Shown: one piece after another, positions 1 to 64,000 of the stretch | Layout of the letters: the number at the start of each line of letters is the position of its first letter | Numbering within the stretch: the first letter of the stretch is position 1 | Virus record (IMG/VR): IMGVR_UViG_3300045988_168162 | Coordinates: 64,001-128,000 of that record | DNA: 64,000 nucleotides | Reading direction: 5' to 3' (one strand) | Origin: a virus | Translations under genes and position numbers: made by a program | The notes under the pieces: generated by a model | The model's database searches: none | What the model saw: only the letters and a program-made list of their open reading frames with translations | Told to the model about the DNA's origin: nothing

Positions 1-68
1 TGATAGGGTAAAAGAAAAGCACCCTTAGTCCAGGATGCTGGCGGTTGCGACACTGGTCTCGCGGAGCG

Positions 69-248
69 TCACTCTCCGATGGTGTACTCGTCGGTCTGAC
101 CCCAGGCGGTGAGGTATACGGTGTCGCGTGCAATTTCGACCTGGATCTGGTTCATTGTGGCACGGTAGGTGAGCCAGGCGGTGGCCAGGACGGTGGCGGT
201 GACGAGTGCGAGGGTGAGGATGATGCGGACGATGGGGTTCATTTTCAT
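69..248 (-). CDS. small membrane protein (59 aa)
   Basis: AGGAG SD upstream of the ATG at 248; hydrophobic helix IVRIILTLALVTATVLATAWL. Confidence 0.5.
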   Translation of the reverse strand: MKMNPIVRIILTLALVTATVLATAWLTYRATMNQIQVEIARDTVYLTAWGQTDEYTIGE

Positions 249-360
249 GGCGATTTCAGGCTCCTTTCTTGGATAGAAAATGGGCATAAAAATAGCGCCC
301 GGCTTTTTAGGCAGGACGCTTTTGAGTAGTATTCGGTTTTCATTCTGATTTGGTTACAGG

Positions 361-540
361 TTAATAAACGACCAATTCACCTTTACAAATCTTTTTGATT
401 AGTTGGGTAACATTGGCGCAATTCGTCTCTTGCAAAATCGTTTCAAGCTGTTCGCCCTCTTGTTTTGTAAGAACGACATTTAGACGCTTTTTTGTGGACT
501 CATGCAGTTTTTCATCCTGCGGCACGAAATCACTCTCCAT
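361..540 (-). CDS. small ribbon-helix-helix-like protein (59 aa), paralog of 564..803
   Basis: Found by hand translation, below the ORF-track cutoff. VVLTKQEGEQLETILQETNCANVTQLIKKICKGELVV aligns with the neighbouring ORF. Confidence 0.5.
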   Translation of the reverse strand: MESDFVPQDEKLHESTKKRLNVVLTKQEGEQLETILQETNCANVTQLIKKICKGELVVY

Positions 541-563
541 TTACAATTGTATGTAAATGTAGT

Positions 564-803
564 TTATTCTGGTTTAATCACAACCAATTCACCGTTGACA
601 ATCTTTTTTACAAATTGCGAAACATTTTTGCAGTCGAAAGCTGGTAGAATTTCAGTTTCAAGTTTTTCGCCCTCTTTTGGTGCGAGAACACATGCCTTTT
701 GCCATTTATATTGCTTATTTTTGCTCCTCATCATCTCAAGAAGCTCTTCTTTGGTCATATTGTCGTAATCAATTCTTTTAGGCACAGTTCGCCCTCCATT
801 CAT
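564..803 (-). CDS. small ribbon-helix-helix-like protein, paralog of 361..540
   Basis: CVLAPKEGEKLETEILPAFDCKNVSQFVKKIVNGELVV aligns with 361..540; start codon uncertain. Confidence 0.5.
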   Translation of the reverse strand: MNGGRTVPKRIDYDNMTKEELLEMMRSKNKQYKWQKACVLAPKEGEKLETEILPAFDCKNVSQFVKKIVNGELVVIKPE

Positions 804-920
804 AGTAGTATGTAATTATGAATGTAGTCTACCATAAACGGAGAGCATTTTCAAGCCGGTTTCATTTTAGTTTCCGCTTGCAACCTGGGGCGCTATTGCA
901 TCCCAGCTCCACGGCACTAA

Positions 921-1109
921 TTAGGCGGCCTTATGGGTGTTCATCCATTCTACAAGAGCGGTCTCTGCTACTTTGCTGTAACAATAGACAACGACAATGT
1001 CCTCGCCGGGATGGATTTCACGTCGGAAATCATATTGGTATTTAACAAGCCAATCCAAAAAGAGATTGGTAAGGGGTTTTGAAGTGAAACGGCAATTGAA
1101 CTTGGCCAT
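921..1109 (-). CDS. hypothetical protein (62 aa)
   Basis: AAAGGAAG SD before ATG (MAKFN...); overlaps the upstream gene stop. Confidence 0.45.
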   Translation of the reverse strand: MAKFNCRFTSKPLTNLFLDWLVKYQYDFRREIHPGEDIVVVYCYSKVAETALVEWMNTHKAA

Positions 1110-1126
1110 GGTAATACTTCCTTTTA

Positions 1127-1588
1127 TCAATGCTTGAAAACACGAATACGATCCGGGAATCCTTTCGTATTGTCGTATAAATCAGCGGCGAAAACACTCT
1201 GATCTGCTTCAAAATCAAGGAAATCGTGCAGAGCTTCATCTTTGTCCCAGTACCCGTGAATACGGACAGGACCACAAGCGCCCGCGTATTCCTCGATAGT
1301 ATACGACGGAATGGGCTCTGCATCCTCGTCCAAATCGCACTCAATCGTGGCAAGGATTGCAATTTCCATGCAGTCGATCCACTGCGCGTTGGGGTACAGC
1401 TGTTCCGCAGTTTCGGTATCGGATTCATCCGGGCTAAACGCAAGAACACGGCGAATGTTATCATGCTGCAAATCCAGCACCTTATTTTCGGCACCACCAT
1501 TAGAGTATGCCGGAATCATCGTTTTATAGACGTTTCCGTCTACGGTTTCAAAACGGACAGGAAATAGCTGCAATTTAGAATTGTCCAC
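1127..1588 (-). CDS. acidic hypothetical protein (153 aa)
   Basis: GTG start with the same AAAGGAAGTA SD as the next gene; runs of D/E (ECDLDEDAEP, DFLDFEAD). Confidence 0.5.
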   Translation of the reverse strand: MDNSKLQLFPVRFETVDGNVYKTMIPAYSNGGAENKVLDLQHDNIRRVLAFSPDESDTETAEQLYPNAQWIDCMEIAILATIECDLDEDAEPIPSYTIEEYAGACGPVRIHGYWDKDEALHDFLDFEADQSVFAADLYDNTKGFPDRIRVFKH

Positions 1589-1654
1589 GGTGGTACTTCC
1601 TTTCTCTGGCAAGAGCCTTTTATTGTGTAGGCTTGCATAGCATTACTACATAGC

Positions 1655-1690
1655 AAAGCAAAAGCCCCGCGAATACAATCATCACGGGGC
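1655..1690 (-). terminator. rho-independent terminator (minus strand)
   Basis: GCCCCG...CGGGGC stem followed on the minus strand by TTTTGCTTTG; lies downstream of 1734..2267. Confidence 0.5.
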
Positions 1691-1733
1691 AAGTCTTGCG
1701 TGTTCGGTTTTTCGCGCTACCAACTGCGTAGCA

Positions 1734-2267
1734 TTAGCGGATCGTGCCACCGTCCAGGTAGAAGCCCACCTTATCGGTGACGGTTACGCGGCGGCCATTC
1801 ATTTCGACGGTTGCGCCGTACTGTTCAATTGTAGCAAGGCGATATTCGGCACAATTGCCATGCTGGCGGCTCTTAAACTTCATGCCGCGCTTGCGAATAA
1901 CGCTTGTCTGTTCACCGCGCCAGATAGCGGCGGCGCTGTTTTGGCGTACCTTGCGGACTTCTTCGGCACGGGCTTTTTCTAGAGCGGATACCTTTACCGG
2001 CGGCATAGATACCCAGCGGCCAAGGATCTGACGCACAGTTTCCGCGCTTTTCGACTCTTTACAAGCCGACCAAAACAAGGGATTGTTAACGGAAGGGCGG
2101 CGGAATGACATGAAGCCCTTGTACATGGTTTTGTCCGTAACATAAGGGCCTTTTTCGTCAACGCCGTACACTTCGCCCGGCTTGACTTGCGTACCTTGCC
2201 AGTACATGAGCTGGACACACTCGCGCGGGGCACGCATTGCCTGGTTGCGCTGGTTCTTTTTTGCCAT
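1734..2267 (-). CDS. basic hypothetical protein (177 aa)
   Basis: Long ORF; start taken at MAKKNQRNQ. Confidence 0.5.
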   Translation of the reverse strand: MAKKNQRNQAMRAPRECVQLMYWQGTQVKPGEVYGVDEKGPYVTDKTMYKGFMSFRRPSVNNPLFWSACKESKSAETVRQILGRWVSMPPVKVSALEKARAEEVRKVRQNSAAAIWRGEQTSVIRKRGMKFKSRQHGNCAEYRLATIEQYGATVEMNGRRVTVTDKVGFYLDGGTIR

Positions 2268-2289
2268 TCTTAAACACTTCCAATCCACG

Positions 2290-2830
2290 ATATTTTAGAT
2301 GTGCGGTTTTTCGCCGCTTGCTTTTGCAAATTCCGCTTCCCGCGCTCTTGCGCACGGGCGGCGGTTATATAAGCAACGGCGCGGCTTTACACCAGCGCGG
2401 ATATGTAAAAGCGTACACTTTGCCCCTTGCTTAAACCCGGCGAACATGGTATAATACCTATGTGTAAAAACACTTTCCGGGCGAGGGGCGGCACACCGGC
2501 CGCGCGGTTTTCGCTGGCCGTTGCTTTTGCCCTGTTTCCATTCTTCACATAGCCATTGCGGTTTTTGGCTGGTACACTTTCCGGGCGGAATTGTCGCGGC
2601 CCTTTTTGTCCCGCGCTATGTGAAGCGGCTGTTTTAAGTTGTCAATGTACTATACCTTTGCTTGCTAGGGGTTTAAGCCTTTACGGCTGGCCATGTTGCC
2701 CTTTATGGGCGGCGCTGAAACTTTCCTTGCGTGTTCCCGGTTGCGCGTGTATCCGTGCGGCGCACGGTATCGGACGCGGTATGTAGTGCAACCATTTGCC
2801 GCCCTTTACCGCGGGCGGCGGCGGTATGTA
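2290..2830. repeat. GC-rich repeat-rich non-coding spacer (iteron-like)
   Basis: GCGGTTTT(T)CGC..TTGCTTTTGC appears about 3 times, ACACTTTCCGGGCG-like about 4 times, GCGGTATGTAGT twice; no credible ORF. Confidence 0.5.
2427..2455 (+). promoter_or_regulatory. sigma70-type promoter with extended -10
   Basis: TTGCTT, 17 nt spacer, TGgTATAAT; points into the non-coding repeat region. Confidence 0.45.
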
Positions 2831-2831
2831 G

Positions 2832-3470
2832 TTAAGCGGCGGCGGCTTCCTTTACGGGGGCGGCGGTTTTTGCTTCCTTGGCGGCCTTGGCGGCTTCCTT
2901 CTTTGCTTTTGCGGCGGCCTTGCGTGCGGCTTTATCGGCCATAAATGCGGCGCTATCCATGACGGCCACATTATTGATACGATTGTAGACGTATGTTTCA
3001 AGAGCTTCAGAAGCGGCGGCAGTTGCGGCGGTATCGTTCAAAAGGTTAACACGTCCAACGCGTACGCCGTCCACGTCCCGCGCCGTGCCATTGATAGCGG
3101 CGGGCAAAATAGCGGTTGCAATACGAGCGGCGGCGGCGGCGGTTTTTTCGCCTTCCTTGACATTAAAGGCAATTGCAAGGCCGTCCGCTTTATTGGCGGC
3201 AAAAAAGAAACAATAGTCTTTTGCGGCGGTGGTCAGGGCGGCGGCGGTTGTCTTGATTGTTTCAGGTTCACCAGTGATAGCGGCGGCGCGATAATCGGCG
3301 GCGGCAGTGATGACCTTTGCAAGGGCGGCGCGGTATGCCTTGACGGCTTCACGCGCGGCGGCGGTTGCGCCTTCCTGGTTGTCAAGCGCGGCGGCGATGA
3401 TTTTTGCATTGATAGGCTTGTGTGCTTCATGGGCGGCGGTCAATGCGCGGCGGTATTCGTTAGCGGTCAT
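2832..3470 (-). CDS. alanine-rich hypothetical protein (212 aa)
   Basis: AAGGAAG SD; strongly Ala/Lys-rich with a lysine/alanine tail; GC-rich codons. Confidence 0.55.
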   Translation of the reverse strand: MTANEYRRALTAAHEAHKPINAKIIAAALDNQEGATAAAREAVKAYRAALAKVITAAADYRAAAITGEPETIKTTAAALTTAAKDYCFFFAANKADGLAIAFNVKEGEKTAAAAARIATAILPAAINGTARDVDGVRVGRVNLLNDTAATAAASEALETYVYNRINNVAVMDSAAFMADKAARKAAAKAKKEAAKAAKEAKTAAPVKEAAAA

Positions 3471-3707
3471 AGTGTGTACTTCCTTTCATGTGTTGTGTGT
3501 TGTGGTGAATTGTCAAGCGCGGGCTGTTCTGCTTGTTCCCCGTGTTTGATTGTAGCTGTATTGTAGCACGTAGGAAATGCCATTACCATGCACAAAACGC
3601 GTAAGTTTGCAAAGCTGCAAAAACGGCGATAATACGAAAGAAAATATATAAAAAGGGCACGGGGGACATGCACTATTGTTGCATGCGTTACGTGTTATAG
3701 GTGTGTC

Positions 3708-3920
3708 ATGCCAAAAACAAGTATAAAAAAATTAGCATCAAACAAAAAATATAACGATAAAGCGACGGATACCATAACAATAAGACTACAAAAAAAAGAC
3801 ATAGTCAATAAAGACAGTATCCGTATGTGGGCGGAAAACGCAGGTATTAGCATAAATAAATACGTTGTAACGGCAATATTTGAGAAGCACGCAAGGGATG
3901 AAGAAGCGCAAAAAATGTAA
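3708..3920 (+). CDS. ribbon-helix-helix (Arc/CopG-like) protein
   Basis: ITIRLQKKD...WAENAGISINKYVVTAI pattern; AT-rich; paralog of the next gene. Confidence 0.5.
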   Translation: MPKTSIKKLASNKKYNDKATDTITIRLQKKDIVNKDSIRMWAENAGISINKYVVTAIFEKHARDEEAQKM

Positions 3921-3932
3921 AGGCGCATAATC

Positions 3933-4139
3933 ATGCGAAAAAAGCAGAACAAAACAAGCGCAAAAAAATTGGCTACAAATCAGCGTTATATCGACGAAAA
4001 AACAGATAAAATACAAGCGAATTTGCCACGCGGATATGCTGATAAACTGAATAAAATTGCAGAATCAGCCGGTACGAGCAAGGCGCAAGTGCTTAAAAAT
4101 TGCATAGATACGGCATATAATGCGTTATTTGATGAATGA
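3933..4139 (+). CDS. ribbon-helix-helix (Arc/CopG-like) protein
   Basis: KIQANLPRGYADKLNKIAESAGTSKAQVLKNCI; the N-terminus KKLA(S/T)N(K/Q)(K/R)Y is shared with 3708..3920. Confidence 0.5.
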   Translation: MRKKQNKTSAKKLATNQRYIDEKTDKIQANLPRGYADKLNKIAESAGTSKAQVLKNCIDTAYNALFDE

Positions 4140-4911
4140 ATATATGCAAGGCGTGGGCGGCACACGGGCCACGGTATCCGGGCATATAAGGAACGCGCGA
4201 ACATTATATAGTAGTGAGAAACAATATATCGAAAAACGATAAATGTGTTGCCGTGGCAACAACTGGTAAAATATGGTAGTATGTTGTAGATACAACAAAC
4301 TGTGTATATTGTCTATATACAGTTATAAATATAACCATTAGCCGATACCAACTAACATAGTAGGTTATAGCAAAAAACAGGCCCACGGCCCACGCAATAC
4401 AGCCGCCCACGCTGTACAGCGTACAAGTCCGCGCCGCTATGTTACCGCCCTATACTATGCAAAAGATTTGAAGTTTTTTGCATAGTGCATTTTTTAGCGA
4501 TAATACGTGTAAAAAGTGCCATACAATGGGGCGGGGGATGGTTAAAAATCCGGATCGGTTTTACTCTTTACTATTAAGGTAAGTAGTCCATTCTAACTCT
4601 CGGCTCTCATTTCTGGCTCTCATTTCGCCAAACCATCCAGCATCCCAGTCCGCGTCCCAGATCCAGCATTTTCCTTCGGCCCACCGCTTCGGCAATTCCA
4701 CGCTCCACCGTCCAAAATCACCGTTTCAAAACGCCTTCAAAACCATAAATTCCGGCCTATTTTTGCATCAAAATGATCAATTTCAGCCCATTTTCAACAA
4801 AAAACAGCGCATTTTCGTTCATTTTGCAGTAGCACCGCTCCATGCGGTCCCGAAAACGCCCTGCGAGGCCACTTTTACGCCTTTCAGGGGCATATTTTTT
4901 CGCGATTTCTA

Positions 4912-4940
4912 TTGACGTGCCGTTAAATGTAGTGTATAAT
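4912..4940 (+). promoter_or_regulatory. sigma70-type promoter upstream of the integrase
   Basis: TTGACG, 17 nt spacer, TATAAT. Confidence 0.5.
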
Positions 4941-5007
4941 ATAGTTACGGAAACGAAAAAGCGCCGCAAAATACCGCTAATGCACACAGACTAAGGAGTT
5001 CCACACT

Positions 5008-5904
5008 ATGAAACGCTCTAATAAGCTCGTCGCCGCCACTAATGCAGCCAATGAATCCAAAATTCAGGCTTTGACAGCCATGTTGCTCCGCGCCAAGACC
5101 CAGGATGAGCGTTCTGTGTTGATTGAGGCTTTGGCAGAAGCCAATAATATGAACATCGTAGTGGGTGGCGCCCATAAGACCCCGGTCAGGAGCCATGACC
5201 GCTGTTTGACTTTGTCGCCATATAAGTCCAACGGTGCCCGCAAAGCTACCGCAGCCGAGCCCATCCGCAATCAGGATGATTTCCGCGCAATTGGCAACTA
5301 CCTGCTGACCCACGGCAACGAACGAAACCGGCAGCGCAACTATACCTTATATATATGTGGTATTACGCTTGGCCTACGAGTAGGGGACTTGCTGAATCTG
5401 ACCATTGGCGATGTGTATGATCTGGCAGAGGCATCTGTTCGCGGCCATCTTCAGATCATCAACCAGAAAACGCACAAGCGCACAACTGATCTGATAACTC
5501 CAATGGCCGCCAATGCAATTACTGATTTGGTCAATGAGATCCGCACAGCACAGAGCGGCGTGCTGGATGCCAGTTGGCCGTTGTTCCAGAGCCAAAAGTG
5601 GTGCCGCGCCGGTGGTATGACTAAGAAGCTTTCCAAAAGCCAAGTTTATCGGTTTTTGACAGAGGCTGCTAAGGCATGTGAAGTTCAAGGCCATATCAGT
5701 ACGCATAGTATGCGCAAGACCTATGGTTATGCTGCTAATAGTACACTAAGCCAGAGCGGAGTACCGGCAGCACAGATCATGGAGACCCTGCAGGCCAAAT
5801 TCCGCCATAGTGACCAGACTACAACAATGCGTTATATCGGTTTGCAACAGGAACAGATTGACGCAACCGCACTTAGTGTTGATGCCGCATTGGGCGGCTT
5901 ATAA
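5008..5904 (+). CDS. int: tyrosine recombinase / phage integrase
   Basis: AAGGAG SD; C-terminal HSMRKTYG and RHSDQTTTMRYIG (H-x-x-R ... H ... Y catalytic pattern). Confidence 0.85.
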   Translation: MKRSNKLVAATNAANESKIQALTAMLLRAKTQDERSVLIEALAEANNMNIVVGGAHKTPVRSHDRCLTLSPYKSNGARKATAAEPIRNQDDFRAIGNYLLTHGNERNRQRNYTLYICGITLGLRVGDLLNLTIGDVYDLAEASVRGHLQIINQKTHKRTTDLITPMAANAITDLVNEIRTAQSGVLDASWPLFQSQKWCRAGGMTKKLSKSQVYRFLTEAAKACEVQGHISTHSMRKTYGYAANSTLSQSGVPAAQIMETLQAKFRHSDQTTTMRYIGLQQEQIDATALSVDAALGGL

Positions 5905-5963
5905 ATTCAGGCTACAATTAACGGCACATAAATATTATAAATGTATGATAAGAGGTTTTAACA

Positions 5964-6227
5964 ATGAGCAATACACAAACAACCGTCAGTACACTTTCGC
6001 CAGCTGCCAAGGACTTTATCAACCGCAATCGGCCGGGATTCCGCGCTGATATGCGCCACTTAATGATCACATTCATTGATGACATTGTAGACTTTGCGGA
6101 CGCGCACCATGTGGACCGCGAAACTACGATGCTGGAGGTAGGGCAGCAGCTGCGGATGATACCGAGCTATGCGGATCTGACGAGATATCGGCCAACTCCG
6201 TTAGATGACGATGCTCCGCAGGATTGA
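5964..6227 (+). CDS. hypothetical protein
   Basis: ORF directly after the integrase; overlaps the next gene by 4 nt. Confidence 0.45.
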   Translation: MSNTQTTVSTLSPAAKDFINRNRPGFRADMRHLMITFIDDIVDFADAHHVDRETTMLEVGQQLRMIPSYADLTRYRPTPLDDDAPQD

Positions 6228-6472
6228 TGCTGCGCACCAGAGAGGTTCTACCAGAAATGATTACATATAATGGTGCACCCGTTATGGGCAGACATGTCGG
6301 CCTGCATGCCGTTACATTGGAAGATAGCAACCCGTATGAAGTGATTTACCATGTACGGCGCTGGATGAACATGATTGACGATAAGCGCGAAATTGATATT
6401 CAGAACATCACGCAGATTGCGGATGACCGCCGTGTCTACACAACGATTTGGTATACCGAGGTGGCGCGATGA
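6224..6472 (+). CDS. hypothetical protein
   Basis: ATGA overlap with the upstream ORF. Confidence 0.45.
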   Translation: MMLRTREVLPEMITYNGAPVMGRHVGLHAVTLEDSNPYEVIYHVRRWMNMIDDKREIDIQNITQIADDRRVYTTIWYTEVAR

Positions 6473-6595
6473 GATCGATTGATGCAAGCGCTGAGAACCG
6501 TTCACTGGAGCGTGCTGCGGTGACAACAGCCCATATGTCGCGGGTTTCGTAGATGGTGATTGCTGCTGTGGCGACTGGAAAGCGAGGCTAAAGAA

Positions 6596-7339
6596 GTGAC
6601 AACTATACTGACCAATATCCTGATATTTATTGTCGCAACCATAGTGTTTGTGCGGACATCAGGCCAGACACATGAGATTTATAAGCTACCCGGACTTTTA
6701 ATGCCATCAATACTGTCTGCGGCGTGTCTCGTTTTAGCTAGCATTAGCTCCATTGCTTATACGTATACCGAGTATCGCGTGGCTGCGGAACTCTTTAAGA
6801 ACGAGGGTAAAGAAGACTCCAATATGTTTGCTTTTGCGCTTATCGTATGCGCCGTTATTTGTGGCTTAACTATTTGCGTCTTCATATTTTGTTACGACAA
6901 CTTCCCGCTCGTAGAACTGCTTGCCTATCACAAACAGGTAGACAGTGCTTTTGACAACATCCCGCGTATTCCATACAGTACATTTAAAAAAATGTATAAG
7001 CTGCACCCTGAGAATTTCAAATTTATCGATTCGCAGATTTACTTTCCTTCTTATGGGTTTGAATATCGCGGTAAGAGGTTTTCTCTAAACTTTCTGGACT
7101 TTATGCGGGCGCTAAGCCTGGTCGATGAGCATATAACAGAAAAGGACTTAGCGCACGAAAGGGCCAAGCGGGTCAAAAAATATGAAGAGCAGGCAAAGCT
7201 TTACGCCATGATGCGCGATGACCTAGCCCGCGACCTTGCCGCCATAGAAAAGCAGAAGGTAGATGCCTATGACAAAATCAAAACATCTACAGATAACATC
7301 AACGAGATAGCCAGAAGGCTGACAAAGGAGGCGCACTGA
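6596..7339 (+). CDS. membrane protein with C-terminal coiled coil
   Basis: 3-4 hydrophobic helices followed by a charged helical tail; start uncertain (GTG at 6596 after GAGG). Confidence 0.5.
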   Translation: MTTILTNILIFIVATIVFVRTSGQTHEIYKLPGLLMPSILSAACLVLASISSIAYTYTEYRVAAELFKNEGKEDSNMFAFALIVCAVICGLTICVFIFCYDNFPLVELLAYHKQVDSAFDNIPRIPYSTFKKMYKLHPENFKFIDSQIYFPSYGFEYRGKRFSLNFLDFMRALSLVDEHITEKDLAHERAKRVKKYEEQAKLYAMMRDDLARDLAAIEKQKVDAYDKIKTSTDNINEIARRLTKEAH

Positions 7340-7518
7340 TGGCACGAATTGTATTAGACGAACGACCTATTGGCTGCTGGGATTGCCCGTTCTATGCCTT
7401 ATTCGATTGCAGGTATTACAGAGACGACCAGATCTTTCCGGGATATTGCGAGTATATTACCACACCGGATGAACTTAAAGAAGAAAGAAAACACTATATA
7501 GAGGAGGTGCTCGACTAA
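7339..7518 (+). CDS. small Cys-rich protein (59 aa)
   Basis: ATGA overlap upstream and TAATG overlap downstream; CWDCPF...C...C. Confidence 0.45.
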   Translation: MARIVLDERPIGCWDCPFYALFDCRYYRDDQIFPGYCEYITTPDELKEERKHYIEEVLD

Positions 7519-7925
7519 TGGATGCACTACAATTCTTAAAAACGGCCAAGCGCATGTGCAACAAGCGCGGTCAATGCACCTGCTGCCCAATACACGATTT
7601 TTGCAACAATAACTTTAGCGAATGCTCAGATGCTTTGTTCCTTGACACAATAAAGGCTGTTGAACAATACAATAAGGACCATCCGGCCAAAGAGACCCGC
7701 AAAGACCGTCTGCTGCGCTCCCTTCCAACTTCGCCCATTAACGCCAATGGCGACCCGGATCTTTGCCCAGAAGATTATGGTGAAAATAATTATTACGATA
7801 ACGGATTGTTCCCTTGTGAGATTTTCAAAAGCGATTGCGCTACCTGCAAGCATGAATACTGGTCAGAAGAACCACATGGGCCAGCATATTGGGACAAGTA
7901 TTGGGAGGAAGACTATGGACGCTAA
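7518..7925 (+). CDS. Cys-rich paralog 1 (MDAxxFLK family)
   Basis: Shares MDALQFLK...VEQ(W/Y)...P.KETR...C-x2-C-K-x-EYW-x-EE with the next three genes. Confidence 0.6.
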   Translation: MDALQFLKTAKRMCNKRGQCTCCPIHDFCNNNFSECSDALFLDTIKAVEQYNKDHPAKETRKDRLLRSLPTSPINANGDPDLCPEDYGENNYYDNGLFPCEIFKSDCATCKHEYWSEEPHGPAYWDKYWEEDYGR

Positions 7926-8262
7926 AGAATTTTTGAAGTGTTTTATACGATATTGTAATAATACATCGTGTGATGACTGTGTGATGATTGCAGACGGGTG
8001 TTATCCCGGTGCAATTACGGATATTGATCGGCTGATTGATAAAGTCGAACAGTGGGGCAAAAACAACCCGCTTCCGCGCAAGGTTATTCGTCAGGACAGA
8101 ATGCTTGAACAGTTTCCATACGCCCCGCTTGATAAAAACGGCGTCATTGATCAATGCCCAGATTATCCGACCTATGGATTTTCGAGCGCACGATGCAAGA
8201 AATACAGCAATGATTGCTACGCTTGCCGTAAGGCATATTGGCTAGAGGAGATTGATGAGTAA
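7915..8262 (+). CDS. Cys-rich paralog 2 (MDAxxFLK family)
   Basis: MDAKEFLK start inside the 7660..8262 ORF; VEQWGKNNP ... CYACRKAYWLEE. Confidence 0.6.
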   Translation: MDAKEFLKCFIRYCNNTSCDDCVMIADGCYPGAITDIDRLIDKVEQWGKNNPLPRKVIRQDRMLEQFPYAPLDKNGVIDQCPDYPTYGFSSARCKKYSNDCYACRKAYWLEEIDE

Positions 8263-8579
8263 TGGACGCTGTTGAATTTCTGAAACTGCGCCGCCGCTAT
8301 TTCAATGAAAGCGGTTGGAATCCTAACATGCCCGACGGCTCCAGCCCTTACGCTGATGATGAAACTATCGAACGGTACGTTGCAAGAGTTGAACAATGGG
8401 GCAGAGAGCATCCAAAAGAAACACGGCAGAGCAAATTTTTGAAATTGTTCCCGGATGCGCCTATCGTTGATGGAACAATTCTGGTCTGTCCGAAGATTAT
8501 CGACAATGGCTGGAAACAACCTTGCGACAGAATGGATTGCCATAAATGCCGCGAAAAATATTGGAAGGAGATTTACTGA
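8262..8579 (+). CDS. paralog 3 (MDAxxFLK family; N-terminal Cys cluster lost)
   Basis: MDAVEFLK ... VEQWGREHPKETRQSKFLKLFP ... CHKCREKYWKE. Confidence 0.6.
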   Translation: MDAVEFLKLRRRYFNESGWNPNMPDGSSPYADDETIERYVARVEQWGREHPKETRQSKFLKLFPDAPIVDGTILVCPKIIDNGWKQPCDRMDCHKCREKYWKEIY

Positions 8580-8929
8580 TGGATGCAGTTGAATTTGTTA
8601 AGACGGTAAACAGGTTATGCAAAAATCTACGCTGCAAGGAATGTCCTGTTTATAAAGAGGGAATATGCACGGTTGGGTTCGACGACTATTCAGTTAAAAG
8701 CATTAAGGAAACAGTTTCAAAAGTCGAGCAATGGGCAAAAGACTATCCAGTCAAAACCAGGCAGGACGAGTTCTTGAAACTGTTTCCCAATGCCAGAATA
8801 GATAATTGTGGAATTTTGGACATTCGCCCTTGTTGTATTGAAGTTAGCCTTTGCGGTAAATGTGACCTGAGAAACTGCGATGGTTGCCGCCGCGAATACT
8901 GGCTTGAGGAGGTGACCGACAATGACTAA
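8579..8929 (+). CDS. Cys-rich paralog 4 (MDAxxFLK family)
   Basis: MDAVEFVK ... VEQWAKDYPVKTRQDEFLKLFP ... CDGCRREYWLEE; TGATG overlap. Confidence 0.6.
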   Translation: MDAVEFVKTVNRLCKNLRCKECPVYKEGICTVGFDDYSVKSIKETVSKVEQWAKDYPVKTRQDEFLKLFPNARIDNCGILDIRPCCIEVSLCGKCDLRNCDGCRREYWLEEVTDND

Positions 8930-9512
8930 CATCACATCCCTGCGCCCTGGAGAACACTTCATGTTCAAAGGCTTCGAGTGGGTATGCCTTGACCCGAATC
9001 ACCCTGACGGCGGCATGCTGGCAATTATGGCAACGCCGTGGGCAAAAGATGTAAAATTCTGCCCAAGTGATAAATTCGTCGAGGAGAAAGGCAACTGGAA
9101 TAACTACCGCACGAGCTTGATTCGTGATATTCTGAATGATTCCCTTGCTAAAAAGATCAGAGCTAACAAGCTCGGAGACAACCTGCTTTTGCATACCGTT
9201 GACCTTGTTGCAGATAATGGCGACCGCGCCTATGGTGCTGTGGCAGACCTCGTTTTCATCCTCACTTGCGACGAGTACCGCAAGTACCGTGACTACATCC
9301 CGCACTACGATAGCTGTACATGGACTGCCACACCTTGGGGTTGCGGGTATGCGTATTACAACGCAGGCGCTGTTCGCCTTGTGAACACGGAAGGCAGGTT
9401 TTGTGAAAGCGGTGCGTACAACAGATATGCGGTCGTCCCAGCTTGTATTCTCAATCCGAAATCGCTCAATCTGCGCCAGAACATGGCATATGTAGAAGAG
9501 GTAGCAGAATGA
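8922..9512 (+). CDS. DUF6273-like protein
   Basis: F.WVCLD..., NWNNYRTSLIRDILNDSL, AVVPACIL pattern recalled from DUF6273-type proteins of Firmicutes. Confidence 0.4.
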   Translation: MTNITSLRPGEHFMFKGFEWVCLDPNHPDGGMLAIMATPWAKDVKFCPSDKFVEEKGNWNNYRTSLIRDILNDSLAKKIRANKLGDNLLLHTVDLVADNGDRAYGAVADLVFILTCDEYRKYRDYIPHYDSCTWTATPWGCGYAYYNAGAVRLVNTEGRFCESGAYNRYAVVPACILNPKSLNLRQNMAYVEEVAE

Positions 9513-9781
9513 GCACCATTTTAAGACATAAATATGTCACGACCAGAAAACCGCATATCTGTTTTGGCTGTGGCCGTGAATTTGAACCGCCCGTAAAAAT
9601 GATTTCTGCCGCAAGCGCGGATGGCGGCACAGTGGAATCATACTACCTGTGTGAGACTTGCGACACGATTGTTTCCCGTATGAGATGGGATGATGAATAC
9701 GGCTTTGGAGAATTGCGCGAAGAAGCGTTAAAAATTGAAACAACGGCAGCTGCAAAAGGATGGGCTCCATATAATGACTAA
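9509..9781 (+). CDS. zinc-ribbon protein
   Basis: CFGCG ... CETC; ATGA overlap. Confidence 0.45.
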   Translation: MSTILRHKYVTTRKPHICFGCGREFEPPVKMISAASADGGTVESYYLCETCDTIVSRMRWDDEYGFGELREEALKIETTAAAKGWAPYND

Positions 9782-9794
9782 CAGAGGATATAAC

Positions 9795-10055
9795 ATGAAC
9801 GACAACCCAGTCAAAGAAATCACACGCCCTTGCATCATGGTCTACAAAGGCTACGGTGTCACACAGATCTGTATGGAATGCGACGAAGAGACCGGCAGAG
9901 CTATCCTTTACGGCAAGCTGGATGGTATTACGGACCTTATTACGTTCCAGGCAGATTCAATGCGCGAGATTGAACAATCATTCCATAATGCTGTTGATGA
10001 CTACCTGGACTTCTGCAAGGAAGTGGGGAAGGAGCCGGAGCGGCCACAGCCGTAA
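9795..10055 (+). CDS. HicB-like antitoxin-fold protein
   Basis: CIMVYKGYGVTQ...ILYGKLDGITDLITFQADSMREIEQSFHNAVDDYLDFCKEVGKEP matches the HicB N-terminal domain pattern; no HicA nearby. Confidence 0.45.
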   Translation: MNDNPVKEITRPCIMVYKGYGVTQICMECDEETGRAILYGKLDGITDLITFQADSMREIEQSFHNAVDDYLDFCKEVGKEPERPQP

Positions 10056-10142
10056 CGTTTACTAAGAGAAGAGGCTTTTCACTTAGCACGGTTGGATATG
10101 TTGCGGCGTTGTTTTTGATAGCAGAGCACGAACTTATAAAAA

Positions 10143-10484
10143 ATGGTGGAGAATAACAATATGTACTATGGGTTAGAGATCACTTGGCGAATGATAAACA
10201 AGACCATAAACAGGCCGAGTAAGGCTGTGCCTCATTGGATTTTCATTAAAGGCTATGACGCAGCGTCGGACAAAGCGTATGCCGAGCTGAACGGATATAA
10301 ATGGGAACCAAGTCCAGACAGATGGGTTTGCTCAAAATGCGGGGCGGCAACTAATGATATTTCTGCTAAGTGCTGCCCGCATTGTAATGTAGAGATGATT
10401 GGTAAGCCTGAAGTTATGTCGGAAACCATTGCAAGATTAAAAAAAGAAGTTCTTGAAGAAATGGAGGCAAAAAATGAGCTTTAA
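10143..10484 (+). CDS. zinc-ribbon protein
   Basis: CSKCG ... CPHC; the start could instead be 10161. Confidence 0.45.
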   Translation: MVENNNMYYGLEITWRMINKTINRPSKAVPHWIFIKGYDAASDKAYAELNGYKWEPSPDRWVCSKCGAATNDISAKCCPHCNVEMIGKPEVMSETIARLKKEVLEEMEAKNEL

Positions 10485-11298
10485 TGATGCCCTTGGTACT
10501 CGTATGAAAGAGTATTACGAGGCCGTTCCCAAAACTAAACTTATGCGACGTATGCCGGTAGCATTGAGAATCGACGGCAAGGCATTCCACACATTTACTC
10601 GTGGCTTTCAAAAACCTTTTGATATGATCCTGATGAAATCTATGTGGGACACCATGCGGTATCTTTGCCGGAATATCCAAGGCTGCGTGTTTGGCTATAC
10701 ACAGTCCGATGAAATCACGCTGATCCTGATTGACTACTAAACGCTTGCCACGGATGCTTGGTTCGATTACGAAGTCCAGAAGCTATGTAGCGTGTCCGCC
10801 AGCATGGCTACCATGGCATTTAATAATTTCTTTTCTGTTTGTGTTGACGATTATGGCAAAGCCAATATTGAAGACTGGTATCTTGGCGGCACAAATCGTG
10901 AGCTATCTGACAATGAACGCTCCGCTTTGAAGTACATAGAATCTTATACCAAATCATTGGCAGACGGCGCTATGTTTGATGCTCGTTGCTTCAATATCCC
11001 AAAAGAAGAAGTCTGCAATCTGATTTACTGGCGTCAGCTTGATGCGACACGCAATTCCATCCAGATGGTGGGACAAGCATATTTCTCACACAAACAGCTG
11101 GAGGGGAAGAAATGCAGTGATATTCAGGACATGCTTATGGAGCAATACAAAATCAATTGGGATAAATATACTACGCCATGTAAGCGCGGCACGGCCTGTA
11201 TTTATAAGGATGGCAAATGGGTCATCGACGCTGATATGCCTGTTCTGAAAGGTGAAGACCGCAAGTATGTTGACCAATACATTTTCGTAGGTGAGTAA
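10474..11298 (+). CDS. Thg1-like protein (tRNA-His guanylyltransferase family, 3'-5' nucleotidyltransferase) interrupted by in-frame TAA at 10738-10740
   Basis: VALRIDGKAFH and GYTQSDEITLIL catalytic carboxylate motifs; the C-terminal half has FDARCFNIP...YWRQLDATRNS. Both ORF-track pieces (10453.. and 10792..) are in the same frame and similarity continues right after the stop. Confidence 0.7.
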
Positions 11299-11300
11299 CG

Positions 11301-11588
11301 ATGACGGAACGTGTACGATTGCGGTTAAAATCGCTGAGCAAAGACCAACTTGTCAAACTGGTGGAGGATTATAAATACGCATTAGATATCATTGGAGAGA
11401 TTTGCGTTGATGAGTCTAAGGGCGCAGACGCGCATAGTCTCTTTACTGATATTCGTTTGCTCCTTAGAGAGTTTGATAGTTATGATTTGAACAGCGACAA
11501 CCTTGTTGCAGAGATTGATTTAAGCATGGGAAAAATAACACCAGAGAAATTCAGAAGTGTTGTCTTAGGAGATGATAACGATGAGTGA
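11301..11588 (+). CDS. hypothetical protein
   Basis: Tightly packed ORF. Confidence 0.45.
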   Translation: MTERVRLRLKSLSKDQLVKLVEDYKYALDIIGEICVDESKGADAHSLFTDIRLLLREFDSYDLNSDNLVAEIDLSMGKITPEKFRSVVLGDDNDE

Positions 11589-12072
11589 ACATTTACTATC
11601 CTATAACGAGCGCCAGAACTGCAAGCTGGCTATGGCATGGTATGAGCGTATAGACGAAACCGTTCACAGCACGCGGCCTGTTGGCGAAACCAACTATGAC
11701 GAAGAATGCCTGAACTCTGTAAATTTCTATTGGCAGATGGCAGATGTGATGCTGCAGGAGCTGATGTTCGCGGCTGAGGATGCCAAGAAACTTGACCCGC
11801 ATTTGCAGATGTACAGTGTACGTAAGGTACATGACGAATGTGTAGAGGACCTAAAGGCGCTCCGGGCAGAGATTGATGATTGGCTGGATGAAAATACTGA
11901 GTCTGTGCCGCAGCAAACCATCAAAGAATTACTTGCCAAATATACACCAGAAGAATTACAACAAATTTTGAGAGAGGAGTTAGCCACTGTTGGAGTCGAT
12001 CCAGATGATGCAAATGCAGTACAAGAAATACTGCAACCAATTAACTGGAACGCCGCATCGGTAACATCATAA
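11581..12072 (+). CDS. acidic hypothetical protein
   Basis: GGAG SD; overlaps the upstream stop. Confidence 0.45.
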   Translation: MSEHLLSYNERQNCKLAMAWYERIDETVHSTRPVGETNYDEECLNSVNFYWQMADVMLQELMFAAEDAKKLDPHLQMYSVRKVHDECVEDLKALRAEIDDWLDENTESVPQQTIKELLAKYTPEELQQILREELATVGVDPDDANAVQEILQPINWNAASVTS

Positions 12073-12077
12073 AAATC

Positions 12078-12974
12078 ATGGAATATATTGAACGCAAAGA
12101 TTACAACAAGGTTATCACCATAAAGCTGGTCATTCCTGGCGGCTGTAATTGTAAATGTCCTTTTTGCTATATGAAGGACTATGATGCGGTTATGGCGAAT
12201 GATTTTCAGGAATTCCATAAACATTATCTTAAATCTCTTATTGACCTCATAGAAAAAATTGGTGACAAAAACCCTATCTCGCTTGATATTACGGGGAATG
12301 AACCAACGCTGAATTTGACGCAGTTTATCACGATTCTTAGAGAGTTGGATGAGGCAGATATAAAAAGCAAAGTGCAGCGAGTTACACTGACGACGAATGG
12401 GTTTAATCTGATGAAAGTGGCCCCTTACCTTAAAGGCGTTGTGGATTATGTGAATATTTCTGTACATGATTATGATTTTGACAGGCGTCAGAGAATCATG
12501 GGGGCGAATACTTTTACGCGAGAGCAGTATTACAGTATGACGCACACGCTCAAGCAGTTGGGTATTACCACTTCTGCTTCGGCCGTGATCTATAAACCGG
12601 TTCCTGATTTTAAAAAGTGGTTTGACGAGTTTGTAAGCTGGTGTGAAGATGCTGGTTTTATTGCACTGAGACTGCGCTGCGATGTGTTTTGGCCGCAAAA
12701 AGAATTGTTTGATGACTACATGCAGCTGGCCATGGACGATAAGGAGTATACCGTTCTTACACATGAGCGTACCTTGGACTCACATTGGTGCCGGTTGCGG
12801 AAGAACGATAAATTCAGAGTCTTCTTTTTGCATGGTGTGCGTGATACATCTATTCTGACAAAGGGGATTGAATATGTAATAGATGAAGATGGCATTGCTT
12901 ACTGCGATTTTTATAAGCGGACAAAAGTCAGTGACTACAAATATGAGATTGGTAAAATCTATGATGCCATTTAA
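12078..12974 (+). CDS. radical SAM domain protein
   Basis: CNCKCPFCY gives C-x3-C-x2-C at 12144-12167; ITGNEPTL (GGEP-like) and TTNG motifs. Confidence 0.7.
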   Translation: MEYIERKDYNKVITIKLVIPGGCNCKCPFCYMKDYDAVMANDFQEFHKHYLKSLIDLIEKIGDKNPISLDITGNEPTLNLTQFITILRELDEADIKSKVQRVTLTTNGFNLMKVAPYLKGVVDYVNISVHDYDFDRRQRIMGANTFTREQYYSMTHTLKQLGITTSASAVIYKPVPDFKKWFDEFVSWCEDAGFIALRLRCDVFWPQKELFDDYMQLAMDDKEYTVLTHERTLDSHWCRLRKNDKFRVFFLHGVRDTSILTKGIEYVIDEDGIAYCDFYKRTKVSDYKYEIGKIYDAI

Positions 12975-12997
12975 CCACGTGGAGGTGGATATGACCT

Positions 12998-13258
12998 ATG
13001 CAAGATAACATATACATTGAACAGTTTGAACCACATGCAGCGGAGATTGCACATAAAACGCATAACAAAATGAAAGCTAAAGAACTGGATTATATATTCG
13101 AGGGTCTTATAGCATCTTTGTGCGAGAATAGGAATCCGGTTGTAAAGCCAGTTACGGTTCATACAAATGCACGTTATGTGTGGTGCGATGACCACTGGGA
13201 GAAAGTAGGGGAGATAGATGGGTTATTCAACTTTTCCGGGTGTTCAAACAATCAATAA
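12998..13258 (+). CDS. hypothetical protein
   Basis: GGAGGTGG SD. Confidence 0.45.
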   Translation: MQDNIYIEQFEPHAAEIAHKTHNKMKAKELDYIFEGLIASLCENRNPVVKPVTVHTNARYVWCDDHWEKVGEIDGLFNFSGCSNNQ

Positions 13259-13289
13259 GTGCAAAAATCCTTAAAGGAGGAGAACTACT

Positions 13290-14399
13290 TTGAAGGTATA
13301 TAAAGGCTACAAGTTCAAACTTGAGCCTACAGAGGAGCAGAAAATCAAAATCAACAAAACGCTCGGCTGCTGCCGCTTTGTGTATAACTCCATGTTGGAT
13401 AGGCGCATAAAAGTCTATACACGGCGCGGTGAGAGTATAAGCTATATTGATACGCAGAATCTACTTCCTAAGATGAAGCAGTATCTACCTTGGCTTGCCG
13501 AAGTGGACAGTCAAGCGCTCAAATATAGCTGTCGTCAATTAGACGACGCTTATAAAGGGTTCTTTAAAAGTAGAAGAGGCTTTCCAAACTTCAAACGTAA
13601 AAGGGGAGAGGAAAGCTACACAACTACCAGCGCAAAGAATATTAAGATTGATGATAAATACATTCAGCTCCCAACGCTCGGAAAAGTGCGCTATCGCAAG
13701 AGCCGCAACATCGAAGGAAAGATTTGCAAGGCAACAATTCGTCGTTCCGCAAGTGGTAAATACTATGTAAGCATTCTTTGCAAAGTAGAAGTAACACCAC
13801 TTCTTGTTAAAGATACCGTCATCGGTTTAGATGTAGGCATCAAATCTTTTGCTGTTGACAGCAATGGTAACGAGCACCCAAATCATAAATATCTTCAAAA
13901 AGCGGAAGCCAAACTAAAGCGTGAACAGAAAAAGCTGTCACGTAAAAAGAAAGGCTCTGCCAACTGGGAAAAGCAGCGCATCAAGGTAGCTCGCTGCTAT
14001 GAAAAAGTTACCAATAAACGAAAAGATACATTGCACAAGTTGTCATCTACACTAGTGAAAGAAAATCAAATCATTTGTGTAGAAGACCTTAACGTTAAGG
14101 GTATGGTTCGTAATCACAACCTCGCAAAGAGTATTTCCGATGCTGCTTGGGGAGAGTTCTTCCGCCAACTTGAATATAAGGCTAATTGGGCAGGAAGAGT
14201 TATCGTTAAAGTGCCGACCTATTATCCAAGCAGCCAGACTTGCTCTTGCTGTGGATATCAAAACAAAGAAGTCAAAAACCTCAATGTGCGGCATTGGGTC
14301 TGCCCTCAATGTGGTATATCGCACGACAGAGATAAAAATGCTGCAGAAAACATTCTGAAAAAAGGAATGGACATGCTGGCTATGTTAGCTGCCTCATAA
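13290..14399 (+). CDS. tnpB: TnpB (IS200/IS605-family OrfB, RNA-guided RuvC nuclease)
   Basis: N-terminus [11 protein letters not shown]...LGCCRFVYN; RuvC residues [31 protein letters not shown]; zinc finger CSCCG...CPQCG. Confidence 0.9.
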
Positions 14400-14555
14400 C
14401 TACAGGCGAACAGTACGGTCAGGACGACCGAATCTTAAAGTCTGCGGAGAGTGAGCCTCTATCAATGGCTGCGGCCTGCGGTAAGTTTGCTCTGTGAAGC
14501 AGAAATCCATACTTTTTTGCGGGAACGCCCGCAAAAAGTTGGAAGTCCGATGTCA
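13290..14555 (+). mobile_element. tnpB-only IS200/IS605-like element (no Y1 TnpA; left end not recognised)
   Basis: tnpB plus a right-end-like imperfect hairpin; only 31 nt separate it from the upstream ORF. Confidence 0.5.
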
Positions 14556-14570
14556 CCTGATATTGTATTG
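14300..14570 (+). ncRNA. putative omega RNA (reRNA) of TnpB, including the IS right-end hairpin
   Basis: Several stems downstream of tnpB (GGTC..GACC, TGCT..AGCA). Bulged subterminal palindrome CTTTTTTGCGGG-AACG-CCCGCAAAAAG at 14512-14538. Boundaries are approximate. Confidence 0.5.
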
Positions 14571-14721
14571 GGCTGACTGAAATGTGCCGGTTATGGACTT
14601 GGGTTAATTATTTGTATCGAGAGGACGAAACGGATAATTGTCCCACTGTTACTGTCTCGAAGATTAGTATTGCTCCAGACGGAACGATGTCACAAACTTT
14701 TGAAGTTAATGGGGGATCTGT

Positions 14722-14991
14722 ATGACAAGAAAACGATATGTAAAACTGATGATGGCCAGTGGTTGGGATAGAAATACGGCAAATTATATTGGCATTGATC
14801 CATCCAAGTGCCATCCATGTGTTCCACAGGAGCGGAGACTAATTGCCTGGGCTTATAGAGGAAGTTTCCCGTTTAAGAGTTACAAACAAGCTTGGGAAAA
14901 CGACAAAATGCTTGTAGCAATACAGCGAATGTACGATGGCTTGCCGCCGCTAAAAGCTGGCCGTGAAAAGGAGAATGTTGATGAATACTAA
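14722..14991 (+). CDS. hypothetical protein
   Basis: GGGGGA SD-like sequence; ORF. Confidence 0.4.
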   Translation: MTRKRYVKLMMASGWDRNTANYIGIDPSKCHPCVPQERRLIAWAYRGSFPFKSYKQAWENDKMLVAIQRMYDGLPPLKAGREKENVDEY

Positions 14992-15358
14992 AAATGATTT
15001 GATCCTGCGTGGAGATGCGATTGCCGCGCTTGGTGATGCGCCTATGAACTGGACGGATACGCCTGAAGAGATACAGGCTGTGAATGATTGGCAGGCTGCG
15101 ATTGAGGCGCTGGCTTCTATCCCTTGTACGAGTTTCCGGCTATGGGAATTGACCGAGCTGGATATTTGCGAACTGCATGGTGATATTGTTATTGTATCTG
15201 CGCCGGACATCCCGGAACTGAACAATAAAATGGTGCCGTGCCTTGGCAGCCATAAGGACCCGGATGGCCATAAATATGTTGTACTGGATGGGGAAGAATA
15301 CAGTCAGGATTTGATTGCCGGCGGGTTCATTAAGCTATACCGTATGGCCGGAGTGTGA
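14981..15358 (+). CDS. hypothetical protein
   Basis: AAGGAG SD before MNTKND. Confidence 0.45.
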   Translation: MNTKNDLILRGDAIAALGDAPMNWTDTPEEIQAVNDWQAAIEALASIPCTSFRLWELTELDICELHGDIVIVSAPDIPELNNKMVPCLGSHKDPDGHKYVVLDGEEYSQDLIAGGFIKLYRMAGV

Positions 15359-16229
15359 TGGATTGTATTTAGAGAAAAAATATTTCGAGATACATAGGAT
15401 CATTGTGCCACAAGATTTGATTATAAATCCAGTCAATAAAATCGCGCTGCCTGTTTATTTGACCATGTACATAATGGATAACTCTACTGTAAATGACTGT
15501 TATAATTTACCTGTTACATTAAAAAATATATGTGACAGAATAAGAATTTATAAGAATATACAACTGCGGGAAGTACATTATACTGCCGTGGCAGACGCGA
15601 TTCAGTGGCTAATTGATAGAGAGTACATAGTGGTTGATAAATTTGATAGAAAATCTACCGCAAAGTTCTTTTACAAATTTACTGACGACTTGAAGAATGC
15701 CATTAAAAAAGGTGCAGACGGTAAAAAACAGCAGTTTTTATATGTGAGCATTAAAGAGATAAATAAGTTGTTTTCAGCAATATACTCCAATAATAAAAAT
15801 TGGAAATTTTCTACTGATGCACTTATTGTTTATATGTATTTAAAACTTAAAGAAACATCTTGGCAGTATACACAGAGACGTAAACCATTACCAGTATGGG
15901 TTGGCTATTTGGGAAACATGTATGATGTGCTAAATATTTCTTCAAGAAAAGTATCTCTTATTATAACATGGTTAAAATCAGAAAAAATTATACTACCTAT
16001 TTATGGTGCGAAAGAGAAAAGCAGCGGGAATAGGGCAAAAACCATTATTGTTTTTTTGTCGTGCTGCAATGAATGCGACATACGTAAAATTGTCGCGTCT
16101 GCAGAAACGCAGATAAAAGAAAAGGATAAAAATGCGTGTTGGTATCCGGTTGACATTGCCGAAGCAGATGTTGATGTACTTGATGAAACTGCGCTTGATG
16201 TGGTTTGCGACGAGGACGAACTTTACTAA
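15315..16229 (+). CDS. hypothetical protein, AT-rich (start uncertain)
   Basis: Long ORF with lower GC than its neighbours and an acidic C-terminus. Confidence 0.45.
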   Translation: MPAGSLSYTVWPECDGLYLEKKYFEIHRIIVPQDLIINPVNKIALPVYLTMYIMDNSTVNDCYNLPVTLKNICDRIRIYKNIQLREVHYTAVADAIQWLIDREYIVVDKFDRKSTAKFFYKFTDDLKNAIKKGADGKKQQFLYVSIKEINKLFSAIYSNNKNWKFSTDALIVYMYLKLKETSWQYTQRRKPLPVWVGYLGNMYDVLNISSRKVSLIITWLKSEKIILPIYGAKEKSSGNRAKTIIVFLSCCNECDIRKIVASAETQIKEKDKNACWYPVDIAEADVDVLDETALDVVCDEDELY

Positions 16230-16354
16230 GAACTAACGCCCAACAGGGCGAAAATATAAATAGACTGGCCCCGATGGGGCAAGGGGGGGGTGATTTTATC
16301 GGAAATGCAGGAGTCTGGCTTTGAAATCTATGAACAGGGCATAATGGCCCCTGC

Positions 16355-16669
16355 ATGGATTGGCAAAATGTCAGACAGGGAGGTCATTATTTGGAAAAGA
16401 AAAAAATTGAAAATCTGTACTGCTTGATTGAAGCACTGTACGATGTGAAGGATGCCTTTAAGGCAATTGTATTTTTGACTTGCGCTGTATTTATCATTTG
16501 GTATTCCTCGGTAATTGTGAGCCGGGCATTCGCTATTGCTTTGTTTGTGGTATTGCCGCTGCTGATTGGCGTGCTGTGGTTCTGTATCTACAAAGAGGCT
16601 TTTGCGGATGGCGCTCTTTCTATTGAAGAGATTGAGAAAAAAGACGAGGATAACAAGGAGGGACGCTGA
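16355..16669 (+). CDS. membrane protein
   Basis: Two hydrophobic helices; ATGA-type junction with the next gene. Confidence 0.45.
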   Translation: MDWQNVRQGGHYLEKKKIENLYCLIEALYDVKDAFKAIVFLTCAVFIIWYSSVIVSRAFAIALFVVLPLLIGVLWFCIYKEAFADGALSIEEIEKKDEDNKEGR

Positions 16670-19245
16670 TGTTTGCACCTCCACTGTACATTGTACGGAA
16701 ATTCCCGCTATCTTTTATTATCAGCAATGACTTTAATATCCAGCTTGATGAGGATGAAGAAAAGCGGTTCCAGGTTAAGCAGCAGGACAATATGCTATTT
16801 AGGCAGATCCGGCTGATGACGTATGAAACGGACAAGTATAACCGGTTTGTAGTGTTCGTAAATTGCGTTGGCGGGCAGAACAAAAAGCCTGCCATGAAGC
16901 GGCTGATCCAGCACGGGTTCAAGATTGGCAAACAGGAATTTGTGCTGAGTGAGCGAAGTGCGAGCATGGTGCGCCAGGGAATTTTGAGCTTTGTAGATAA
17001 GCGGCTGGCTAAGGAACTGGATAAACGGATCACGATGGGAATCGAGATTGATAAGACTGTATTGCAGAAGCTATATGCTTACCGTGGGCTTATGTACTCC
17101 AGTTGCCACTGTATCGAAGGATGGCTGCCCAATATTGTAATTGTCCCTGATTGCTTTTTAACTATTAAAAATCAGCACATCAATTATGTGTATGACAAGA
17201 AGATACAATTCAAGGATAAAAATACTGGCAAAGACCGTGAATGGGAACAGAAAGATATTGCCGAGACCACCAAAGATATTGAGATAAATGCTTTTGATGG
17301 TTGTGGGATTGCACATCCTAAAATCATGGAAGAGATCCGCCGCCGGATTGGCAGCGATGAGCCGATAACTAGCTTTATAGCACGTGCGCCGTATCTAAAA
17401 GGTATGATTCACCAGTTTGATTATGAGAGTTTTTTCGCAGAACGCGGCGTGCGGTTTATTACAGATATTTGGGGCGTACAGCATGACGTAAGCCCTGGGT
17501 CTGAGCCAAAGATGTTCTGCCTGGAATCTATGTATAAAGGGTTGAAATACTTTAAGAAGACCGGAACTATAGCAGACTGGGAAGAATACTGGTATCAATT
17601 TAAAAAGTACAACCATTGTATTGGTGTGGCAAAGTGGAACTTCTCGGCAGAGCTGGAACCAATGTATACCCGCGGCAATTACCAAATCTTGCAGGATCTT
17701 GATTTGCCGTTTGAAAAGTTCAAATCATTAACCGATTATACGATTGACTGGTTTGAACGGATCACTGACGGAGACCCGGTATATACCTACTGCTTTTTGG
17801 GTATGCAGGCTGACCGCCATAAAGCGTTGAATGATTATTGTGCTGCTATCCTTAAAAATCCAGAAATGATGAATGAGGATGGAGTACGAAATTACATAGT
17901 AAATCTATTAAGCAAATATCGTGATGATATGAAGTGCGGCAAAGTTTGGCTGCATGGATCGTTCTGTTTTTTGGTGCCTGACCTGATTATGCTGGCCGAG
18001 CATATTGGTGGGTTGCCATTACAAGGGGCGCTGCAGGCGGATGAATTTTATCGATTCAATCGAGAGGGCACGTTGCTTGGAGAACATTTGATTGAACGAA
18101 ACCCACATATTTGTAAAAGCGAACATGTTATCTTAAAAGGTGTAACGAACGAGGTACTGGAAAAATATTGCGGTCACCTGGTAAATACCTGCATGGTAAA
18201 TTGCCGGTCAATTGTGCCGCAGAGATTGAATGGCGCGGATTACGATGGAGATTTAGTCCTCGTATTGGATAACAAAACTATGATGGAAGGAGTTGACAGA
18301 AACGCAGCAATAACACTGGATATTGACGATAAGGTTTGCGCCCTTGTAGAAGCTGATACGGTACAGAACAAAACAGAGTGTATTATCCGCGGATTAAAAT
18401 CCCGTATTGGTGAAATCTCTAATTTTGCAAGTTCGTACCATAATAAATGCCCCAGGACAGAAGAACAACGGCAGCGGTACAATACATTCATAAATCTTTT
18501 GAGTGTCAGTAACGGAAAAGAAATTGACGCTGCAAAGACGGGTGTACATTTTAAGATACCGCGCAACATTGAAAAGTATGGCCGCCCATTGCCGTACTTT
18601 ATGAAATACGCAAGCCCCTACTACAAGCGCATGAAGAATCTATCTGCAGCGCACAGTAATATGAACCAGTTGTGCTGGTTTATCGAACGCTGGGAGAACA
18701 CGATACGCCGCCGCAGAACAAAGAAATTTGACTGGTCCATTATGTTTGATGCGGACGTAGGATACACACAGGAGCATTTCCAAGAGATTGAAGCTATCTA
18801 TCTTGAATTTTGTAAGCTATGCAAAGACTTGGCAGAGTTTGAGCGACAGTGCAAGAATTATGATAGATACCGCGAGATCCTGGCAGAGCAGGGTGTGTCC
18901 CGTGAACAGGCGCGAGAATTTGAAACGAACTGGCAATATTATTACAGCGTATACCGCAATAGATGCCAGCTTCTCGTGCCGGATCAGCATGAACTTGCCA
19001 ATATCTGTGTTGAACTTTGCTACGGCAAATACCCAAGCCGGAACAAAAAGTTTATGTGGATGATGGCGGGGAAGGGCATTGTAGAAAATATTAAACAGGT
19101 AAATATCTGCTTGCCATTGCAGTGCGATGATGGTGAGTATGAATACCTTGGCAAACGATACACACTGGCACCAATGGAGAATGATATCCAGGTAGAATAT
19201 GTTGATGCTGAACTTATTCCCGGAGGTGATGCGGATGTATTATGA
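16669..19245 (+). CDS. YonO/QDE-1-like single-subunit two-barrel RNA polymerase
   Basis: IERNPHICKSEH ... LNGADYDGDLVLV (DbDGD metal-binding loop at 18238-18252, compare NADFDGD of beta-prime and DYDGD/DLDGD of cellular RdRPs). At 858 aa it is similar in size to YonO. Confidence 0.65.
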   Translation: MFAPPLYIVRKFPLSFIISNDFNIQLDEDEEKRFQVKQQDNMLFRQIRLMTYETDKYNRFVVFVNCVGGQNKKPAMKRLIQHGFKIGKQEFVLSERSASMVRQGILSFVDKRLAKELDKRITMGIEIDKTVLQKLYAYRGLMYSSCHCIEGWLPNIVIVPDCFLTIKNQHINYVYDKKIQFKDKNTGKDREWEQKDIAETTKDIEINAFDGCGIAHPKIMEEIRRRIGSDEPITSFIARAPYLKGMIHQFDYESFFAERGVRFITDIWGVQHDVSPGSEPKMFCLESMYKGLKYFKKTGTIADWEEYWYQFKKYNHCIGVAKWNFSAELEPMYTRGNYQILQDLDLPFEKFKSLTDYTIDWFERITDGDPVYTYCFLGMQADRHKALNDYCAAILKNPEMMNEDGVRNYIVNLLSKYRDDMKCGKVWLHGSFCFLVPDLIMLAEHIGGLPLQGALQADEFYRFNREGTLLGEHLIERNPHICKSEHVILKGVTNEVLEKYCGHLVNTCMVNCRSIVPQRLNGADYDGDLVLVLDNKTMMEGVDRNAAITLDIDDKVCALVEADTVQNKTECIIRGLKSRIGEISNFASSYHNKCPRTEEQRQRYNTFINLLSVSNGKEIDAAKTGVHFKIPRNIEKYGRPLPYFMKYASPYYKRMKNLSAAHSNMNQLCWFIERWENTIRRRRTKKFDWSIMFDADVGYTQEHFQEIEAIYLEFCKLCKDLAEFERQCKNYDRYREILAEQGVSREQAREFETNWQYYYSVYRNRCQLLVPDQHELANICVELCYGKYPSRNKKFMWMMAGKGIVENIKQVNICLPLQCDDGEYEYLGKRYTLAPMENDIQVEYVDAELIPGGDADVL

Positions 19246-20053
19246 TTTTTTCTGCAATGAGAAGATGTTACTTGATCATTATGAGGATTATCATATGGGA
19301 AACCGGACTTTAAACCGGCTATTGGCCCAGAGTGGTATGCCACCGGATGTTTGTGCAGATACCTATCTGGCTAAAATGGACAACCATAAAGGGCTTACCT
19401 ATGACAGATACGATCTGATACTTGATTATGAAAAAAGATGTACGAAAACCAGCAGACTTTTAGAAATTGATAAAATACAGATTTATAAGCAGGATATTGA
19501 GTTTATTAAGGATTGCGCCAGAAAATACCCGCTAAAGCAGCGTGAGCTGCTTGTGTTGTTTGGCGTGATAGTGATGTGCCGGATCTGGCAGACCGACACG
19601 TTAGATCTGACAACAGAATTTAACTTAAAGCAATTTTGTAGTTGCTTTAATGGAAAAATCTGGAAAGTGCGGATCAAAACAGACAAATGGTATGATACAT
19701 ACCACGAGCCTGAAAATATGAAGAATCTATATAGTAAGTATAATATTTTACTACGGACACCGTGTGAACCAGGCCCCAAGAAAATTGGCTGTTATTATAC
19801 TTACAGTAACTATGAATTGTACGATAGAGAAGTCGTTTATGAATATGTGATAACACCGCGGACCAATCGGCTGAACCTGTGTGAGGTATTTAAAGAGGTA
19901 GGACTTGAAAATATCCACTTTTGCCAGTGCTGTGGGGCGGAATATCACTTGAACAGTAAATCTACAAAATATTGCTCCAAATGTGCCAAAGAAATGCGCC
20001 GCGAGAAAACACGGGTTCGGACACGAAAGTACCGTAGCCATGCGAAAATGTGA
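19235..20053 (+). CDS. hypothetical protein with C-terminal zinc ribbon
   Basis: GGAGGTG SD; CQCCG...CSKC followed by a basic tail. Confidence 0.5.
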   Translation: MYYDFFCNEKMLLDHYEDYHMGNRTLNRLLAQSGMPPDVCADTYLAKMDNHKGLTYDRYDLILDYEKRCTKTSRLLEIDKIQIYKQDIEFIKDCARKYPLKQRELLVLFGVIVMCRIWQTDTLDLTTEFNLKQFCSCFNGKIWKVRIKTDKWYDTYHEPENMKNLYSKYNILLRTPCEPGPKKIGCYYTYSNYELYDREVVYEYVITPRTNRLNLCEVFKEVGLENIHFCQCCGAEYHLNSKSTKYCSKCAKEMRREKTRVRTRKYRSHAKM

Positions 20054-20095
20054 CGCTTTCTGAGGAAAGAGTTTTATGTAGGATTGGGTATAGTT

Positions 20096-20128
20096 GCCCG
20101 CTTGGTTTTAAGCCTGGCGGGCTTTTTG
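20096..20128 (+). terminator. rho-independent terminator
   Basis: GCCCGC...GCGGGC stem followed by TTTTT. Confidence 0.6.
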
Positions 20129-20168
20129 TATGCCCGGAATTATATTTTTAAAGGAGACTTGTTTTTTT

Positions 20169-20384
20169 ATGATTACTGTTACTAAGGCTGAGGCCAAGAT
20201 GATCCGCAAGATGTTCCCGAAAGCGCACATGAGCAAGACCGTACACCACATTATGGTGGACGAAGTAAAAGACATTTTGAATGTCCTGCCCAATAATGTT
20301 GACGCGCAGGCTGCCCTTGCGGAGATGGAGCGCGATGAAAAGCGCCGTACTGCCCGCACTTTTGATGGCGAGGTGAGTGCATGA
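20169..20384 (+). CDS. hypothetical protein
   Basis: ORF ending in an ATGA overlap with the next gene. Confidence 0.4.
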   Translation: MITVTKAEAKMIRKMFPKAHMSKTVHHIMVDEVKDILNVLPNNVDAQAALAEMERDEKRRTARTFDGEVSA

Positions 20385-21565
20385 ACAATTGGCCGATTTT
20401 TGAAGGAGAGACAGAGGACCATTACGTTTACCGCATTTGTTCCATGAAAGACCAGATTGGCACATGGCCTGATGTGGCGAATGTTATCAATGAAACGCTG
20501 GGGCAGAATAAGGGCGAGTGCGCCTACCGCAAAACTTGGAAGGCTTTCCAGGACATGCAGGATGCTTGCGGCTATGACACGACTGACTCGCAGGCGGTAC
20601 TTGAAGAAATTAAGAATGAGCGGCGCGAGTTGGAAAAGGCCAAGGTCAAGTTCCGCGATGAGCGGAATGAGGTAAGCCGCCTGATGCGTGTACAAGCCCG
20701 CGGTGAATCCATGCGCGAGCTGATTGAACGCTGCATTGATGCCTATGACCCAGCTGAATATGAGCATGTGGATGTGATGCAGTGTGTGGGGCAGGGTGAT
20801 TGCGACCTTGTGGTACACCTGACGGATCTGCATGCGGGTATCCATATTGACAATACCTTTAATAAGTTTAACCAGGAGATCATGGCTTACCGGCTGCGGA
20901 AATACGCCGGAAAGATTACAGAGATCTGGCGGCGGCACAATGCCAAGAACTGCTACATAGTGCTTGGTGGCGACATGGTGAACGGTGCGATCCACGTAAA
21001 CAGCCGCCTGGAAAACAACGAGCATGTTGTGGACCAGGTGATCACGGCCAGTGAAGCTGTGAGCTGGTTTGTGGCAGAGATGGCCAAGCTGTTTGTAAAT
21101 GTGGAAGTGTACAGCGTGCCGGGCAACCATAGCCGTGTATTCCCTAATAAGGAAGACAACCAGTATGGGGAATATCTGGACAAGTTGGTGACGTATTTTG
21201 TTGGCGCGAAATGTGCCTGCATTAACAACATCCACATGCATGATAACAAAATTGACGATACCGTGGCGAATCTCACCGTGCGCGACCAGCTGATTTATGC
21301 TGTGCATGGAGATAAGGATGCGGCTGGCAGTGTTGTGCAGACCCTGACGATGATGACGGGTGCAAAACCGGCCATTGTACTGATGGGGCACCGCCATACA
21401 AATGCCTTGACTACTGTTTACGATACCAAGGTTTACGAGAGCGGCTGCGTGAATGGCCCTGACGGGTATTGCATGGAAAAAAGACTTAGAAATAAACCGG
21501 AGCAGACCGTGCTTGTGGTAAATGACCAGGGCGTGGACTGCGCTTATGATATTAAGCTGGATTAA
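20381..21565 (+). CDS. calcineurin-like metallophosphoesterase with N-terminal extension
   Basis: Motifs VHLTDLHAG, LGGDMVNG, VPGNHS, AVHGDK, LMGHRHT. Confidence 0.75.
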   Translation: MNNWPIFEGETEDHYVYRICSMKDQIGTWPDVANVINETLGQNKGECAYRKTWKAFQDMQDACGYDTTDSQAVLEEIKNERRELEKAKVKFRDERNEVSRLMRVQARGESMRELIERCIDAYDPAEYEHVDVMQCVGQGDCDLVVHLTDLHAGIHIDNTFNKFNQEIMAYRLRKYAGKITEIWRRHNAKNCYIVLGGDMVNGAIHVNSRLENNEHVVDQVITASEAVSWFVAEMAKLFVNVEVYSVPGNHSRVFPNKEDNQYGEYLDKLVTYFVGAKCACINNIHMHDNKIDDTVANLTVRDQLIYAVHGDKDAAGSVVQTLTMMTGAKPAIVLMGHRHTNALTTVYDTKVYESGCVNGPDGYCMEKRLRNKPEQTVLVVNDQGVDCAYDIKLD

Positions 21566-21594
21566 GCCAGCGGGAATTTTGAGAGGGAAGGGGG

Positions 21595-21855
21595 ATGGTT
21601 TTTGTGGAAGACCATGAGAAGCAGCAGCCGGAATACTTTTGCAGCTATTCTGGACGGCTGACCAGTTTTTTGAAGGCTTTTGGACTGAGCTATAGCGAAC
21701 GAGCAAAGAACCCGATTACCGGCGCAACGTTTTGTATTTTTGAGCGGAACCAGAAGCTGCTGGATATTGTGGAGTTTTGGTCTGAGTGCCGTAACAAATT
21801 TAAGGATTACGACGAGGCCGGAAACCGTATTGAGCATGAGGCGGGTGATGCATGA
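21595..21855 (+). CDS. hypothetical protein
   Basis: GGGGGA SD; overlaps the next gene. Confidence 0.4.
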   Translation: MVFVEDHEKQQPEYFCSYSGRLTSFLKAFGLSYSERAKNPITGATFCIFERNQKLLDIVEFWSECRNKFKDYDEAGNRIEHEAGDA

Positions 21856-22901
21856 TGCCAGGACGGCCGAAAGGATCAAAGAATAAAGCGACTATTTTGC
21901 GGGAACACGCCGAGGCCCAAGCGCGAGCACAGCGCCGGATGGAAGAAGACGAGGTCCCCGCTTATTTTGTTTGTGCGCATTGCGGCAAGCGTTTTTTGAA
22001 ACAGCAGGAAAATTTTTCGGTTTGCCAGAGTACGCTTTGGGCCGGGAATAATTATTACCTGCCGATTTGTAATAACTGCCTGAACAAGCTGTTTGACCAT
22101 TACGTGGAGACATTGGGCAATGAGAACGATGCCTGCAAGCGTATTTGCATGAAGTTTGATATTTACTACAGCCAGTCGCTGCTTGACTCTACCGCGAAAC
22201 ATGCGCCAAATATCCCGCGCATGAAAGCCTGGCTGCGGCAAACCAATATGATCCAGCACAGAGGCAAGACATTTGATACATACCTTGCCGAAGTGGAAGG
22301 ACGTATCATCAATGAGCCGGAAGAAATCTTGGACGCTAAAGGCAAGGTTAGCCAGCGTATGCTGGAATTTTGGGGCCCAGGGTTTAAGGACCAGGATTAT
22401 GTATTTTTAGATAAGGAATACAAGGACTGGATCAGCCGGTATGAGTGTAAGACCAAAGCGCAGGAGGTTTTGTTTAAAAACATTGCTATTGCGCAGCTGA
22501 ACGGCATGAAGGTTGCCAAGACGGGTGATCCAAAGGATATTAAGACTGCCAACGACAACCTGCAAAGCCTGTTGGGAAGTGCAAATATCAAACCCAACCA
22601 GACAAACGATAATGCGCTGACAGATGCCAATACATTTGGCACACTGATTGAAAAGTGGGAACGGACAAAACCGATCCCAGAGCCTGACCCTGCATGGAAA
22701 GATGTAGATGGTATTGGGCATTACTTTAGAGTCTGGGTGCTTGGTACTTTGTGCGAATTGTTTAATTTAAAAAATCCATACAAGGCCGAATATGATGCCG
22801 AGATGGAGAAGTACACGGCGCATAAACCTGAGTACCATATGGACGAAGATGAGTCCAGCACCGCCGCAATCCGTAGCGCTGTTTTTGGCGAGGCAGAGTA
22901 A
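21852..22901 (+). CDS. possible small terminase / DNA-binding protein (by position)
   Basis: Immediately upstream of the large terminase; basic N-terminus; CAHCG..CNNC zinc motif. Confidence 0.35.
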   Translation: MMPGRPKGSKNKATILREHAEAQARAQRRMEEDEVPAYFVCAHCGKRFLKQQENFSVCQSTLWAGNNYYLPICNNCLNKLFDHYVETLGNENDACKRICMKFDIYYSQSLLDSTAKHAPNIPRMKAWLRQTNMIQHRGKTFDTYLAEVEGRIINEPEEILDAKGKVSQRMLEFWGPGFKDQDYVFLDKEYKDWISRYECKTKAQEVLFKNIAIAQLNGMKVAKTGDPKDIKTANDNLQSLLGSANIKPNQTNDNALTDANTFGTLIEKWERTKPIPEPDPAWKDVDGIGHYFRVWVLGTLCELFNLKNPYKAEYDAEMEKYTAHKPEYHMDEDESSTAAIRSAVFGEAE

Positions 22902-22912
22902 GGCGGTGCATT

Positions 22913-24667
22913 ATGGCTCAGAAACGAATGAGTGCAAATGAAGTTGCGAATGACAAAGCCGACCGTGTGATGAATGCGGTGGCAATATGGTGCTCTTACT
23001 ACAGGGCGAATCCGCACAGATTTTGCAAAGACTACCTTAATATAGACCTGCATCCGTTCCAGATGATCCTGATTTATATGATGAATCTGGCAACGAATTT
23101 TTGCTTCACGGGCAGTCGAGGGTTAGGCAAGACTTACCTGACAGCGGTTTTTGTTGTTACGAGGGCAATCCTTTGGCCTAAGACGAAAATTTGTATAGCA
23201 GCAAAGACGCGCGGCCAAGGGATACAAGTTCTTGAAAAGATAACAAAAGAGTTGATGCCAAACTCTGGTCTGTTGCGAGGAGAAATTAAGGATGTAGTAA
23301 TTAACCAAAGTAATGCGCAAATTACGTTCCGTAATGGAAGTTACATAGAAGTTGTTACCGCGAACGATAACTCCCGTGGCCACCGTGCCAATTTATTGGT
23401 ATGCGACGAGTTCCGTATGATCAATAAAGATGTCATCGACCTTGTTTTGAAGAAGTTTTTGACAGTTGCAAGACAGCCTGGATATTTGAAGAAGCCGGAG
23501 TACAAACATCTGATTGAGAGACCAAAGGAAATGTATTTGAGCAGTTCGTGGTTTCAGAGCCATTGGTCATGGCAGCTATGCAAAGACTACTTTGTATCAA
23601 TGCTTGACCCCAATAAAAAATATTTCTGTTTCCGGTTCCCATATCAGATGCCTGTTAAGGAAGGTATGTTGTCAATTGAGCAGGTAGAAGATGAGATGGC
23701 TGAATCCTCGTTCAGTGATATCAAGTTCCGTATGGAAATGGAAGCTATGTTTATTGGGGCTACAGATGGAGGATTGTTCAGTTTCGACGACATCAACAAA
23801 GTTCGCAATTTGAAGAAGCCGTTCTATGCACCCAATGTGATACTTGGCGGCAAAGATTTTGTACCGCCCGCAAAGAAGCCGGGGGAAAAGCGAATCTTGA
23901 CGGCTGATATTGCTTTGATGAGCAGCAAGCACAACGACAATGATGCCACGAGTATTTTCCTGAACAGCCTAGTACCGGATAGTTCTGGGCGTTGTACCAG
24001 CAATATGGTGTATACGGAAAACTGCGAGGGTATCATCACGCAGGATCTGGTGCTTAAACTGCGCCGGTATTTTAAGTGGTTTGACTGCGACTACATTGGC
24101 ATTGATGCCAAGGGCCTTGGTGCCCCCATTATGGATTTGCTGATGCATGAGTGTTATGACCCGGAGACGGGGGAGACTTATCCGCCGCTGAATTGTTGTA
24201 ACAACCCGGACTTTCAGGAACGGTGCCCGGACAAAACTGCGCCAAAGGTGATTTGGGCTATCCTGGGCAGCGCACAGCTGAACAATGATGCTACGATTTC
24301 TTTGCGAAGTGGCATACAGCAGGGAAGAATCCGGTTTTTGGAATCGGAATACGACTGCGAGGACTTGCTGCGCAAGGAGATAAAAGGTTACGACAAGATG
24401 ACGCCGACAGAAAAGACGGCTTTGCAGCTACCTTTTATAAACACGGGGCTGATGGTAAACGAATTGGTGAACCTGGAATATGAGGCCACTAATAACGTGA
24501 TCAAAGTACATGAGAAGCCTGGTGCCCGCAAAGACCGCTACAGCTCGGTTAGTTATAACTACTACATCGCACAGCAAGTAGAACGAAGCATGGCGAAAAA
24601 CTATGCTAAGAGCAAGAAAATTGAAATAAACTTTAGAGCGCCGAATCTGAGGAGGGGTAGCTTATGA
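22913..24667 (+). CDS. terL: terminase large subunit
   Basis: Walker A GSRGLGKT, Walker B LLVCDEF, C-terminal nuclease-like region; followed by the portal. Confidence 0.85.
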   Translation: MAQKRMSANEVANDKADRVMNAVAIWCSYYRANPHRFCKDYLNIDLHPFQMILIYMMNLATNFCFTGSRGLGKTYLTAVFVVTRAILWPKTKICIAAKTRGQGIQVLEKITKELMPNSGLLRGEIKDVVINQSNAQITFRNGSYIEVVTANDNSRGHRANLLVCDEFRMINKDVIDLVLKKFLTVARQPGYLKKPEYKHLIERPKEMYLSSSWFQSHWSWQLCKDYFVSMLDPNKKYFCFRFPYQMPVKEGMLSIEQVEDEMAESSFSDIKFRMEMEAMFIGATDGGLFSFDDINKVRNLKKPFYAPNVILGGKDFVPPAKKPGEKRILTADIALMSSKHNDNDATSIFLNSLVPDSSGRCTSNMVYTENCEGIITQDLVLKLRRYFKWFDCDYIGIDAKGLGAPIMDLLMHECYDPETGETYPPLNCCNNPDFQERCPDKTAPKVIWAILGSAQLNNDATISLRSGIQQGRIRFLESEYDCEDLLRKEIKGYDKMTPTEKTALQLPFINTGLMVNELVNLEYEATNNVIKVHEKPGARKDRYSSVSYNYYIAQQVERSMAKNYAKSKKIEINFRAPNLRRGSL

Positions 24668-26190
24668 CAGATAAGGAACAGCGTCAGGTTGCCGTGATTT
24701 CCCCAGACGGCAAGCGTAATTATGTGCCGGTCTCGGAATTTATGAGCAAGCTGCGCTATGCAAACTTGTCCAACATTAAAGTAAGAGACCTGGAAAACAA
24801 CAAAGATTACAACCCCACATATCGCAAATACACGAAATCACAGATCGTGACCTACCTGAGCAACCCGGCCAGCTATGAAACGCAGCTGCGCCAGATGAGC
24901 CAGTACCTTTTTAATATATCGAACTATTACCGGCGGCTGATCCAGTATTTTGCTAGTATGAGTATGTTCAGCTACATTGTGGTGCCGTATGGTGTTGACT
25001 ACTCCAAGAGCGTGAACGTAAACAAGTTTAAAAAGGGATATTACGGTGTCATTAGCCAGTTGGAACGTATGAATATCCGGCACGAGTTCTCGAAGGTATT
25101 GATGGTTGCATTCCGGGATGATGTGTATTACGGATATGCCTGGGAGACCAATGACAGTTATGCTTTACAGCAGTTGGACCCGGATTATTGTAAGATTTCC
25201 AGCATTGAAGATGGTGTTTACAATTTTGCGTTCAACTTTAGCTATTTTGATGCTAACAGCGAGCGGCTGCCGAATTTCCCGCCGGAATTTACCACGATGT
25301 ATAACGCTTACCAGAAAGACACCAACCTGAAATGGCAGGAGCTTTCCAGTGAGAATTCTGTTTGCATTAAGATCAATGAGCAAACCTATGTGCCGATCCC
25401 GCCCTTTGTGAGTCTGTTTAGTGCATTGGCGGACATTGAAGACTACCGCGCTATCAGCAAAAATGCCAGCGAAGTGAACAACTACAAAGCATTGGCGCTG
25501 GAAATCCCGGTTGATGATGAAGGTACTTTTTTGATCGACTATGATTTGTGCAAGGACTTCTACGATATGCTGTGCAACGTGTTGCCGGAAAATATCGGAG
25601 CCTTTATGAGCCCGATGAAAGTATCCAGCTGGGATTTTGAAAAGAGCGGTGCCGTGAGCGGTAGTGATGATGTTGAGAAGGCTGAAGCGTCCATGTGGAC
25701 GCAAGCTGGCGTAAACAGCATCCTGTTTGGCGGCGGAGATAAGGACTCGGCCACCTCGGTCAAATGGTCCACCATCAACGACCAGATGATCGTGTTTACT
25801 GTGATGCGGCAAATTGAACGCTGGATCAACCGCAAATTGAAGAGTGTTTCTACGGCATATAAGTTTAAGGTAAATATCTTAGATGTTACATATTTTAACC
25901 GTGACGAGATGCATGACCGCTATATTAAGGACGGCCAGTATGGATTGCCTGTCCGCGCTGCTATTATGGCGACCGGCGGCTATACGCCCAGTGATGTAGA
26001 AAACCTGATGTATTTGGAAAACACGATTTTGGACTTGAGTTCCAAGGAAGTGCCGCTGAAAAGCTCCAATACGCAGACTGTAGATAACGGTGACGGCGGA
26101 CGGCCTACCAATGAGAGCCAGGGGAAAGACCTGAGCGATGCGGGGGCTGTCACACAGAAGAATGACTCCAACGCGAACTCGGAGGGCTAA
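24664..26190 (+). CDS. portal protein
   Basis: 508 aa; ATGA overlap with terL; canonical position. Confidence 0.7.
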   Translation: MTDKEQRQVAVISPDGKRNYVPVSEFMSKLRYANLSNIKVRDLENNKDYNPTYRKYTKSQIVTYLSNPASYETQLRQMSQYLFNISNYYRRLIQYFASMSMFSYIVVPYGVDYSKSVNVNKFKKGYYGVISQLERMNIRHEFSKVLMVAFRDDVYYGYAWETNDSYALQQLDPDYCKISSIEDGVYNFAFNFSYFDANSERLPNFPPEFTTMYNAYQKDTNLKWQELSSENSVCIKINEQTYVPIPPFVSLFSALADIEDYRAISKNASEVNNYKALALEIPVDDEGTFLIDYDLCKDFYDMLCNVLPENIGAFMSPMKVSSWDFEKSGAVSGSDDVEKAEASMWTQAGVNSILFGGGDKDSATSVKWSTINDQMIVFTVMRQIERWINRKLKSVSTAYKFKVNILDVTYFNRDEMHDRYIKDGQYGLPVRAAIMATGGYTPSDVENLMYLENTILDLSSKEVPLKSSNTQTVDNGDGGRPTNESQGKDLSDAGAVTQKNDSNANSEG

Positions 26191-26196
26191 TGCTTT

Positions 26197-26382
26197 ATGG
26201 TAAAAGAAGTAAAGGTCCGAGGACGAGCGATTGCGCTGCACCTGATTTTGGGCGGTGCGGCTTTAGTGCGTGAAGAAAAAGACGAGGCAGGGCATAAGAT
26301 TTATGTGTTTGTTTTGGAAGATTGGCGCATTGAAGAGCTAAAAGAATATGTGAAAGAACAACAGGATAGAAACTACTTTTGA
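26197..26382 (+). CDS. small hypothetical protein
   Basis: ORF after the portal, followed by a hairpin and T-run. Confidence 0.4.
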   Translation: MVKEVKVRGRAIALHLILGGAALVREEKDEAGHKIYVFVLEDWRIEELKEYVKEQQDRNYF

Positions 26383-26387
26383 CCGGC

Positions 26388-26420
26388 GGCCGGGCTTATA
26401 CCCGACTGGCGGCCTTTTTG
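26388..26420 (+). terminator. possible terminator
   Basis: GGCCG...CGGCC stem with an inner CGGG/CCCG, then TTTTT. Confidence 0.4.
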
Positions 26421-26438
26421 ATTTGTGGGGGTATAACG

Positions 26439-28100
26439 GTGGATAAGAGACTTAACCGCTTGCCCGTCACCTTTGAGAAAACGGGAGAAGTTGCCGGTAA
26501 AGATGTGCGTTTTATCAACGTAACGATTGATGTGATGCACACCGGCGACAACTTGAACGGCTCCACTTTCTCGAAAGAGGTGGTGGAACAAGCTTTGGAC
26601 AGTATCAAGAATACACCGATCCTTGGTTATATTGAGCAGAACAAAGATGGCGACCTTGATTTTAAGGGCCATGAACATGAGCTGCAGGTAGACGAGGACG
26701 GTATTAAATATGTGTACGCGGGCAGTGCTTACGGAGTGATCCCGGAAAGCTGCAATGCCCGTTGGGTGACACGCGACGATGGAACGGGAACCGAGCGGGA
26801 GTACCTGCGCGTGGATGGTTTGCTGTGGACCAAATTTGATGATTCCTGTGATATTTTTACGCGGGATGGTGTGAAAGCGCAGAGCATGGAACTGACCGAA
26901 ATGGATGGCCGGGTAGATAAACGCGGTTATTACATTGTGGACAAGTTTGCCTTTGATGGCTGCTGTGTGCTTTCGACCACTGACCCGCGCATTAAGCCAG
27001 CTATGACGGGCAGCGAGGTTGTGGCGAATTTTAGCGCCGGGACGATTGCTGGCCAGATCAAGGATATGCTGGCTGAATACACAGCTTTACAAGGATCTCA
27101 ATCCTCCAAGGAGGCTGAGATAGATAATTTTGCGAAAGGAGAAGATGTTTTGGAGAAGAAGAATGAAATTCTTGCATCCTACGGCATCGATGCTTCTAAG
27201 CTGGATTTCTCTTTGGAGGATATTACCATTGAGGAACTGGAAGAGAAGTGCAAAGCCATGACGGCAGAGCCTGCTCAGGAACCGGAAGCTGAACCTGCTG
27301 CTGAAATGACGGCGGAAGAGCCGGAGCAGGAACCTGTCCAGGAGCCTGCTGCGCAGATGAGTGCCGAGCCTGAATCTGTTGAGCCTGCGGCCGAGCCGAA
27401 AGAGTTTAGCCTGACGGTAAACCAGCAGATGAACGAGCTGCGTAGTGCTATTGCTCAGGTTACTTTTGTTGACCGTTGGGGCGATGAAGGCGTCCGCTAC
27501 TGGATGCAGGATGTACAGGACAACCGTGCCATTGTTTGCGATATGCAGGACTGGAAAACTTACGCAATTCCGTTTGCCATGGACGGCGACAATGTTGTTG
27601 TTGACTGGGACGGTAAGAAGCGCGTGAAGGTACAGTATGTGGACTGGGAGGACGGCGCTGCCGAGCCTGAGCTGCCTGTGCTGTATGAAGAGCTGGCTGG
27701 CCGCATTGATGCTGCTAAGAAAGCGATCTCTGATTATGCAGAGGTAAAGGCACAGCTGAATGAGATCCAGCCGAAGTACGATGCCTATGTGGCTGCAGAA
27801 GCCGCCGCGAAACAGGCTGCTGATGAGGCGAAACGCGCACAGCTGTTTGAACTGATGGACAAAAAGCTGGAGGGTGTTGCAGAATATGCTGCCCTGCGCG
27901 AAAACAAGGATATGGAATTTAGTGCCCTTGAGGACGAGTGCTATAAGCTGCTTGGCAAGAAGGCCGCTGAATTCAGCTACATGCCGCCCAAAAATGCTAA
28001 GGGCGAAGTGAAGAATGCACGCTTTGGCGTGGACGGGGTCCAGATGCAGCCTGCTGAGGGCAAATACGGTGACCTGTTTGAACGCTATCACGTTCGATAA
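26439..28100 (+). CDS. scaffolding / prohead-protease-like protein
   Basis: Lies between portal and capsid; central E/P/A-rich low-complexity region, then coiled coil; GTG start assumed. Confidence 0.4.
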   Translation: MDKRLNRLPVTFEKTGEVAGKDVRFINVTIDVMHTGDNLNGSTFSKEVVEQALDSIKNTPILGYIEQNKDGDLDFKGHEHELQVDEDGIKYVYAGSAYGVIPESCNARWVTRDDGTGTEREYLRVDGLLWTKFDDSCDIFTRDGVKAQSMELTEMDGRVDKRGYYIVDKFAFDGCCVLSTTDPRIKPAMTGSEVVANFSAGTIAGQIKDMLAEYTALQGSQSSKEAEIDNFAKGEDVLEKKNEILASYGIDASKLDFSLEDITIEELEEKCKAMTAEPAQEPEAEPAAEMTAEEPEQEPVQEPAAQMSAEPESVEPAAEPKEFSLTVNQQMNELRSAIAQVTFVDRWGDEGVRYWMQDVQDNRAIVCDMQDWKTYAIPFAMDGDNVVVDWDGKKRVKVQYVDWEDGAAEPELPVLYEELAGRIDAAKKAISDYAEVKAQLNEIQPKYDAYVAAEAAAKQAADEAKRAQLFELMDKKLEGVAEYAALRENKDMEFSALEDECYKLLGKKAAEFSYMPPKNAKGEVKNARFGVDGVQMQPAEGKYGDLFERYHVR

Positions 28101-28134
28101 ATTAAAAAAACATACCATATGGAGGTAATTTACT

Positions 28135-28644
28135 ATGGCTGAAAAGCATGCTGTTGTGCGTCTGGACAATATGTCCGGCACCAAAGATGGCTCTCTGCTG
28201 AAGAGTGTCAAGGTTTATAAGAGCGATGCCGCTGTTGCGATTGATAACGCACAGCTGGTTGTCCTGGGTGACCGCGAGGGTCGTGAAGTTTATAAGGCTA
28301 CCGCTCCTGTCGCCGCTTCTAAGGTTTCTGACCTGGTGCTGATTGCCAGCGAGGAGCTGTTCTATGATGAGACCCGCACCCACTACCTGACCGAGTGGGA
28401 GAACGAGGCCGGTTCTATCTGCCGTGGCTATAAGCTGCACAACGGCGACATTTTTAGTGCCACCGCCGAGGCATTTAACGAGGCCCCCGCTGTTGGCAAG
28501 TTTGTTGGCTTTGCTGCTGATGACACCAAGATCCAGGTCCAGGCCGCTGCCGACGATAAGACCTTTGGTAAGATTGCCAGCTCTGAGAAGGTTGGCTTTG
28601 GCGACGGCGCTTACGAGTATTTCGAGATCGACGTTGCTCTGTAA
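28135..28644 (+). CDS. capsid-associated protein (decoration or scaffold-like)
   Basis: GGAGG SD; lies just before the major capsid gene; followed by a strong terminator. Confidence 0.35.
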   Translation: MAEKHAVVRLDNMSGTKDGSLLKSVKVYKSDAAVAIDNAQLVVLGDREGREVYKATAPVAASKVSDLVLIASEELFYDETRTHYLTEWENEAGSICRGYKLHNGDIFSATAEAFNEAPAVGKFVGFAADDTKIQVQAAADDKTFGKIASSEKVGFGDGAYEYFEIDVAL

Positions 28645-28684
28645 TTGACGGTTAGCTAAAACTAATTAAATGTTGAAATTATCT

Positions 28685-28716
28685 GCGCTGCCCTGAAATA
28701 TGGGCGGCGCTTTTTC
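28685..28716 (+). terminator. rho-independent terminator
   Basis: GCGCTGCCC / GGGCGGCGC stem, then TTTTT. Confidence 0.6.
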
Positions 28717-28735
28717 TATTTAGGAGGAAAATACT

Positions 28736-29728
28736 ATGATCGATGAGAAGCTGATTAAGCTTGCCGTTGACGGCTACCATGGTCGACTGGGCAATGAATA
28801 TAGCGTTGCTGACAGCCAGGAAGTGCTGCGCCAGGCGCTGATTGAGGCTAATAATGGCAGCACCAAGCTGGATTACAAGGCCGTTCGTGATGGTAAATGC
28901 CAGAATCTGTTCGCTATTGCCGAAGTCCTGGTCGAGAAGGTCAGCGAGGAAGGTCTGAAGGGCGACGAGTTCTTTACCAACTTTATTGAGGACCGCAACA
29001 AGGCGCTGGGCGACGAGGATGTTTTCCATATCACCAAGGATTGCCTGTTTGCCATTGCTGACATTGCCGAGGGCACCCAGGGCATTCGTCGTCAGCGCAT
29101 TGAGGCTGGCCAGGACATTACCCTGCACACCAAGCTGCAGGCTGTCAAGGTTTACGAGGAGCTGAACCGCGTTCTGGCTGGTCGTGTTGACTTTAACCAC
29201 ATGGTTGAGTTGGTTGGCCGCAGCTTTACCCAGAATGATCTGGACGCTGCCTATGCCGCTTTCAATGGCCTGGTTGGCAGCCTGAGTGCCCCCTACATGC
29301 AGACCGGCACCTTTGACGAGGATAAGATGCTGGACCTGATTGCCCATGTTGAGGCTTCTACCGGCGAGACCGCTACCATTGTTGGCACCAAGAAGGCTCT
29401 GCGTAAGATCACTACTGCTGTTATGGCTGATGAGGCCAAGAGCGACATTTACGCAATGGGCTACATGGGCAAACTGGCAGGTACTAACCTGATCTCCATG
29501 AAGCAGCGCCACCAGATTGGCTCTACCAACTTTATCCTGCCTGACGACGTGCTGTATGTTATTGCTGGCGACACCAAGCCCGTGAAGCGCGTTACCGAGG
29601 GCAGTGTTACTATGCTGATGGGCGACCCCATGAACAATGCTGATTTGAGCCAGGATTACCTGATGATGAAGCGCACCGGCATTGGCCTGATCATGGACCG
29701 TGATTTTGGTGTTTACAAGCTGTCCTGA
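28736..29728 (+). CDS. major capsid protein (by position and size)
   Basis: 330 aa; AGGAGG SD; strong codon bias creates a long antisense shadow ORF; terminator downstream. Confidence 0.6.
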   Translation: MIDEKLIKLAVDGYHGRLGNEYSVADSQEVLRQALIEANNGSTKLDYKAVRDGKCQNLFAIAEVLVEKVSEEGLKGDEFFTNFIEDRNKALGDEDVFHITKDCLFAIADIAEGTQGIRRQRIEAGQDITLHTKLQAVKVYEELNRVLAGRVDFNHMVELVGRSFTQNDLDAAYAAFNGLVGSLSAPYMQTGTFDEDKMLDLIAHVEASTGETATIVGTKKALRKITTAVMADEAKSDIYAMGYMGKLAGTNLISMKQRHQIGSTNFILPDDVLYVIAGDTKPVKRVTEGSVTMLMGDPMNNADLSQDYLMMKRTGIGLIMDRDFGVYKLS

Positions 29729-29745
29729 TAGATAGCGTAACAATA

Positions 29746-29775
29746 TCCCTGGGCGGGTGACCGCCTGGGGCTTTT
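29746..29775 (+). terminator. rho-independent terminator
   Basis: CCCTGGGCGG-GTGA-CCGCCTGGGG, then TTTTT. Confidence 0.6.
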
Positions 29776-29803
29776 TATTTGAGTATTTTTGGAGGTACTT
29801 ATT

Positions 29804-30322
29804 TTGGCAGCAACAAGAAAAATCACGAACGACACCATGGTGGAATGTAAAAACGGCACCCATGGCCCACTGATTTACAAGAGTAGCCGCAATGCCGGTT
29901 ATGTTGTGGAGTGGGAGAACTTTGGCGAGGTGCAGGAGATCGACTATGGTGAGCTTTTGAATATGCGAGCCAGCCAGCAGCGCTTTTTCCGCGATAACTG
30001 GATCTTGATTGAAGATGCAGAGGTACTGAGAAAGCTTGGTATGGACCGTTATTACAAAAACGCTCTGACTACGGAGAATTTTGACGAGGTGTTCCACTGG
30101 GCACCCGCCGACATCCGCAGCAAAGTAGCAGCTATGAGCAACGGTATGAAGGACTCTATCCGTATCCGTGCCAAGGAGCTGGTGAAAACCGGAGAACTGG
30201 ACAGCCGCGGCGTGATCAAAGCACTGAACGAGGTGCTGCACTGCGACCTGGAAGAAGATATTGAGCTGGAAACCAAGAAGCCCAAAGCCAAGAAAGCCAT
30301 TGAGACTTTTACCATTGAATAA
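29804..30322 (+). CDS. head-associated hypothetical protein
   Basis: GGAGGT SD 7 nt before the TTG start. Confidence 0.4.
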   Translation: MAATRKITNDTMVECKNGTHGPLIYKSSRNAGYVVEWENFGEVQEIDYGELLNMRASQQRFFRDNWILIEDAEVLRKLGMDRYYKNALTTENFDEVFHWAPADIRSKVAAMSNGMKDSIRIRAKELVKTGELDSRGVIKALNEVLHCDLEEDIELETKKPKAKKAIETFTIE

Positions 30323-30336
30323 TGGAGGTGTGAGCC

Positions 30337-30771
30337 ATGGGCACTAAATACGAGGAAGTCTATGAGCGTTATCGTGCCCGAGTTCGCAACTACGAATTTC
30401 TGGACTACGATGCATTGACACGCGGGACATATCAGCTGGATCTTTTACATTTGGCTATTAGTGATTTTGAGGAGATCTGCAAGCAGGATTTAAACGATAG
30501 GGAAGACGATATCCTGCGCTTTAACATTACTTTGACCAACCGGGAGAAGGATATTTTGGCGCTGGGAATGGTACTTCATTTCGTGGAGCCATATGTGTAC
30601 AACACGGATGCTTTGCAGAATGCCTTGAACACAAAGGACTTTACGCTATACAGCCCAGCCAATCTGCTGGAAAAGATGACAGACTTGATGAACATTACCA
30701 GCAAGCGGCTGAAAGGGGAGATCAACCTGTATTCCTTTAGGAATGGAGAGATTTCCAGCCTGACCGAGTGA
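30337..30771 (+). CDS. head-tail connector/adaptor candidate
   Basis: Position in the structural module. Confidence 0.3.
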   Translation: MGTKYEEVYERYRARVRNYEFLDYDALTRGTYQLDLLHLAISDFEEICKQDLNDREDDILRFNITLTNREKDILALGMVLHFVEPYVYNTDALQNALNTKDFTLYSPANLLEKMTDLMNITSKRLKGEINLYSFRNGEISSLTE

Positions 30772-30783
30772 GGTGATGTCCCC

Positions 30784-31788
30784 ATGAACTATGAGATGTA
30801 TGCCGCTATGCTTGGCGGGGCAGGAAGCAGCCGCCGAAGCCGCATTATTGCGAAATCTGCCCATGATACAAACCACATGGGGCCTGATTCGCCCGCCTAT
30901 AAACAGGTGGAGATCGAGGGTGTGCCGCACCACATGATGATTATTTCCAGCACGGTCACGAACCAGAAGATCATACGCACTTTACCTGGCGATGATTTTG
31001 AGATCGGCAAGATCATGCTGTGGAGTAAGAGCCATTGGTTGATCACGGAGCGTGATGCTGACGATGAAATTACGGTGCGCGGCAAGATCGAGCTGTGTAA
31101 CCGCAATATCCAATGGCAGGATGACGAGACCGGCGAGATCATTACCCGCTGGGCCGTTGTGGACAAGCCTTATTTCTCGAACCTTTCGGAAAACAAGCTG
31201 ATGACGCTTTCGAGCCGCGAATTCCAGATAAAAATACCGTATGACGAAGAATCCAGTTTACTGGACATTGGCAAACGATTGATGCTGGAAGAGATCAATG
31301 GCCAGGCCAAAACCTACCGCATTACCTGTGTGGATGGTATGACCGAGCGCTATGACCGCGACGATGAGCAGACCGGTTTTTTGGTGTTGAACCTTGAGCA
31401 GGATCAGCTTGACCCGAGCACGGATAGCAAGGCCGAGATGATTTGCGATTATAAGGAAGCGAAGAAGGTGCCGGAAGTTGGCAACGTAGCGATCAAGTAC
31501 AGCGGCGAAGCCAAAGTACGTATTTGCGGCCGTGGCAAAGTATTGACTGCTACCCGTGACGGCAAAGAATACAATGACTGCATCTGGCATATTGAGCCGG
31601 ATGATGAGCTGCTTCGTGAACAGGTGTATTTTGCGGAATCGGCAAATTGGGACCATTTTGTGGGAGGCAAGTGCCGGATTGCTGCGGCGGATAATCCAAA
31701 ATTGAACGGGCATAGTGTTACGGTTACGGTACTATCCCCGGACGAAAAGAGCCGAGACAGTGTTGTGATAAAGGTGGTGGATGCATGA
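30784..31788 (+). CDS. structural protein (head-tail joining region)
   Basis: Position; ATGA overlap downstream. Confidence 0.35.
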   Translation: MNYEMYAAMLGGAGSSRRSRIIAKSAHDTNHMGPDSPAYKQVEIEGVPHHMMIISSTVTNQKIIRTLPGDDFEIGKIMLWSKSHWLITERDADDEITVRGKIELCNRNIQWQDDETGEIITRWAVVDKPYFSNLSENKLMTLSSREFQIKIPYDEESSLLDIGKRLMLEEINGQAKTYRITCVDGMTERYDRDDEQTGFLVLNLEQDQLDPSTDSKAEMICDYKEAKKVPEVGNVAIKYSGEAKVRICGRGKVLTATRDGKEYNDCIWHIEPDDELLREQVYFAESANWDHFVGGKCRIAAADNPKLNGHSVTVTVLSPDEKSRDSVVIKVVDA

Positions 31789-32288
31789 ACCTGAGCGAAC
31801 TTGGCGCGTACAAGCACAAGGTGGCCGGGTTGTTTGCAAGTGACCCCGATATTATTGACTTGATGCTTGGCCCTGTTGATGACGATGCGGATACTGATGA
31901 AATGCTGCTGGGAGACGACAAAGACTCCTGCGGGCATATTTACGAGTTTGAGTATACGCCGGACATTAACGAAACAACAGATACTTACCTTTGTATGGAG
32001 ACTGTTGTGGCAAAAGCACCGACTGATACAGCGTACCGCGTGTATTTGTATGTGTTTGCATATTGCCACAAGAAGATCATGCAGAATTATAAAAAAGAAG
32101 GGCGGCTTGGCACCAGGGCAGATATACTGGCCGAGGATGTTGACCGCCTTTTGAATGGCAACCCGGATTTTGGAATTGGACTTGTGCGCCTTGTAAATAA
32201 CGAGGTGTATAAACCTGTGAACAACTATTACGGGCGCTGCCTTTGCTATGAGATACAGTCGTTTAACAGAAAGCGTGGCACGAAATGA
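31785..32288 (+). CDS. head-tail joining / tail completion candidate
   Basis: Position; overlapping stops and starts. Confidence 0.3.
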   Translation: MNLSELGAYKHKVAGLFASDPDIIDLMLGPVDDDADTDEMLLGDDKDSCGHIYEFEYTPDINETTDTYLCMETVVAKAPTDTAYRVYLYVFAYCHKKIMQNYKKEGRLGTRADILAEDVDRLLNGNPDFGIGLVRLVNNEVYKPVNNYYGRCLCYEIQSFNRKRGTK

Positions 32289-33073
32289 AAGTGCCTTATT
32301 TTGAACTACTGAATCCGATTGGTTTTATGGTAGATGGGATTGGACGAGTACATTCGCCAAAATTGCGTACCATTTGCAAACGCGGCTATAAAAATTACCA
32401 GTATGCGTTGACGCTTTTGCTTATGACCCCGCATGATTTTTTTGCGGGGATTGCTGCGGCACTACATGAGGAAAAGAACCCCTATGATGAATTACCGCAA
32501 GAGCAGAAGGACGCGCTGCATATCTTTGATTTACTTACTGCAGACGAACAGACCCAGGGCGAGATAGTAACCGCCTTGGGCTTTTTTATTGATGGTACGA
32601 TCACATTTGAGCCGAGCCACCGCTGCTTTTTAGTAAATGCGGTGCAGGACGAAACAGGGGCACTAGCAGTGGACGGCATGATCAATGCAGAGAATTGGAC
32701 GTTGGTGTGCGATGTATGCCTGCAATGTGCCTATTTAGACCCGCCCAAAGATAAACAGGCGCACAAATACCGGGATGAAAAGACACGCAAAAAGTTTGAA
32801 GAGTTCTACCGCAAGAAAGCGGAGTACGAGAAAAACAAACGCGGCGGGAAAAAGGCCGACCCTGATTATGAATTGGCCAACATCATCTCGGCACTGGCTA
32901 CCTACCATGACAGCCTGAACATGGCAAATATCTGGAACCTGACGGTGTACCAAGTACATGACACCTTCAACCGCCAGAGAATGAAACAACAGATAGATAT
33001 TACTGACTTTAACTACTCGGTTTGGGGCGGAAAAGACCACCAGGCCGATTTGTGGTTTAAAAAACTGACTTAA
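32285..33073 (+). CDS. structural hypothetical protein
   Basis: Position; ATGA overlap. Confidence 0.3.
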   Translation: MKVPYFELLNPIGFMVDGIGRVHSPKLRTICKRGYKNYQYALTLLLMTPHDFFAGIAAALHEEKNPYDELPQEQKDALHIFDLLTADEQTQGEIVTALGFFIDGTITFEPSHRCFLVNAVQDETGALAVDGMINAENWTLVCDVCLQCAYLDPPKDKQAHKYRDEKTRKKFEEFYRKKAEYEKNKRGGKKADPDYELANIISALATYHDSLNMANIWNLTVYQVHDTFNRQRMKQQIDITDFNYSVWGGKDHQADLWFKKLT

Positions 33074-33094
33074 CAACATAAAGGAGATTGCACT

Positions 33095-33829
33095 ATGGCT
33101 ATGAATCCTAATATGGCTAACCGTGAGGTTATGAACCTGGTTCTGCTGGACTACAAGACCAAGGTCCCTTACATGAACATTGACTTTGCTAATGTTTCTA
33201 CCACCAACTTTACCGCCAACCGTGTGTACGCCAAGGGCGGCTGGGGTGCCCCTAACCGCGTTGGCTTTGACGGCGAGCGTACCGGCACCCTGCAGATCGA
33301 CACCCAGATCATGCCTGCCAAGCTGTTTGCGCTGCTTTCCGGCAAGGATATTGCCAAGACCGCCAAGGTCCTGAAGCGTGAGGAGCTGGCTGCCGGTGCT
33401 GACGGTCTGGAGCTGACCGAGGAGCCCAAGACCGGTACTGTCCAGGTGTTTGCTGCGTCTGACGATTGCGGCACCCCCATTTCTGGCGTTACCGCTACCG
33501 GCAAGAAGGTTACTGCTACCGGCATTACCGAGAACCAGAACTACATTGTTTACTACTACCTGGACAAGACCACCGGTGTGCAGAGCATTAAGTTTGACGC
33601 AGACACCTTCCCGAAGGCTTTTGAGATCCGCGGCGAGATGCCCTTTAAGACCGAGGACGAAGAGGATGTTATGTGCGACCTGACCTACTACAAGGCTCAG
33701 CCGCAGGCCACCTTTAACCTGGCTTTCCAGAACACCGGTGATCCGACCACTGTGTCCATCACCTTTGACTGCTACGCCAACCAGGATGGCGATATTTACG
33801 AGATGACTTTTGAGGACGGCACTGTCTGA
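33095..33829 (+). CDS. major tail (tube) protein
   Basis: 244 aa; AAGGAG SD; high-expression codon bias; strong terminator directly after. Confidence 0.55.
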   Translation: MAMNPNMANREVMNLVLLDYKTKVPYMNIDFANVSTTNFTANRVYAKGGWGAPNRVGFDGERTGTLQIDTQIMPAKLFALLSGKDIAKTAKVLKREELAAGADGLELTEEPKTGTVQVFAASDDCGTPISGVTATGKKVTATGITENQNYIVYYYLDKTTGVQSIKFDADTFPKAFEIRGEMPFKTEDEEDVMCDLTYYKAQPQATFNLAFQNTGDPTTVSITFDCYANQDGDIYEMTFEDGTV

Positions 33830-33852
33830 TCCTTGATTGACTGAACCTAGAA

Positions 33853-33880
33853 ACAGGGGAGCTACGGCTCCCTTGTTTTT
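33853..33880 (+). terminator. rho-independent terminator
   Basis: ACAGGGGAGC-TACG-GCTCCCTTGT, then TTTT. Confidence 0.65.
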
Positions 33881-33901
33881 AGATTTTAAGGAGATGAAAA
33901 C

Positions 33902-34204
33902 ATGGAAGAGATTAAGTTTGTGGAGACTACAGCAGCGGAACTGCCTGCCGCGCAGGTAAAGAAGCCGCGCAAGAAGGCGAAGCCGCAGGCTGAAGAGGTT
34001 GTTATGGAGACTATGCCGGAGACGCAAGTGCCGCCGATGCAGCAGGGGATTGTTGTTTACCGCAATGAGGCTACCGATGTACTGGGTTTTGAGTGCGATG
34101 GCCATGGCTACCAGGTGCCAGGCGCAAAAGAACTGGGGTATAAGCTTGGCGACAATGTCGATTTTATGGTAGTTGATGGAAAGATCGTGTTTGGCATTGC
34201 GTAA
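33902..34204 (+). CDS. hypothetical protein
   Basis: AAGGAG SD. Confidence 0.4.
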   Translation: MEEIKFVETTAAELPAAQVKKPRKKAKPQAEEVVMETMPETQVPPMQQGIVVYRNEATDVLGFECDGHGYQVPGAKELGYKLGDNVDFMVVDGKIVFGIA

Positions 34205-34595
34205 TAAGTACAAAGTTTCGGCAAAAGAGGACCGCACCTATGATGGGATTGTGTTTGACTCTAAGGCCGAGATGAAATACTACCGGGATGTTGTGCTGCC
34301 CGGCGTTGCCAACGGGACGATTGTGGATTATCAGTTACAAAAGCCGTATGAGCTGCAGCCGAAATTTAAACATGACGGCAAAACCGTGCGAGCTATAACT
34401 TATGTATGTGATTTTTACCTGGTGTATGCAGATGGGCATACTGAGGTAATTGATATAAAAGGTATGGCGACTACGGAAGCATTGCTGAAGCGAAAGCTGT
34501 TTATGTACAGATACCCGGATGAAAACTGTATATGGCTGGTGGAACGCAAGGCCGGTTGGATACGATATGAAGATTGCAAAAAGCGTAAAAAATAG
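34197..34595 (+). CDS. DUF1064-type nuclease-fold protein
   Basis: NKYKVSAKEDRTYDGIVFDSKAEMKYY ... DFYLVYADGHTEVIDIKG pattern; start uncertain. Confidence 0.5.
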   Translation: MRNKYKVSAKEDRTYDGIVFDSKAEMKYYRDVVLPGVANGTIVDYQLQKPYELQPKFKHDGKTVRAITYVCDFYLVYADGHTEVIDIKGMATTEALLKRKLFMYRYPDENCIWLVERKAGWIRYEDCKKRKK

Positions 34596-34605
34596 GGAGG
34601 CTTTT

Positions 34606-34686
34606 ATGACCAATAAAATTTTGCGGGGGGGGGTACTCCCTTAATGTAGTACCCGAAATGCACCTTACGAAAGTGGGGTGTTGGGT
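34606..34686 (+). promoter_or_regulatory. leader 1: mini-ORF (MTNKILRGGVLP, 34606-34644), G9 tract (34625-34633), hairpin 1 (34631-34654), hairpin 2 with GAAA loop (34661-34680)
   Basis: AGGGAGG SD before the mini-ORF; stems GGGTACT/AGTACCC and CACCTTAC/GTGGGGTG; the second stem covers the SD-like GGGGTG of the cassette. Confidence 0.6.
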
Positions 34687-35019
34687 ATGAGTGTTGCGCT
34701 GATGAGTGCAGGCGGCGGTAGCGGAAGTATTACAAGAGTAGAGCTTGTAGATTTGTCATTTTCACGATATAGTGGTAGTTTTACTAAAACGGCAGATGTT
34801 TCTTCGTATAAAGGATACAAAAAATTCACTAATGATAATTTTGTTGTTATGACGACATCTGTATATATGGGTGATAGCGACGCTTATGCAGGCAGCAGTT
34901 ACAGTGTGTCTTACAATCAAGATACTGGAATTGTTACTTTTACTGTGAAGATAAATACGAACGCAAATGGCGGGTATCATCAACATTCTGCTTCTGCCAA
35001 AGGATATTTATTTTACTAA
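34687..35019 (+). CDS. cassette protein 1 (conserved MSVALM..GGG N-terminus, unique C-terminus)
   Basis: MSVALMSAGGGSGS...; paralogous N-terminus shared with 35129, 36129 and 36769. Confidence 0.6.
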   Translation: MSVALMSAGGGSGSITRVELVDLSFSRYSGSFTKTADVSSYKGYKKFTNDNFVVMTTSVYMGDSDAYAGSSYSVSYNQDTGIVTFTVKINTNANGGYHQHSASAKGYLFY

Positions 35020-35038
35020 TTAAAACAAGGAGTTATTT

Positions 35039-35128
35039 ATGAATTACATGAATTTTGTCCGGGGGGGGGGTACTGTGTAAACCATAGTATCTCCGAAGCA
35101 TCTCGTTTAGAAAGCGAGGTGCTGTGAT
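35039..35128 (+). promoter_or_regulatory. leader 2: mini-ORF (MNYMNFVRGGGTV, 35039-35080), G10 tract (35061-35070), hairpin 1 (35066-35094), hairpin 2 (35098-35122)
   Basis: AAGGAG SD; stems GGGGGTACT/AGTATCTCC (2 G-U pairs) and GCATCTCG/CGAGGTGC, the latter covering GAGGTG. Confidence 0.6.
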
Positions 35129-35572
35129 ATGGCATTAGCTTTGATGGGGCCTGGCGGTGGCGGAAGTAATAAAGAAATATCAAAAATGAAGTCTACAAGA
35201 CTATGGACGAACGCAAACTCTTTTAAGAATTTTGACGGAAACGGTATCAAAGGAGGCCCTGGCTCCACACCAAATATTCCACTTTCAAATTTAACTGATT
35301 ATGATGTACTCGCTATTGCGTGTAAATTATACACTAACAGTTCTAATGACAATCCATTTATTAACTATATTGGAGTAAAAGAACAAATTTTGAATGGGAA
35401 AAATGGTGGATTATTTATATTGTGTGGAGGAACTGGCGGATCTGCTGGCGTTTTTAGAAACGCGCGTCTTCTCTCTACTGGCCTTTGTGTTACGTGGGAC
35501 ACAGGATCACTGGACGGGGAACATGTATCTAATGATGGAGCAATTCCATTGTATGTAGATGGATTAAAGTAA
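35129..35572 (+). CDS. cassette protein 2
   Basis: MALALMGPGGGGSNKE...; unique C-terminus. Confidence 0.6.
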   Translation: MALALMGPGGGGSNKEISKMKSTRLWTNANSFKNFDGNGIKGGPGSTPNIPLSNLTDYDVLAIACKLYTNSSNDNPFINYIGVKEQILNGKNGGLFILCGGTGGSAGVFRNARLLSTGLCVTWDTGSLDGEHVSNDGAIPLYVDGLK

Positions 35573-35581
35573 GAGGTAAAT

Positions 35582-36001
35582 ATGAAAATCTATGATGAGA
35601 TCACTAAAGAGGAGCTGACGGCTCCTGATGAAAGTAAAGGTTATCTGTATGATAGCCAGATTAAAACTGGCATGACTAAGGACGCCTATGAAGTTATGGT
35701 AGGAACTGTTACTGAGGATTGTCCGAATGGCTTGCGCCGTTTGATCCCCGGCCATGCTGTTTTTGAGGCTTGCCAGTTCTACCATACATATACCGACGAG
35801 GAAATCAAGCGCATGGAAGAGCAGGCTGCTGCGGAGCAGGCTGCAAAAGACCGTGAGGCCAAGATTGCGATGATTGACTCGATTGATGCGCAGGTGACTT
35901 ATACTGCCATGATGACGGATACGCTGATGGAAGAGACTGATAGCGGTGAAGGCTCCGGCAGTGATGGCGCGGCTGATTCTACTGATAGCAAGGAGGCTTA
36001 A
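35582..36001 (+). CDS. tail-fibre-associated protein (the type found upstream of XkdX genes)
   Basis: MKIYDEITKEELTAPDESKGYLYD... pattern, typical of genes preceding xkdX in Firmicutes phages; Ala/Glu coiled coil. Confidence 0.4.
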   Translation: MKIYDEITKEELTAPDESKGYLYDSQIKTGMTKDAYEVMVGTVTEDCPNGLRRLIPGHAVFEACQFYHTYTDEEIKRMEEQAAAEQAAKDREAKIAMIDSIDAQVTYTAMMTDTLMEETDSGEGSGSDGAADSTDSKEA

Positions 36002-36003
36002 TT

Positions 36004-36132
36004 ATGTTTGAGAAAATTAAGCGTTGGTATCCGAAACTGTGGAACAAAACCATGGTGAAGAATGCTGTAAAGAAGGGTGTTATTACTCCTGAACAGTACA
36101 AGGAAATTGTTGGAGAGGAGTATAAAGCATGA
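36004..36132 (+). CDS. XkdX-family small protein (42 aa)
   Basis: MFEKIKRWYPKLWNKTMVKNAVKKGVITPEQYKEIVGEEY; found by hand; its TGA overlaps the ATG of the next cassette. Confidence 0.6.
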   Translation: MFEKIKRWYPKLWNKTMVKNAVKKGVITPEQYKEIVGEEYKA

Positions 36133-36644
36133 GTGTTGCAATGATGGGGGCTGGCGGTATCGTAAACAATCGCGCTTCTCTAGTGCCTGCTATGACATCT
36201 AACAGTCAAAATGGTTATACAGTTTCTGCAAGTAATTACTATAATAATGATAGTAGCCTTTACCCAATTTGGCACGCTTTTGATGGCAACACCATTCGTG
36301 GTGGGTGGGCTGAACAAGCAAATGGTTCTACGCTATACGTCGGTGCCAGTAATAGAAACGTAGATGTTGATATTACATTTCCAAAAGAAGTATCCGTGCA
36401 TGCTGTAAAAGTTATTGCATCAACCTATGAAGCTGGTGGTGTTCGACAGCCTGCAAGTGCCTCACTTTCCTATTGCAATAAATCCGGTTCATATATTTCA
36501 GTTAATATTAACCAAATAGCTGCCGGTAAATCTGGCACGACAGACGACTGTAATGGAGTCGAATATCCTAAAAGTAAAAAATGGCGTGTCACTTTAGTAA
36601 GATTGGGTGAATATATTGGGTTAAATCAGATTCTTTTATTTTAA
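36129..36644 (+). CDS. cassette protein 3 with discoidin/F5-8-type-C-like carbohydrate-binding domain
   Basis: N-terminus MSVAMMGAGG, then HAFDGNTIRGGWAEQ ... VDVDITFPKEVSVHAVKV, typical of galactose-binding-like domains. Confidence 0.55.
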   Translation: MSVAMMGAGGIVNNRASLVPAMTSNSQNGYTVSASNYYNNDSSLYPIWHAFDGNTIRGGWAEQANGSTLYVGASNRNVDVDITFPKEVSVHAVKVIASTYEAGGVRQPASASLSYCNKSGSYISVNINQIAAGKSGTTDDCNGVEYPKSKKWRVTLVRLGEYIGLNQILLF

Positions 36645-36679
36645 ATGTTTATTATCGAATTTAATTGGAGGTATATTTT

Positions 36680-36772
36680 ATGATTAAGAATATTCTGCGG
36701 GGGGGGGGGTATAGTAATCTAAACTATACCTCTGATATGGATACTTGTGCCGGAAAGGCGGTGCGAGTATGA
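36680..36772 (+). promoter_or_regulatory. leader 3: mini-ORF (30 aa in the current frame), G11 tract (36699-36709), hairpin 1 (36706-36732), hairpin 2 (36744-36767); the mini-ORF TGA overlaps the cassette ATG
   Basis: TTGGAGG SD; stems GGGGTATAG/CTATACCTC and CTTGTGCCG/CGGTGCGAG; ATGA junction at 36769-36772. Confidence 0.6.
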
Positions 36773-37173
36773 GTGTTGCGTTGATGGGACCTGGTGGCGG
36801 CGACTCGAATTTTAAAAAGATGTTTAAAGATTTGTCGTTTTCAAGTGCCGAAAGGGTTCTGCTCTGGACAAATAGCAATCACACAAATAATAACACAGGC
36901 AGTGTTACTGCCGATACTGGCTCTCAGCTTTATGCTGCTTATTGTATAACTGTAAAAGGGCACTCTTCTCTTAGTCCACAATATGTAGCTGAATTTATTG
37001 CTATTCGTGGTGCATCTCATAATGCCGTTGGTGGAATTGATAGAAGCATTTGGCGTGGTGTTAAAATTGATGGTTCAAACATTACAATAGGAACACCATA
37101 TGCTGGTGAAACAACGCACTGGGAGAGTACCATTGTGTACCAGATTTATGGCATCAAAGGAACAGAACTTTAA
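36769..37173 (+). CDS. cassette protein 4
   Basis: MSVALMGPGGGDSNFKK...; unique C-terminus. Confidence 0.6.
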   Translation: MSVALMGPGGGDSNFKKMFKDLSFSSAERVLLWTNSNHTNNNTGSVTADTGSQLYAAYCITVKGHSSLSPQYVAEFIAIRGASHNAVGGIDRSIWRGVKIDGSNITIGTPYAGETTHWESTIVYQIYGIKGTEL

Positions 37174-37189
37174 TTAAATTATGTTATAG

Positions 37190-37228
37190 CCTCGCACCTT
37201 GGATAGGTGCGGGGCGATTTTTTATTTT
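37190..37228 (+). terminator. rho-independent terminator
   Basis: CCTCGCACC / GGTGCGGGG stem, then a T-rich run. Confidence 0.6.
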
Positions 37229-37243
37229 AAAGGAGAATTTTGT

Positions 37244-37741
37244 ATGGAAATTAAGAAAAATATTACCGTGCAGGAGCGCGTGGATTTTGTGAATTTTGTT
37301 GTGGATACTTGCACGGTGGATAGCCGCTATGTACCGGCACTGTTTGATTTTGCCTGGCGTGCGGGCGTGGTGAAGTTTTTTGCACCGGAGGTTTGGGAGC
37401 ACCTGGGCGGCCAGGATGATATTTGCGATTTTGTGTACAGCCGTGACGGCATTGAAATTGTAGAACACCCGGATATTGCCGAGGTCACCGCTGGCCTGTA
37501 TGAAGCCTGCCAGGAAGAGATTAAGAACCGGCGCGAGGAATATATGGTGGTTTACCAGAGCGTGGCACACCCTGACCCGATGGACCGTATTGCGGATGCC
37601 TTTGAAGAGATTGCAGGAGCCATGAAGGGGCTGAATGACCCGGACATGCTGGTGGAGATTGCCAAGAAGGCCGGGCTGGTAGGGAAGAAGGCTGCACCGG
37701 CTGGTAAGGCTGTACCGCTGGAGCTTGCTAAGAAGGAGTAA
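37244..37741 (+). CDS. tail assembly chaperone candidate
   Basis: AAGGAG SD; acidic 165 aa protein two genes upstream of the tape measure. Confidence 0.4.
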   Translation: MEIKKNITVQERVDFVNFVVDTCTVDSRYVPALFDFAWRAGVVKFFAPEVWEHLGGQDDICDFVYSRDGIEIVEHPDIAEVTAGLYEACQEEIKNRREEYMVVYQSVAHPDPMDRIADAFEEIAGAMKGLNDPDMLVEIAKKAGLVGKKAAPAGKAVPLELAKKE

Positions 37742-37744
37742 GAC

Positions 37745-38218
37745 ATGGCTACGGTAACAACGCTGAAAGGTTTAGAGCTTGAAATGCAGCGGCGCATTAA
37801 CCGTGCCCTACGTGGAGAAGTTGCGAACGAAGTAGAGAAATGCGTGCAGAAACATGTGCAGCAGGATGTTTTAAGCAAATATGAGCCTGTTGCATATGAA
37901 CGGCGTGGCGGTGGCGGCCTGGAAGGTGAGGCCAATATCAAAAGCGCTGTACGAGACAAAACTTTGACGGTTAAGGATGTGGCACAAATAGAGGGGCCAA
38001 GACTCCCTGGTTACTCGGCCAGTCATGCTTCTGACACTGAATTTTCCAAACTGATTGAAGGATATGGAAAAGGCGTTGCGAACCCGTGGGGTGGCAGGAA
38101 TGGTGCGTGGACAAAACCGCGCCCATTTATGACAAATGCAAAAAAAGAGATTGTCCGTGAAAATAGTCAGGTTCATGGGCGGATTGTAAAAGCTATAAAA
38201 AAGCAATTTCCTGAATAA
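37745..38218 (+). CDS. HK97 gp10-like tail component
   Basis: LEMQRRINRALRGEVANEV ... KPRPFMTNAKKE resembles the gp10-family pattern. Confidence 0.45.
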   Translation: MATVTTLKGLELEMQRRINRALRGEVANEVEKCVQKHVQQDVLSKYEPVAYERRGGGGLEGEANIKSAVRDKTLTVKDVAQIEGPRLPGYSASHASDTEFSKLIEGYGKGVANPWGGRNGAWTKPRPFMTNAKKEIVRENSQVHGRIVKAIKKQFPE

Positions 38219-38306
38219 ACGGCAGAGGCTTCGGCCTTTGTCTTGAGTGGTTAGTGATAAATAACCGTTGAAGAGAAAGGCCGAAAGCCATAAGGAGGAT
38301 AAAATT

Positions 38307-41300
38307 ATGGCAGAAGATTTAAATATTAAGGTAAAGGTAACACCTGATACCAGTGGGGTACAGGGAGAGCTAAATGGACAGGCTGGTAGGTTTAATTTGC
38401 CAGTAAAAGTGTCACTGCAGAATGTTGCGGATATACAAACTCAAATTCAAAATATCGGCAAAAACATTGATGTTAAAGTTAATCTTACTATGGCACAGAA
38501 CGGTGTAAAAAATCAACTAAATAGTTTAAAGAATCAAAAGGTTGATATGCAACTGTTCGACACCACGAAACTTACGCAGGAATTAAATAAAGTAAGCAGT
38601 GCTATTGAAAAAGCTGTCTCAAAGATTCAGATCGCTTTGTCTACAAAGATAGATTCTACAATGAAGGCAACTGCGAGCAATGTCGAAAACCTCGGAAAAT
38701 CTTTTGGCACTATTCAGACAAGAATAGATTCTATTAAAAATACTGGCGACAAGGCTAAAATGCAGGCCGGCCTCGATACTGCCAAGAAGAACTATAACAA
38801 TCTTATTCAGCTTGGCACATTGACAACAGAACAATTTAGTGGGATGGCTACTCAGCTTGCTATGGTGAATCGCCAAGTTCTTGACATTGTTGCGTCTGAA
38901 AAGAAATTAGAAAATCAAGCAGCAAGAGTCGCCAAGATCAATATGCGTGGCGATGAACTTATTGATTCTTACAATCGTGGTAATGCAGATTTGAAAGATG
39001 TGTATGATGCGTCTGCTAAGAAATATAGAACAAAAGACGACAGAAACGCAAAACGCAGATTGGATCGACAGCAAAATAGGATTAGCGGTCTCATTCAAAA
39101 TTTCCAGAACAATCCTACGACAGAAAACTTTGATCTTCTATCTCATGAAATTACGATGTATGAGCGAAACAGCAATGATTTGCAGAGTACATTAAGAGCC
39201 GAAAAGAAAGAATGGGAAGATAACGAAAAAGCAAAACAGAATGCTGCAAAAGCTACTGCTGCCGTGGCAAAGAAGACGCAGGAAGCGCAACAAAAAGCAG
39301 AAGATGCACGAAAAAAGACTGCATCGAATTTGAATCAGCAATTTGCAAATTCTGATTTTTCTGATTCGCAAATTAAATATTTCGCAGCAAAAAACAACGG
39401 TTATAGCACTGCAGATATGAAGCGGTACTTCGCAAGTACAGACAAATGGAACATTAAGCTCAAATCCGCGATTTCCGCATTTAATAATGATCCTACTGAA
39501 CAGAATCTTAAAAAGCTGACTACTACCTATAATGGATATATTACCGCCAAGAAAAAGTTGGATACTTCCTTGACTGAAGAAAAATCCAAATGGGAAAAGA
39601 CAGCAGCCGGTATTAAAAAATCCGGGGAAGACCTTGGCAAAACATATTCGGCGCTTGAACAGAAAAAGGCAAAACTTGATTCTACTTACACCAAAAAAGT
39701 AGAAGGAACACAATTTACAAATCAGGCCATTGAAGATCTTGCAAAAGGGCAAAATGGCACGACCAGTATTGCTACATTGTTTACTGATGCAGAGACCGCG
39801 AAAAAAGATTTTGAAAAAAATATGGACAGCGGTTCTCTTGCACGATATAAAGCTGCAATAGAAGCTTTGACGCAGGCGCTTGCCAAAATGGACGCAGAGC
39901 TTACTGTAGCCGCAAAAAGCTCTGACCAGTTCAATAGTCAAATGCGGGCAAAACAGAACAAATACTCCAGTGAGATGACCCGGCTTAGTCAGTCCGGCAC
40001 TGATTTACAGGATCTTGCAATAAGAACTGGCCATGGAAACATGGTTAATAGCAACACGGCGGAAGGCGTACTTTGGGGAGAAGTTTCTGACGCCAGCAAA
40101 GAAGCAAGAACCGCAATGGCGGAGTTCGATCAAAAGCTTGACACAAACAGCCTTTTGAAGTACGAGCAGGCATTGCAGCACCTAAAAGAGTTGCTATCTC
40201 AGTTCCGTGATGAACTGACGAAAACTATTACTGCTACTAATAAGATGGGCGATATTAAAGATACAAACGCCGCCCAAATGAGTGAATATCAGAAGAGTTT
40301 GCAGGAGCTTACCGCAAGATATAATACCGCTGTTGCAAGTAAACAGGCCAACGGTAAGGATATGGGCGGTTTGCTTGTCGGAACGGATTTAACTGCTATC
40401 AATGACGCTTACACTAAAGCAGATCAAGCCAAAGCGAATTTTGAGCGCGATATGAATCAGACTTCGCTGGCTGCCTACAAAACGGCCATGGCTGCTTTGG
40501 CGCAGGAAATTCGCAATCTGACTTCTGCTTTGGACTCTGCTGATAATTCTGCGGAGAAGGCATTTAGTTCGTTGCCAACACAGATGAATGCTGTCGAAGG
40601 CACCCTCAAGACGTTAAATGATACATATCGTGCGCAGCAAAACCGCGGTAAAAGTGATGCTGGCGTAGAAAGCACAATTCAGCTTTATACTGATGTGCTT
40701 AAAGAGATGCGGCAGATAGAAGCTTCTGGCAGTAATGACTATTCTCAATTCACGGAAATGTTCAAGAAGTTTGATTCGCAATTGCAAGCATCTGGCATTA
40801 ACATCAATAACTTTACAGACTTCATGCGAGCCATGAATTCCGTGGCTACTCAGGCAAAAGTTTCTATTGGTGATCTTGGCAACGAATTCAAACAGCAACA
40901 GAGCATTGAGTCTTTGAATAAGCGCTTGAACAATCTACTGTATACCATGGAGCGCTATGTTGAGATCAATAAAAAGATCCAGGGCAATTCTGACGTAATG
41001 AACCAGTACAATAGTGTGAAATCTGATATTCAGAGTGCCTTGCGGAGTACAGATGGCGCATTTAAAGAAAGTACATTGTCTAAGGCTGCTGAAGGATTTT
41101 CGGCACTGAAAAAACAGGCGCAGGATCTTGAGCTTGAGGGTAAGACACTGAGCCAAGTATTCCAGAATCTGTTTGGCCAGCATTTTAGTACGATGGTCGC
41201 CATGGGTGCGCTGCATTTGATGCAGAATAGCTTACAGCAGGTTTATCAGAATGTCGTGGATATTGATACGGCTATGACGGAACTGAAGAAGGTTACGGAT

Positions 41301-42359
41301 GAGACGAGCTCGACTTATTCTAAGTTTTTGAGTGACGCCGGTAACCAGGCCAAGGAGTTGGGCGCCAGTGTTAGCGATGTGGTTAGCGCGACTGCCGACT
41401 TTGCCCGGCTTGGATATAACTTACAGGATGCCAATGAGATTGCCGAGTCTGCCATTATGTTTAACCGTGTTGGCGACGGCGTTTCTGATGTTAATGAGGC
41501 CAGCGAAGATATTATTTCGGCTATGAAGGCTTTTAATATCGAGGCCGAAAACAGTCAGCAAATCGTTGACAAATACAACGAGGTAGGTAATAATTATGCC
41601 ATCAGTTCGGCAGGTGTCGCGGACGCCTTGACTAGATCGGCCGCTGCACTGCATGCCGCCGGAAACGATATTAACCAATCTATTGGTATGATCGTAGCAG
41701 CCAATGATGTCGCCCAATCGCCCGAGCAGGTAGGAAATGCCTTAAAGGTACTTTCTTTACGTATTCGTGGAGCGACTACTGAACTTGAGGCCATGGGCGA
41801 AGATGCCGACGGAGCCGCGACCAGCACAGCAAAACTACAGGCTGAAATTAAGGCTTTGTCTGGCGTTAATATCATGAAGGATCGGGATACATTCAAATCT
41901 ACATACGAAATCTTGGATGAATTGGCTGATAAGTGGGATAGTCTAACTGACGTCTCCAAGGCCAGCATCCTGGAGGACCTTGCTGGCAAAAACCGCGCCA
42001 GTGTTGTAGCCGGTATGTTGGAAAACTGGGATGATGCCAAGAAAGCCATGGAGACAGCACAGAAAAGTGCAGGCAGCGCAGAAGCGGAGTTGGAGACAGC
42101 ATTGGATTCCGTGCAGGGCAAGCTCTCTCAGTTCCAAGCTACTTTTCAATCTTTTTCCGAGACCGTCCTCGATTCTGATTTAGTTAAAGGTATTATTGAT
42201 TTTGGTACAAGCGCACTAGATGCTGCAGATGGATTTACCAAATGGGCCGGAGTAATCCCGACCTTGACCGCAGCATTAAGTGCCTTTTTGTCGTTGTCTG
42301 GTACGAAGACTCAGGGCAGTATTCAGATGCTCGCTTACGCAGTAGGAATAGCTGCGTAG
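38307..42359 (+). CDS. tape measure protein, N-terminal part (contains a TP901-type core)
   Basis: AAGGAGG SD; long coiled coil; core region TELKKVTDETS...GYNLQDANEIAESAIMFNRVGDG...AGVADALTRSAAAL; ends in a hydrophobic segment. Confidence 0.8.
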   Translation: MAEDLNIKVKVTPDTSGVQGELNGQAGRFNLPVKVSLQNVADIQTQIQNIGKNIDVKVNLTMAQNGVKNQLNSLKNQKVDMQLFDTTKLTQELNKVSSAIEKAVSKIQIALSTKIDSTMKATASNVENLGKSFGTIQTRIDSIKNTGDKAKMQAGLDTAKKNYNNLIQLGTLTTEQFSGMATQLAMVNRQVLDIVASEKKLENQAARVAKINMRGDELIDSYNRGNADLKDVYDASAKKYRTKDDRNAKRRLDRQQNRISGLIQNFQNNPTTENFDLLSHEITMYERNSNDLQSTLRAEKKEWEDNEKAKQNAAKATAAVAKKTQEAQQKAEDARKKTASNLNQQFANSDFSDSQIKYFAAKNNGYSTADMKRYFASTDKWNIKLKSAISAFNNDPTEQNLKKLTTTYNGYITAKKKLDTSLTEEKSKWEKTAAGIKKSGEDLGKTYSALEQKKAKLDSTYTKKVEGTQFTNQAIEDLAKGQNGTTSIATLFTDAETAKKDFEKNMDSGSLARYKAAIEALTQALAKMDAELTVAAKSSDQFNSQMRAKQNKYSSEMTRLSQSGTDLQDLAIRTGHGNMVNSNTAEGVLWGEVSDASKEARTAMAEFDQKLDTNSLLKYEQALQHLKELLSQFRDELTKTITATNKMGDIKDTNAAQMSEYQKSLQELTARYNTAVASKQANGKDMGGLLVGTDLTAINDAYTKADQAKANFERDMNQTSLAAYKTAMAALAQEIRNLTSALDSADNSAEKAFSSLPTQMNAVEGTLKTLNDTYRAQQNRGKSDAGVESTIQLYTDVLKEMRQIEASGSNDYSQFTEMFKKFDSQLQASGININNFTDFMRAMNSVATQAKVSIGDLGNEFKQQQSIESLNKRLNNLLYTMERYVEINKKIQGNSDVMNQYNSVKSDIQSALRSTDGAFKESTLSKAAEGFSALKKQAQDLELEGKTLSQVFQNLFGQHFSTMVAMGALHLMQNSLQQVYQNVVDIDTAMTELKKVTDETSSTYSKFLSDAGNQAKELGASVSDVVSATADFARLGYNLQDANEIAESAIMFNRVGDGVSDVNEASEDIISAMKAFNIEAENSQQIVDKYNEVGNNYAISSAGVADALTRSAAALHAAGNDINQSIGMIVAANDVAQSPEQVGNALKVLSLRIRGATTELEAMGEDADGAATSTAKLQAEIKALSGVNIMKDRDTFKSTYEILDELADKWDSLTDVSKASILEDLAGKNRASVVAGMLENWDDAKKAMETAQKSAGSAEAELETALDSVQGKLSQFQATFQSFSETVLDSDLVKGIIDFGTSALDAADGFTKWAGVIPTLTAALSAFLSLSGTKTQGSIQMLAYAVGIAA

Positions 42360-42595
42360 GATGCAACCTGAGTCCTATTATAAATACCCAAACTGCTGGG
42401 AAAAGCTAAGAGCCGTGTGACCACAATAGGGGAATGATCCGCTATGACGGTGCCGAAAGGCAGAAACAACAACACGGATGCGATAAGCTGAGATAAAAGC
42501 TGCTATCGCGTAAGTTGACATAAGATATTAAAACTACGGGGCTTCGTGTAGTGCCAAGAACGAGGCGGTGATTGATTTGGAGGTGGAGGTGTGGT

Positions 42596-42856
42596 ATGAT
42601 TAAAGAAATAGCTCATAAGATGTGGAATAAAATACTTGTAAAACGAAATATATGGTGGTTGAACAAATACGGTGATGAGCTAAACAAAAAGTACAATGGT
42701 AAAATGCTTTTGATTGTGGATTGCGAAGTAGTTGCAGTTGGCTCATTTTTAAGTGACATGCCGCATAACAATGAACCTGGGGCACTGTACTGCCAAACAA
42801 AGATTGTTGATCCGTATAGGTATTTTGATTTTAGTAAGAAAACTTCTAAACCATAA
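42596..42856 (+). CDS. hypothetical protein (86 aa), first gene of the island
   Basis: GGAGGTGGAGG SD; 15 nt before the next gene. Confidence 0.45.
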   Translation: MIKEIAHKMWNKILVKRNIWWLNKYGDELNKKYNGKMLLIVDCEVVAVGSFLSDMPHNNEPGALYCQTKIVDPYRYFDFSKKTSKP

Positions 42857-42870
42857 AGGAGTAAATAAAA

Positions 42871-43299
42871 ATGGCTGCATATACATTTGACGGAATTCCA
42901 GCAGGGGCGCTTACAATTGGTATTCTTGTGGATGTGTATGCAAATTTTGCACGAAAATGTGTTACTGGAATTATAGATACTGGGTGCTCAAATACATGTA
43001 TTTCTGAGGAATTGGCAGGGATAATGGAGTTGCATCCTTGTGGCCATACAGAATATACTGTTGTTGGCGGAGATAGGGTTTCCGTCAATAAATACATGGT
43101 TAATATAATGATTGATGACACAATACCGTGCGGAGACATCGAAGCAGGTTCTTACCATAAAGGCTCGGAATTTTACGATGTGATTATTGGCATGGATATA
43201 CTTAGTAAGTGCGATTTTGCAGTTACAAGCGCAAATGGCCACATGAAGCTAACTATGGAGTATCCTTCTAAACGAGACCTCGATTTTACAAAAGAATAA
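42871..43299 (+). CDS. retropepsin-like (clan AA) aspartic protease
   Basis: GIIDTGCSNTCIS (DTG active-site motif) and VIIGMDILSK. Confidence 0.6.
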   Translation: MAAYTFDGIPAGALTIGILVDVYANFARKCVTGIIDTGCSNTCISEELAGIMELHPCGHTEYTVVGGDRVSVNKYMVNIMIDDTIPCGDIEAGSYHKGSEFYDVIIGMDILSKCDFAVTSANGHMKLTMEYPSKRDLDFTKE

Positions 43300-43560
43300 C
43301 CGCAGGGTGGCACCTACGGCTATACATTTAATATTTTATGTCAGCTTACGCGGAGGCAGTGCTAAGTCGCGTAAACAATGTTTAATCAGCAGCCGGAGAC
43401 CCGTGCAGTTTACTGCACAGATGGAGGGTGTGACCTCTGGGTTTCTGGTTCATCGACTGTATGGGTAGCCCTATTCTATGGCCTTTGCCGGATGGGAGGA
43501 AAGACAGTCAGAACATCATGGGAAAGCCATGAGAAGGTTATAATTTTACAACCATGGGTA

Positions 43561-43589
43561 TTGACATACAACTAAAGGTGTGGTATTAT
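43561..43589 (+). promoter_or_regulatory. sigma70 promoter with extended -10
   Basis: TTGACA, 17 nt spacer, TGgTATTAT. Confidence 0.5.
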
Positions 43590-43595
43590 AATTGC

Positions 43596-43730
43596 GCCGA
43601 AAAGTTAGGAATGTTGCAGCCACAGAATTAAAGCCACCTTTTCTTTAAACTGTAGGTCATTTATCTCCAATTCCTTGTCAGTACCCTTTCCGGTATAGTC
43701 GCTGGGTTTGTCCGCCTGGCGGCTTTTTTG
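43596..43730 (+). ncRNA. candidate small RNA of about 135 nt
   Basis: Lies between the promoter at 43561 and a hairpin plus T6 at 43724-43729; only a 6-codon ORF inside. Confidence 0.35.
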
Positions 43731-43773
43731 TTTATAGGTATAATTTTGAGTTATCGGATTGTAAATATTTTTC

Positions 43774-43830
43774 TTGACATGAGGTTCAATTGAACTTATA
43801 ATATAGAAAAGAGTTCAGATGAACTTATAA
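43774..43830 (+). promoter_or_regulatory. consensus promoter with two palindromic operator-like sites
   Basis: TTGACA (43774), 17 nt spacer, TATAAT (43797); GTTCAATTGAAC (43784-43795) inside the spacer and GTTCAGATGAAC (43813-43824), each followed by TTATAA. Confidence 0.6.
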
Positions 43831-43844
43831 GGAGATATTTTGCA

Positions 43845-44177
43845 ATGGAAGAATTGAGCCTTGACGGATTCACTTTGGTAAACCTTACGTCCGCTTCGAC
43901 TTTACATCAAAAAAGGCTTGTGTTGGAGCTTACACAGCAACAAGTGGCTGACCGTGCGAACATAGACTTGCAGCAGTACCGTAAATTTGAATCCGGTGCA
44001 AGAGATGTACGCAGAGCCTCTTTTGATGTTGCTTGCCGTGTGATTAAAGCGCTGGAGATGGATGTTGGGAAATTTTTTGATGGTGATTATAGTTTTGGAG
44101 AAGAAATTTACAGCGAAAACGGCGAACTGAAATACAAAAAGACTGGCAGATCAACAAGCGATAATATTGACCAGTAA
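43845..44177 (+). CDS. XRE-family helix-turn-helix regulator
   Basis: LTQQQVADRANIDLQQYRKFESG pattern. Confidence 0.7.
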   Translation: MEELSLDGFTLVNLTSASTLHQKRLVLELTQQQVADRANIDLQQYRKFESGARDVRRASFDVACRVIKALEMDVGKFFDGDYSFGEEIYSENGELKYKKTGRSTSDNIDQ

Positions 44178-44201
44178 TAAATACTTGATATAAAAGTAAG
44201 A

Positions 44202-44232
44202 CCGCCCCTGCGAAGGGACGGCCTTTTATTGT
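44202..44232 (+). terminator. possible terminator
   Basis: CCGCCCC..GGGACGG stem with one mismatch, then TTTTATTGTTT. Confidence 0.4.
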
Positions 44233-44248
44233 TTATGAGGAGGTTTTT

Positions 44249-44407
44249 ATGACTTTACAGATTACAGGAGACGCAAAAGAAATAGCCGAATTGATTGAGA
44301 TGTTACAAAAGCAGTGCACTAAAGATGCCAAATTGAGAAATTATGTTTGCGGTTGCATCGAGAATAATAGTGGATCAATCAAATTGTCAAGACAAAATCT
44401 CGGGTGA
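44249..44407 (+). CDS. small hypothetical protein (52 aa)
   Basis: GAGGAGG SD 7 nt upstream; found by hand; 3' end overlaps the convergent gene. Confidence 0.4.
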   Translation: MTLQITGDAKEIAELIEMLQKQCTKDAKLRNYVCGCIENNSGSIKLSRQNLG

Positions 44408-52875: not shown

Positions 52876-54024
52876 GTGGCACAACCGGTGCTTTATACAA
52901 TCCCATCGTTTGACGCCGCTGTTGGCGCAGACATTCCATTTGCCTATGATGGCGAGCAGGTATTTGGCAATGAGCTTGTAATCATGGACAACTCAACAGG
53001 TGCGCAGGTTTACAGTAAAAAGACAGACTGGATGAAACTGGTGCATACGGTAGCCGGTGGCAGCGGCCTGCAAAATGGCAAATATTATGCCTGCAAGGTG
53101 CGTGTTTACAACAAGGCCGGAGAGGCCAGTAGCTGGTCGAGCTTGCGGAGCTTTTATTGTTTTACGACCCCGGTTTTTAGTTTTACCAATATGGTAAATG
53201 ACCAGATCCTGGAGAACAGTGAATACACCCTGCAGATGAGCTACACCCAGAAAGAGAACGAACCGCTAAATACTTATAATGTCATTCTTTACAATTCCAG
53301 CCGTGTGCAGCTGAGTAAGAGTGCGACTATGTACGGTACTTCGACGCTGGAATACGGACTGCATGACCTGGCAGATGCGACCCAGTATTATGTGCGCTGC
53401 CTTGGCGAGACCTTAAATGGCATGGTGGCTGATACAGGGTATATCCCGTTCAGCGTAAAATATATCGTGCCTACGTATTGGACCTATGTTGATTTAACAA
53501 ATAACAAAGATGACGGCACTGTGCGCATATCCTCGAACATACGAACGATCGAGGGCAAATTTACCGGCAGCGGCGACCCTACTTATATCGACAATGCCAA
53601 GGTTGACCTGCGCAAGAATGGAGACCGCGTGATTTTCCATGAGGGCTTTGCTTTGCAGGGAAACTTTACCGTGAAGATGCTTGGCAGCGATTTTGGGCAG
53701 AGCGAAACGATCCTTGAAATGGTGGACGGTAATGATACGACATTGACTGTGAAATATATAAAAGGCTGGTTTGCCGAGGGCAGCTATATGGCGAAGGGGC
53801 AAAGTGCAACTAATTCACTGTTGGGAATACAAGTACCGTATCTTGATTTGCGTTGTGCTGTAAAGGGGGATGTAATTGCTTATGCGATGCAATCTGAGCC
53901 AATGGGAGAACCAGGAAGTGGGCAGGAATACCTGATTAAGGTACAAAAGAACGGTGATGTGTTTAATATTACTACGCAGGTGGTAAATACTGCGGACTAT
54001 GTAACAACAGCAGAGGAGGTGTGA
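52876..54024 (+). CDS. distal tail / baseplate protein
   Basis: GTG start after AGAGGTG; first structural gene after the tape measure region. Confidence 0.45.
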   Translation: MAQPVLYTIPSFDAAVGADIPFAYDGEQVFGNELVIMDNSTGAQVYSKKTDWMKLVHTVAGGSGLQNGKYYACKVRVYNKAGEASSWSSLRSFYCFTTPVFSFTNMVNDQILENSEYTLQMSYTQKENEPLNTYNVILYNSSRVQLSKSATMYGTSTLEYGLHDLADATQYYVRCLGETLNGMVADTGYIPFSVKYIVPTYWTYVDLTNNKDDGTVRISSNIRTIEGKFTGSGDPTYIDNAKVDLRKNGDRVIFHEGFALQGNFTVKMLGSDFGQSETILEMVDGNDTTLTVKYIKGWFAEGSYMAKGQSATNSLLGIQVPYLDLRCAVKGDVIAYAMQSEPMGEPGSGQEYLIKVQKNGDVFNITTQVVNTADYVTTAEEV

Positions 54025-54028
54025 TGAC

Positions 54029-54922
54029 ATGTTTTTTATGGGCAAATGTATTGCAGGTTATAAGCACAGCCTGGATAACACCAGCGTGACGACCGATATT
54101 GTTGAGAACGTATCGATTGGCGGCGGCATTTTTGACCGGCTGTTTATCACACGCGCTGTTGCAGACCAGCCGACAGAGTTCCCCGGTTGGGACTACGATA
54201 CGGTTATGGACGCACAGTTTAACGGTGACTTGATGGGCGGCAACATTGTTTACCAGATCGAGCAGATCTCGGCCGTGAGAATCAAGCGCCGCAGAGCCGG
54301 CAAGCATGAATGGCTGACCTTGTTTGAGATCCCGGTGAAAAAAGAGGACGACCTGAAATTTGAAAAATACGATAAATACGCTGCCAGCGGTGTGAAATAT
54401 GATTATGCCCTTGTGCCTGTGATTGATAATGTGGAAGGCTATATTAACCAGAACAGTATTACACCGAGTTTTAGCGGATGTTTCATTTTTGAGAAAGAAG
54501 ACGGTTGTTCCTCTGACCTGGATATTACGAAGGGGACGATTACAAGAACAAGGCCGTCCAATGTGGTGACAACGCTGAGCGGCAAATACCCGTATGTGGT
54601 GAGCAACGCCAACACTGACTATGAGAGCGGACAGTTCAGCATGATGTTTATGCCGAAAGACTCTGACGGAGAATATACAACTGAGAATGATTATATTTAC
54701 CGTGAAGATATAAAAGCATTTTTGAATGATGGCAAGCCAAAGATCATGAAACTGAGTGATGGCCGTATCTGGATGATTGCTACCACGGATGGGCTGACTG
54801 AGGACAACGGTGAAGTTGAGCATTACGTACACCACAGCTTTAACTGGGTTGAGATCGGCGACCCGGAAAGTTCCAGCGATTTGTACAACAATAACTTTAT
54901 TGATGTGAATCTGGAGGGGTGA
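54029..54922 (+). CDS. baseplate / tail protein
   Basis: GAGGAGG SD; position. Confidence 0.4.
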   Translation: MFFMGKCIAGYKHSLDNTSVTTDIVENVSIGGGIFDRLFITRAVADQPTEFPGWDYDTVMDAQFNGDLMGGNIVYQIEQISAVRIKRRRAGKHEWLTLFEIPVKKEDDLKFEKYDKYAASGVKYDYALVPVIDNVEGYINQNSITPSFSGCFIFEKEDGCSSDLDITKGTITRTRPSNVVTTLSGKYPYVVSNANTDYESGQFSMMFMPKDSDGEYTTENDYIYREDIKAFLNDGKPKIMKLSDGRIWMIATTDGLTEDNGEVEHYVHHSFNWVEIGDPESSSDLYNNNFIDVNLEG

Positions 54923-54928
54923 TGTGCC

Positions 54929-56500
54929 ATGTATGATATACAGCAAACGGACATTGACCTTTTGCAGCAGCGTGTAAAAACGATTTACACCAAGATCCAA
55001 CTGCTGAACAACCAGATGACTGTTATTGACGAGATAGACGGTGCTTTTATTGACGGCAGTGTATCGATTGATTCCGGAAGTGATATACGGCGGACTTTTG
55101 ATGGGACAATCCTTGTAAAGGATGAAAGTTATATGACGGCCGAGACTTCCCGCGTATGGCTGGACAAAAAGATCCGGGTATATATTGGCTTTTTACATCA
55201 GCGCAGCGGCGAAGTATGCTGGTACACGCTGGGCGTTTATAACTTTTGTGACAACTCTTTTACCTATAATGCAACTACACAAACACTGAAAATCAGTTGC
55301 CTGGATTTAATGAGCGGCCTGAATGGTGAGTTGGGAGGGACATTGATTGGTTCTGAGACACAGATACCGAAGGGCAGTGATATACGCGATGCAATGGTAA
55401 AAACTGTGACGCAACTTGGTGGAGTGGGTAAATATAGGATTGGGTATCAGACAAGTGAAGTACCCTATGATATGAGTTGGGATACAGGCACAACGGTATG
55501 GGAGATACTGGAAGAATTGCGAGACCTGTATTACAGCTACGAAATGTTTTTTGATGAAGATACTTTTGTGTGCCAGCGTGTGCCCATGAACAACGAAGAG
55601 CCGCTTGTACTGACGGATGATGTTTTTGGAAAATTTGTTATCTCGGAAAGTTTGACGAACTCCTTTAGTGAAGTGAAGAATGTGATTGAGGTTTGGGGGG
55701 AAACTACCAAAAGTAATTATTATTCTGACAGCTGCACATTTGAAAACGGCATTTACACTTTTAAGGTGACGGGCGCACAAATCAAAGACAACAAGAAGTT
55801 CAGTTTTTTGGCGCCGGAGACAAATCCGGGTGAGTGCCAGATAAAGATCATAAATGTAGAGACTGATGCCAAGACTGGCAAAAAAAATGAAAAAGAATAT
55901 GGCCCTTATAAGCTGTACCGTAGCGCCGTAGATGATACCGGTGAAGATGTTTTGCTGGAAGCCAAGACTATGGAGGCCAAGAAATACTATGTGGTAAAGC
56001 TGAAAAAAGAAAAGATGTATTTTGTTGGACAGACACAGGTGCATGCTATGGTGCGGTTGGTAAATGCCTTGCCTAGCGCGGAACAGGCCAAGAAGGATAA
56101 GGAAAATTTTGCCTGTGACAACCTTGGCTATGTGGTGAACCCGGAAAGCCCATTTACTATTGACAAAATAGGGGAGAGAATCAAGGTTTGCAGCAGCGGT
56201 GACTATGAAAAGATTTACACGGATGAACTGGCTTTGCAGCGTGCGGAATATGAACTATATGTTGGCAGCCGCCTGACGGATAGCATTAGCGTGGAGTGTA
56301 TTTTGATACCATGGTTGGATGTAAACCAGAAGATTAGTTATAAGCCGCATATGACTACCTACAAAGAGCCGAACCAGTACATGATAAGCAGTTTGAGCTT
56401 TGACCTTACCAGTGGGACTATGACTGTAAAAATGGCCCACTTTTACCCGTATTACCCGAACACGGTACAGTTGGTGCCGACGGTGACAGTGACAAGTTGA
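54929..56500 (+). CDS. tail-associated (Tal-like / prophage tail endopeptidase-type) protein
   Basis: Position and size (523 aa). Confidence 0.4.
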   Translation: MYDIQQTDIDLLQQRVKTIYTKIQLLNNQMTVIDEIDGAFIDGSVSIDSGSDIRRTFDGTILVKDESYMTAETSRVWLDKKIRVYIGFLHQRSGEVCWYTLGVYNFCDNSFTYNATTQTLKISCLDLMSGLNGELGGTLIGSETQIPKGSDIRDAMVKTVTQLGGVGKYRIGYQTSEVPYDMSWDTGTTVWEILEELRDLYYSYEMFFDEDTFVCQRVPMNNEEPLVLTDDVFGKFVISESLTNSFSEVKNVIEVWGETTKSNYYSDSCTFENGIYTFKVTGAQIKDNKKFSFLAPETNPGECQIKIINVETDAKTGKKNEKEYGPYKLYRSAVDDTGEDVLLEAKTMEAKKYYVVKLKKEKMYFVGQTQVHAMVRLVNALPSAEQAKKDKENFACDNLGYVVNPESPFTIDKIGERIKVCSSGDYEKIYTDELALQRAEYELYVGSRLTDSISVECILIPWLDVNQKISYKPHMTTYKEPNQYMISSLSFDLTSGTMTVKMAHFYPYYPNTVQLVPTVTVTS

Positions 56501-56513
56501 GAGGTGAGTACCT

Positions 56514-56831
56514 TTGAGCAAAACATATACAGACCTGCAAAACAATTTCCCGGACAGTGTGGATACGCTTGACAAGATGCAGGATTTGAATACAAGTACA
56601 AAAACAATGGCTGACCGCTATTATTCCATGGTGGAGGCCAACAATATTACAGGCGCTAACGAGTATCTGGTGCAGAACCCCTCGTTGGCACTTTCTGTTT
56701 TTAATGCCGACAAATACAATAAACTGCGAGATGCGATCGTATCTGTGGAGCGCTTTTTCTATGATGAGGTGAAGCTATATATTGGCGATAAGCATGAGCA
56801 GTACGAGTCCATTGACGGCGGGGCTTATTGA
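56514..56831 (+). CDS. hypothetical tail protein
   Basis: GAGGTGAG SD; TTG start. Confidence 0.4.
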   Translation: MSKTYTDLQNNFPDSVDTLDKMQDLNTSTKTMADRYYSMVEANNITGANEYLVQNPSLALSVFNADKYNKLRDAIVSVERFFYDEVKLYIGDKHEQYESIDGGAY

Positions 56832-56846
56832 TAGGGGAGAAGCGTT

Positions 56847-57377
56847 ATGGGAATTAAATTTAAAAGACAAGGTGGCGGCTCGACCAACTATAACTCAGCC
56901 AAAGCGCCTACAAGTTTGAATTATGGCGAGCCTGCCGTTGACAGTGAAGGCCGCATTTATGTTGGCAATGGACAGCGCCAGGTAGTGAGCCGCGTAAAAA
57001 TTGCCGACAGCTGTACCAATGCGACCAGTGCTACGACTGCGGTGCGAGCCACGAATGCCAGTAATGCCGACCGGGCAAAATTCGATTTGCCGCTGTACCA
57101 TGCTTATCTTTCGGCGTCCAGCTGGAGCAATTATGGGAGTTATTATACACAGTCTCCCAGTTGTTACGCAGAGAGCGGCGGTCCTAGTATGACATCCGAC
57201 ATGCAGTTGAGCCCGCCTATGACGCAGGGCACAGGGGTGCAATCCACAGACGAATCGCTAATGGAAACGCTAAACATTATCAATGCGGGAACGACTACGC
57301 CCGGTTACGGAAGAATTACCGTAAAGGTTTGGGAAAAACCGGAGACAGACATTACTGTGTATTATTACGCACGATAA
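56847..57377 (+). CDS. hypothetical tail protein
   Basis: GGGGAGAAG SD. Confidence 0.4.
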   Translation: MGIKFKRQGGGSTNYNSAKAPTSLNYGEPAVDSEGRIYVGNGQRQVVSRVKIADSCTNATSATTAVRATNASNADRAKFDLPLYHAYLSASSWSNYGSYYTQSPSCYAESGGPSMTSDMQLSPPMTQGTGVQSTDESLMETLNIINAGTTTPGYGRITVKVWEKPETDITVYYYAR

Positions 57378-57404
57378 ACTGACAAAATAGGAGGTGAAGC
57401 TAAA

Positions 57405-60400
57405 TTGGCAATATCCTTTGAAGAATCCAGAAAGAAATTTGAGAGCGCAATAGCGAACGAAGCTGCCGAACCGGCAATGCTTGCCTCCTTTGAGGAAGTA
57501 GAAGCAGTGGCAGCGGAACCTGTTATGCAGGCCGTTGTTGGAGACGATTTCACCCGCAGCGACAAATATAAATGGTATGACCAGTATGAGGACAGTGCAT
57601 ACTCGACCATTGATAAGCTGAAAAACATCAAGATGGACGACAACCAGATCAACCTGACACAGGAAGATAACAGCCAGTTTATCCCGTTTGAGATGCCGCG
57701 CTACTATGATGGCGTTGACCTGATGCAGATGCTGATCCAGGTACATTATGTTAACAAGGAAAACCAGGACGGCATTGCCACGCCGGTAAATGTTACATAC
57801 AGTGTGGACAAGATCCACTTTAACTGGTTGGTCGACAAGAACGTGACCAATGTTGAGGGTGAAGTCGATTTTGAAATCACGGCTACCGGTTCTAACGAAA
57901 AGAACGAATCTTATCTGTGGAAGAGCCGCCCGAATGGCAAGCTGAATATTTTGAAGTCCTTGGCCGGCAATGGTGTGATTAAGCCGAGCGACGACTGGTA
58001 CACCGGTTTTGTGCAGCTAATGGACGAGAAGGTTTCGGAAGCTACCAAACAGGCACAGGCTGCTGCCCAGAGTGCCACCGAGGCCAAGACGGCTGTTGCA
58101 AATGTGGACAGCAAGATTTCCAGCGCTGCTGCCGGTATCAAGCATGAGCTGCAGGCCGACCTGGATGCGAACTATGCCAAGAAAACAGAGCTTGACACGC
58201 TGAAAAACAAGGTGGATAACCTGAATGGCCTGGCCGATTTTGATGTGACCTTTAACAATGACACGAAGGAAATGACTTTCCTGAATGGCAGTGAGGAAAT
58301 TAAAAAGGTCGCGATCGACACCAGCCCTTCCGCTGAATGGGTGACTGCTTACGGCAAGACAGTAGACAGCAAAGTTTCTGCCGCCGTTACGCCTGTGCAG
58401 ACGGAGTTGACCGAGTACAAGACCGCCAATGACAAGGCTGTAAAGGATTTGCAGGACAGTGTTGGCAATCTGCCGGAGACGCTGAAAACTTCTTATTATA
58501 ATAAGGAAGCCACTGATAAGCTGCTGAAGGAAAAGGCGGATGCCTCTGTTATTGACGGTATTCGCAACGATGTTACGCAGGCAAAGAATAATGTAGCTGA
58601 TATGCAGGGCACGGTGGACAGCCTGAATACTGCTGTTGGCGAAATTCAGGGCAAGCTGGATGACATTGGCAAGAATGCCGGGCATGAGTATGACATTACC
58701 TACGAGGACAGTAAACTGACACTTATGGAGGATGGCACGCCGAAGACGCAGGTGACGATTGTTGGCGGTGGTGGCGGTGGCCCTGCTGCGGGCAGCACGA
58801 TTACGATCGAGCGTATCGGCGAGTCTGCAATTACGGCTGTTGCCGGTGACCCTGTTGTGGTCAAGTTCCGGTTCACGAGTGTGGACAGTGCGGGCGATGA
58901 TACAGGCAATGCGACAGGCACATGGTATGTTGGCAATACAAAGGTTGCTACCCAGACCATTATGCAGGGCGAAAACAGCTTTGACATCACGAAGTATCTG
59001 CACAGCGGTGAGAACCAGATCCGTTTGACAGTTGTAGACAGCATGGATACGACAGGTTCCAAGAAGTGGAGTGCCAATGTCGTTGATTTCTATCTGGAAT
59101 CCACCTTTGATGACAGCCTTTTCTATAGTGGCGAGGTCACGGTGCGCTATACACCGTATGGCAGCGTTGAGAAGAAGATTGATTTTGCGCTGGACGGTAA
59201 GTCGATTGGTGGCACGACTACCAGTGTGACTGGCCGACAGATGACCTATTCTATTCCTGTGCAGAAGCACGGCAGTCACCTGTTGGAAATCAGCATGACG
59301 GCGGAGATCAACAGCAAGACCGTTAAGTCCAATGTCATCAAGAAGGACATTATGTGGGTGGCTGAGGGCGAGACTGCACCCATTATCAGCTGTGCTGTGA
59401 GAGATTACGAGACGAAACAGTACAACAAGGTGTCCATTGAGTACACCGTATACGACCCTGCGTCCAGCACGAGCACTGTAAAGCTGGCTGTGGACGGCGT
59501 GACCGAGTCTACCCTGACTGTTGGGCGCACAAAGCAGATCTGGAGCTTTAAGAGCGCGAACAAGGGCAAGCATACGCTGACGATCACTTGCGGCGAGACC
59601 GTAAAGACGATCAGTGTGAATGTGGTTGACCTTGGCGTTGTAATCGAGCCTGTTACTACGAACCTAGCCTTTGATTTTAACCCAAGCGGTAAGACCAACG
59701 CCAGTGCAGACCGGCTTTGGACCGATGGCCAGACTAGCCTGAGTGTAAGCGATAACTTTGACTGGAGCAATGGCGGCTACCAGATCGACAGTGACGGCGA
59801 TACCTATTTCTGCGTAAAAGCGGGCACCAAAGCCACGATCGATTATAAGCTTTTTGCCGATGACGCGAAGAAACTTGGCAAGAACTTTAAGATGATTTTT
59901 AAGACCACCAACGTGCGGGACTATAATGCTACGGCGCTGACTTGCCTGAACGGTGGTATTGGCCTGAATGTGCAGGCCCAGAAAGTTGCACTGACCAGTG
60001 AGCAGAACAGTATTGAACTGCCCACATGCGAAGACGACTTTATGGAATTTGAGCTGAATATTCTGCCGGATAGCCAGTACCGCGAGATGGTGCTGTGGCT
60101 GGATGGCATCCCATGCCGTGTACAGCTGTATGAATCCAGTGACAGCTTTACGCAGGCAAACCCGGTTGGCATCACGATTGGTTCTGACGATTGCGATGTG
60201 TTGATATATCGCATGAAGAGCTATATGATGAACCTGACTGACGATGAGATCCTGGACAACTTTATTGCAGACGCCAAGAACGCTGACGAGATGATCGAGC
60301 GGTACAACCGCAACAACATCACGGATGCAAGCGGTGAGCTGAACCCGGACATTCTGGCGGAGCGCTGCCCCGACCTGCGTGTTATCAAGATCAGTGCTCC

Positions 60401-63400
60401 TACCTTTACTACCGGTAAGAAAAACGAAGTTGCAAACACTGTTATCCAGCAGATCTACAAGAACGGACGCGCCGTTGAGGACAACTGGACGGCCAACGGT
60501 TCCCACAAGGGACAGGGCACAAGCTCTGACCACTATGGCGAATCTGCGCGTAACATCGACATTAACTGTAAGGGCGGCTTTACCTTTGGCGATGAAAGCA
60601 CCGGCTCTGTGTATGCGCTGACGGAAAACAGTGTGGCGGAGAATTACTTTAACATTAAGGTCAATGTTGCATCGTCTGAAAATGCAAACAACGCACTGCT
60701 GGCAGATGATTTCAACGAGTTTAACCCGTACATTCGACAGGCACGCAAGGATAACCCGAAGGTGCGCGACACGATGGCTTTCTACCCGTGTGTTGTTTTT
60801 GTGCAGGAGACGGATATTGAGAACAGCACCGTGTTCCATGACGGTAAGTGGCATTTCTATGCCTGCGGTGACATCGGCAATTCTAAGAAAAACAGCAATA
60901 CAATGGGTATGGACCCGGATAATCATAAGGAAGTTATCATCGAGATTGACAACAATACCGATGAGCAGACTCGATTCCTGAGCGGCGATTTCTCGCAGGA
61001 GACTTGGGACGGTGACCACAGCTTTGAGTTCCGCTACATCAATAAGGCTTGCACCGAAGAGGAAGTACAGGCTGCGAAGGATGCGTGGATTCGCGTGCAG
61101 AACTGGGTCGTGAATGCGAGTGACGAGGAGTTTAAGGCGCACTTTGAGGACTATTTTGTCATGGACTCTGCGCTGTATCACTACTTGTTTACAGAGCGCC
61201 ACACCATGGTCGATAACCGTGCAAAGAATGTGTTCCCGCATACGAGTGACCTTATCCATTGGGATTTCTGCTTTGACTACGACAACGATACCGCGCAGGG
61301 CAACGACAACGAGGGCGGACTGACCTTGAGTTACGGCTACGAGGATACGGACACCATCGGCACTAAGAGCGTGTTCAATGCCAGCGATTCCAAGCTGTGG
61401 TGTAAGATCCGCGACTTGTTCCCTGACAAGCTGGCGGCTATGTTCCGTGACCGTGAAAACGCATTGGCATGGAGTGCATCCCGTATCCTGAAGAAATTTG
61501 AGGATTATCAGAATGTAAAGCCGGAGCGCCTGTGGGTCATGGATATGCGGCGCAAATATTTCCGCACTTACGAGGAAAATGGTACGACCAGCTATCTGCC
61601 CATGATGCACGGCAACAAGCGCCATCAGCGCCGTCAGTTCCAGAAGTATCAGGAAAAGTATATGGCCTCCAAGTACAGCGGCAGTGCTGCAACCAGCGAT
61701 GATATGACGATTCGCGGTTATACGCCTGTGAACTGGACCGGTGTGAAGCCTGACGGTACATTCCATATCGTGCCGTATGCCGATACTTATGTGAGTGTGT
61801 TGTATGGCTCTAACCCTGTGAAGGTGCGCGGCAAACGTGGCCAGACCTATGAGATCAAGTGCCCGATTGCAGCCATGAACGATACCGAGGTCTATGTTTA
61901 TAATGCAAGCCTGATCCGCAGCATTGGTGATATTTCCGGTTTCTACCCCGGCTATGTTGACTTTAGCCATGGAGTGAAGCTAACTGACCTGCAGATTGGC
62001 TCCGGCGTGGAAGGCTACAGCAATACGAACTTGACCGACTTTGCAGTTGGTAACAATACGCTGCTGGAGCACCTGAACCTGCAGAATGTGCCGAAGCTGC
62101 AAAAATCTATCAGCCTGGCGGGTTGTACGAATCTGACCGAGTTCCTGGCAGATGGCAGCGGTATCACCGGCGTTGTGTTTGCTATGGGCGGCAAGATTAA
62201 GAAAGCTACGCTGCCCGGCATTGCAAGCCTGACGGCCAAGAACCTGAATTACCTTACGGATTTGACGATCAGTGACTACAGCAAGATCACAACTTTGGTG
62301 GCCGAGAACTGCCCGACCATTGACCTGGTAGAGATGCTGGGTAAATGCACCGGCCTGAACCGTGTGCGCATTACCGGCGTGGATTGGCACCTGGAGAATA
62401 CCAGCCTGCTGAATAAGTTGCTGGCTATGACCGGCCTGGATGAGAACGGCTACAATGCTGAACATTCTGTACTGGCCGGTAAGATCAATGTGCCTGTGCT
62501 GCGTGAAAAGGAACTGGAGATCTTTAACGAGCAGTGGCCTGACCTAAAGCTGACCTATAACACGCTGATCAATACTTTTGCATGGACTTTTGTGAACAAG
62601 GACGGTAAGGTTCTGGATGTCCAGTACGTGGACAAGGGCGGCAAAGCTGTTGACCCTGTGACCCGTGCGGACAATCCTATCCCGACACCTACCTTGGAAA
62701 GCACCATCAGCACTGATTTTACTTTTAGCGGCTGGGATACTGAGTTTACGCCTGCCTTTAGCAATATGACCGTTACGGCTGTGTATACCGAGAGCGTGCG
62801 CAAGTACACTGTGCGTTACATGAACCGTGGCATTGTGATGCAGAGCACTGTGGCCCCGTATGGCACGACCGTGCTGTATACCGGCGAGACACCGACCTAT
62901 ACCGGTGAGGAAAGCGCTTATAAATTCTACTTTTTCAGCGGCTGGGATAAAGGCGGCTATGTGACCGGCGACAAGGACATCAATGCCGTATATGACAGTT
63001 TTGAATACACGAGCGGATGCTTTGACGGCAAGGAAATTGGCGACATGAAGCCTGTGGAGATCTATGCTATGACGAAAGTTGGTGTAGAATCCAGCGTTGT
63101 TACGGATAAAGACCAGGTACAGATCACCTTTGGCTCTGACTTTAGCTACGACGACATCAAGGAAAATGTGCTTGTGAAGAGTCCGATTGAGTTTACGGGC
63201 AAGAATTACCTGGATACTGGTGTGAAGCTGCTGGATGAAGACCGGGATTTTGTGCTGGCAATAGATTATATGATGGCGGCTACTACTACAGCGAACTCTG
63301 TACTGGCACAGTGCTACCAGCAGAATGGCATGAATGGTTTCCGGCTGTGGTACAACAATGGTGTTAAAGCAGCCTGGGGCACCAGTTCCAGCAAAGAAAG

Positions 63401-64000: not shown

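Follow-up and report, generated by a model that had tools for sequence, protein, structure and literature searches.

Probable recent nonsense allele of a Thg1-like gene in a gut phage, and a candidate +1 frameshift site in its endonuclease-linked relatives

The Thg1-like gene

The window, by which we mean the whole 64,000-nucleotide stretch of viral DNA that was analysed, contains at positions 10474-11298 a Thg1-like gene which, on translation, forms a single frame of 274 codons with one internal TAA at 10738-10740. This TAA shares its frame with the ATG at 10474 and with the terminal TAA at 11296-11298, and the text around it reads LILIDY-stop-TLATDAWFDYEVQKLCSVSASMAT. A Thg1-like gene broken by a single in-frame TAA had been proposed in the first-pass annotation, and this is confirmed both by the translation, in which all of the motifs that it quoted (RIDGKAFH, QSDEITL, FDARCFNIP and YWRQLDATRNS) are found, and by a Pfam match that runs across the stop. 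The features of the locus are as follows.

10463-10467, plus strand: ribosome binding site GGAGG, 6 nt 5' of the ATG, read from the sequence
10474-10737, plus strand: Thg1-like codons 1-88 (translation, Pfam Thg1, alignment to BtTLP 4KGK)
10573-10575, plus strand: D34, conserved carboxylate in codons 1-88
10708-10710, plus strand: D79, conserved carboxylate in codons 1-88
10711-10713, plus strand: E80, conserved carboxylate in codons 1-88
10738-10740, plus strand: premature TAA at codon 89; CAA (Gln) in relatives, one C-to-T transition at 10738
10741-11298, plus strand: codons 90-274 and the natural TAA, frame unchanged and family-like throughout
10984-10986, plus strand: R171, counterpart of BtTLP R131, 3' of the premature stop

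With an X in the place of the stop, the product of the window gene matches Pfam PF04446 (Thg1) over residues 10-176, that is across the stop, at 96.7 bits (cut-off 29.2; E=1.3e-27). The best match of solved structure is the Thg1-like protein of Bacillus thuringiensis, BtTLP (4KGK/4KGM; E=6.9e-57), while the eukaryotic Thg1 structures 3OTB, 7CV1 and 3WBZ match more weakly, with E between 1e-5 and 1e-6. In BtTLP the conserved carboxylates are D30, D75 and E76, and R28 and R131 contact the incoming GTP, R131 touching the triphosphate in the transfer site (PMC3701042). D30, D75, E76, R28 and R131 align with D34, D79, E80, R32 and R171 of the window gene, respectively, and D34, D79 and E80 are invariant across 30 aligned sequences. 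Because the match to BtTLP (4KGK) is far stronger than that to eukaryotic Thg1, and because the key residues of BtTLP align, sequence comparison places the window gene with the bacterial-type TLPs, as opposed to eukaryotic Thg1. The three carboxylates and the equivalents of R28 and R131 are thus common to both proteins; unlike BtTLP, however, the phage protein has an insertion of approximately 45 residues between both conserved blocks, is encoded by a phage and, in the window, is cut short at codon 89. Bacterial TLPs are reported to repair 5'-truncated tRNAs in vitro (PMC3061083).

A Thg1/TLP gene in a phage is already known and is not new in itself. The family is found by tblastn in 160 phage records, many of them annotated as tRNA-His guanylyltransferase, and relatives in a large protein database number in the thousands, so that the earlier view of a phage TLP as being of interest in its own right was overstated. 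The annotated Thg1-family genes of Fusobacterium phage Fnu1 and of Bacillus phages G, FADO and PK-3 align over their full length at 40-46% identity, but they are uninterrupted whereas the window gene is interrupted, and the window's phage differs from them in being, as far as its gene content indicates, an uncultured SPbeta-like gut phage. No DNA-level match of the locus was found by megablast in 50,697 phage records. That the TLP counters host tRNA-targeting defences, as the first-pass annotation proposed, is speculation, and we found no paper addressing such a role.

Genomic setting

Related contigs are approximately 90-175 kb in length, originate from human gut metagenomes and encode an integrase, a radical-SAM gene, a YonO-type RNA polymerase of the RdRP fold and homologues of YonJ and YonG; on the strength of these genes we regard the window's phage as SPbeta-like. 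Distant homologues sit mainly in genomes of Lachnospiraceae and other Clostridia. The window itself is a mosaic, 97-99.9% identical to the related contigs.

Several other features of the window were noted. A 1.3-kb insertion at 13221-14548, missing from all 12 of the related loci compared, encodes a TnpB-type protein of 369 amino acids (ORF 13290-14399, plus strand; Pfam OrfB_IS605, Cas12f1-like TNB and HTH_OrfB_IS605), and it alters the 3' end of a small upstream gene, which is 86 amino acids long here and 76 in relatives. At 16669-19245 (plus strand) lies an intact YonO-like RNA polymerase of 858 amino acids with an RdRP fold (Pfam RdRP, E=1.8e-11). This gene is split into ORFs of 547 and 321 amino acids in several relatives, where extra DNA is found at the equivalent of window 18240/18241; in some the extra DNA carries an ORF of 163 or 362 amino acids, and it is possibly a mobile element inserted there, either an intron or an endonuclease. 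Finally, a giant gene on the plus strand (57375-64000, frame 3) is open for more than 2,200 codons and runs past the end of the window.

The stop compared with the intact allele

Once the gene was aligned with its relatives, a check that the first-pass annotation had suggested, the column of the stop was found to hold Q in all 29 close homologues and D in BtTLP, and across the wider set of relatives the residues at column 89 are Q, K (in the group of locus L071) and D. In a relative 97% identical to the window the codons read TAC-CAA-ACG, in the window TAC-TAA-ACG. Moreover, an intact protein on record, P0139, is identical at every residue to the conceptual product of the window gene with Q89, and it is widespread, occurring in many samples (73 contigs, 132 index blocks). 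When the 825-nt gene was compared with ten intact-allele loci from different samples, the sole difference in nine was at gene position 265 (C in the intact allele, T in the window), while the tenth had one further difference from the window gene. Since nine of the ten differ at position 265 only, the stop is a single C-to-T change on an otherwise untouched common allele, and no second lesion or further decay has accumulated. The window gene thus carries one disabling change relative to an otherwise identical intact allele, as a recent nonsense allele should.

We therefore propose that the bacterial-type TLP, a 3'-5' nucleotidyltransferase, is an accessory gene of an SPbeta-like phage of gut Firmicutes, in which one recent C-to-T transition made Gln89 (CAA) an ochre stop (TAA). 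Translation would then end after 88 residues, and the allele would be a rare variant that has lost the function of a widespread intact gene to which it is otherwise identical. It would be tolerated because the gene may be dispensable for propagation of the phage. We consider a recent nonsense allele (CAA to TAA, Gln89) of a known accessory phage gene to be the probable explanation of the interrupted frame. The first-pass annotation had left a fresh pseudogene, an assembly error and readthrough side by side; the first of these is favoured here, the second is improbable and the third is argued against by the evidence set out below.

Consequences for the protein and dispensability of the gene

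The 88-residue product retains D34, D79 and E80 but ends inside the Pfam catalytic domain, and is without R171 (the equivalent of BtTLP R131) and the entire C-terminal half. It would be expected to be inactive, because the remainder of the catalytic domain is missing along with all of the C-terminal half. Any C-terminal piece would, in turn, be without all three carboxylates. An uninterrupted polypeptide that includes the C-terminal half, with its Thg1C region, is encoded in 132 of 149 related loci but not in the window, which, judged by its reading frame, appears to hold a disrupted allele of a family member and not a working one.

As most relatives (132 of the 149 loci screened have an intact full-length copy) keep the gene, it is normally under purifying selection. 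Losses do occur, however. In locus L071 (IMGVR_UViG_3300045988_125846), the TLP of which is approximately 59% identical to that of the window, a TAG at 2549-2551 stands where close relatives have Gln17, giving a second single-nonsense allele. We considered whether this TAG could reflect genetic code 15 and rejected it, since neighbouring genes terminate in TAG. Among more distant relatives plain lesions are seen in L146 (a stop and a frameshift) and L147 (a frameshift). The first-pass annotation held that multiple disabling mutations in relatives would mark a plain pseudogene; these three loci bear that out in part only, and we count their plain lesions in favour of a nonsense allele in the window. 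The pattern suggests a gene that is usually kept and occasionally lost, as for an accessory phage gene. Alleles of 218 amino acids in the window's own lineage (L004-L011) were at one stage taken as simple pseudogenes showing dispensability, and were dropped as clean evidence after a conserved CTT-N-GAC junction was found in them, to which we return below.

Reality of the variant base

It is conceivable that the sample is mostly CAA and that the T at 10738 stems from a sequencing error or from a minority variant picked by the assembler. The difference is of one base, C-to-T is the commonest kind of damage or error, and the intact allele is far commoner; moreover, exact 38-nt scans of IMG/VR and of JGI metagenome contigs found no TAA allele, while the control scan for the CAA allele gave matches in IMG/VR. 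Neither allele was found by exact scan of GTDB representative genomes. Against this, the fragments that the stop creates, of 88 and of 164/161 amino acids, are recorded in NCBI nr, UniRef, JGI, ENA and Logan (longest contig 146,780 bp), and Logan assembles runs itself. As fragments are recorded in several archives, the stop is present in more than one assembly, although several of these records may all come from one sample. At ordinary coverage consensus errors are also rare.

L002 and L003, two short contigs that Logan assembled from other runs (SRR25729084 and SRR31366887, respectively), end at window 10737, the base before the variant. The fragment look-up was by exact sequence and hence selects contigs ending at that base; as a control, ten neighbouring truncation lengths (83-87 and 89-93 amino acids) were queried, and none of the ten is on record. 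A contig break at exactly the variant base in two other samples fits a real polymorphism and suggests a branch of the assembly graph at this base, the suggestion extending to the branch and not to T as the base on its other arm. Contig L002 differs from the window by 4 mismatches and from L012, a locus with the CAA allele, by 1, so that T, if it occurs in that sample, would be on a background slightly different from that of the window. No contigs starting just past the variant were found by the look-up for right-hand fragments, which is uninformative, and the 164-residue downstream ORF is not on record in the contig index, though the cluster table lists it. On balance we infer that the variant is real and regard a consensus or assembly artefact as improbable, and as less likely than a recent nonsense allele.

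Programmed decoding, leaky readthrough and a two-piece enzyme

Another reading is that the TAA is a leaky stop of the 'savior' type, kept because it lowers the dosage of TLP sharply without abolishing it; in a softer version the knockout is positively selected, for instance because TLP activity may be costly or may be sensed by a defence in some hosts. Since column 89 tolerates Q, K and D, rare near-cognate readthrough would give an active enzyme, though only at the basal error level. We hold either version to be very unlikely. Were the leaky stop true, it would parallel the CUU-UGA-C +1 site of the relatives described below, and the gene family would be a recurrent target of translational recoding.

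We give still less weight to programmed decoding of the TAA, whether by a suppressor tRNA, by reassignment of TAA to Gln or by context-dependent readthrough, with a full-length TLP as its product, and think it highly improbable. It is true that the stop sits in the place of a glutamine, the residue expected from an ochre suppressor derived from a Gln tRNA, that an active enzyme would result from near-cognate readthrough in so tolerant a column, and that recoding of another kind appears to operate in relatives of the gene. However, glutamine codons are those that C-to-T transitions turn into stops, so that the replacement of Gln is not significant. Stop-codon recoding is also known in gut phages, but the survey in question describes the recoding of TAG and TGA, with TAA as the preferred terminator in close relatives of the recoded phages (10.1101/2021.08.26.457843). 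The recoded phages, which read TAG as Gln (code 15) or TGA as Trp (code 4), are like the window in having a stop at a Gln of their relatives, yet they have many genes with in-frame stops, avoid the recoded codon as a terminator and commonly carry suppressor tRNAs (10.1101/2021.08.26.457843), whereas in the window the single such stop is TAA, itself the main terminator there, and the tRNA search was negative.

Specifically, TAA ends 30 of 50 plus-strand ORFs of the window by a crude ORF call, and is thus the commonest terminator. Scanning for single stops with at least 70 open codons on either side revealed no other gene-splitting stop in the window, and the earlier statement that the window's genes have no other in-frame stop holds as far as this flanked-stop scan reaches. 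The remaining plus-strand cases are either pairs of adjacent genes, the second of which has its start codon within a few bases of the stop, or antisense shadows of a long gene on the plus strand. Two candidates for wider recoding were considered and rejected: the TAA at 33071 is a normal gene end with the start codon of its neighbour close by, and the TAG-separated long ORFs on the minus strand at 58-63.6 kb are the antisense shadow of the plus-strand frame from 57375. Genome-wide recoding of TAA or TAG was rejected on the same grounds, and a TAA that recurs in frame and is shunned as a terminator, as reassignment entails, was not seen.

Recoding signals were likewise absent. There are no tRNA genes in 14 related loci or within the window, so the suppressor tRNA raised in the first-pass annotation is not seen in the part searched, which covers 64 kb of a phage contig of approximately 147 kb. 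There are no Rfam matches either, and a 100-nt segment from 10732 that takes in the stop is no more stably folded than shuffled sequence (z=-1.08). The flanks of the TAA are identical to those of the CAA alleles, and therefore no special context has evolved. Conservation of the stop among diverged relatives, a feature of functional readthrough, is also lacking, with Q in 29 of 29 close homologues and a stop in column 89 in none of 149 related loci. Taken with the foregoing, we consider programmed readthrough unlikely.

The weakest alternative, an active TLP assembled from the 88-residue N-terminal piece and a C-terminal piece translated from a start of its own, has next to no probability, for although both halves are open and unmutated and gene callers report a downstream ORF of 161 or 164 amino acids, the earliest in-frame starts past the stop (GTG 10792 and ATG 10804) are 17 and 21 codons on and have no obvious ribosome binding site on inspection of the sequence, the break falls inside the Pfam catalytic domain, the split is found in no relative, and the apparent integrity of the two halves reflects how recent the mutation is.

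A frame break in endonuclease-linked relatives

The window itself has neither a homing endonuclease nor a frame break at this gene; both are found in relatives only. In the 218-residue alleles of the window's own lineage (P0140; L004-L011), a free-standing homing endonuclease gene of the LAGLIDADG_2 type is inserted just upstream, Thg1 codons 1-33 are present as a divergent copy, and one extra base lies between CTT (Leu33) and GAC (the catalytic Asp34). The same break, as CTT-T-GAC, occurs in the lineage of L128, the protein of which is 60% identical to that of the window, together with a homologous endonuclease and a different 5' segment. Loci with the broken junction are the following.

L004-L011 and L151 (L004 2928-2934)
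L128 (2576-2582)
L150, L152-L158, L162 and L165-L168

With the loci added by pattern scans of IMG/VR and JGI metagenomes, there are at least 10 distinct 5' variants. Each has a strong ribosome binding site and an ATG, followed by an open frame of 29-36 codons ending in P-V-x-x-R-L, and at the break the heptamer is CTT-TGA-C/T, or CTT-CGA-C in the L004 group, which is the window's own lineage. Where the contig allows, the ORF in the +1 frame is complete (226-256 amino acids) to the normal C-terminus of the family. The pooled pN/pS of the 5' segment is 0.48 in its own frame as against 1.06 and 1.18 in the control frames, and it contains no in-frame stops, while the other frames have 1-7 per variant; the short 5' ORF is under purifying selection. 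The endonuclease lies directly upstream in 19 of the 23 frame-broken loci for which 1 kb or more of upstream sequence is available, compared to none of 61 in-frame CGN-CTT-GAY loci, and the linked endonucleases have diverged to approximately 50% identity.

The codon before the extra base is CTT in 17 of 17 distinct broken junctions, most of which were found with patterns that require CTT; as a background, codon 33 is CTT in only 5 of the 84 in-frame junctions among loci gathered through protein similarity. The broken lineages found without that requirement (the L004 group, L128 and L150) have CTT in three of three, although the test of CTT exclusivity is of low power, with one frame-broken allele among the matches listed for the unconstrained scan. 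Selection on the 5' segment, the linkage to the endonuclease and the CTT before the extra base together argue that the frame break is kept as a recoding site, as opposed to being a scar.

The sequence CUU UGA C is the heptamer of the prfB (RF2) +1 frameshift. No Shine-Dalgarno-like stimulator is visible upstream of it in these loci. In its arrangement, CTT-TGA-C looks like an endonuclease-linked candidate for a +1 frameshift site of the prfB type. We propose that the extra base may lie in the target site of the endonuclease, where it could shield the endonuclease's own genome from cleavage, and that +1 frameshifting at CUU-UGA would keep the TLP expressed. There is a precedent in mobA/gene 60 of phage T4, where a translationally bypassed insert may protect its gene from being cut by the nuclease through which the adjacent homing endonuclease is spread (PMC5009743). 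Both systems have an insert in the gene beside a homing endonuclease; however, the insert of the relatives is one base and that of T4 gene 60 is 50 nt, and a +1 shift is proposed for the former whereas the latter uses a hop. Our literature search turned up no report of frameshifting in a Thg1-like gene.

Implications

For annotation, both ORFs of the window gene belong under one label, that of a disrupted Thg1-like gene. The nonsense allele matters little in itself, and mainly shows that an accessory gene can be lost. The endonuclease-linked CTT-TGA-C site of the relatives is the more useful result and, if it is a true +1 site that protects an endonuclease target, would provide a second case in nature of the principle known from T4 mobA/gene 60.

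Follow-up and report, generated by a model that had tools for sequence, protein, structure and literature searches.

The open reading frame at positions 16669 to 19245 of the window (the whole stretch of 64,000 nucleotides analysed here, viz. positions 64,001 to 128,000 of IMG/VR record IMGVR_UViG_3300045988_168162) encodes a single-chain, two-barrel RNA polymerase of the YonO family, which most likely serves as the late-gene transcriptase of its phage, a large tailed phage of the SPbeta type from gut Clostridia. Its membership in this family, with an active site that is both intact and invariant, is established at the level of sequence. Enzymes of this type are already known, and the protein described here is a further member of the family. 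The founding example, YonO of the Bacillus subtilis prophage SPbeta, is a single-peptide DNA-dependent RNA polymerase, and its D-x-D-G-D triad is essential, as the mutant in which the three aspartates are changed to asparagine (3D>3N) is inactive (Forrest et al. 2017, PMC5467207). The gene and its diagnostic motifs are as follows.

16669 to 19245, + strand: polymerase gene; intact ORF of 858 aa with an ATG start, intron-less allele (ORF listing)
17932 to 17943, + strand: KCGK motif; K422, G424 and K425 invariant; matches KSGK of YonO in the alignment
18094 to 18126, + strand: ERNPHICKSEH strand, residues 476-486; R477, P479, H480, E485 and H486 invariant
18226 to 18264, + strand: catalytic metal-binding loop LNGADYDGDLVLV, residues 520-532; D524, D526, G527 and D528 invariant
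18514 to 18543, + strand: GKEIDAAKTG motif, where a long helix (residues 598-624 of the AF2 model) ends

The ORF is preceded by a Shine-Dalgarno sequence, AAGGAGGG, 7 nt 5' of the ATG. The original prediction described an 858-aa protein in which ERNPHICKSEH is followed by LNGADYDGDLVLV, and both the ORF listing and the motif positions agree with it: the loop segment starts 44 residues after the start of ERNPHICKSEH and aligns with DNDGD of YonO. The ERNPHICKSEH strand we take to be the counterpart of R-x-P-x-x-H of beta-prime (the NRAPTLH...NADFDGD region), and the invariant KCGK residues probably supply the conserved basic positions in the first, beta-like barrel. In the GKEIDAAKTG motif G616, K617, D620, K623, T624 and G625 are invariant. 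The nine invariant residues of the strand and the loop are unchanged both in an alignment of 35 sequences that includes YonO and in 48 closer homologs; conservation of the DYDGD aspartates, on which the prediction had been made to depend, thus holds in both sets.

The profile and similarity searches point in the same direction. Residues 77-656 match the Pfam family RdRP (PF05183), which is also carried by the homologs of the polymerase, with E = 1.8e-11 and 43.9 bits, the curated cutoff being 23.8 bits, and this score takes the motif observation far beyond chance. PHROG 8308 matches the protein at 1e-81, BLASTP aligns residues 76-585 with SPbeta YonO (E = 2e-25, 23% identity over 524 columns), and in tblastn searches the yonO genes of SPbeta, phi3T, Goe12-14 and others were matched. 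There are 436 close homologs and 2,522 matching clusters at 50% identity, and the polymerase therefore belongs to a large conserved family.

Resemblance to solved structures is seen at the fold level only, as neither of the PDB sequence searches, made with the single protein and with a profile of 48 sequences, matched a polymerase, the profile giving only a spurious match to L31. The AF2 model of the polymerase (pLDDT 90.5, pTM 0.86) gave RDR2 and QDE-1 as its best Foldseek matches (E about 1e-21 to 1e-17, TM about 0.5, ~900 columns). Weaker matches were obtained to gp66 of the crAss-like phage phi14:2 (6VR4; E 1.7e-4, prob 0.97), followed by Pol IV NRPD1 and bacterial beta-prime. In the viral library, phage models labelled 'RdRP' were matched at 1e-38 and the P23-45 polymerase A7XX94 at E 1.7e-6. 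The structural comparison proposed at the outset, with QDE-1 (~1e-21) and gp66 (1.7e-4), together with the Pfam and YonO matches, thus bears out the assignment as a YonO/QDE-1-like two-barrel enzyme. The model is predicted to hold a core of two double-psi beta-barrels in one chain of ~100 kDa, a call that refers to the alignment of the whole model with the QDE-1 and RDR2 cores and to the Pfam span 77-656; the resemblance to beta-prime, as judged from the same model, is a remote fold match via the common barrel. No T7-like or multisubunit polymerase profile of Pfam, PHROG or NCBIfam matched either the polymerase ORF or the other long ORFs of the window, and D-x-D-G-D is present in a single genuine ORF, that of the polymerase, in keeping with the earlier statement that the window holds no polymerase of these other kinds.

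That the gene is merely a degenerate remnant, inactive and of no use to the phage, is a reading for which nothing specific speaks. The ORF is full-length, its catalytic residues are all invariant, its model is very confident and its homologs, numbering in the hundreds, are conserved, all of which makes such a relic scarcely credible. Further evidence against it comes from close relatives, in which group I introns are located exactly at the DYDGD codons (site A) and at GKxIDxAKTG (site B), with the exact splice boundaries kept in the intron-bearing alleles. The site-A insert lies precisely between codons 524 and 525, its flanks being 99.3-99.9% identical to the window; the exon end ...CGGAU pairs with GUCCG of the intron, the core reads GAAGAUAUAGUC, the final base is G, and folding of the intron gives z = -4.58. 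At site B the reading frame is interrupted at codons about 616-624, and the insert matches Rfam Intron_gpI with E 4.8e-4, below the gathering score. At gathering thresholds Rfam matched neither the window nor two relatives, and the 256-nt site-A intron remained without a match to Rfam when the limit was relaxed to E = 10; due to this, it is diagnosed by its splice-site features. On the basis of the U-G P1, the terminal G, the catalytic core and the predicted precise restoration of the ORF, the inserts can be assigned as group I introns, and some copies contain HNH ORFs. As the introns interrupt catalytic codons of near-identical alleles, the frame must be restored, which argues that the enzyme is needed. 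The intron-bearing and intron-less alleles also provide natural material on homing into a polymerase active site.

The polymerase gene is flanked by the following elements.

16355 to 16669, + strand: small hydrophobic ORF of 104 aa; its stop overlaps the polymerase ATG (TGATG); same operon
19235 to 20053, + strand: Zn-ribbon protein of 272 aa; Shine-Dalgarno GGAGGTGA; ATG 11 nt ahead of the polymerase stop
20075 to 20100, + strand: A/T-rich box conserved between clades, TATGTAGGATTGGG here and TAATATATGAAAGGG in others, with a hairpin directly 3' (cross-clade alignment, folds)
20096 to 20128, + strand: intrinsic-terminator-like hairpin, GCCCGC...GCGGGC and a T run; ends the operon of the polymerase and the Zn-ribbon protein

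In relatives a 92-aa ORF occupies the position of the small ORF, and equivalent GC hairpins with T runs are found in three of them (L009, L010 and L012). The 272-aa protein is translationally coupled to the polymerase and is found 3' of it in 69 of the compared loci. Its residues C230, C233, C247 and C250 are invariant, and its ribbon resembles residues 796-821 of YonO, i.e. the C-terminal tail of that enzyme (blastp 0.001; hhalign 81%, 1.2e-5). Although its AF2 model has a pLDDT of 91.4, a fold search against the PDB returned no match (best E 1.3), and searches of Pfam and NCBIfam placed it in no family. It is a candidate accessory or specificity factor. Some clades are without this partner and have in its place a different protein of 180-216 aa or an HU-like protein.

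The genes that follow on the same strand form the beginning of a long late block.

20169 to 20384, + strand: ORF of 71 aa in the yonK position; first gene of the late block, conserved in relatives
20381 to 21565, + strand: YonJ-like metallophosphatase/exonuclease (BLASTP YonJ 8.8e-16; PHROG 284)
21852 to 22901, + strand: YonG-like protein (BLASTP YonG 9e-46)
22913 to 24667, + strand: large terminase, YonF-like (BLASTP YonF 1e-154, 42% identity; PHROGs and Pfam terminase)
24664 to 26190, + strand: portal protein in the YonE position (PHROG 2739 2e-120; BLASTP YonE marginal, 0.008)
26379 to 28100, + strand: YonD-like protein (BLASTP YonD 6e-5; Pfam YonD_N in relatives)

Homologs of YonJ, YonG, YonF and YonD are thus present 3' of the polymerase in the same order as in SPbeta, with the marginal YonE match in its place; no similarity between the 71-aa ORF and YonK was detectable, and Pfam YonJ_N is found in the YonJ-like protein of near-identical relatives. 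The terminase, the portal and a tape measure protein mark the window as part of a dsDNA tailed phage, and since no GenBank phage was matched when 22 kb of the window were searched by megablast, this phage is without a close cultured relative. Across clades with 50-100% identity, the polymerase is located directly upstream of the late block, and in SPbeta dependence of this same block on YonO has been shown genetically (PMC5467207).

If the polymerase is a true RNA-dependent RNA polymerase that copies phage or host RNA, for example making dsRNA or antisense RNA with a regulatory or counter-defence role, then the name of the matching Pfam family (RdRP), the label 'RNA dependent RNA polymerase' borne by homologs in GenBank and UniRef, and QDE-1 and RDR2 as the best structural matches would all find an explanation, and QDE-1 is active on both DNA and RNA (PMC9508822). 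However, the names of the homologs are an automatic transfer of the Pfam label, and YonO, the sole characterised bacterial or phage member, is a DNA-dependent late-gene transcriptase (PMC5467207). Further, the gene is placed like yonO relative to the YonJ-G-F-E-D late block, the context is that of a dsDNA tailed phage, and there are no RNAi-like or silencing partners nearby. QDE-1 and RDR2 share the DYDGD loop and the family PF05183 with the polymerase; however, the identity is 12-15%, and these are eukaryotic enzymes of RNA silencing with RNA templates (QDE-1 also using ssDNA). We therefore consider a true RNA-dependent enzyme to be very improbable here and the database label "RNA-dependent RNA polymerase" to be probably a misnomer. 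The polymerase is most likely a DNA-dependent transcriptase of the late (virion) genes, a role assigned by analogy with YonO. As a counterpoint, the identity to YonO is just 23%, the C-terminal thirds cannot be aligned, and the nearest solved structures have RNA-dependent activity; template preference (DNA vs RNA) cannot be read from sequence.

A different question concerns the targets of the enzyme. The transcript of YonO in SPbeta starts with an unannotated non-coding RNA (PMC5467207), and the strong + strand terminators inside the late block, at 28685, 29747 and 37189, could delimit several units transcribed by the host polymerase, in which case the phage polymerase could serve, for example, middle genes, non-coding RNA or replication priming. 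However, the conserved site ahead of the late block mirrors the situation in SPbeta, for which late-gene dependence has been shown genetically, and the block has no canonical host-type promoter upstream, as none of the sigma-70-like type was flagged in the stretch from the terminator to its first gene. Other targets of this kind are therefore improbable. Under the preferred late-gene role, the three internal terminators mean that late transcription would need read-through.

The sequence of events, for the most part modelled on YonO, would then be as follows. Host RNA polymerase would read the early/middle operon consisting of the small ORF, the polymerase and the Zn-ribbon protein, stopping at 20096-20128. 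The phage polymerase, copying DNA into RNA via the metal site formed by D524, D526 and D528, would then drive the long + strand late block from 20169, i.e. the ORF in the YonK position, the YonJ-, YonG- and YonF-like genes, the portal in the YonE position, the YonD-like gene and then the head and tail genes. It would pass the internal intrinsic terminators, since the flap and lid modules found in cellular polymerases would be missing from it. A more speculative point is initiation, for which the enzyme may use the TATATATGA-like box with its hairpin (20075-20100); the Zn-ribbon protein, made together with it, might then serve as a subunit for DNA binding or specificity. It is possible, if rather unlikely, that the polymerase and the co-translated 272-aa protein form a two-part system in which the latter recognises a promoter made up of the TATATATGA box and hairpin; in SPbeta the same ribbon would then be fused to the C-terminus of YonO. 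If true, this would be the first clue to promoter recognition by YonO-type polymerases, a matter which the 2017 study of YonO left explicitly open (PMC5467207).

The organisation described here differs from that of SPbeta in several regards. Both enzymes are single chains of ~850 aa with KxGK, RxPH..EH and DxDGD in the same order, and both genes are located just 5' of an ORF in the YonK position and of YonJ-, YonG- and YonF-like, YonE-position and YonD-like genes, with a terminator hairpin 3'. However, YonO itself carries a C-terminal Zn ribbon and a basic tail, whereas here the ribbon is on the separate 272-aa protein; in SPbeta yonK is preceded by the HU-like YonN and 1.7 kb of non-coding DNA, compared with a gap of about 115 nt at the corresponding place here; and the host is a Bacillus there and a gut Clostridium-type bacterium here. 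The closest cultured relatives are the Thomasclavelia phages TR-TP1/TP2, whose polymerases share 43% identity with that of the window, together with the Enterocloster phages PMBT24 and CB457P1-CB473P3 (about 24% identity). TR-TP1 also shows the layout of polymerase, small gene(s), YonJ-like exonuclease, terminase and portal, although these phages differ in having a gp4-like neighbour without a Zn ribbon and an IHF/HU-like protein. We know of no study in which any of their proteins was treated as a polymerase; the genes are annotated as 'RNA-dependent RNA polymerase' or hypothetical, and the paper on PMBT24 does not discuss the polymerase gene. Relatives are also present in the genomes of Gehongia tenuis and Anaerolentibacter hominis. 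The phi14:2 gp66 (6VR4) and P23-45 polymerases are likewise phage-encoded two-barrel enzymes detected by fold; however, with TM 0.2-0.34 they stand clearly further away than YonO or QDE-1 do, and gp66 is a virion-packaged protein of 2,166 aa. Among the relatives of cellular RNA polymerases, none smaller than the YonO-type enzymes is known to us, and one enzyme of this type has been studied so far. The present results indicate a family that is common among large phages infecting Clostridia of the human gut. The RNA-dependent label that it routinely receives there is probably wrong, and comparison of these phages yields as candidates a conserved box and hairpin ahead of the late operon and a neighbour tied to YonO by its Zn ribbon.

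The original prediction also suggested that the promoters of the phage could be among the conserved elements of the window. This point has to be modified, as the repeated elements fit translational leaders better, whereas a different candidate has come from the related phages. The TATATATGA-like box and hairpin just ahead of the late block are a candidate late promoter or leader element. There is one copy of the box per locus at the late-block position, including in the clade with a different neighbour gene; it is short, A/T-rich and located 5' of a terminator-like hairpin. In the clade of the window itself the box is degenerate, with 10/14 matches to the consensus of the other clades, and within the window this degenerate pattern is not enriched (3 matches vs 2 expected). 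Two look-alikes in SPbeta were considered as its counterpart. One of these, AGTTTTTTATGTAGGG, sits under the reverse primer used in the published primer extension, which places it downstream of the YonO start site (published as position 2225998 of strain 168, NC_000964.3, and expected within coordinates 60357-60551 of the SPBc2 record), and it was rejected; the other, TCATTTATGAGGGTG, located between the primers, aligns only with a 2-nt gap and is not relied on. The repeated poly-G elements, located at about 34.6, 35.05 and 36.7 kb of the window, were dropped as promoters in favour of leader ORFs, and they look like phase-variable translational leaders.

The 858-aa ORF announced in the original prediction is present in the window, and in its product the segment ERNPHICKSEH (residues 476-486) is followed, with a spacing of 44 residues, by LNGADYDGDLVLV (residues 520-532), containing the DxDGD loop that had been placed about 45 residues further on. 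D-x-D-G-D is absent from every other genuine ORF in the whole window. The ATG of this gene is preceded by the Shine-Dalgarno sequence AAGGAGGG and overlaps (TGATG) the stop codon of an upstream 104-aa ORF, and thus the polymerase gene is a member of an operon.

Genes of the window from the polymerase to the YonD-like gene
16669-19245, +: polymerase, 858 aa, ATG start
19235-20053, +: Zn-ribbon protein, 272 aa, starting 11 nt before the polymerase stop codon
20381-21565, +: YonJ match, 8.8e-16 against SPbeta
21852-22901, +: YonG match, 9e-46 against SPbeta
22913-24667, +: YonF (terminase) match, 1e-154 and 42% identity against SPbeta
24664-26190, +: YonE (portal) match, marginal (0.008) against SPbeta; PHROG portal 2e-120
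26379-28100, +: YonD match, 6e-5 against SPbeta

In an alignment of 35 sequences, inclusive of TR-TP1 and of YonO, the DNA-dependent RNA polymerase of prophage SPbeta, 12 residues are invariant (viz. K422, G424, K425, R477, P479, H480, E485, H486, D524, D526, G527 and D528), and these residues, among them the three aspartates of DYDGD, are likewise invariant among 48 closer homologs. Residues 77-656 match the Pfam family RdRP (PF05183) at 43.9 bits (curated cutoff 23.8), which places the polymerase formally within the family of the cellular RdRPs, and PHROG 8308, whose function is not annotated, is matched at 1e-81. When a very confident AlphaFold2 model built on this alignment (pLDDT 90.5, pTM 0.86) was compared with the PDB by Foldseek, the leading matches were RDR2 of maize and Arabidopsis and QDE-1 of Neurospora/Thielavia (E 1e-21 to 1e-17, TM about 0.5 over about 900 columns), followed by the virion polymerase gp66 of the crAss-like phage phi14:2 (E 1.7e-4, probability 0.97) and then by Pol IV NRPD1 and bacterial beta-prime. 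In a viral structure library, the model matches phage "RdRP" models at 1e-38 and also the P23-45 polymerase. RDR2, QDE-1, gp66 and the other structures were not reached from the polymerase by sequence-only PDB searches. Given the Pfam and Foldseek matches and the invariant aspartates, the prediction stands on both points on which it depended, and it is close to certain that the 858-aa protein belongs to the two-barrel polymerases of the YonO/cellular-RdRP superfamily.

The closest characterised relative of the polymerase is YonO, with which it shares sequence similarity, the aspartate triad and the two-barrel fold. A pairwise BLASTP comparison gives E = 2e-25 and pairs KCGK with KSGK, RNPHICKSEH with RSPHLFREH and DYDGD with DNDGD. 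In tblastn searches 42 GenBank phage records were matched, the best being an unannotated human-faecal phage contig (51%), TR-TP1/TP2 of Thomasclavelia (43%, with "RNA-dependent RNA polymerase" as the annotation) and Enterocloster phages (about 24%); the yonO gene of SPbeta and its relatives matches at about 23% identity (E 4e-19 to 8e-19 in records annotated yonO). That such homologs are labelled "RNA-dependent" is most likely an artefact of annotation. With 436 close matches among 90% clusters and 2,522 clusters (50% identity) matching the polymerase profile at E <= 1e-3, the family is large. Genes like yonO were recognised in prophages of Firmicutes as early as 2003, and the YonO enzyme has been characterised since 2017; hence, the window polymerase is a known kind of enzyme, and what is added here is a candidate promoter, a candidate partner and an intron polymorphism.

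The phage character of the window is indicated by a large terminase, portal, tape measure, tail proteins and a tyrosine integrase. Contigs related to it are of 90-150 kb, which is the SPbeta size class, and the hosts of the relatives are gut Clostridia, with cultured relatives infecting Thomasclavelia ramosa and Enterocloster bolteae and prophage copies in Gehongia tenuis and Anaerolentibacter hominis. The genes 3' of the polymerase have direct matches among SPbeta proteins, in the same order as there, and precomputed Pfam matches (YonJ_N, YonG_N and YonD_N) on near-identical proteins agree with these assignments. In SPbeta, the block from upstream of yonK onwards is transcribed as a single long RNA and is not expressed when YonO is lacking (PMC5467207; PMC8270828). 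In the window, a terminator-like hairpin with a T run (20096-20128) ends the polymerase operon, and the late block starts 40 nt after it with a 71-aa ORF in the yonK position; no sigma-70-like promoter was flagged between the two. A scan of all long ORFs in the window detected no second polymerase, which bears out the earlier statement that T7-like and multisubunit polymerase genes are lacking. These comparisons establish to which family the polymerase belongs, what its active site and fold are and in which order the genes around it lie, and by analogy with YonO it is likely a DNA-dependent enzyme serving the late operon, in which case it would transcribe the late block. Strong intrinsic terminators are located inside this + strand block at 28685, 29747 and 37189, and, to go by the discussion in PMC5467207, these would not be expected to stop a polymerase that lacks flap and lid modules.

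A candidate for the promoter is seen in the 276-337-nt stretch from the polymerase-adjacent gene to the YonJ-like gene, in 53 distinct versions of which one short element is found again and again, about 20 nt past the stop codon (TAATATATGAAAGGG in more distant clades, TATGTAGGATTGGG in the window). This box occurs once per 20-kb locus, at the same position, and is also found in the L018, L019 clade of related phages, where the polymerase has a different protein as its neighbour. The stem of the hairpin directly 3' of the box varies by clade (GAAAGGG/CCCTTTC, AAGAGA/TCTCTT, GAGGG/CCCTC), the version in the window being nested and GC. Several points counsel caution: the box is short and A/T-rich, lies upstream of the terminator-like hairpin and is not enriched within the window, and in SPbeta a string resembling it sits under a published primer and is therefore downstream of the YonO start site. 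As a separate observation, the yonN-yonK gap of SPbeta (L088, SPBc2) has TCATTTATGA(A/G)GGT twice on its minus strand, at a distance of about 160 nt (about 10607-10590 and 10449-10428), and the second copy falls between the primers that mapped the YonO start site; these copies might be part of the YonO promoter.

It had also been suggested that conserved elements elsewhere in the window could be among the promoters used by the polymerase. The leader of about 90 nt that is present in three copies (34590-34690, 35027-35132 and 36666-36772), each 5' of a paralogous small gene (products starting MSVALMSAGGG, MALALMGPGGG and MSVALMGPGGG), was set aside in this regard. Every copy contains a short ORF with its SD and ATG, which runs through a poly-G tract (9, 10 and 11 G in copies 1-3). 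Two hairpins, the first with compensatory changes, follow the tract. The leader ORF reaches a TGA overlapping or abutting the downstream ATG only at tract lengths of 3n+2 (8, 11); by this rule the window would have copy 3 "on" but copies 1 and 2 "off", and the near-identical phage L089, with 8 G at site 1 and 9 G at site 3, has the opposite state. The leaders thus look like phase-variable translational coupling of alternative (possibly tail-tip) proteins rather than promoters, and the tract lengths may alternatively reflect homopolymer assembly error. A fourth tract (8 G, 16283-16290) lies in the intergenic leader 386 nt 5' of the polymerase ATG, directly 3' of the GGCCCCGATGGGGC hairpin, and has 9 G in L004 and 7 G in L008, both near-identical contigs; how strongly the polymerase operon is expressed could depend on this tract.

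The candidate partner is the 272-aa Zn-ribbon protein, whose gene has its own GGAGGTGA and whose homolog is found 3' of the polymerase in 69 of the loci examined, with C230, C233, C247 and C250 invariant. Its C-terminal ribbon and basic tail (FCQCCGAEYHLNSKSTKYCSKCAKEMRRE) resemble the last 45 residues of YonO (BLASTP 0.001; hhalign 81% probability, E 1.2e-5, 26 columns), which hints at a functional link of the fusion type. The protein has no Pfam or NCBIfam family, and its model, a confident one (pLDDT 91.4), resembles no PDB structure (best E 1.3). In other clades the same place is taken by a 180-216-aa protein without ribbon or by an HU-like protein, as YonN in SPbeta, and hence this partner is not universal. 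In three phages of a more distant clade (L021, about 13687; L062, about 13581; L024, about 13978) codon 151 of the Zn-ribbon gene is an in-frame TAG instead of the TGG (Trp) of sister phages, with the frame conserved past it; this could be due to stop-codon recoding, suppression or a shared nonsense mutation. No tRNA genes are present in the window.

Many database homologs of the polymerase end or begin near residue 523 and others end at about 617-625, because of inserts in related contigs at two sites.

Inserts in polymerase genes of related phages
L003 11573-11828: site A
L004 6579-6834: site A
L005 about 11812-12850: site B

At site A, a 256-nt insert is present in L003, L004 and L014 exactly between codons 524 and 525 (G-A-D|Y-D-G-D), its flanks in L004 being 99.3-99.9% identical to the window. 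It comes after an exon U, its GUCCG can pair with exon CGGAU (U.G at the splice site), it contains GAAGAUAUAGUC, its last base is G and its predicted folding is much more stable than that of shuffled sequences (z = -4.58); in L034, an HNH-like ORF is part of a homologous copy. At site B, at codons 616-624 (GKxIDxAKTG), the insert in L005-L007 measures about 1 kb and includes an HNH ORF; its match to Rfam Intron_gpI (E 4.8e-4) stays below the gathering score. As judged from their sequences, both inserts are group I introns, located at the two most conserved motifs of the polymerase. L074, L076, L077 and L087 contain both. Overall, polymerase-gene introns, some with HNH endonuclease ORFs, occur in L003-L007, L014, L016, L034, L058, L074-L077, L083, L085 and L087; the allele of the window has neither. 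Introns are known in phage multisubunit polymerase genes (PMC11620839), and no report of them in YonO-type genes was found in the literature searched.

Elsewhere in the window, three large minus-strand genes (58017-59573, 59664-61970 and 62544-63596; 518, 768 and 350 aa) have no significant PHROGs, Pfam or NCBIfam match, and a 1,931-aa protein (46123-51918, +) has faint tape-measure/coiled-coil matches only. The early region encodes the tyrosine integrase (Phage_integrase) and a radical-SAM protein (5008-5904 and 12078-12974), and in relatives a Thg1-like protein is encoded near genes of this region. A TnpB/IS605 OrfB-type gene (13290-14399; domains HTH_OrfB_IS605, OrfB_IS605 and Cas12f1-like TNB) is located in the stretch from the radical-SAM gene to the polymerase operon; it is missing here in L003 and L004 and located elsewhere in L005, and appears to be a mobile insertion.

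Follow-up and report, generated by a model that had tools for sequence, protein, structure and literature searches.

Poly-G Leader ORFs as Candidate Translational-Coupling Phase Switches of Exchangeable Cassettes in an SPbeta-like Gut Phage

Introduction

What might a phage gain from placing a structured leader with a homopolymeric G tract ahead of several paralogous small genes? Three such leaders were found in the window, the whole 64-kb stretch of viral DNA analysed here, and each combines a Shine-Dalgarno sequence (SD), a mini-ORF, a tract of nine, ten or eleven G residues, and two hairpins. All three tracts are of a length at which slippage can be expected to be frequent, the usual threshold for hypermutability being a G or C run of about 7-8 nt; besides them, the window contains one other G or C run of at least 7 nt, a G8 at 16283. 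The locus itself is best read as an XkdW/XkdX accessory module of an SPbeta-like gut phage, in a Clostridia-like context. Phase variation by poly-G tracts is already known in phages. Here, we propose with a probability of about 0.7 that each leader acts as a slipped-strand poly-G contingency switch, which would gate exchangeable cassettes bearing the same N-terminal tag by means of translational coupling; both the coupling and the switching are inferred from the design of the sequence.

Organization of the Locus

An initial annotation of this DNA had described SDs, mini-ORFs, G tracts and cassette starts at 34687, 35129 and 36769, all of which were recovered where it had placed them. The features of the module, all on the + strand, are as follows.

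34595-34600, +, SD of leader 1 (GGGAGG), read from the sequence
34606-34644, +, mini-ORF 1 (ATG at 34606, peptide MTNKILRGG..), G9, OFF, 12 codons, stop in the loop of hairpin 1
34625-34633, +, G9 tract of leader 1
34631-34654, +, hairpin 1 of leader 1 (GGGTACT/AGTACCC), holding both OFF-frame stops (34642 and 34647)
34649-34688, +, hairpin 2 of leader 1, inner stem 34660-34681, GAAA loop, sequestering the cassette 1 SD GUGGGGUG and, in its extended form, also the AU of the AUG
34687-35019, +, cassette 1, 110 aa, tag MSVALMSAGGG
34688-34690, +, TGA that mini-ORF 1 would reach with G8, G11 or G14, overlapping the cassette 1 ATG (frame reading)
35027-35032, +, SD of leader 2 (AAGGAG), read from the sequence
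35039-35080, +, mini-ORF 2 (ATG at 35039, peptide MNYMNFVRGGG..), G10, OFF, 13 codons
35061-35070, +, G10 tract of leader 2
35066-35094, +, hairpin 1 of leader 2, 12 bp, from the fold
35097-35123, +, hairpin 2 of leader 2, 12 bp, with the cassette 2 SD GAGGUG in its 3' arm
35125-35127, +, TGA that mini-ORF 2 would reach with G8 or G11, one base short of the ATG at 35129 (frame reading)
35129-35572, +, cassette 2, 147 aa, tag MALALMGPGGGG
35582-36001, +, XkdW-like gene, 139 aa, 50% identical to the gene preceding XkdX in contigs L027 and L034
36004-36132, +, XkdX family gene (PF09693, E 3.7e-16), stop overlapping the cassette 4 start
36129-36644, +, cassette 4, 171 aa, tag MSVAMMGAGG, a fourth paralogue
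36667-36671, +, SD of leader 3 (GGAGG), read from the sequence
36680-36772, +, leader ORF 3 (ATG at 36680, peptide MIKNILRGGG...), G11, ON, 30 codons
36699-36709, +, G11 tract of leader 3
36705-36733, +, hairpin 1 of leader 3, 11 bp, holding both OFF-frame stops (36712 and 36720)
36734-36777, +, hairpin 2 of leader 3, inner stem 36741-36770, GAAAGG loop, 3' arm covering GGUGCGAGU and the AU of the start codon
36769-37173, +, cassette 3, 134 aa, tag MSVALMGPGGG
36770-36772, +, TGA of leader ORF 3 as it stands, overlapping the cassette 3 ATG at 36769
37189-37215, +, strong hairpin resembling an intrinsic terminator (11 bp, 8 GC, T-run), at the module end

Cassette 4 lacks a G-tract leader and is joined to XkdX by an ATGA junction, and is therefore presumably constitutive.

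A Frame Rule Common to All Leaders

In all three window leaders, a tract of 8, 11 or 14 G opens a frame of 27 to 29 codons that traverses both hairpins, and its stop codon either overlaps the start codon of the cassette or lies beside it (ATGA or TGA-T-ATG). The remaining two frames terminate inside hairpin 1, 9 to 15 codons from the start. By frame, the window tracts of 9, 10 and 11 G are thus OFF, OFF and ON, respectively. The initial annotation had rightly noted that the mini-ORFs contain G tracts, but had overlooked the link between tract length, the frame of the mini-ORF and the start of the cassette.

The same rule was found in 17/17 distinct leaders examined, from about eight sequence families on related and unrelated phage contigs. 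No leader-type tract departed from it, either in the relatives or in the lineages L027, L034, L035 and L041, whose sequences are unrelated. Across these leaders, the stop of the coupling frame lies at an offset of -1, +2, +4, +6 or +11 nt from the cassette start, with junctions of the ATGA, TGA-T-ATG or TAATG type. The coupling frame was devoid of internal stops in all 17, while the probability of an open frame in composition-matched shuffled sequence is 0.10-0.41 per leader. Other cassettes of the same arrays carry the tract within the gene, directly after the tag, which is the classic form of frameshift phase variation.

The frame rule suggests the following scheme. Since each leader has a good SD and an ATG, ribosomes should load on the mini-ORF, and the length of the tract would fix the reading frame downstream of it. 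In two of the three frame classes, the ribosome would be halted at a stop inside hairpin 1, so that hairpin 2 would remain closed and the SD and AUG of the cassette buried (OFF). With 8, 11 or 14 G, the third class, it would cross both hairpins and terminate on or beside the cassette AUG, melting hairpin 2 and then re-initiating or admitting a new 30S subunit (ON). Slipped-strand mispairing during replication of the phage DNA would alter the length of the tract, and a lysate would thus be a mixture of phasotypes. As the window stands, cassette 3 would be ON, cassettes 1 and 2 OFF, and cassette 4 always made.

RNA Structure of the Leaders

Each window leader folded as the initial annotation had outlined, the last Gs of the tract contributing to hairpin 1 and the cassette SD lying under hairpin 2, and folding z-scores were -2.2, -5.0 and -6.1 for leaders 1 to 3. 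For copy 1, a different fold has the lowest energy: CUCCCUU is paired to the G tract and GGGUAU to GUACCC, and this second pairing lengthens hairpin 2 across the AUG. All leaders that were folded (16/16) share one layout of two hairpins, the second of which holds the cassette SD in its 3' arm. In most leader cassettes, the SD region had a pairing probability of 0.93-1.0; the value was 0.6 for the cassette-3 type, whose AUG is itself base-paired. A control set of 36 window genes gave a median of 0.53 and a highest value of 0.92. Leader-type tracts are also more structured than in-gene tracts (median -24.9 vs -13.7 kcal/mol, p = 2e-4). A search with Rfam covariance models gave no family match, the lone sub-threshold hit being a chance match to RsaJ at the terminator (21.7 bits vs a gathering score of 100).

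Covariation was counted within families because a MAFFT alignment over all leader families failed to align hairpin 2. The covariation reported earlier for hairpin 1 was borne out in the window-type leaders (9 pairs, 3 with compensatory changes). In the sequence-unrelated L027-type leaders, 25 pairs were counted, of which 9 showed compensatory changes; 96.6% of the cells were paired, vs 38-49% when the partner was slid, and the observed covariation was reached in 0/500 shuffles. Hairpin sequences diverge between families, and pairing is retained. Compensatory changes in relatives thus support the earlier view of a functional RNA structure rather than chance, and the expectation that relatives would retain the mini-ORF and the covarying hairpins held even in a lineage of unrelated sequence.

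A leader ORF followed by two hairpins and a sequestered SD superficially resembles the ermC or cat attenuators, in which a ribosome stalled on the leader (at glycine codons, for example) would refold the hairpins and free the cassette SD upon a signal. This reading deserves hardly any credence: the duplex between the 3' arm of hairpin 1 and the 5' arm of hairpin 2 is worth -0.4 to -4.5 kcal/mol vs -10 to -23 kcal/mol for the native stems, making the alternative 2:3 pairing negligible in 14/14 leaders, and the frame rule is not accounted for. An attenuator of this type was thus rejected.

The hairpins might instead serve mRNA stability, processing or protection from Rho. The G tracts would then be bystanders whose apparent differences in length stem from assembly, and cassette expression would be independent of the length of the tract. 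Consistent with such a role, covariation has strongly kept the hairpins irrespective of the state of the tract, assemblies do not render homopolymers reliably, and contigs end at the tracts. Yet a role of this kind, which we regard as improbable, leaves unexplained why a single open frame runs to the cassette start in 17/17 leaders, why both other frames stop within hairpin 1, why hairpin 2 always lies over the SD, and why the same tract occurs within the coding sequence of sister cassettes.

The coupling model alone leaves the role of hairpin 1 unexplained. This hairpin probably positions the OFF-frame stops and may insulate hairpin 2 from terminating or scanning ribosomes.

Variation in Tract Length between Assemblies

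Across about 12 assemblies, the tracts varied from 6 to 11 G behind upstream flanks that were up to 80/80 identical, although homopolymer lengths are error-prone in short-read and unitig assemblies and some of this variation could thus be technical. In other assemblies, the leader 1 tract had 8, 9 or 10 G (flanks 76-80/80 identical), that of leader 2 had 6, 8, 9 or 10, and that of leader 3 had 8, 9 or 11 or was an interrupted G7T. Public contigs frequently end exactly at the tracts.

Tract length bears on a further alternative, namely recoding at the RNA level. Stuttering of the polymerase or slipping of the ribosome at the G run would place a fixed small fraction of ribosomes in the coupling frame, and the leader would be a stoichiometry device rather than a heritable switch. 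A run of 9-11 identical bases is slippery in the formal sense (G GGG GGG), and here it leads straight into a hairpin; most tracts are one slip away from the coupling frame, and G9 is the commonest length. Against this, differences in length between assemblies with identical flanks represent variation at the DNA level, and the required shift varies in window-type leaders (+1 for G9, -1 for G10, none for G11), so that no single programmed shift fits all leaders and lengths. Moreover, the tract itself supplies part of the 5' arm of hairpin 1, leaving a spacer of about 0 nt vs the 5-9 nt typical of -1 frameshift stimulators. Transcriptional slippage, for its part, is best documented at A or T runs. 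Recoding is thus an unlikely substitute for the slipped-strand switch, though it could also add to switching at the DNA level. A programmed -1 frameshift signal in the strict sense was rejected: although the run contains a formal slippery heptamer, the spacer after it is about 0 nt and the direction of the shift depends on tract length.

In consensus assemblies, the tracts are mostly OFF (0/9 ON in L034 and 1/11 in L027, for example), a bias compatible with bet-hedging and likewise with decay. A rule of exactly one ON switch per genome was also considered; it fitted the four closest genomes and failed elsewhere, being broken by L031 (0/4 ON), L032 (0/3), L034 (0/9), and L166, which has two ON.

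The Cassettes and Their Tags

The initial annotation had spoken of paralogous tail cassettes; the paralogy stands, and the tail role is plausible rather than proven. No match was found for cassettes 1-3 in Pfam and PHROGs. A profile search against PDB sequences gave no hits. The modelled body of cassette 3 is a beta-sandwich with weak similarity to C-terminal domains of phage receptor-binding proteins. For this AF2 model (pLDDT 64), the top PDB matches were the phage K gp144 receptor-binding protein and the phi812 baseplate (E 0.016-0.04, TM about 0.45), and fold matches in BFVD were tail and tail-fibre proteins; E values to named tail or fibre proteins or solved phage receptor-binding structures ranged from 0.002 to 0.04, which is weak. 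The cassette 4 model (pLDDT 51) was too poor for use. As for gene context, one body homolog is located after TMP-Dit-Tal in another siphophage, another forms the C-terminal domain of a virion structural protein, and XkdW-like and XkdX genes are present in the module itself. The annotation of one fusion partner, however, is that of a head rather than a tail protein. Cassette bodies have been exchanged between near-identical genomes in which leaders and tags are unchanged, and one body was found behind differing lineage-specific tags. From the weak fold matches and the gene context, the cassettes are probably exchangeable adhesins at the tips of virion-surface fibres.

The conserved N-terminal tag of 10-12 residues may dock the cassettes to a common partner, while their variable bodies would bind different host structures, and the switches would hedge the host range. 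The cassettes of L034 bear two different tags, a poor fit with simple docking to one partner.

The tags also bear on where the leaders came from. Leader peptides look like degenerate tags (MKNNFISSLIGFNGGG vs MSSQFMNSSIGSNGGG), and in the L034 leader at 5851 the tract marks the junction between the tag of one lineage and the leader tail from a second lineage, so the leaders could be mere recombination scars, each the dead 5' end (tag and tract) of a former cassette with an in-gene tract, behind which a new cassette was inserted. The leaders probably did arise in this way. Dead remnants, however, would not be expected to have kept the coupling frame open, the stop and start overlapping, the leader SD strong and both hairpins covarying over about eight diverged families, and leaders that are nothing but scars are very improbable.

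Relation to Known Systems

Translational coupling through ribosomal unfolding of a structure that occludes an SD is established for MS2 coat to replicase and for rpmI-rplT. There, as proposed for the poly-G leaders, the downstream start is locked in a hairpin lying within the upstream translated region and is opened by translation to the stop there. In MS2 and rpmI-rplT this coupling is constitutive, whereas in the window a mutable tract would decide whether the ribosome gets to the hairpin. Among phages, inversion by Mu Gin and P1 Cin and the diversity-generating retroelements are functional analogues, providing a phage-encoded stochastic choice of host-recognition modules. In contrast to Gin and Cin, no inverted repeats were found flanking the cassettes, the switch is a homopolymer, and each cassette would switch independently, making combinations possible. 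An invertible segment of the Gin/Cin type was rejected, as just two weak inverted pairs occur (19-20 nt, 75-79% complementary), which do not flank cassettes.

Hypermutable polyG tracts have been described in receptor-binding-protein genes of Campylobacter phages (Fletchervirus; Sorensen et al. 2021, Cell Rep 35:109214, via PMC12823448); contingency loci are also described for the phages T2/T4 (Gomez et al. 2025, PMC12633550). The window has a phage-encoded homopolymer in common with them and would also share reversible length change, genes that turn ON or OFF, and mixed progeny phenotypes, and the in-gene tracts of L027, L034 and L031 would on paper work in the same way. In those systems the tract lies within the regulated gene, whereas in the window it sits in a separate mini-ORF with a hairpin-gated stop/start junction, so that its length never alters the cassette protein; the host group (SPbeta-like gut phage) also differs, and so do the arrays, in which 3 to at least 11 exchangeable cassettes with the same tag would each be switched on their own.

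Simple-sequence contingency loci of Neisseria, Haemophilus, Campylobacter and Helicobacter likewise rely on slipped-strand repeats to produce stochastic, heritable and reversible states. Some of these repeats act post-transcriptionally from a leader, as the window leaders would, including the G-repeat in the H. pylori tlpB leader, targeted by RepG (PMC8295292); a 5'-UTR repeat element is also described in H. influenzae (PMC12721329). Unlike the switches proposed for the window, the leader repeats known from bacteria act via sRNA pairing, RNase processing or promoter spacing. Literature searches returned no leader repeat that frames an upstream ORF to unlock a sequestered SD, and neither multi-cassette arrays nor this layout of coupling through a leader ORF turned up in them. 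The earlier statement that no such element had been described thus stands for the leader layout within the literature searched, but not for poly-G phase variation of phage receptor-binding genes, which is already published.

Significance and Distribution

We see about even odds for a broader proposal, in which an SD, a poly-G mini-ORF, an insulating hairpin, an SD-locking hairpin and a stop/start overlap would form a portable riboregulatory phase switch, converting DNA slippage into all-or-none coupling with the regulated protein left unaltered, and through which cassette arrays of SPbeta-like and other gut phages would display random combinations of tag-docked adhesin tips. Mutability would be separated from the protein sequence, and such a switch could be placed before any cassette. 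If true, this would be a third general route to randomised phage host recognition, beside DNA inversion and diversity-generating retroelements, in abundant uncultured gut phages, and a new wiring of a contingency repeat to a gene, with the frame of an upstream ORF controlling translational coupling. A phage varying its surface proteins at random would be a counterpart of the opa- or vlp-type surface variation of bacteria and a new route to bet-hedging of the host range. At present, gene callers and virome pipelines class these leader regions as intergenic, and assembled contigs end at the tracts; this variation is thus systematically missed. The design is simple enough to be tested with reporters and reused in synthetic biology.

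As to distribution, megablast of positions 33000-38300 against GenBank phages gave no match, and a scan of genome contigs with a cassette-3 profile found no relative. A pattern scan of metagenomes was unspecific, with 3 genuine leaders among the 120 matches listed. Other phages with an XkdW-like gene (55 loci) mostly lack the G-tract system, indicating that the switch is lineage-restricted. Arrays range in size from 3 to at least 11 cassettes. Scanning the genome contigs with the XkdW-like profile identified Gemmiger and Subdoligranulum contigs only, which points weakly to a host assignment; one contig of this set, L041 (46% GC), bears two leaders.

Leader architecture and frame rule

Four G/C homopolymers of at least 7 bases occur in the window, three of them within 2.1 kb, as the G tracts of the leaders preceding cassettes 1-3. 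The initial annotation had described each leader as an SD and a mini-ORF containing a G tract, followed by two hairpins, and this description was correct, since the SDs, mini-ORFs, tracts, cassette starts and both hairpins were all confirmed in the three copies:

34606, ATG of the leader 1 mini-ORF, strong SD GGGAGG
34625-34633, G9 tract of leader 1
35039, ATG of the leader 2 mini-ORF, strong SD AAGGAG
35061-35070, G10 tract of leader 2
36680, ATG of the leader 3 mini-ORF, strong SD GGAGG
36699-36709, G11 tract of leader 3

The tract lies 19-22 nt into each mini-ORF, which is itself located 81-90 nt upstream of its cassette gene (start at 34687, 35129 or 36769). What that account missed is a frame rule, by which tract length sets the frame of the mini-ORF relative to the cassette start. 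When the three window leaders were each rebuilt in silico with 6 to 14 G, tracts of 8, 11 or 14 G gave, in all three copies, an ORF of 27-29 codons running through both hairpins. This coupling ORF ends at gtATGA in copies 1 and 3, its stop overlapping the cassette ATG, and at TGA-T-ATG in copy 2. With the other two length classes, the ORF stops after 9-15 codons, inside hairpin 1. Designating as ON the lengths that place the leader ORF in the coupling frame and as OFF the two other classes, the leaders as sequenced are OFF (9), OFF (10) and ON (11). None of 17 distinct leaders has an internal stop in the coupling frame, which composition-matched shuffles leave open with a probability of 0.10-0.41 per leader.

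The fourth homopolymer, a G8 at 16283-16290, lies in a 440 nt gap between an ORF ending at 16229 and an ORF starting at 16669. No SD-ATG leader of the cassette-leader design was found there; a G10 instead would open a 51-codon ORF, and this G8 could be another contingency site or a chance occurrence.

RNA structure

In the window leaders, the final 3-6 G of each tract contribute to the 5' arm of hairpin 1, and the purine-rich SD region of the cassette forms the 3' arm of hairpin 2; this two-hairpin layout recurred in 16 of the 16 leaders folded. The covariation proposed from the three window copies was borne out, with compensatory changes in 3/9 pairs of window-type hairpin 1 and compensatory double changes in 9 of the 25 pairs predicted for a second leader type, named after contig L027, a level reached in 0/500 shuffles. 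Paired cells in the L027-type alignment amounted to 96.6%, versus 38-49% with the partner slid. Leaders had no match among Rfam families.

The SD region of most leader-controlled cassettes is paired with a probability of 0.93-1.0, compared with a median of 0.53 and a maximum of 0.92 for 36 other window genes used as controls. The cassette-3 type has a value of 0.6; here part of the purine run falls in the loop, and the AUG is itself base-paired. Local folding energies at leader-controlled starts range from -22 to -39 kcal/mol versus a control median of -14.5.

An ermC-like alternative pairing was rejected, this pairing being absent in the leaders. The 3' arm of hairpin 1 is anti-SD-like and could pair weakly with the SD arm. 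In the lowest-energy structure predicted for full-length leader 3 (36666-36733), the leader's own SD, GGAGGUAUA, takes the place of the G tract as partner of UAUACCUCU, the 3' arm of hairpin 1; this possible competing fold could tune leader initiation.

Tract-length variation among relatives

Using the tail-tube protein as query (33095-33829; Pfam YomU_Tube on relatives), 21 viral contigs were retrieved. Close relatives carry the Pfam families YomW, YomV, YomU, YomN and YonB, which identify the phage as SPbeta-like at the level of gene content, and the host context is only hinted to be Subdoligranulum/Gemmiger-like, by contigs of Subdoligranulum and Gemmiger. The same leaders occur in the closest relatives (contigs L001-L003, L031, L032, L047, L102, L135 and L163-L168), with near-identical flanks (up to 80/80 positions upstream and up to 79/80 downstream). 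Bearing in mind that homopolymer lengths in assemblies may be erroneous, the tract across these relatives is 8, 9 or 10 in leader 1, 6, 8, 9 or 10 in leader 2, and 8, 9, 11 or an interrupted G7T preserving the ON frame in leader 3, the G7T allele being that of L002. Most tracts are OFF in consensus sequences. Several public contigs, among them L033, L163 and L164, have an end, left or right, exactly at a G tract, which suggests that assemblers met conflicting tract lengths there, through heterogeneity or error.

Other lineages with G-tract leaders

Contigs L027, L034 and L035 were reached through homologs of the cassette-3 body. Their gene order is a fibre-like protein of 268 aa, an XkdW-like gene, XkdX and an array comprising 11 or more small genes, in which 11 G tracts of 8-11 nt adopt two layouts. 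In layout A, the classic frameshift form of phase variation, the tract is within the gene, right after the conserved tag MSSQFMxPxxGGG; this layout is also found in the window-type lineage (L031 at 5880, MALALMGPSAGGG). In layout B, the tract is in a leader mini-ORF distinct from the gene, downstream of which come hairpin 1 and then hairpin 2, covering the cassette SD (GGAGGU). Strong post-tract structure is specific to layout B (median -24.9 vs -13.7 kcal/mol, p = 2e-4). The layout B leaders of this lineage and those of the window have no alignable hairpin sequence in common. The frame rule nonetheless holds in the former: one frame is open for 35-44 codons, with a coupling stop that either forms an ATGA or TAATG junction or precedes the cassette ATG by 3-8 nt, and the remaining two end within hairpin 1. 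Contig L041 has two more leaders, from another sequence family, which follow the same rule.

A leader in L034 (5851-5957) is chimeric, with an L027-type tag (MSNQFMTP..) up to an interrupted tract (G9AG3) and, beyond it, a tail and hairpins of the window-cassette-3 type; the cassette behind this leader is MSVALM-tagged. Its sequence suggests recombination within G tracts and that two tag systems have mixed in a single phage. Since leader peptides resemble degenerate tags and this leader is chimeric, layout B probably arose from layout A via recombination at tracts.

In a third lineage, with the tag MGVAPRIPG (L204 7568-7640; L214 7474), the leader, MKHCKKSAACAARGG, is short, lacks hairpins and has a tract of just G7. 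Leader stop and cassette start overlap (TGATG), and with one additional G the leader would be fused in frame to the cassette.

Proposed switch and known systems

At the sequence level, these comparisons show that the tract sets the frame, that a single frame only would carry ribosomes past the SD-locking hairpin to the stop/start junction, and that tract length appears as the sole variable between otherwise identical genomes. Slipped-strand mispairing would flip the leader frame. In the ON frame, leader translation would melt hairpin 2 and couple to the cassette start; in OFF frames, early termination would leave this start locked. Hairpin 1, which holds both OFF-frame stops, may shield hairpin 2 from ribosomes that are terminating or scanning, and its role is the part least explained by the coupling model. 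Cassette 4 (start at 36129) has the same junction, ATGAGTGTTGC, but is coupled to XkdX and not to a leader, and its product is presumably made constitutively.

On evidence that is computational throughout, we read these arrays as a putative contingency locus wired via upstream-ORF-controlled translational coupling, in multi-cassette arrays of gut phages. Poly-G phase variation in receptor-binding genes is described for Campylobacter phages (Sorensen 2021, as cited in PMC12823448), and contingency loci were reported in T2 and T4 (PMC12633550). In a 2025 Nature paper on gut phages, polyG tracts are mentioned only through the Campylobacter reference. Bacterial 5' leader repeats are known to act via sRNA pairing or RNase processing (PMC8295292, PMC12721329). 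A literature search combining homopolymers, phase variation, leader peptides or upstream ORFs, and translational coupling returned no description of this layout. Within the reach of this search, the earlier claim that no such element had been described holds for the leader layout, but poly-G phase variation of phage receptor-binding genes was already published; what appears new is the wiring through a leader ORF and the multi-cassette arrays.

Cassette products

The four cassette genes are alike only in their first 10-12 residues (MSVALMGPGGG-like) and diverge beyond this tag to 22-35% identity; cassettes 1-3 matched no Pfam or PHROG family. The module also includes the XkdW-like and XkdX genes. 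In L027 and L034 it directly follows the fibre-like protein, whose C-terminal part resembles the fibre-like protein of 176 aa encoded at window 56847-57377, at the end of the tail module and adjoining tail and tail-fibre PHROG matches. One homolog of the cassette-3 body is found after TMP-Dit-Tal in an unrelated siphophage, and another makes up the C-terminal domain of a virion structural protein of 363 aa (PHROGs label 'head protein'). AF2 modelled cassette 3 (pLDDT 64) as a beta-sandwich whose tag is disordered; the model's best PDB matches are phage K gp144 and the phi812 baseplate, and its best BFVD matches to named proteins are tail and tail-fibre proteins. Bodies are exchanged between near-identical genomes while leaders and tags are retained, and the same body occurs behind different lineage-specific tags. 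Tag codons vary synonymously, which argues that the tag peptide itself is under selection. By context, fold matches and body swapping, the evidence indirectly points to cassettes as putative virion-surface host-recognition modules; together with tag selection, we read the tag as a candidate docking peptide and the bodies as alternative putative adhesin tips.

Genomic setting of the module

Relatives whose tube proteins are 81-91% identical lack the whole module (cassettes, XkdW and XkdX), and in contig L004 (9110-10078, versus window 34596-37215) the DUF1064 gene lies immediately next to the ortholog of window 37199-37741. Segment 34596-37215 is therefore, on this comparative basis, a mobile accessory insertion between tail tube and tape measure. 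The G-tract system is lineage-restricted: 55 further phage loci that have an XkdW-like gene lack it. Features around the module are:

34173-34595, DUF1064 / Holliday-junction-resolvase-like gene (PF06356, E 3e-34)
37189-37215, strong intrinsic-terminator-like hairpin (11 bp, 8 GC, T-run) at the end of the module
38268-42359, tape-measure-like protein, 1363 aa (gene carries PhageMin_Tail on close relatives)
42871-43299, aspartyl-protease-like gene, between the two tape-measure-like genes
44387-46060, minus-strand block, between the two tape-measure-like genes
46123-51918, tape-measure-like protein, 1931 aa (matches PHROG tape-measure families)

No inverted repeats flanking the cassettes were found. 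The DUF1064 gene, between tail-tube and tail-assembly genes and directly upstream of the module, may have a bearing on recombinational exchange of cassettes. The terminator-like hairpin directly follows cassette 3, amid a run of tail genes and ahead of the one for the tape measure.

Follow-up and report, generated by a model that had tools for sequence, protein, structure and literature searches.

The 64 kb stretch of viral DNA that was analysed (the window) contained a locus of an SPbeta-like gut phage that we read, with somewhat better than even confidence, as an expression array with four slots for small, exchangeable tail-accessory proteins, in which three of the slots are switched by poly-G tracts. 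The TerL of the window phage was 42% identical to those of SPbeta-like phages and the YomU, YomV and YomN families were matched; no DNA match to cultured phages was obtained at blastn sensitivity. The array was located between the tube and chaperone genes, outside the baseplate module. An association with the tail, as implied by the reading from the sequence alone, was supported, as window genes matched SPbeta tail families and homologous genes in ordinary siphophages (lineage 3 below) were located after TMP-Dit-Tal in tail-tip modules.

Four slot genes were present on the plus strand as previously noted, O1 (34687-35019, 110 aa), O2 (35129-35572, 147 aa), O3 (36129-36644, 171 aa) and O4 (36769-37173, 134 aa), and each had some Shine-Dalgarno-like sequence. 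Their products began MSVALMSAGGG, MALALMGPGGG, MSVAMMGAGGI and MSVALMGPGGG, respectively, giving a common 10-residue motif of M-[SA]-[VL]-A-[LM]-M-G-x-G-G that was found in no further ORF of the 64 kb. Residues M1, A4, M6 and G10 were invariant in all sixteen motif copies from four genomes while the codons differed synonymously (Ala as GCG, GCA or GCT; Gly as GGT, GGC, GGA or GGG), which indicates that the motif is conserved as a peptide and not merely as DNA sequence. Past residue 12 the four bodies showed no significant similarity in pairwise BLASTP comparisons (best E-value 0.03). The complete divergence after a shared N-terminus described in the sequence-only reading therefore held, although its term paralogs is apt for the first ten or so residues and too strong for the bodies. 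Nor do the genes form a direct tandem array, since a conserved 139-aa protein beginning MKIYDEIT (35582..36001, plus strand) and a 42-aa XkdX-family protein (36004..36132, plus strand; Pfam PF09693, 3.7e-16) separate O2 from O3, and the TGA of the latter overlaps the O3 start codon (ATGA). The 139-aa protein takes the place of XkdW/YomQ in PBSX/SPbeta and had at least 488 relatives, none of them named; a homologue adjoined the small-gene arrays in each of three lineages, including one with 53% identity at positions 4553-4990 of L046. A strong intrinsic-terminator-like hairpin with a T run (37189..37225, plus strand; 11 bp stem with 8 GC pairs) ended the array directly 5' of the RBS of the next tail gene (37244) and was kept in array-bearing relatives. 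Promoter consensus matches inside the array were no commoner than in shuffled sequence.

The O3 product carried both strings, AFDGNTIRGGW and VDVDITFPKEVSVHAVKV, from which a discoidin-like domain had been suggested, and this call was upheld by a family profile whose PDB matches were CBM32 and F5/8 type C domains (7nsn at 1.7e-13; 4a42, 2w1q, neuropilin b1, lactadherin C2 and factor VIII C at 1e-4 to 1e-2). The top Foldseek matches of the O3 model were all CBM32 or F5/8 C structures (2v72, 3nng and 2w1u; probability 1.0, TM 0.4-0.55), with a model pLDDT of 57 only. In Pfam searches O3 gave no PF00754 match at E <= 0.1 and reached no Pfam threshold; one related array member matched PF00754 at 2.9e-4. 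The profile and, at low confidence, the model point to a CBM32/discoidin-like fold of O3 with putative sugar binding. The expectation of recognisable binding folds was not borne out for O1, O2 and O4, for which no matches were found in Pfam, PHROGs and NCBIfam or in PDB sequence searches. The O4 model (pLDDT 71) was predicted to be disordered over its N-terminal 13 residues, followed by a short helix and a beta-sandwich, and matched nothing in the PDB below E = 0.2, with the Tuc2009 and TP901-1 tripod chains appearing only at E of about 1. The O1 body family recurred in the L046 array under a different N-terminus (E = 2e-19 to the frame-corrected L046 gene), and the O2 body, which had no family or structure match, also occupied slot 1 of L059.

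Exchange of bodies behind a conserved N-terminus, as first proposed, was evident among sister genomes, where homology ended at codons 6-14 of the slot genes and returned at the stop codon or shortly past it, and fifteen body families circulated among the slots. In other phages homologous bodies carried the N-termini MGVAPRIPGG or MSSQFMMP or a fibre-repeat N-terminus, the last found on some O4 bodies, and these comparisons support the view that the N-terminus tracks the phage lineage and not the body. Each slot product is best explained as a lineage-specific N-terminal peptide of about 10 residues, a glycine linker and a swappable body of about 100-160 aa. Recombination between conserved sequences, those of the linker and the leader, would exchange the bodies, and the N-terminal peptide may tether the slot proteins to a partner on the virion, through which they might attach to the particle and contact the host. 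A candidate docking platform, offered as a lead only, is a 176-aa protein (56847..57377, plus strand) with a C-terminal region of about 95 aa that shares homology with the C-termini of proteins located directly 5' of the arrays in the other two lineages (E = 1e-7 to 2e-10). A diversity-generating retroelement was considered and rejected, as bodies were swapped whole and not altered by point substitutions; homology broke off sharply and left no similarity behind. Matches to the N-terminal DNA pattern in soil and Serratia sequences (L030, L032, L038, L039 and L045) looked like chance; the soil loci encoded an unrelated 164-aa protein beginning MALAMMGLGGC without a G-run leader, and L045 had no motif-matching ORF.

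It is unlikely that the slot proteins are instead XepA/YomS-like or moron-type accessories with roles in lysis, superinfection exclusion or anti-defence, in which case they would not be virion-bound binders and the N-terminus would have a role in expression or recombination instead of docking. In the PBSX XkdV-XkdW-XkdX-XepA and SPbeta YomR-YomQ-YomP/YomS cassettes, XepA and YomS are small beta-sandwich proteins with an ill-defined, lysis-associated function (PMC6834076). O3 holds the position of XepA/YomS after the XkdW-XkdX (YomQ-YomP) pair, and the array was missing from 17 relatives with the same tail genes and is therefore dispensable, both as expected of an accessory. The window locus thus resembles these cassettes in belonging to the same phage family and in having an XkdX-family gene followed by a small protein, a XepA/YomS beta-sandwich there and a CBM32-like protein here, but poly-G leaders or a shared N-terminal motif have not been described for the XepA/YomS cassettes. 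XepA or YomS chains were absent from the PDB matches of O1-O4 by sequence and of the O3 and O4 models by fold. O3-type domains recurred as repeats within fibre-like proteins of 500-3000 aa, which, together with the fibre-repeat N-termini on some O4 bodies and the location of the genes after Dit/Tal in ordinary siphophages, argues against this alternative. Selection on the N-terminal peptide at the amino acid level, and its change with lineage and not with body, also speak against an accessory role of this kind.

The sequence-only reading captured the cassette logic but overlooked what is most unusual about the locus, namely the poly-G leaders and their hairpins. A leader mini-ORF with a strong RBS stood ahead of slots 1, 2 and 4, and not of slot 3, and the only three G or C runs of at least nine bases in the 64 kb (G9, G10 and G11) were located one in each leader. 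The slot 1 leader as assembled (34606..34644, plus strand; GGGAGG RBS), encoding MTNKILRGGVLP and a stop, held its G9 tract (34625-34633) in an uncoupled phase; G8 or G11 would give a TGA overlapping the slot ATG (ATGA), and G9 and G10 lead to stops 45 and 40 nt upstream. The slot 2 leader (35039..35080, plus strand; AAGGAG RBS), encoding MNYMNFVRGGGTV and a stop, was likewise in an uncoupled phase with its G10 tract (35061-35070), and G8 or G11 would give a TGA starting 4 nt before the slot ATG (TGAtATG). In the slot 4 leader (36680..36772, plus strand; GGAGGT RBS), encoding MIKNILRGGGYSNLNYTSDMDTCAGKAVRV and a stop, the G11 tract (36699-36709) was in the coupled phase and the TGA as assembled overlapped the slot ATG (ATGA), making slot 4 the only slot of the window in that phase. 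Run lengths of 8, 11 or 14 alone carry a leader ORF to a stop overlapping or abutting the slot ATG, at -4 or +1, while in either of the other phases the stop lies 40-57 nt upstream in all three cassettes. Slot 3 had no poly-G leader, its GAGGAG RBS was unstructured (fold z = -0.4) and it was coupled to the XkdX gene via the ATGA, and O3 is therefore presumed to be constitutive. Fusion of a leader and its slot ORF into a single protein by frameshifting was rejected, as the in-frame phases hold stops (TAA at -45; TAA at -51 and TAG at -21; a stop at -57).

Each G run was followed on its 3' side by two predicted hairpins, the second of which would mask the slot RBS. At slot 1 (34627..34688, plus strand), hairpin 1 began in the last Gs of the tract and held the stop codons of both OFF phases (z = -2.8), and hairpin 2 (34649-34688) paired the GGGGTG RBS and the first bases of the AUG with a pairing probability of 0.93 over positions -14 to +3. 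At slot 2 (35069..35125, plus strand), hairpin 1 spanned 35069-35091 (z = -2.4) and hairpin 2 (35094-35125; fold z = -3.1) was predicted to sequester the GAGGTG RBS with a pairing probability of 0.69. At slot 4 (36709..36777, plus strand), hairpin 1 spanned 36709-36729 (z = -3.3), and hairpin 2, with an inner stem at 36741-36770 and a fold z of -4.9, paired the RBS and the AU of the AUG (pairing probability 0.70). Hairpin 1 was found in 8 of 8 cassettes, the masking hairpins had fold z-scores of -2.5 to -4.9, and RBS/AUG pairing probabilities were 0.69-0.99 in the eight cassettes, compared with 0.49 +/- 0.14 at 34 control starts. The slot RBSs behind leaders were weak and paired, and those of the leaders themselves strong and free. 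Two hallmarks of translational coupling through a masked RBS, a stop overlapping or abutting the start and a sequestered SD/AUG, are accordingly present, the second as a structure prediction. An Rfam scan of 33800-37400 at a permissive threshold returned nothing relevant, and the leaders are therefore not accounted for by a known ribozyme or riboswitch. Integron-like attC cassettes were considered for the repeated hairpins and set aside, as the hairpins lie upstream of each ORF and include its RBS, which fits a translational role.

Tract lengths varied among relatives of the window phage. In 27 related arrays the runs ranged from G6 to G12 within flanks that were 80-100% identical, mostly at least 95%. 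The predicted ON phase was present in 19 of 76 cassettes (25%) and exactly one slot was predicted to be ON in 16 of 23 three-slot arrays (permutation p = 0.016), counts that are not independent because many of the contigs come from related strains. The commonest length was G9, a predicted OFF phase, and the distribution was symmetric around it, which fits neutral slippage and could also be given by homopolymer assembly noise. A G-to-T substitution in L002 and L042 kept the coupled frame. Judged from sequence, the locus has the properties of a contingency locus in that a long and rare tract beside a coding region is polymorphic in length with a predictable ON or OFF outcome in frame.

This frame logic recurred in two unrelated phage lineages, with poly-G in the first and poly-C in the second. 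L046, unrelated in sequence to the window, had eleven tracts, five of the leader type with coupled-phase stops at positions -11 to +1 and six inside genes directly after the N-terminal motif; after frame correction, one phase in three restored full-length homologues of O1, O3 and O4. In lineage 3 a homologous leader (RGYC vs RGGGYS/C) ended in TGAtg and occurred in alleles with and without a poly-C insertion, the poly-C pairing with a GGGGG RBS. Frame logic was identical across 3 + 5 + 1 cassette types of these three lineages with unrelated sequence.

It is quite unlikely that the G run and hairpin 1 form a ribosomal frameshift or transcriptional-slippage site, at which a small and constant share of the ribosomes would get to the AUG for low stoichiometry in place of heritable phase variation; tract lengths vary in the DNA of near-identical genomes. 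A slippery homopolymer placed directly before a stable hairpin in 8 of 8 cassettes would suit recoding, as would a modal G9 that is one step off the coupled frame in all three slots, but G9 needs a shift of +1 or -2 and G10 a shift of -1, so one recoding event could not serve every allele, and the six intragenic tracts of L046 sit as in classical contingency loci. Very unlikely is the absence of any switch, with four alternative receptor-binding proteins made constitutively from their own RBSs and with G runs, mini-ORFs and lengths that are incidental or homopolymer sequencing errors: short-read assemblies may miscount long G runs, several contigs had low coverage and each slot gene has a Shine-Dalgarno-like sequence, but all three tracts of the 64 kb lie at the same place in homologous leaders, the frame logic is shared by three lineages, slot and leader RBSs differ in strength and pairing, the G-to-T substitutions preserve the coupled frame, and miscounting of one true ON length fails to explain the length distribution because the modal length is not ON.

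Under the favoured reading of a switched array, slot 3 would be constitutive and coupled to the XkdX gene while slots 1, 2 and 4 would act as contingency switches, in which a hypermutable poly-G tract inside a well-initiated leader mini-ORF sets the frame of the ribosome. In two of the three phases the ribosome would halt inside hairpin 1, and the slot would be OFF because hairpin 2 keeps its RBS and AUG paired. With G8, G11 or G14 the ribosome would pass through hairpin 2 and terminate on or next to the slot AUG, turning the slot ON because termination there would unmask the start and permit re-initiation. ON/OFF expression would then switch heritably within a population, and replication slippage would yield a population displaying differing combinations of binding modules, usually with one switchable slot at once. 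A broader reading, which is held tentatively at rather less than even confidence, is of a gut-phage 'wardrobe' locus of exchangeable surface-binding modules on a short universal tether, each slot gated independently by a leader-homopolymer switch, such that a clonal burst would carry differing adhesin sets, typically with one switchable slot ON. The device would have arisen or spread in at least three lineages, as poly-G or poly-C and in leader or gene.

Receptor-binding proteins of lactococcal siphophages (p2 ORF18 and the BppL of TP901-1 and Tuc2009) combine a conserved N-terminal anchor with an exchangeable C-terminal head. The slot products are similar in being small (about 110-260 aa), with a group-conserved N-terminus and a C-terminal domain swapped by recombination, but their conserved part is reduced to about 10 residues and a Gly linker that is predicted to be disordered, and no significant structural match to BppL or the baseplate tripods was obtained (O4 model, E about 1). 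The window genes are also unlike those genes in lying between the tube and chaperone genes, with the lineage 3 homologues after Dit/Tal. Unlike CBM32 modules of enzymes, O3 stands alone, as a protein of 171 aa that carries a putative N-terminal tether.

Translational coupling by unmasking of an RBS is known from the MS2 coat-replicase pair and from overlapping ATGA gene pairs. As in MS2-type coupling, the upstream ORF here is predicted to be read through a hairpin that hides the SD/AUG and to end in a stop/start overlap of ATGA or TGAnATG; unlike MS2, a mutable homopolymer sets the upstream frame, which would make a stochastic switch from a constitutive device. Both constitutive and poly-C-gated alleles of this coupling device occur in lineage 3.

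Campylobacter phages are reported to carry hypermutable poly-G tracts within genes for receptor-binding proteins (Sorensen et al. 2021, Cell Rep 35:109214, as cited in PMC12823448), and phage contingency loci have been described in T2/T4 (bioRxiv 10.1101/2025.10.21.683753). Like these, the present locus has homopolymers in phage genes putatively linked to host recognition, where a change of length shifts the frame and population diversity is expected. It differs from them in that most tracts here lie in a separate leader mini-ORF coupled through an SD-masking hairpin, and in that several slots, predicted to be switched independently, form an array with contents that are themselves exchangeable cassettes. 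The carrier also differs, being a large SPbeta-like siphophage of gut Firmicutes.

If the switch works as proposed, it would add a second and mechanistically distinct case of phage-encoded phase variation in host-recognition proteins to that of the Campylobacter phages. The carrier belongs to a very common human-gut lineage, with at least 488 relatives of the gene adjacent to the array and single variants present in well over 100 assembly blocks. The at least fifteen small families of putative binding modules on a 10-residue tether constitute a natural library usable for phage engineering, and the leader ORF, homopolymer and masking hairpin would together make a compact and portable device for stochastic gene switching. 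For the phages themselves, such switching would account in a simple way for the heterogeneity of host range at the level of strains.

The window carries four small plus-strand genes whose N-termini are nearly identical, namely O1 in slot 1 (34687-35019, 110 aa, starting MSVALMSAGGG), O2 in slot 2 (35129-35572, 147 aa, MALALMGPGGG), O3 in slot 3 (36129-36644, 171 aa, MSVAMMGAGGI) and O4 in slot 4 (36769-37173, 134 aa, MSVALMGPGGG). The sequence-only reading had taken these genes for a direct tandem array of alternative receptor-binding proteins with unrelated C-termini. The observation was confirmed, including the divergence of the bodies (beyond residue 12 the best pairwise match, E = 0.03, was not significant), and the interpretation was supported in part. 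All four genes share a strand, but two further genes break up the array, one for a 139-aa protein at 35582-36001 and the other for an XkdX-family member at 36004-36132 (Pfam 3.7e-16). No further ORF within the 64-kb window carries the N-terminal motif. Among sixteen copies from four genomes, residues M1, A4, M6 and G10 were invariant while their codons varied synonymously, indicating that selection acts on the N-terminal peptide.

The array is flanked by SPbeta-like tail genes, including a YomU-type tube protein (33095-33829), a YomN family protein (37745-38218) and the tape measure (38268-42359), and the large terminase shares 42% identity with its counterparts in SPbeta-like Bacillus phages. 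Contigs of this lineage, many of them about 85-175 kb, came from human-gut metagenomes. In 17 relatives (tube protein 81-91% identical) a DUF1064 gene is directly followed by a chaperone gene, which identifies the array of about 2.6 kb (about 34596-37243) as an accessory block. XkdV-W-X-type cassettes are present in SPbeta and PBSX (PMC6834076). The nuclease-like DUF1064 gene itself (34173-34595, plus strand) is part of the tail operon, where it separates the tube gene from the array, and was kept in 21/21 relatives. Strong terminator-like hairpins follow slot 4 (37189-37236) and the tube gene (33857-33894), and in both the T run adjoins the ribosome-binding site of the next gene (TTTTTTATTTTAAAGGAGA and TTTTTAGATTTTAAGGAGA, respectively), so that they look like attenuation points within the tail operon. 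The region 3' of the tape measure (42871-46060) is an unusual break in the tail module, with an aspartyl-protease-like ORF, an HTH protein and three minus-strand ORFs, and is followed by a 1931-aa protein (46123-51918) likewise matching tape-measure PHROGs.

The earlier reading had overlooked a mini-ORF, equipped with a strong ribosome-binding site, that lies ahead of each of slots 1, 2 and 4. These leaders begin on the plus strand at ATG 34606, 35039 and 36680 and contain tracts of G9 (34625-34633), G10 (35061-35070) and G11 (36699-36709), respectively; no other G or C run in the whole 64 kb reaches nine bases. A single further long G run occurs in the window, a G8 (16283-16290) located 3' of a small GGGGCC...GGGGC-type palindrome. 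At tract lengths of 8, 11 or 14 the leader stop overlaps or abuts the slot start in all three cassettes (junctions ATGA, TGAtATG and ATGA for slots 1, 2 and 4), while in the two other phases it falls 40-57 nt upstream. As assembled, only slot 4 of the window is in this coupled phase, predicted to be ON. A first hairpin begins in the last two or three G residues of the tract in 8/8 cassettes from the window and L046, a contig of a second lineage (z = -2.4 to -6.6; in the window 34625-34655, 35061-35091 and 36699-36729, tract included), and contains the OFF-phase stop codons; it could give ribosomes a platform to stop on, stimulate frameshifting or promote DNA slippage. A second hairpin is predicted to base-pair both the slot gene's weak ribosome-binding site and its AUG (z = -2.5, -3.1 and -4.9 for slots 1, 2 and 4), with pairing probabilities over positions -14 to +3 of 0.69-0.93 compared to 0.49 +/- 0.14 in 34 other starts. 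Slot 3 is without a poly-G leader and has a free GAGGAG site, its ATG overlapping the XkdX stop.

Tract length was compared across 76 cassettes in 27 arrays of the same lineage (the window and contigs L001-L003, L034, L041, L042 and L057-L076). Tracts ranged from G6 to G12 (2, 8, 16, 31, 17, 1 and 1 cassettes, in order of length) while their flanks were 80-100% identical, mostly at least 95%. The coupled phase was found in 19/76 cassettes, and slots 1, 2 and 4 were each ON in some genomes; one allele had a T in place of the last G, with the coupled frame kept. Exactly one slot was ON in 16/23 three-slot arrays (permutation p = 0.016, a weak test because the contigs are related and not independent), which hints at selection for one-at-a-time display.

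In L046 (255 kb; ENA ERZ27287290 k141_931098) a fibre-like gene, a homologue of the gene at 35582-36001 (starting MKIYDETT) and an XkdX gene precede an array (5142-11310) of at least twelve small genes with eleven poly-G tracts (G8-G11). Five of the tracts sit in leaders that follow the window's one-phase-in-three logic and likewise have two hairpins, but in unrelated sequence. The other six lie inside genes, right after an N-terminal motif particular to this lineage (MSSQFM...GGG), where the run encodes a glycine linker. One tract is ON as assembled and all others are exactly one base off; the frame-corrected genes are full-length homologues of O1 (2e-19), O3 (2e-23) and O4 (9e-11).

The sequences show the layout of the locus, the variation in tract length, its effect on reading frame and the swapping of bodies. 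We infer that replication slippage in the tract would alter the leader reading frame, and that one frame alone would bring ribosomes through the second hairpin as far as the slot AUG; by terminating and re-initiating there, they would turn the slot ON. Expression would thereby be controlled by switching within a phage population, and the N-terminal peptide would tether whichever body is produced to a common tail partner on the virion, there to act in binding. Recoding at the G run and first hairpin is a possible alternative, which leaves both the tract polymorphism at the DNA level and the tracts inside genes unexplained.

The proposal of a conserved N-terminus with a swappable body was supported by sharp homology breakpoints between sister genomes, where homology was lost within codons 6-14 of every slot gene, to be regained at or just past the stop (slot 1, 34704 to 35024; slot 2, 35160-35169 to 35582; slot 3, 36157-36160 to 36641-36647; slot 4, 36797-36802 to 37174-37188). 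The 125 motif-bearing ORFs fell into 15 body families that move among slots, an identical family occurring in different slots with the N-terminal variant specific to each. Bodies of the O4 type, 51-99% identical, each carry one of four N-termini (MS[VLI]ALMGPGGG, MGVAPRIPGG, MSSQFMMP and a longer fibre-repeat), and those of small O3-type proteins likewise vary by phage. By these comparisons the N-terminus tracks the phage rather than the body.

In PDB searches the O3 family profile hit CBM32 / F5-8 type C domains (7nsn 1.7e-13 and others), and the structure matches of a low-confidence O3 model (pLDDT 57) were all to such domains too, in agreement with the discoidin-like assignment made earlier. 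Its relatives include repeated domains within proteins of 500-3000 aa. The predicted O4 structure (pLDDT 71) consists of a disordered N-terminus (residues 1-13) and a short helix leading into a beta-sandwich, with no significant PDB match and weak matches only to C-terminal parts of tail-fibre proteins. Searches with O1 and O2 gave no family or structure assignment. The slot proteins might instead be non-virion accessory proteins like XepA/YomS, with which they have position but, in PDB searches, no homology in common.

A third lineage, of ordinary siphophages, has small genes with the N-terminus MGVAPRIPGG after TMP-Dit-Tal and a protein of roughly 190-320 aa. Its leader ORF (MKHCKKSAACAARGYC and a stop codon) terminates in TGAtg at the slot start and occurs as two alleles, one constitutive and one with an insertion (L052-L056, about 7920-8000, compared with L050, L051 and L022). 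The insertion, of about 27-30 nt, ends in poly-C (C8-C11) able to base-pair with the next gene's GGGGG ribosome-binding site, and coupling is kept by C9 or C12 only. The resemblance of RGYC in this leader to RGGGYS/C in the coupled-phase leaders of the window suggests common ancestry. A sequencing artefact, or the lack of any switch, is unlikely because three lineages share the same logic.

A candidate tether partner is the 176-aa product of 56847-57377 (plus strand), the last plus-strand ORF of at least 90 aa before the minus-strand genes beyond the tail genes, because its C-terminal domain of about 95 aa is homologous to the C-termini of proteins directly preceding arrays elsewhere (L022, L050, L051, L055 and L046). 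This protein could serve as the platform on which the N-terminal peptide is tethered. Hypermutable poly-G tracts are described for receptor-binding protein genes of Campylobacter phages (Sorensen et al. 2021, as cited in PMC12823448) and contingency loci for T2/T4 in a 2025 preprint (bioRxiv 10.1101/2025.10.21.683753), while literature searches returned no leader-ORF-coupled switch arrays. The locus best fits a variant form of phage contingency locus, joined with modular tail-accessory proteins.
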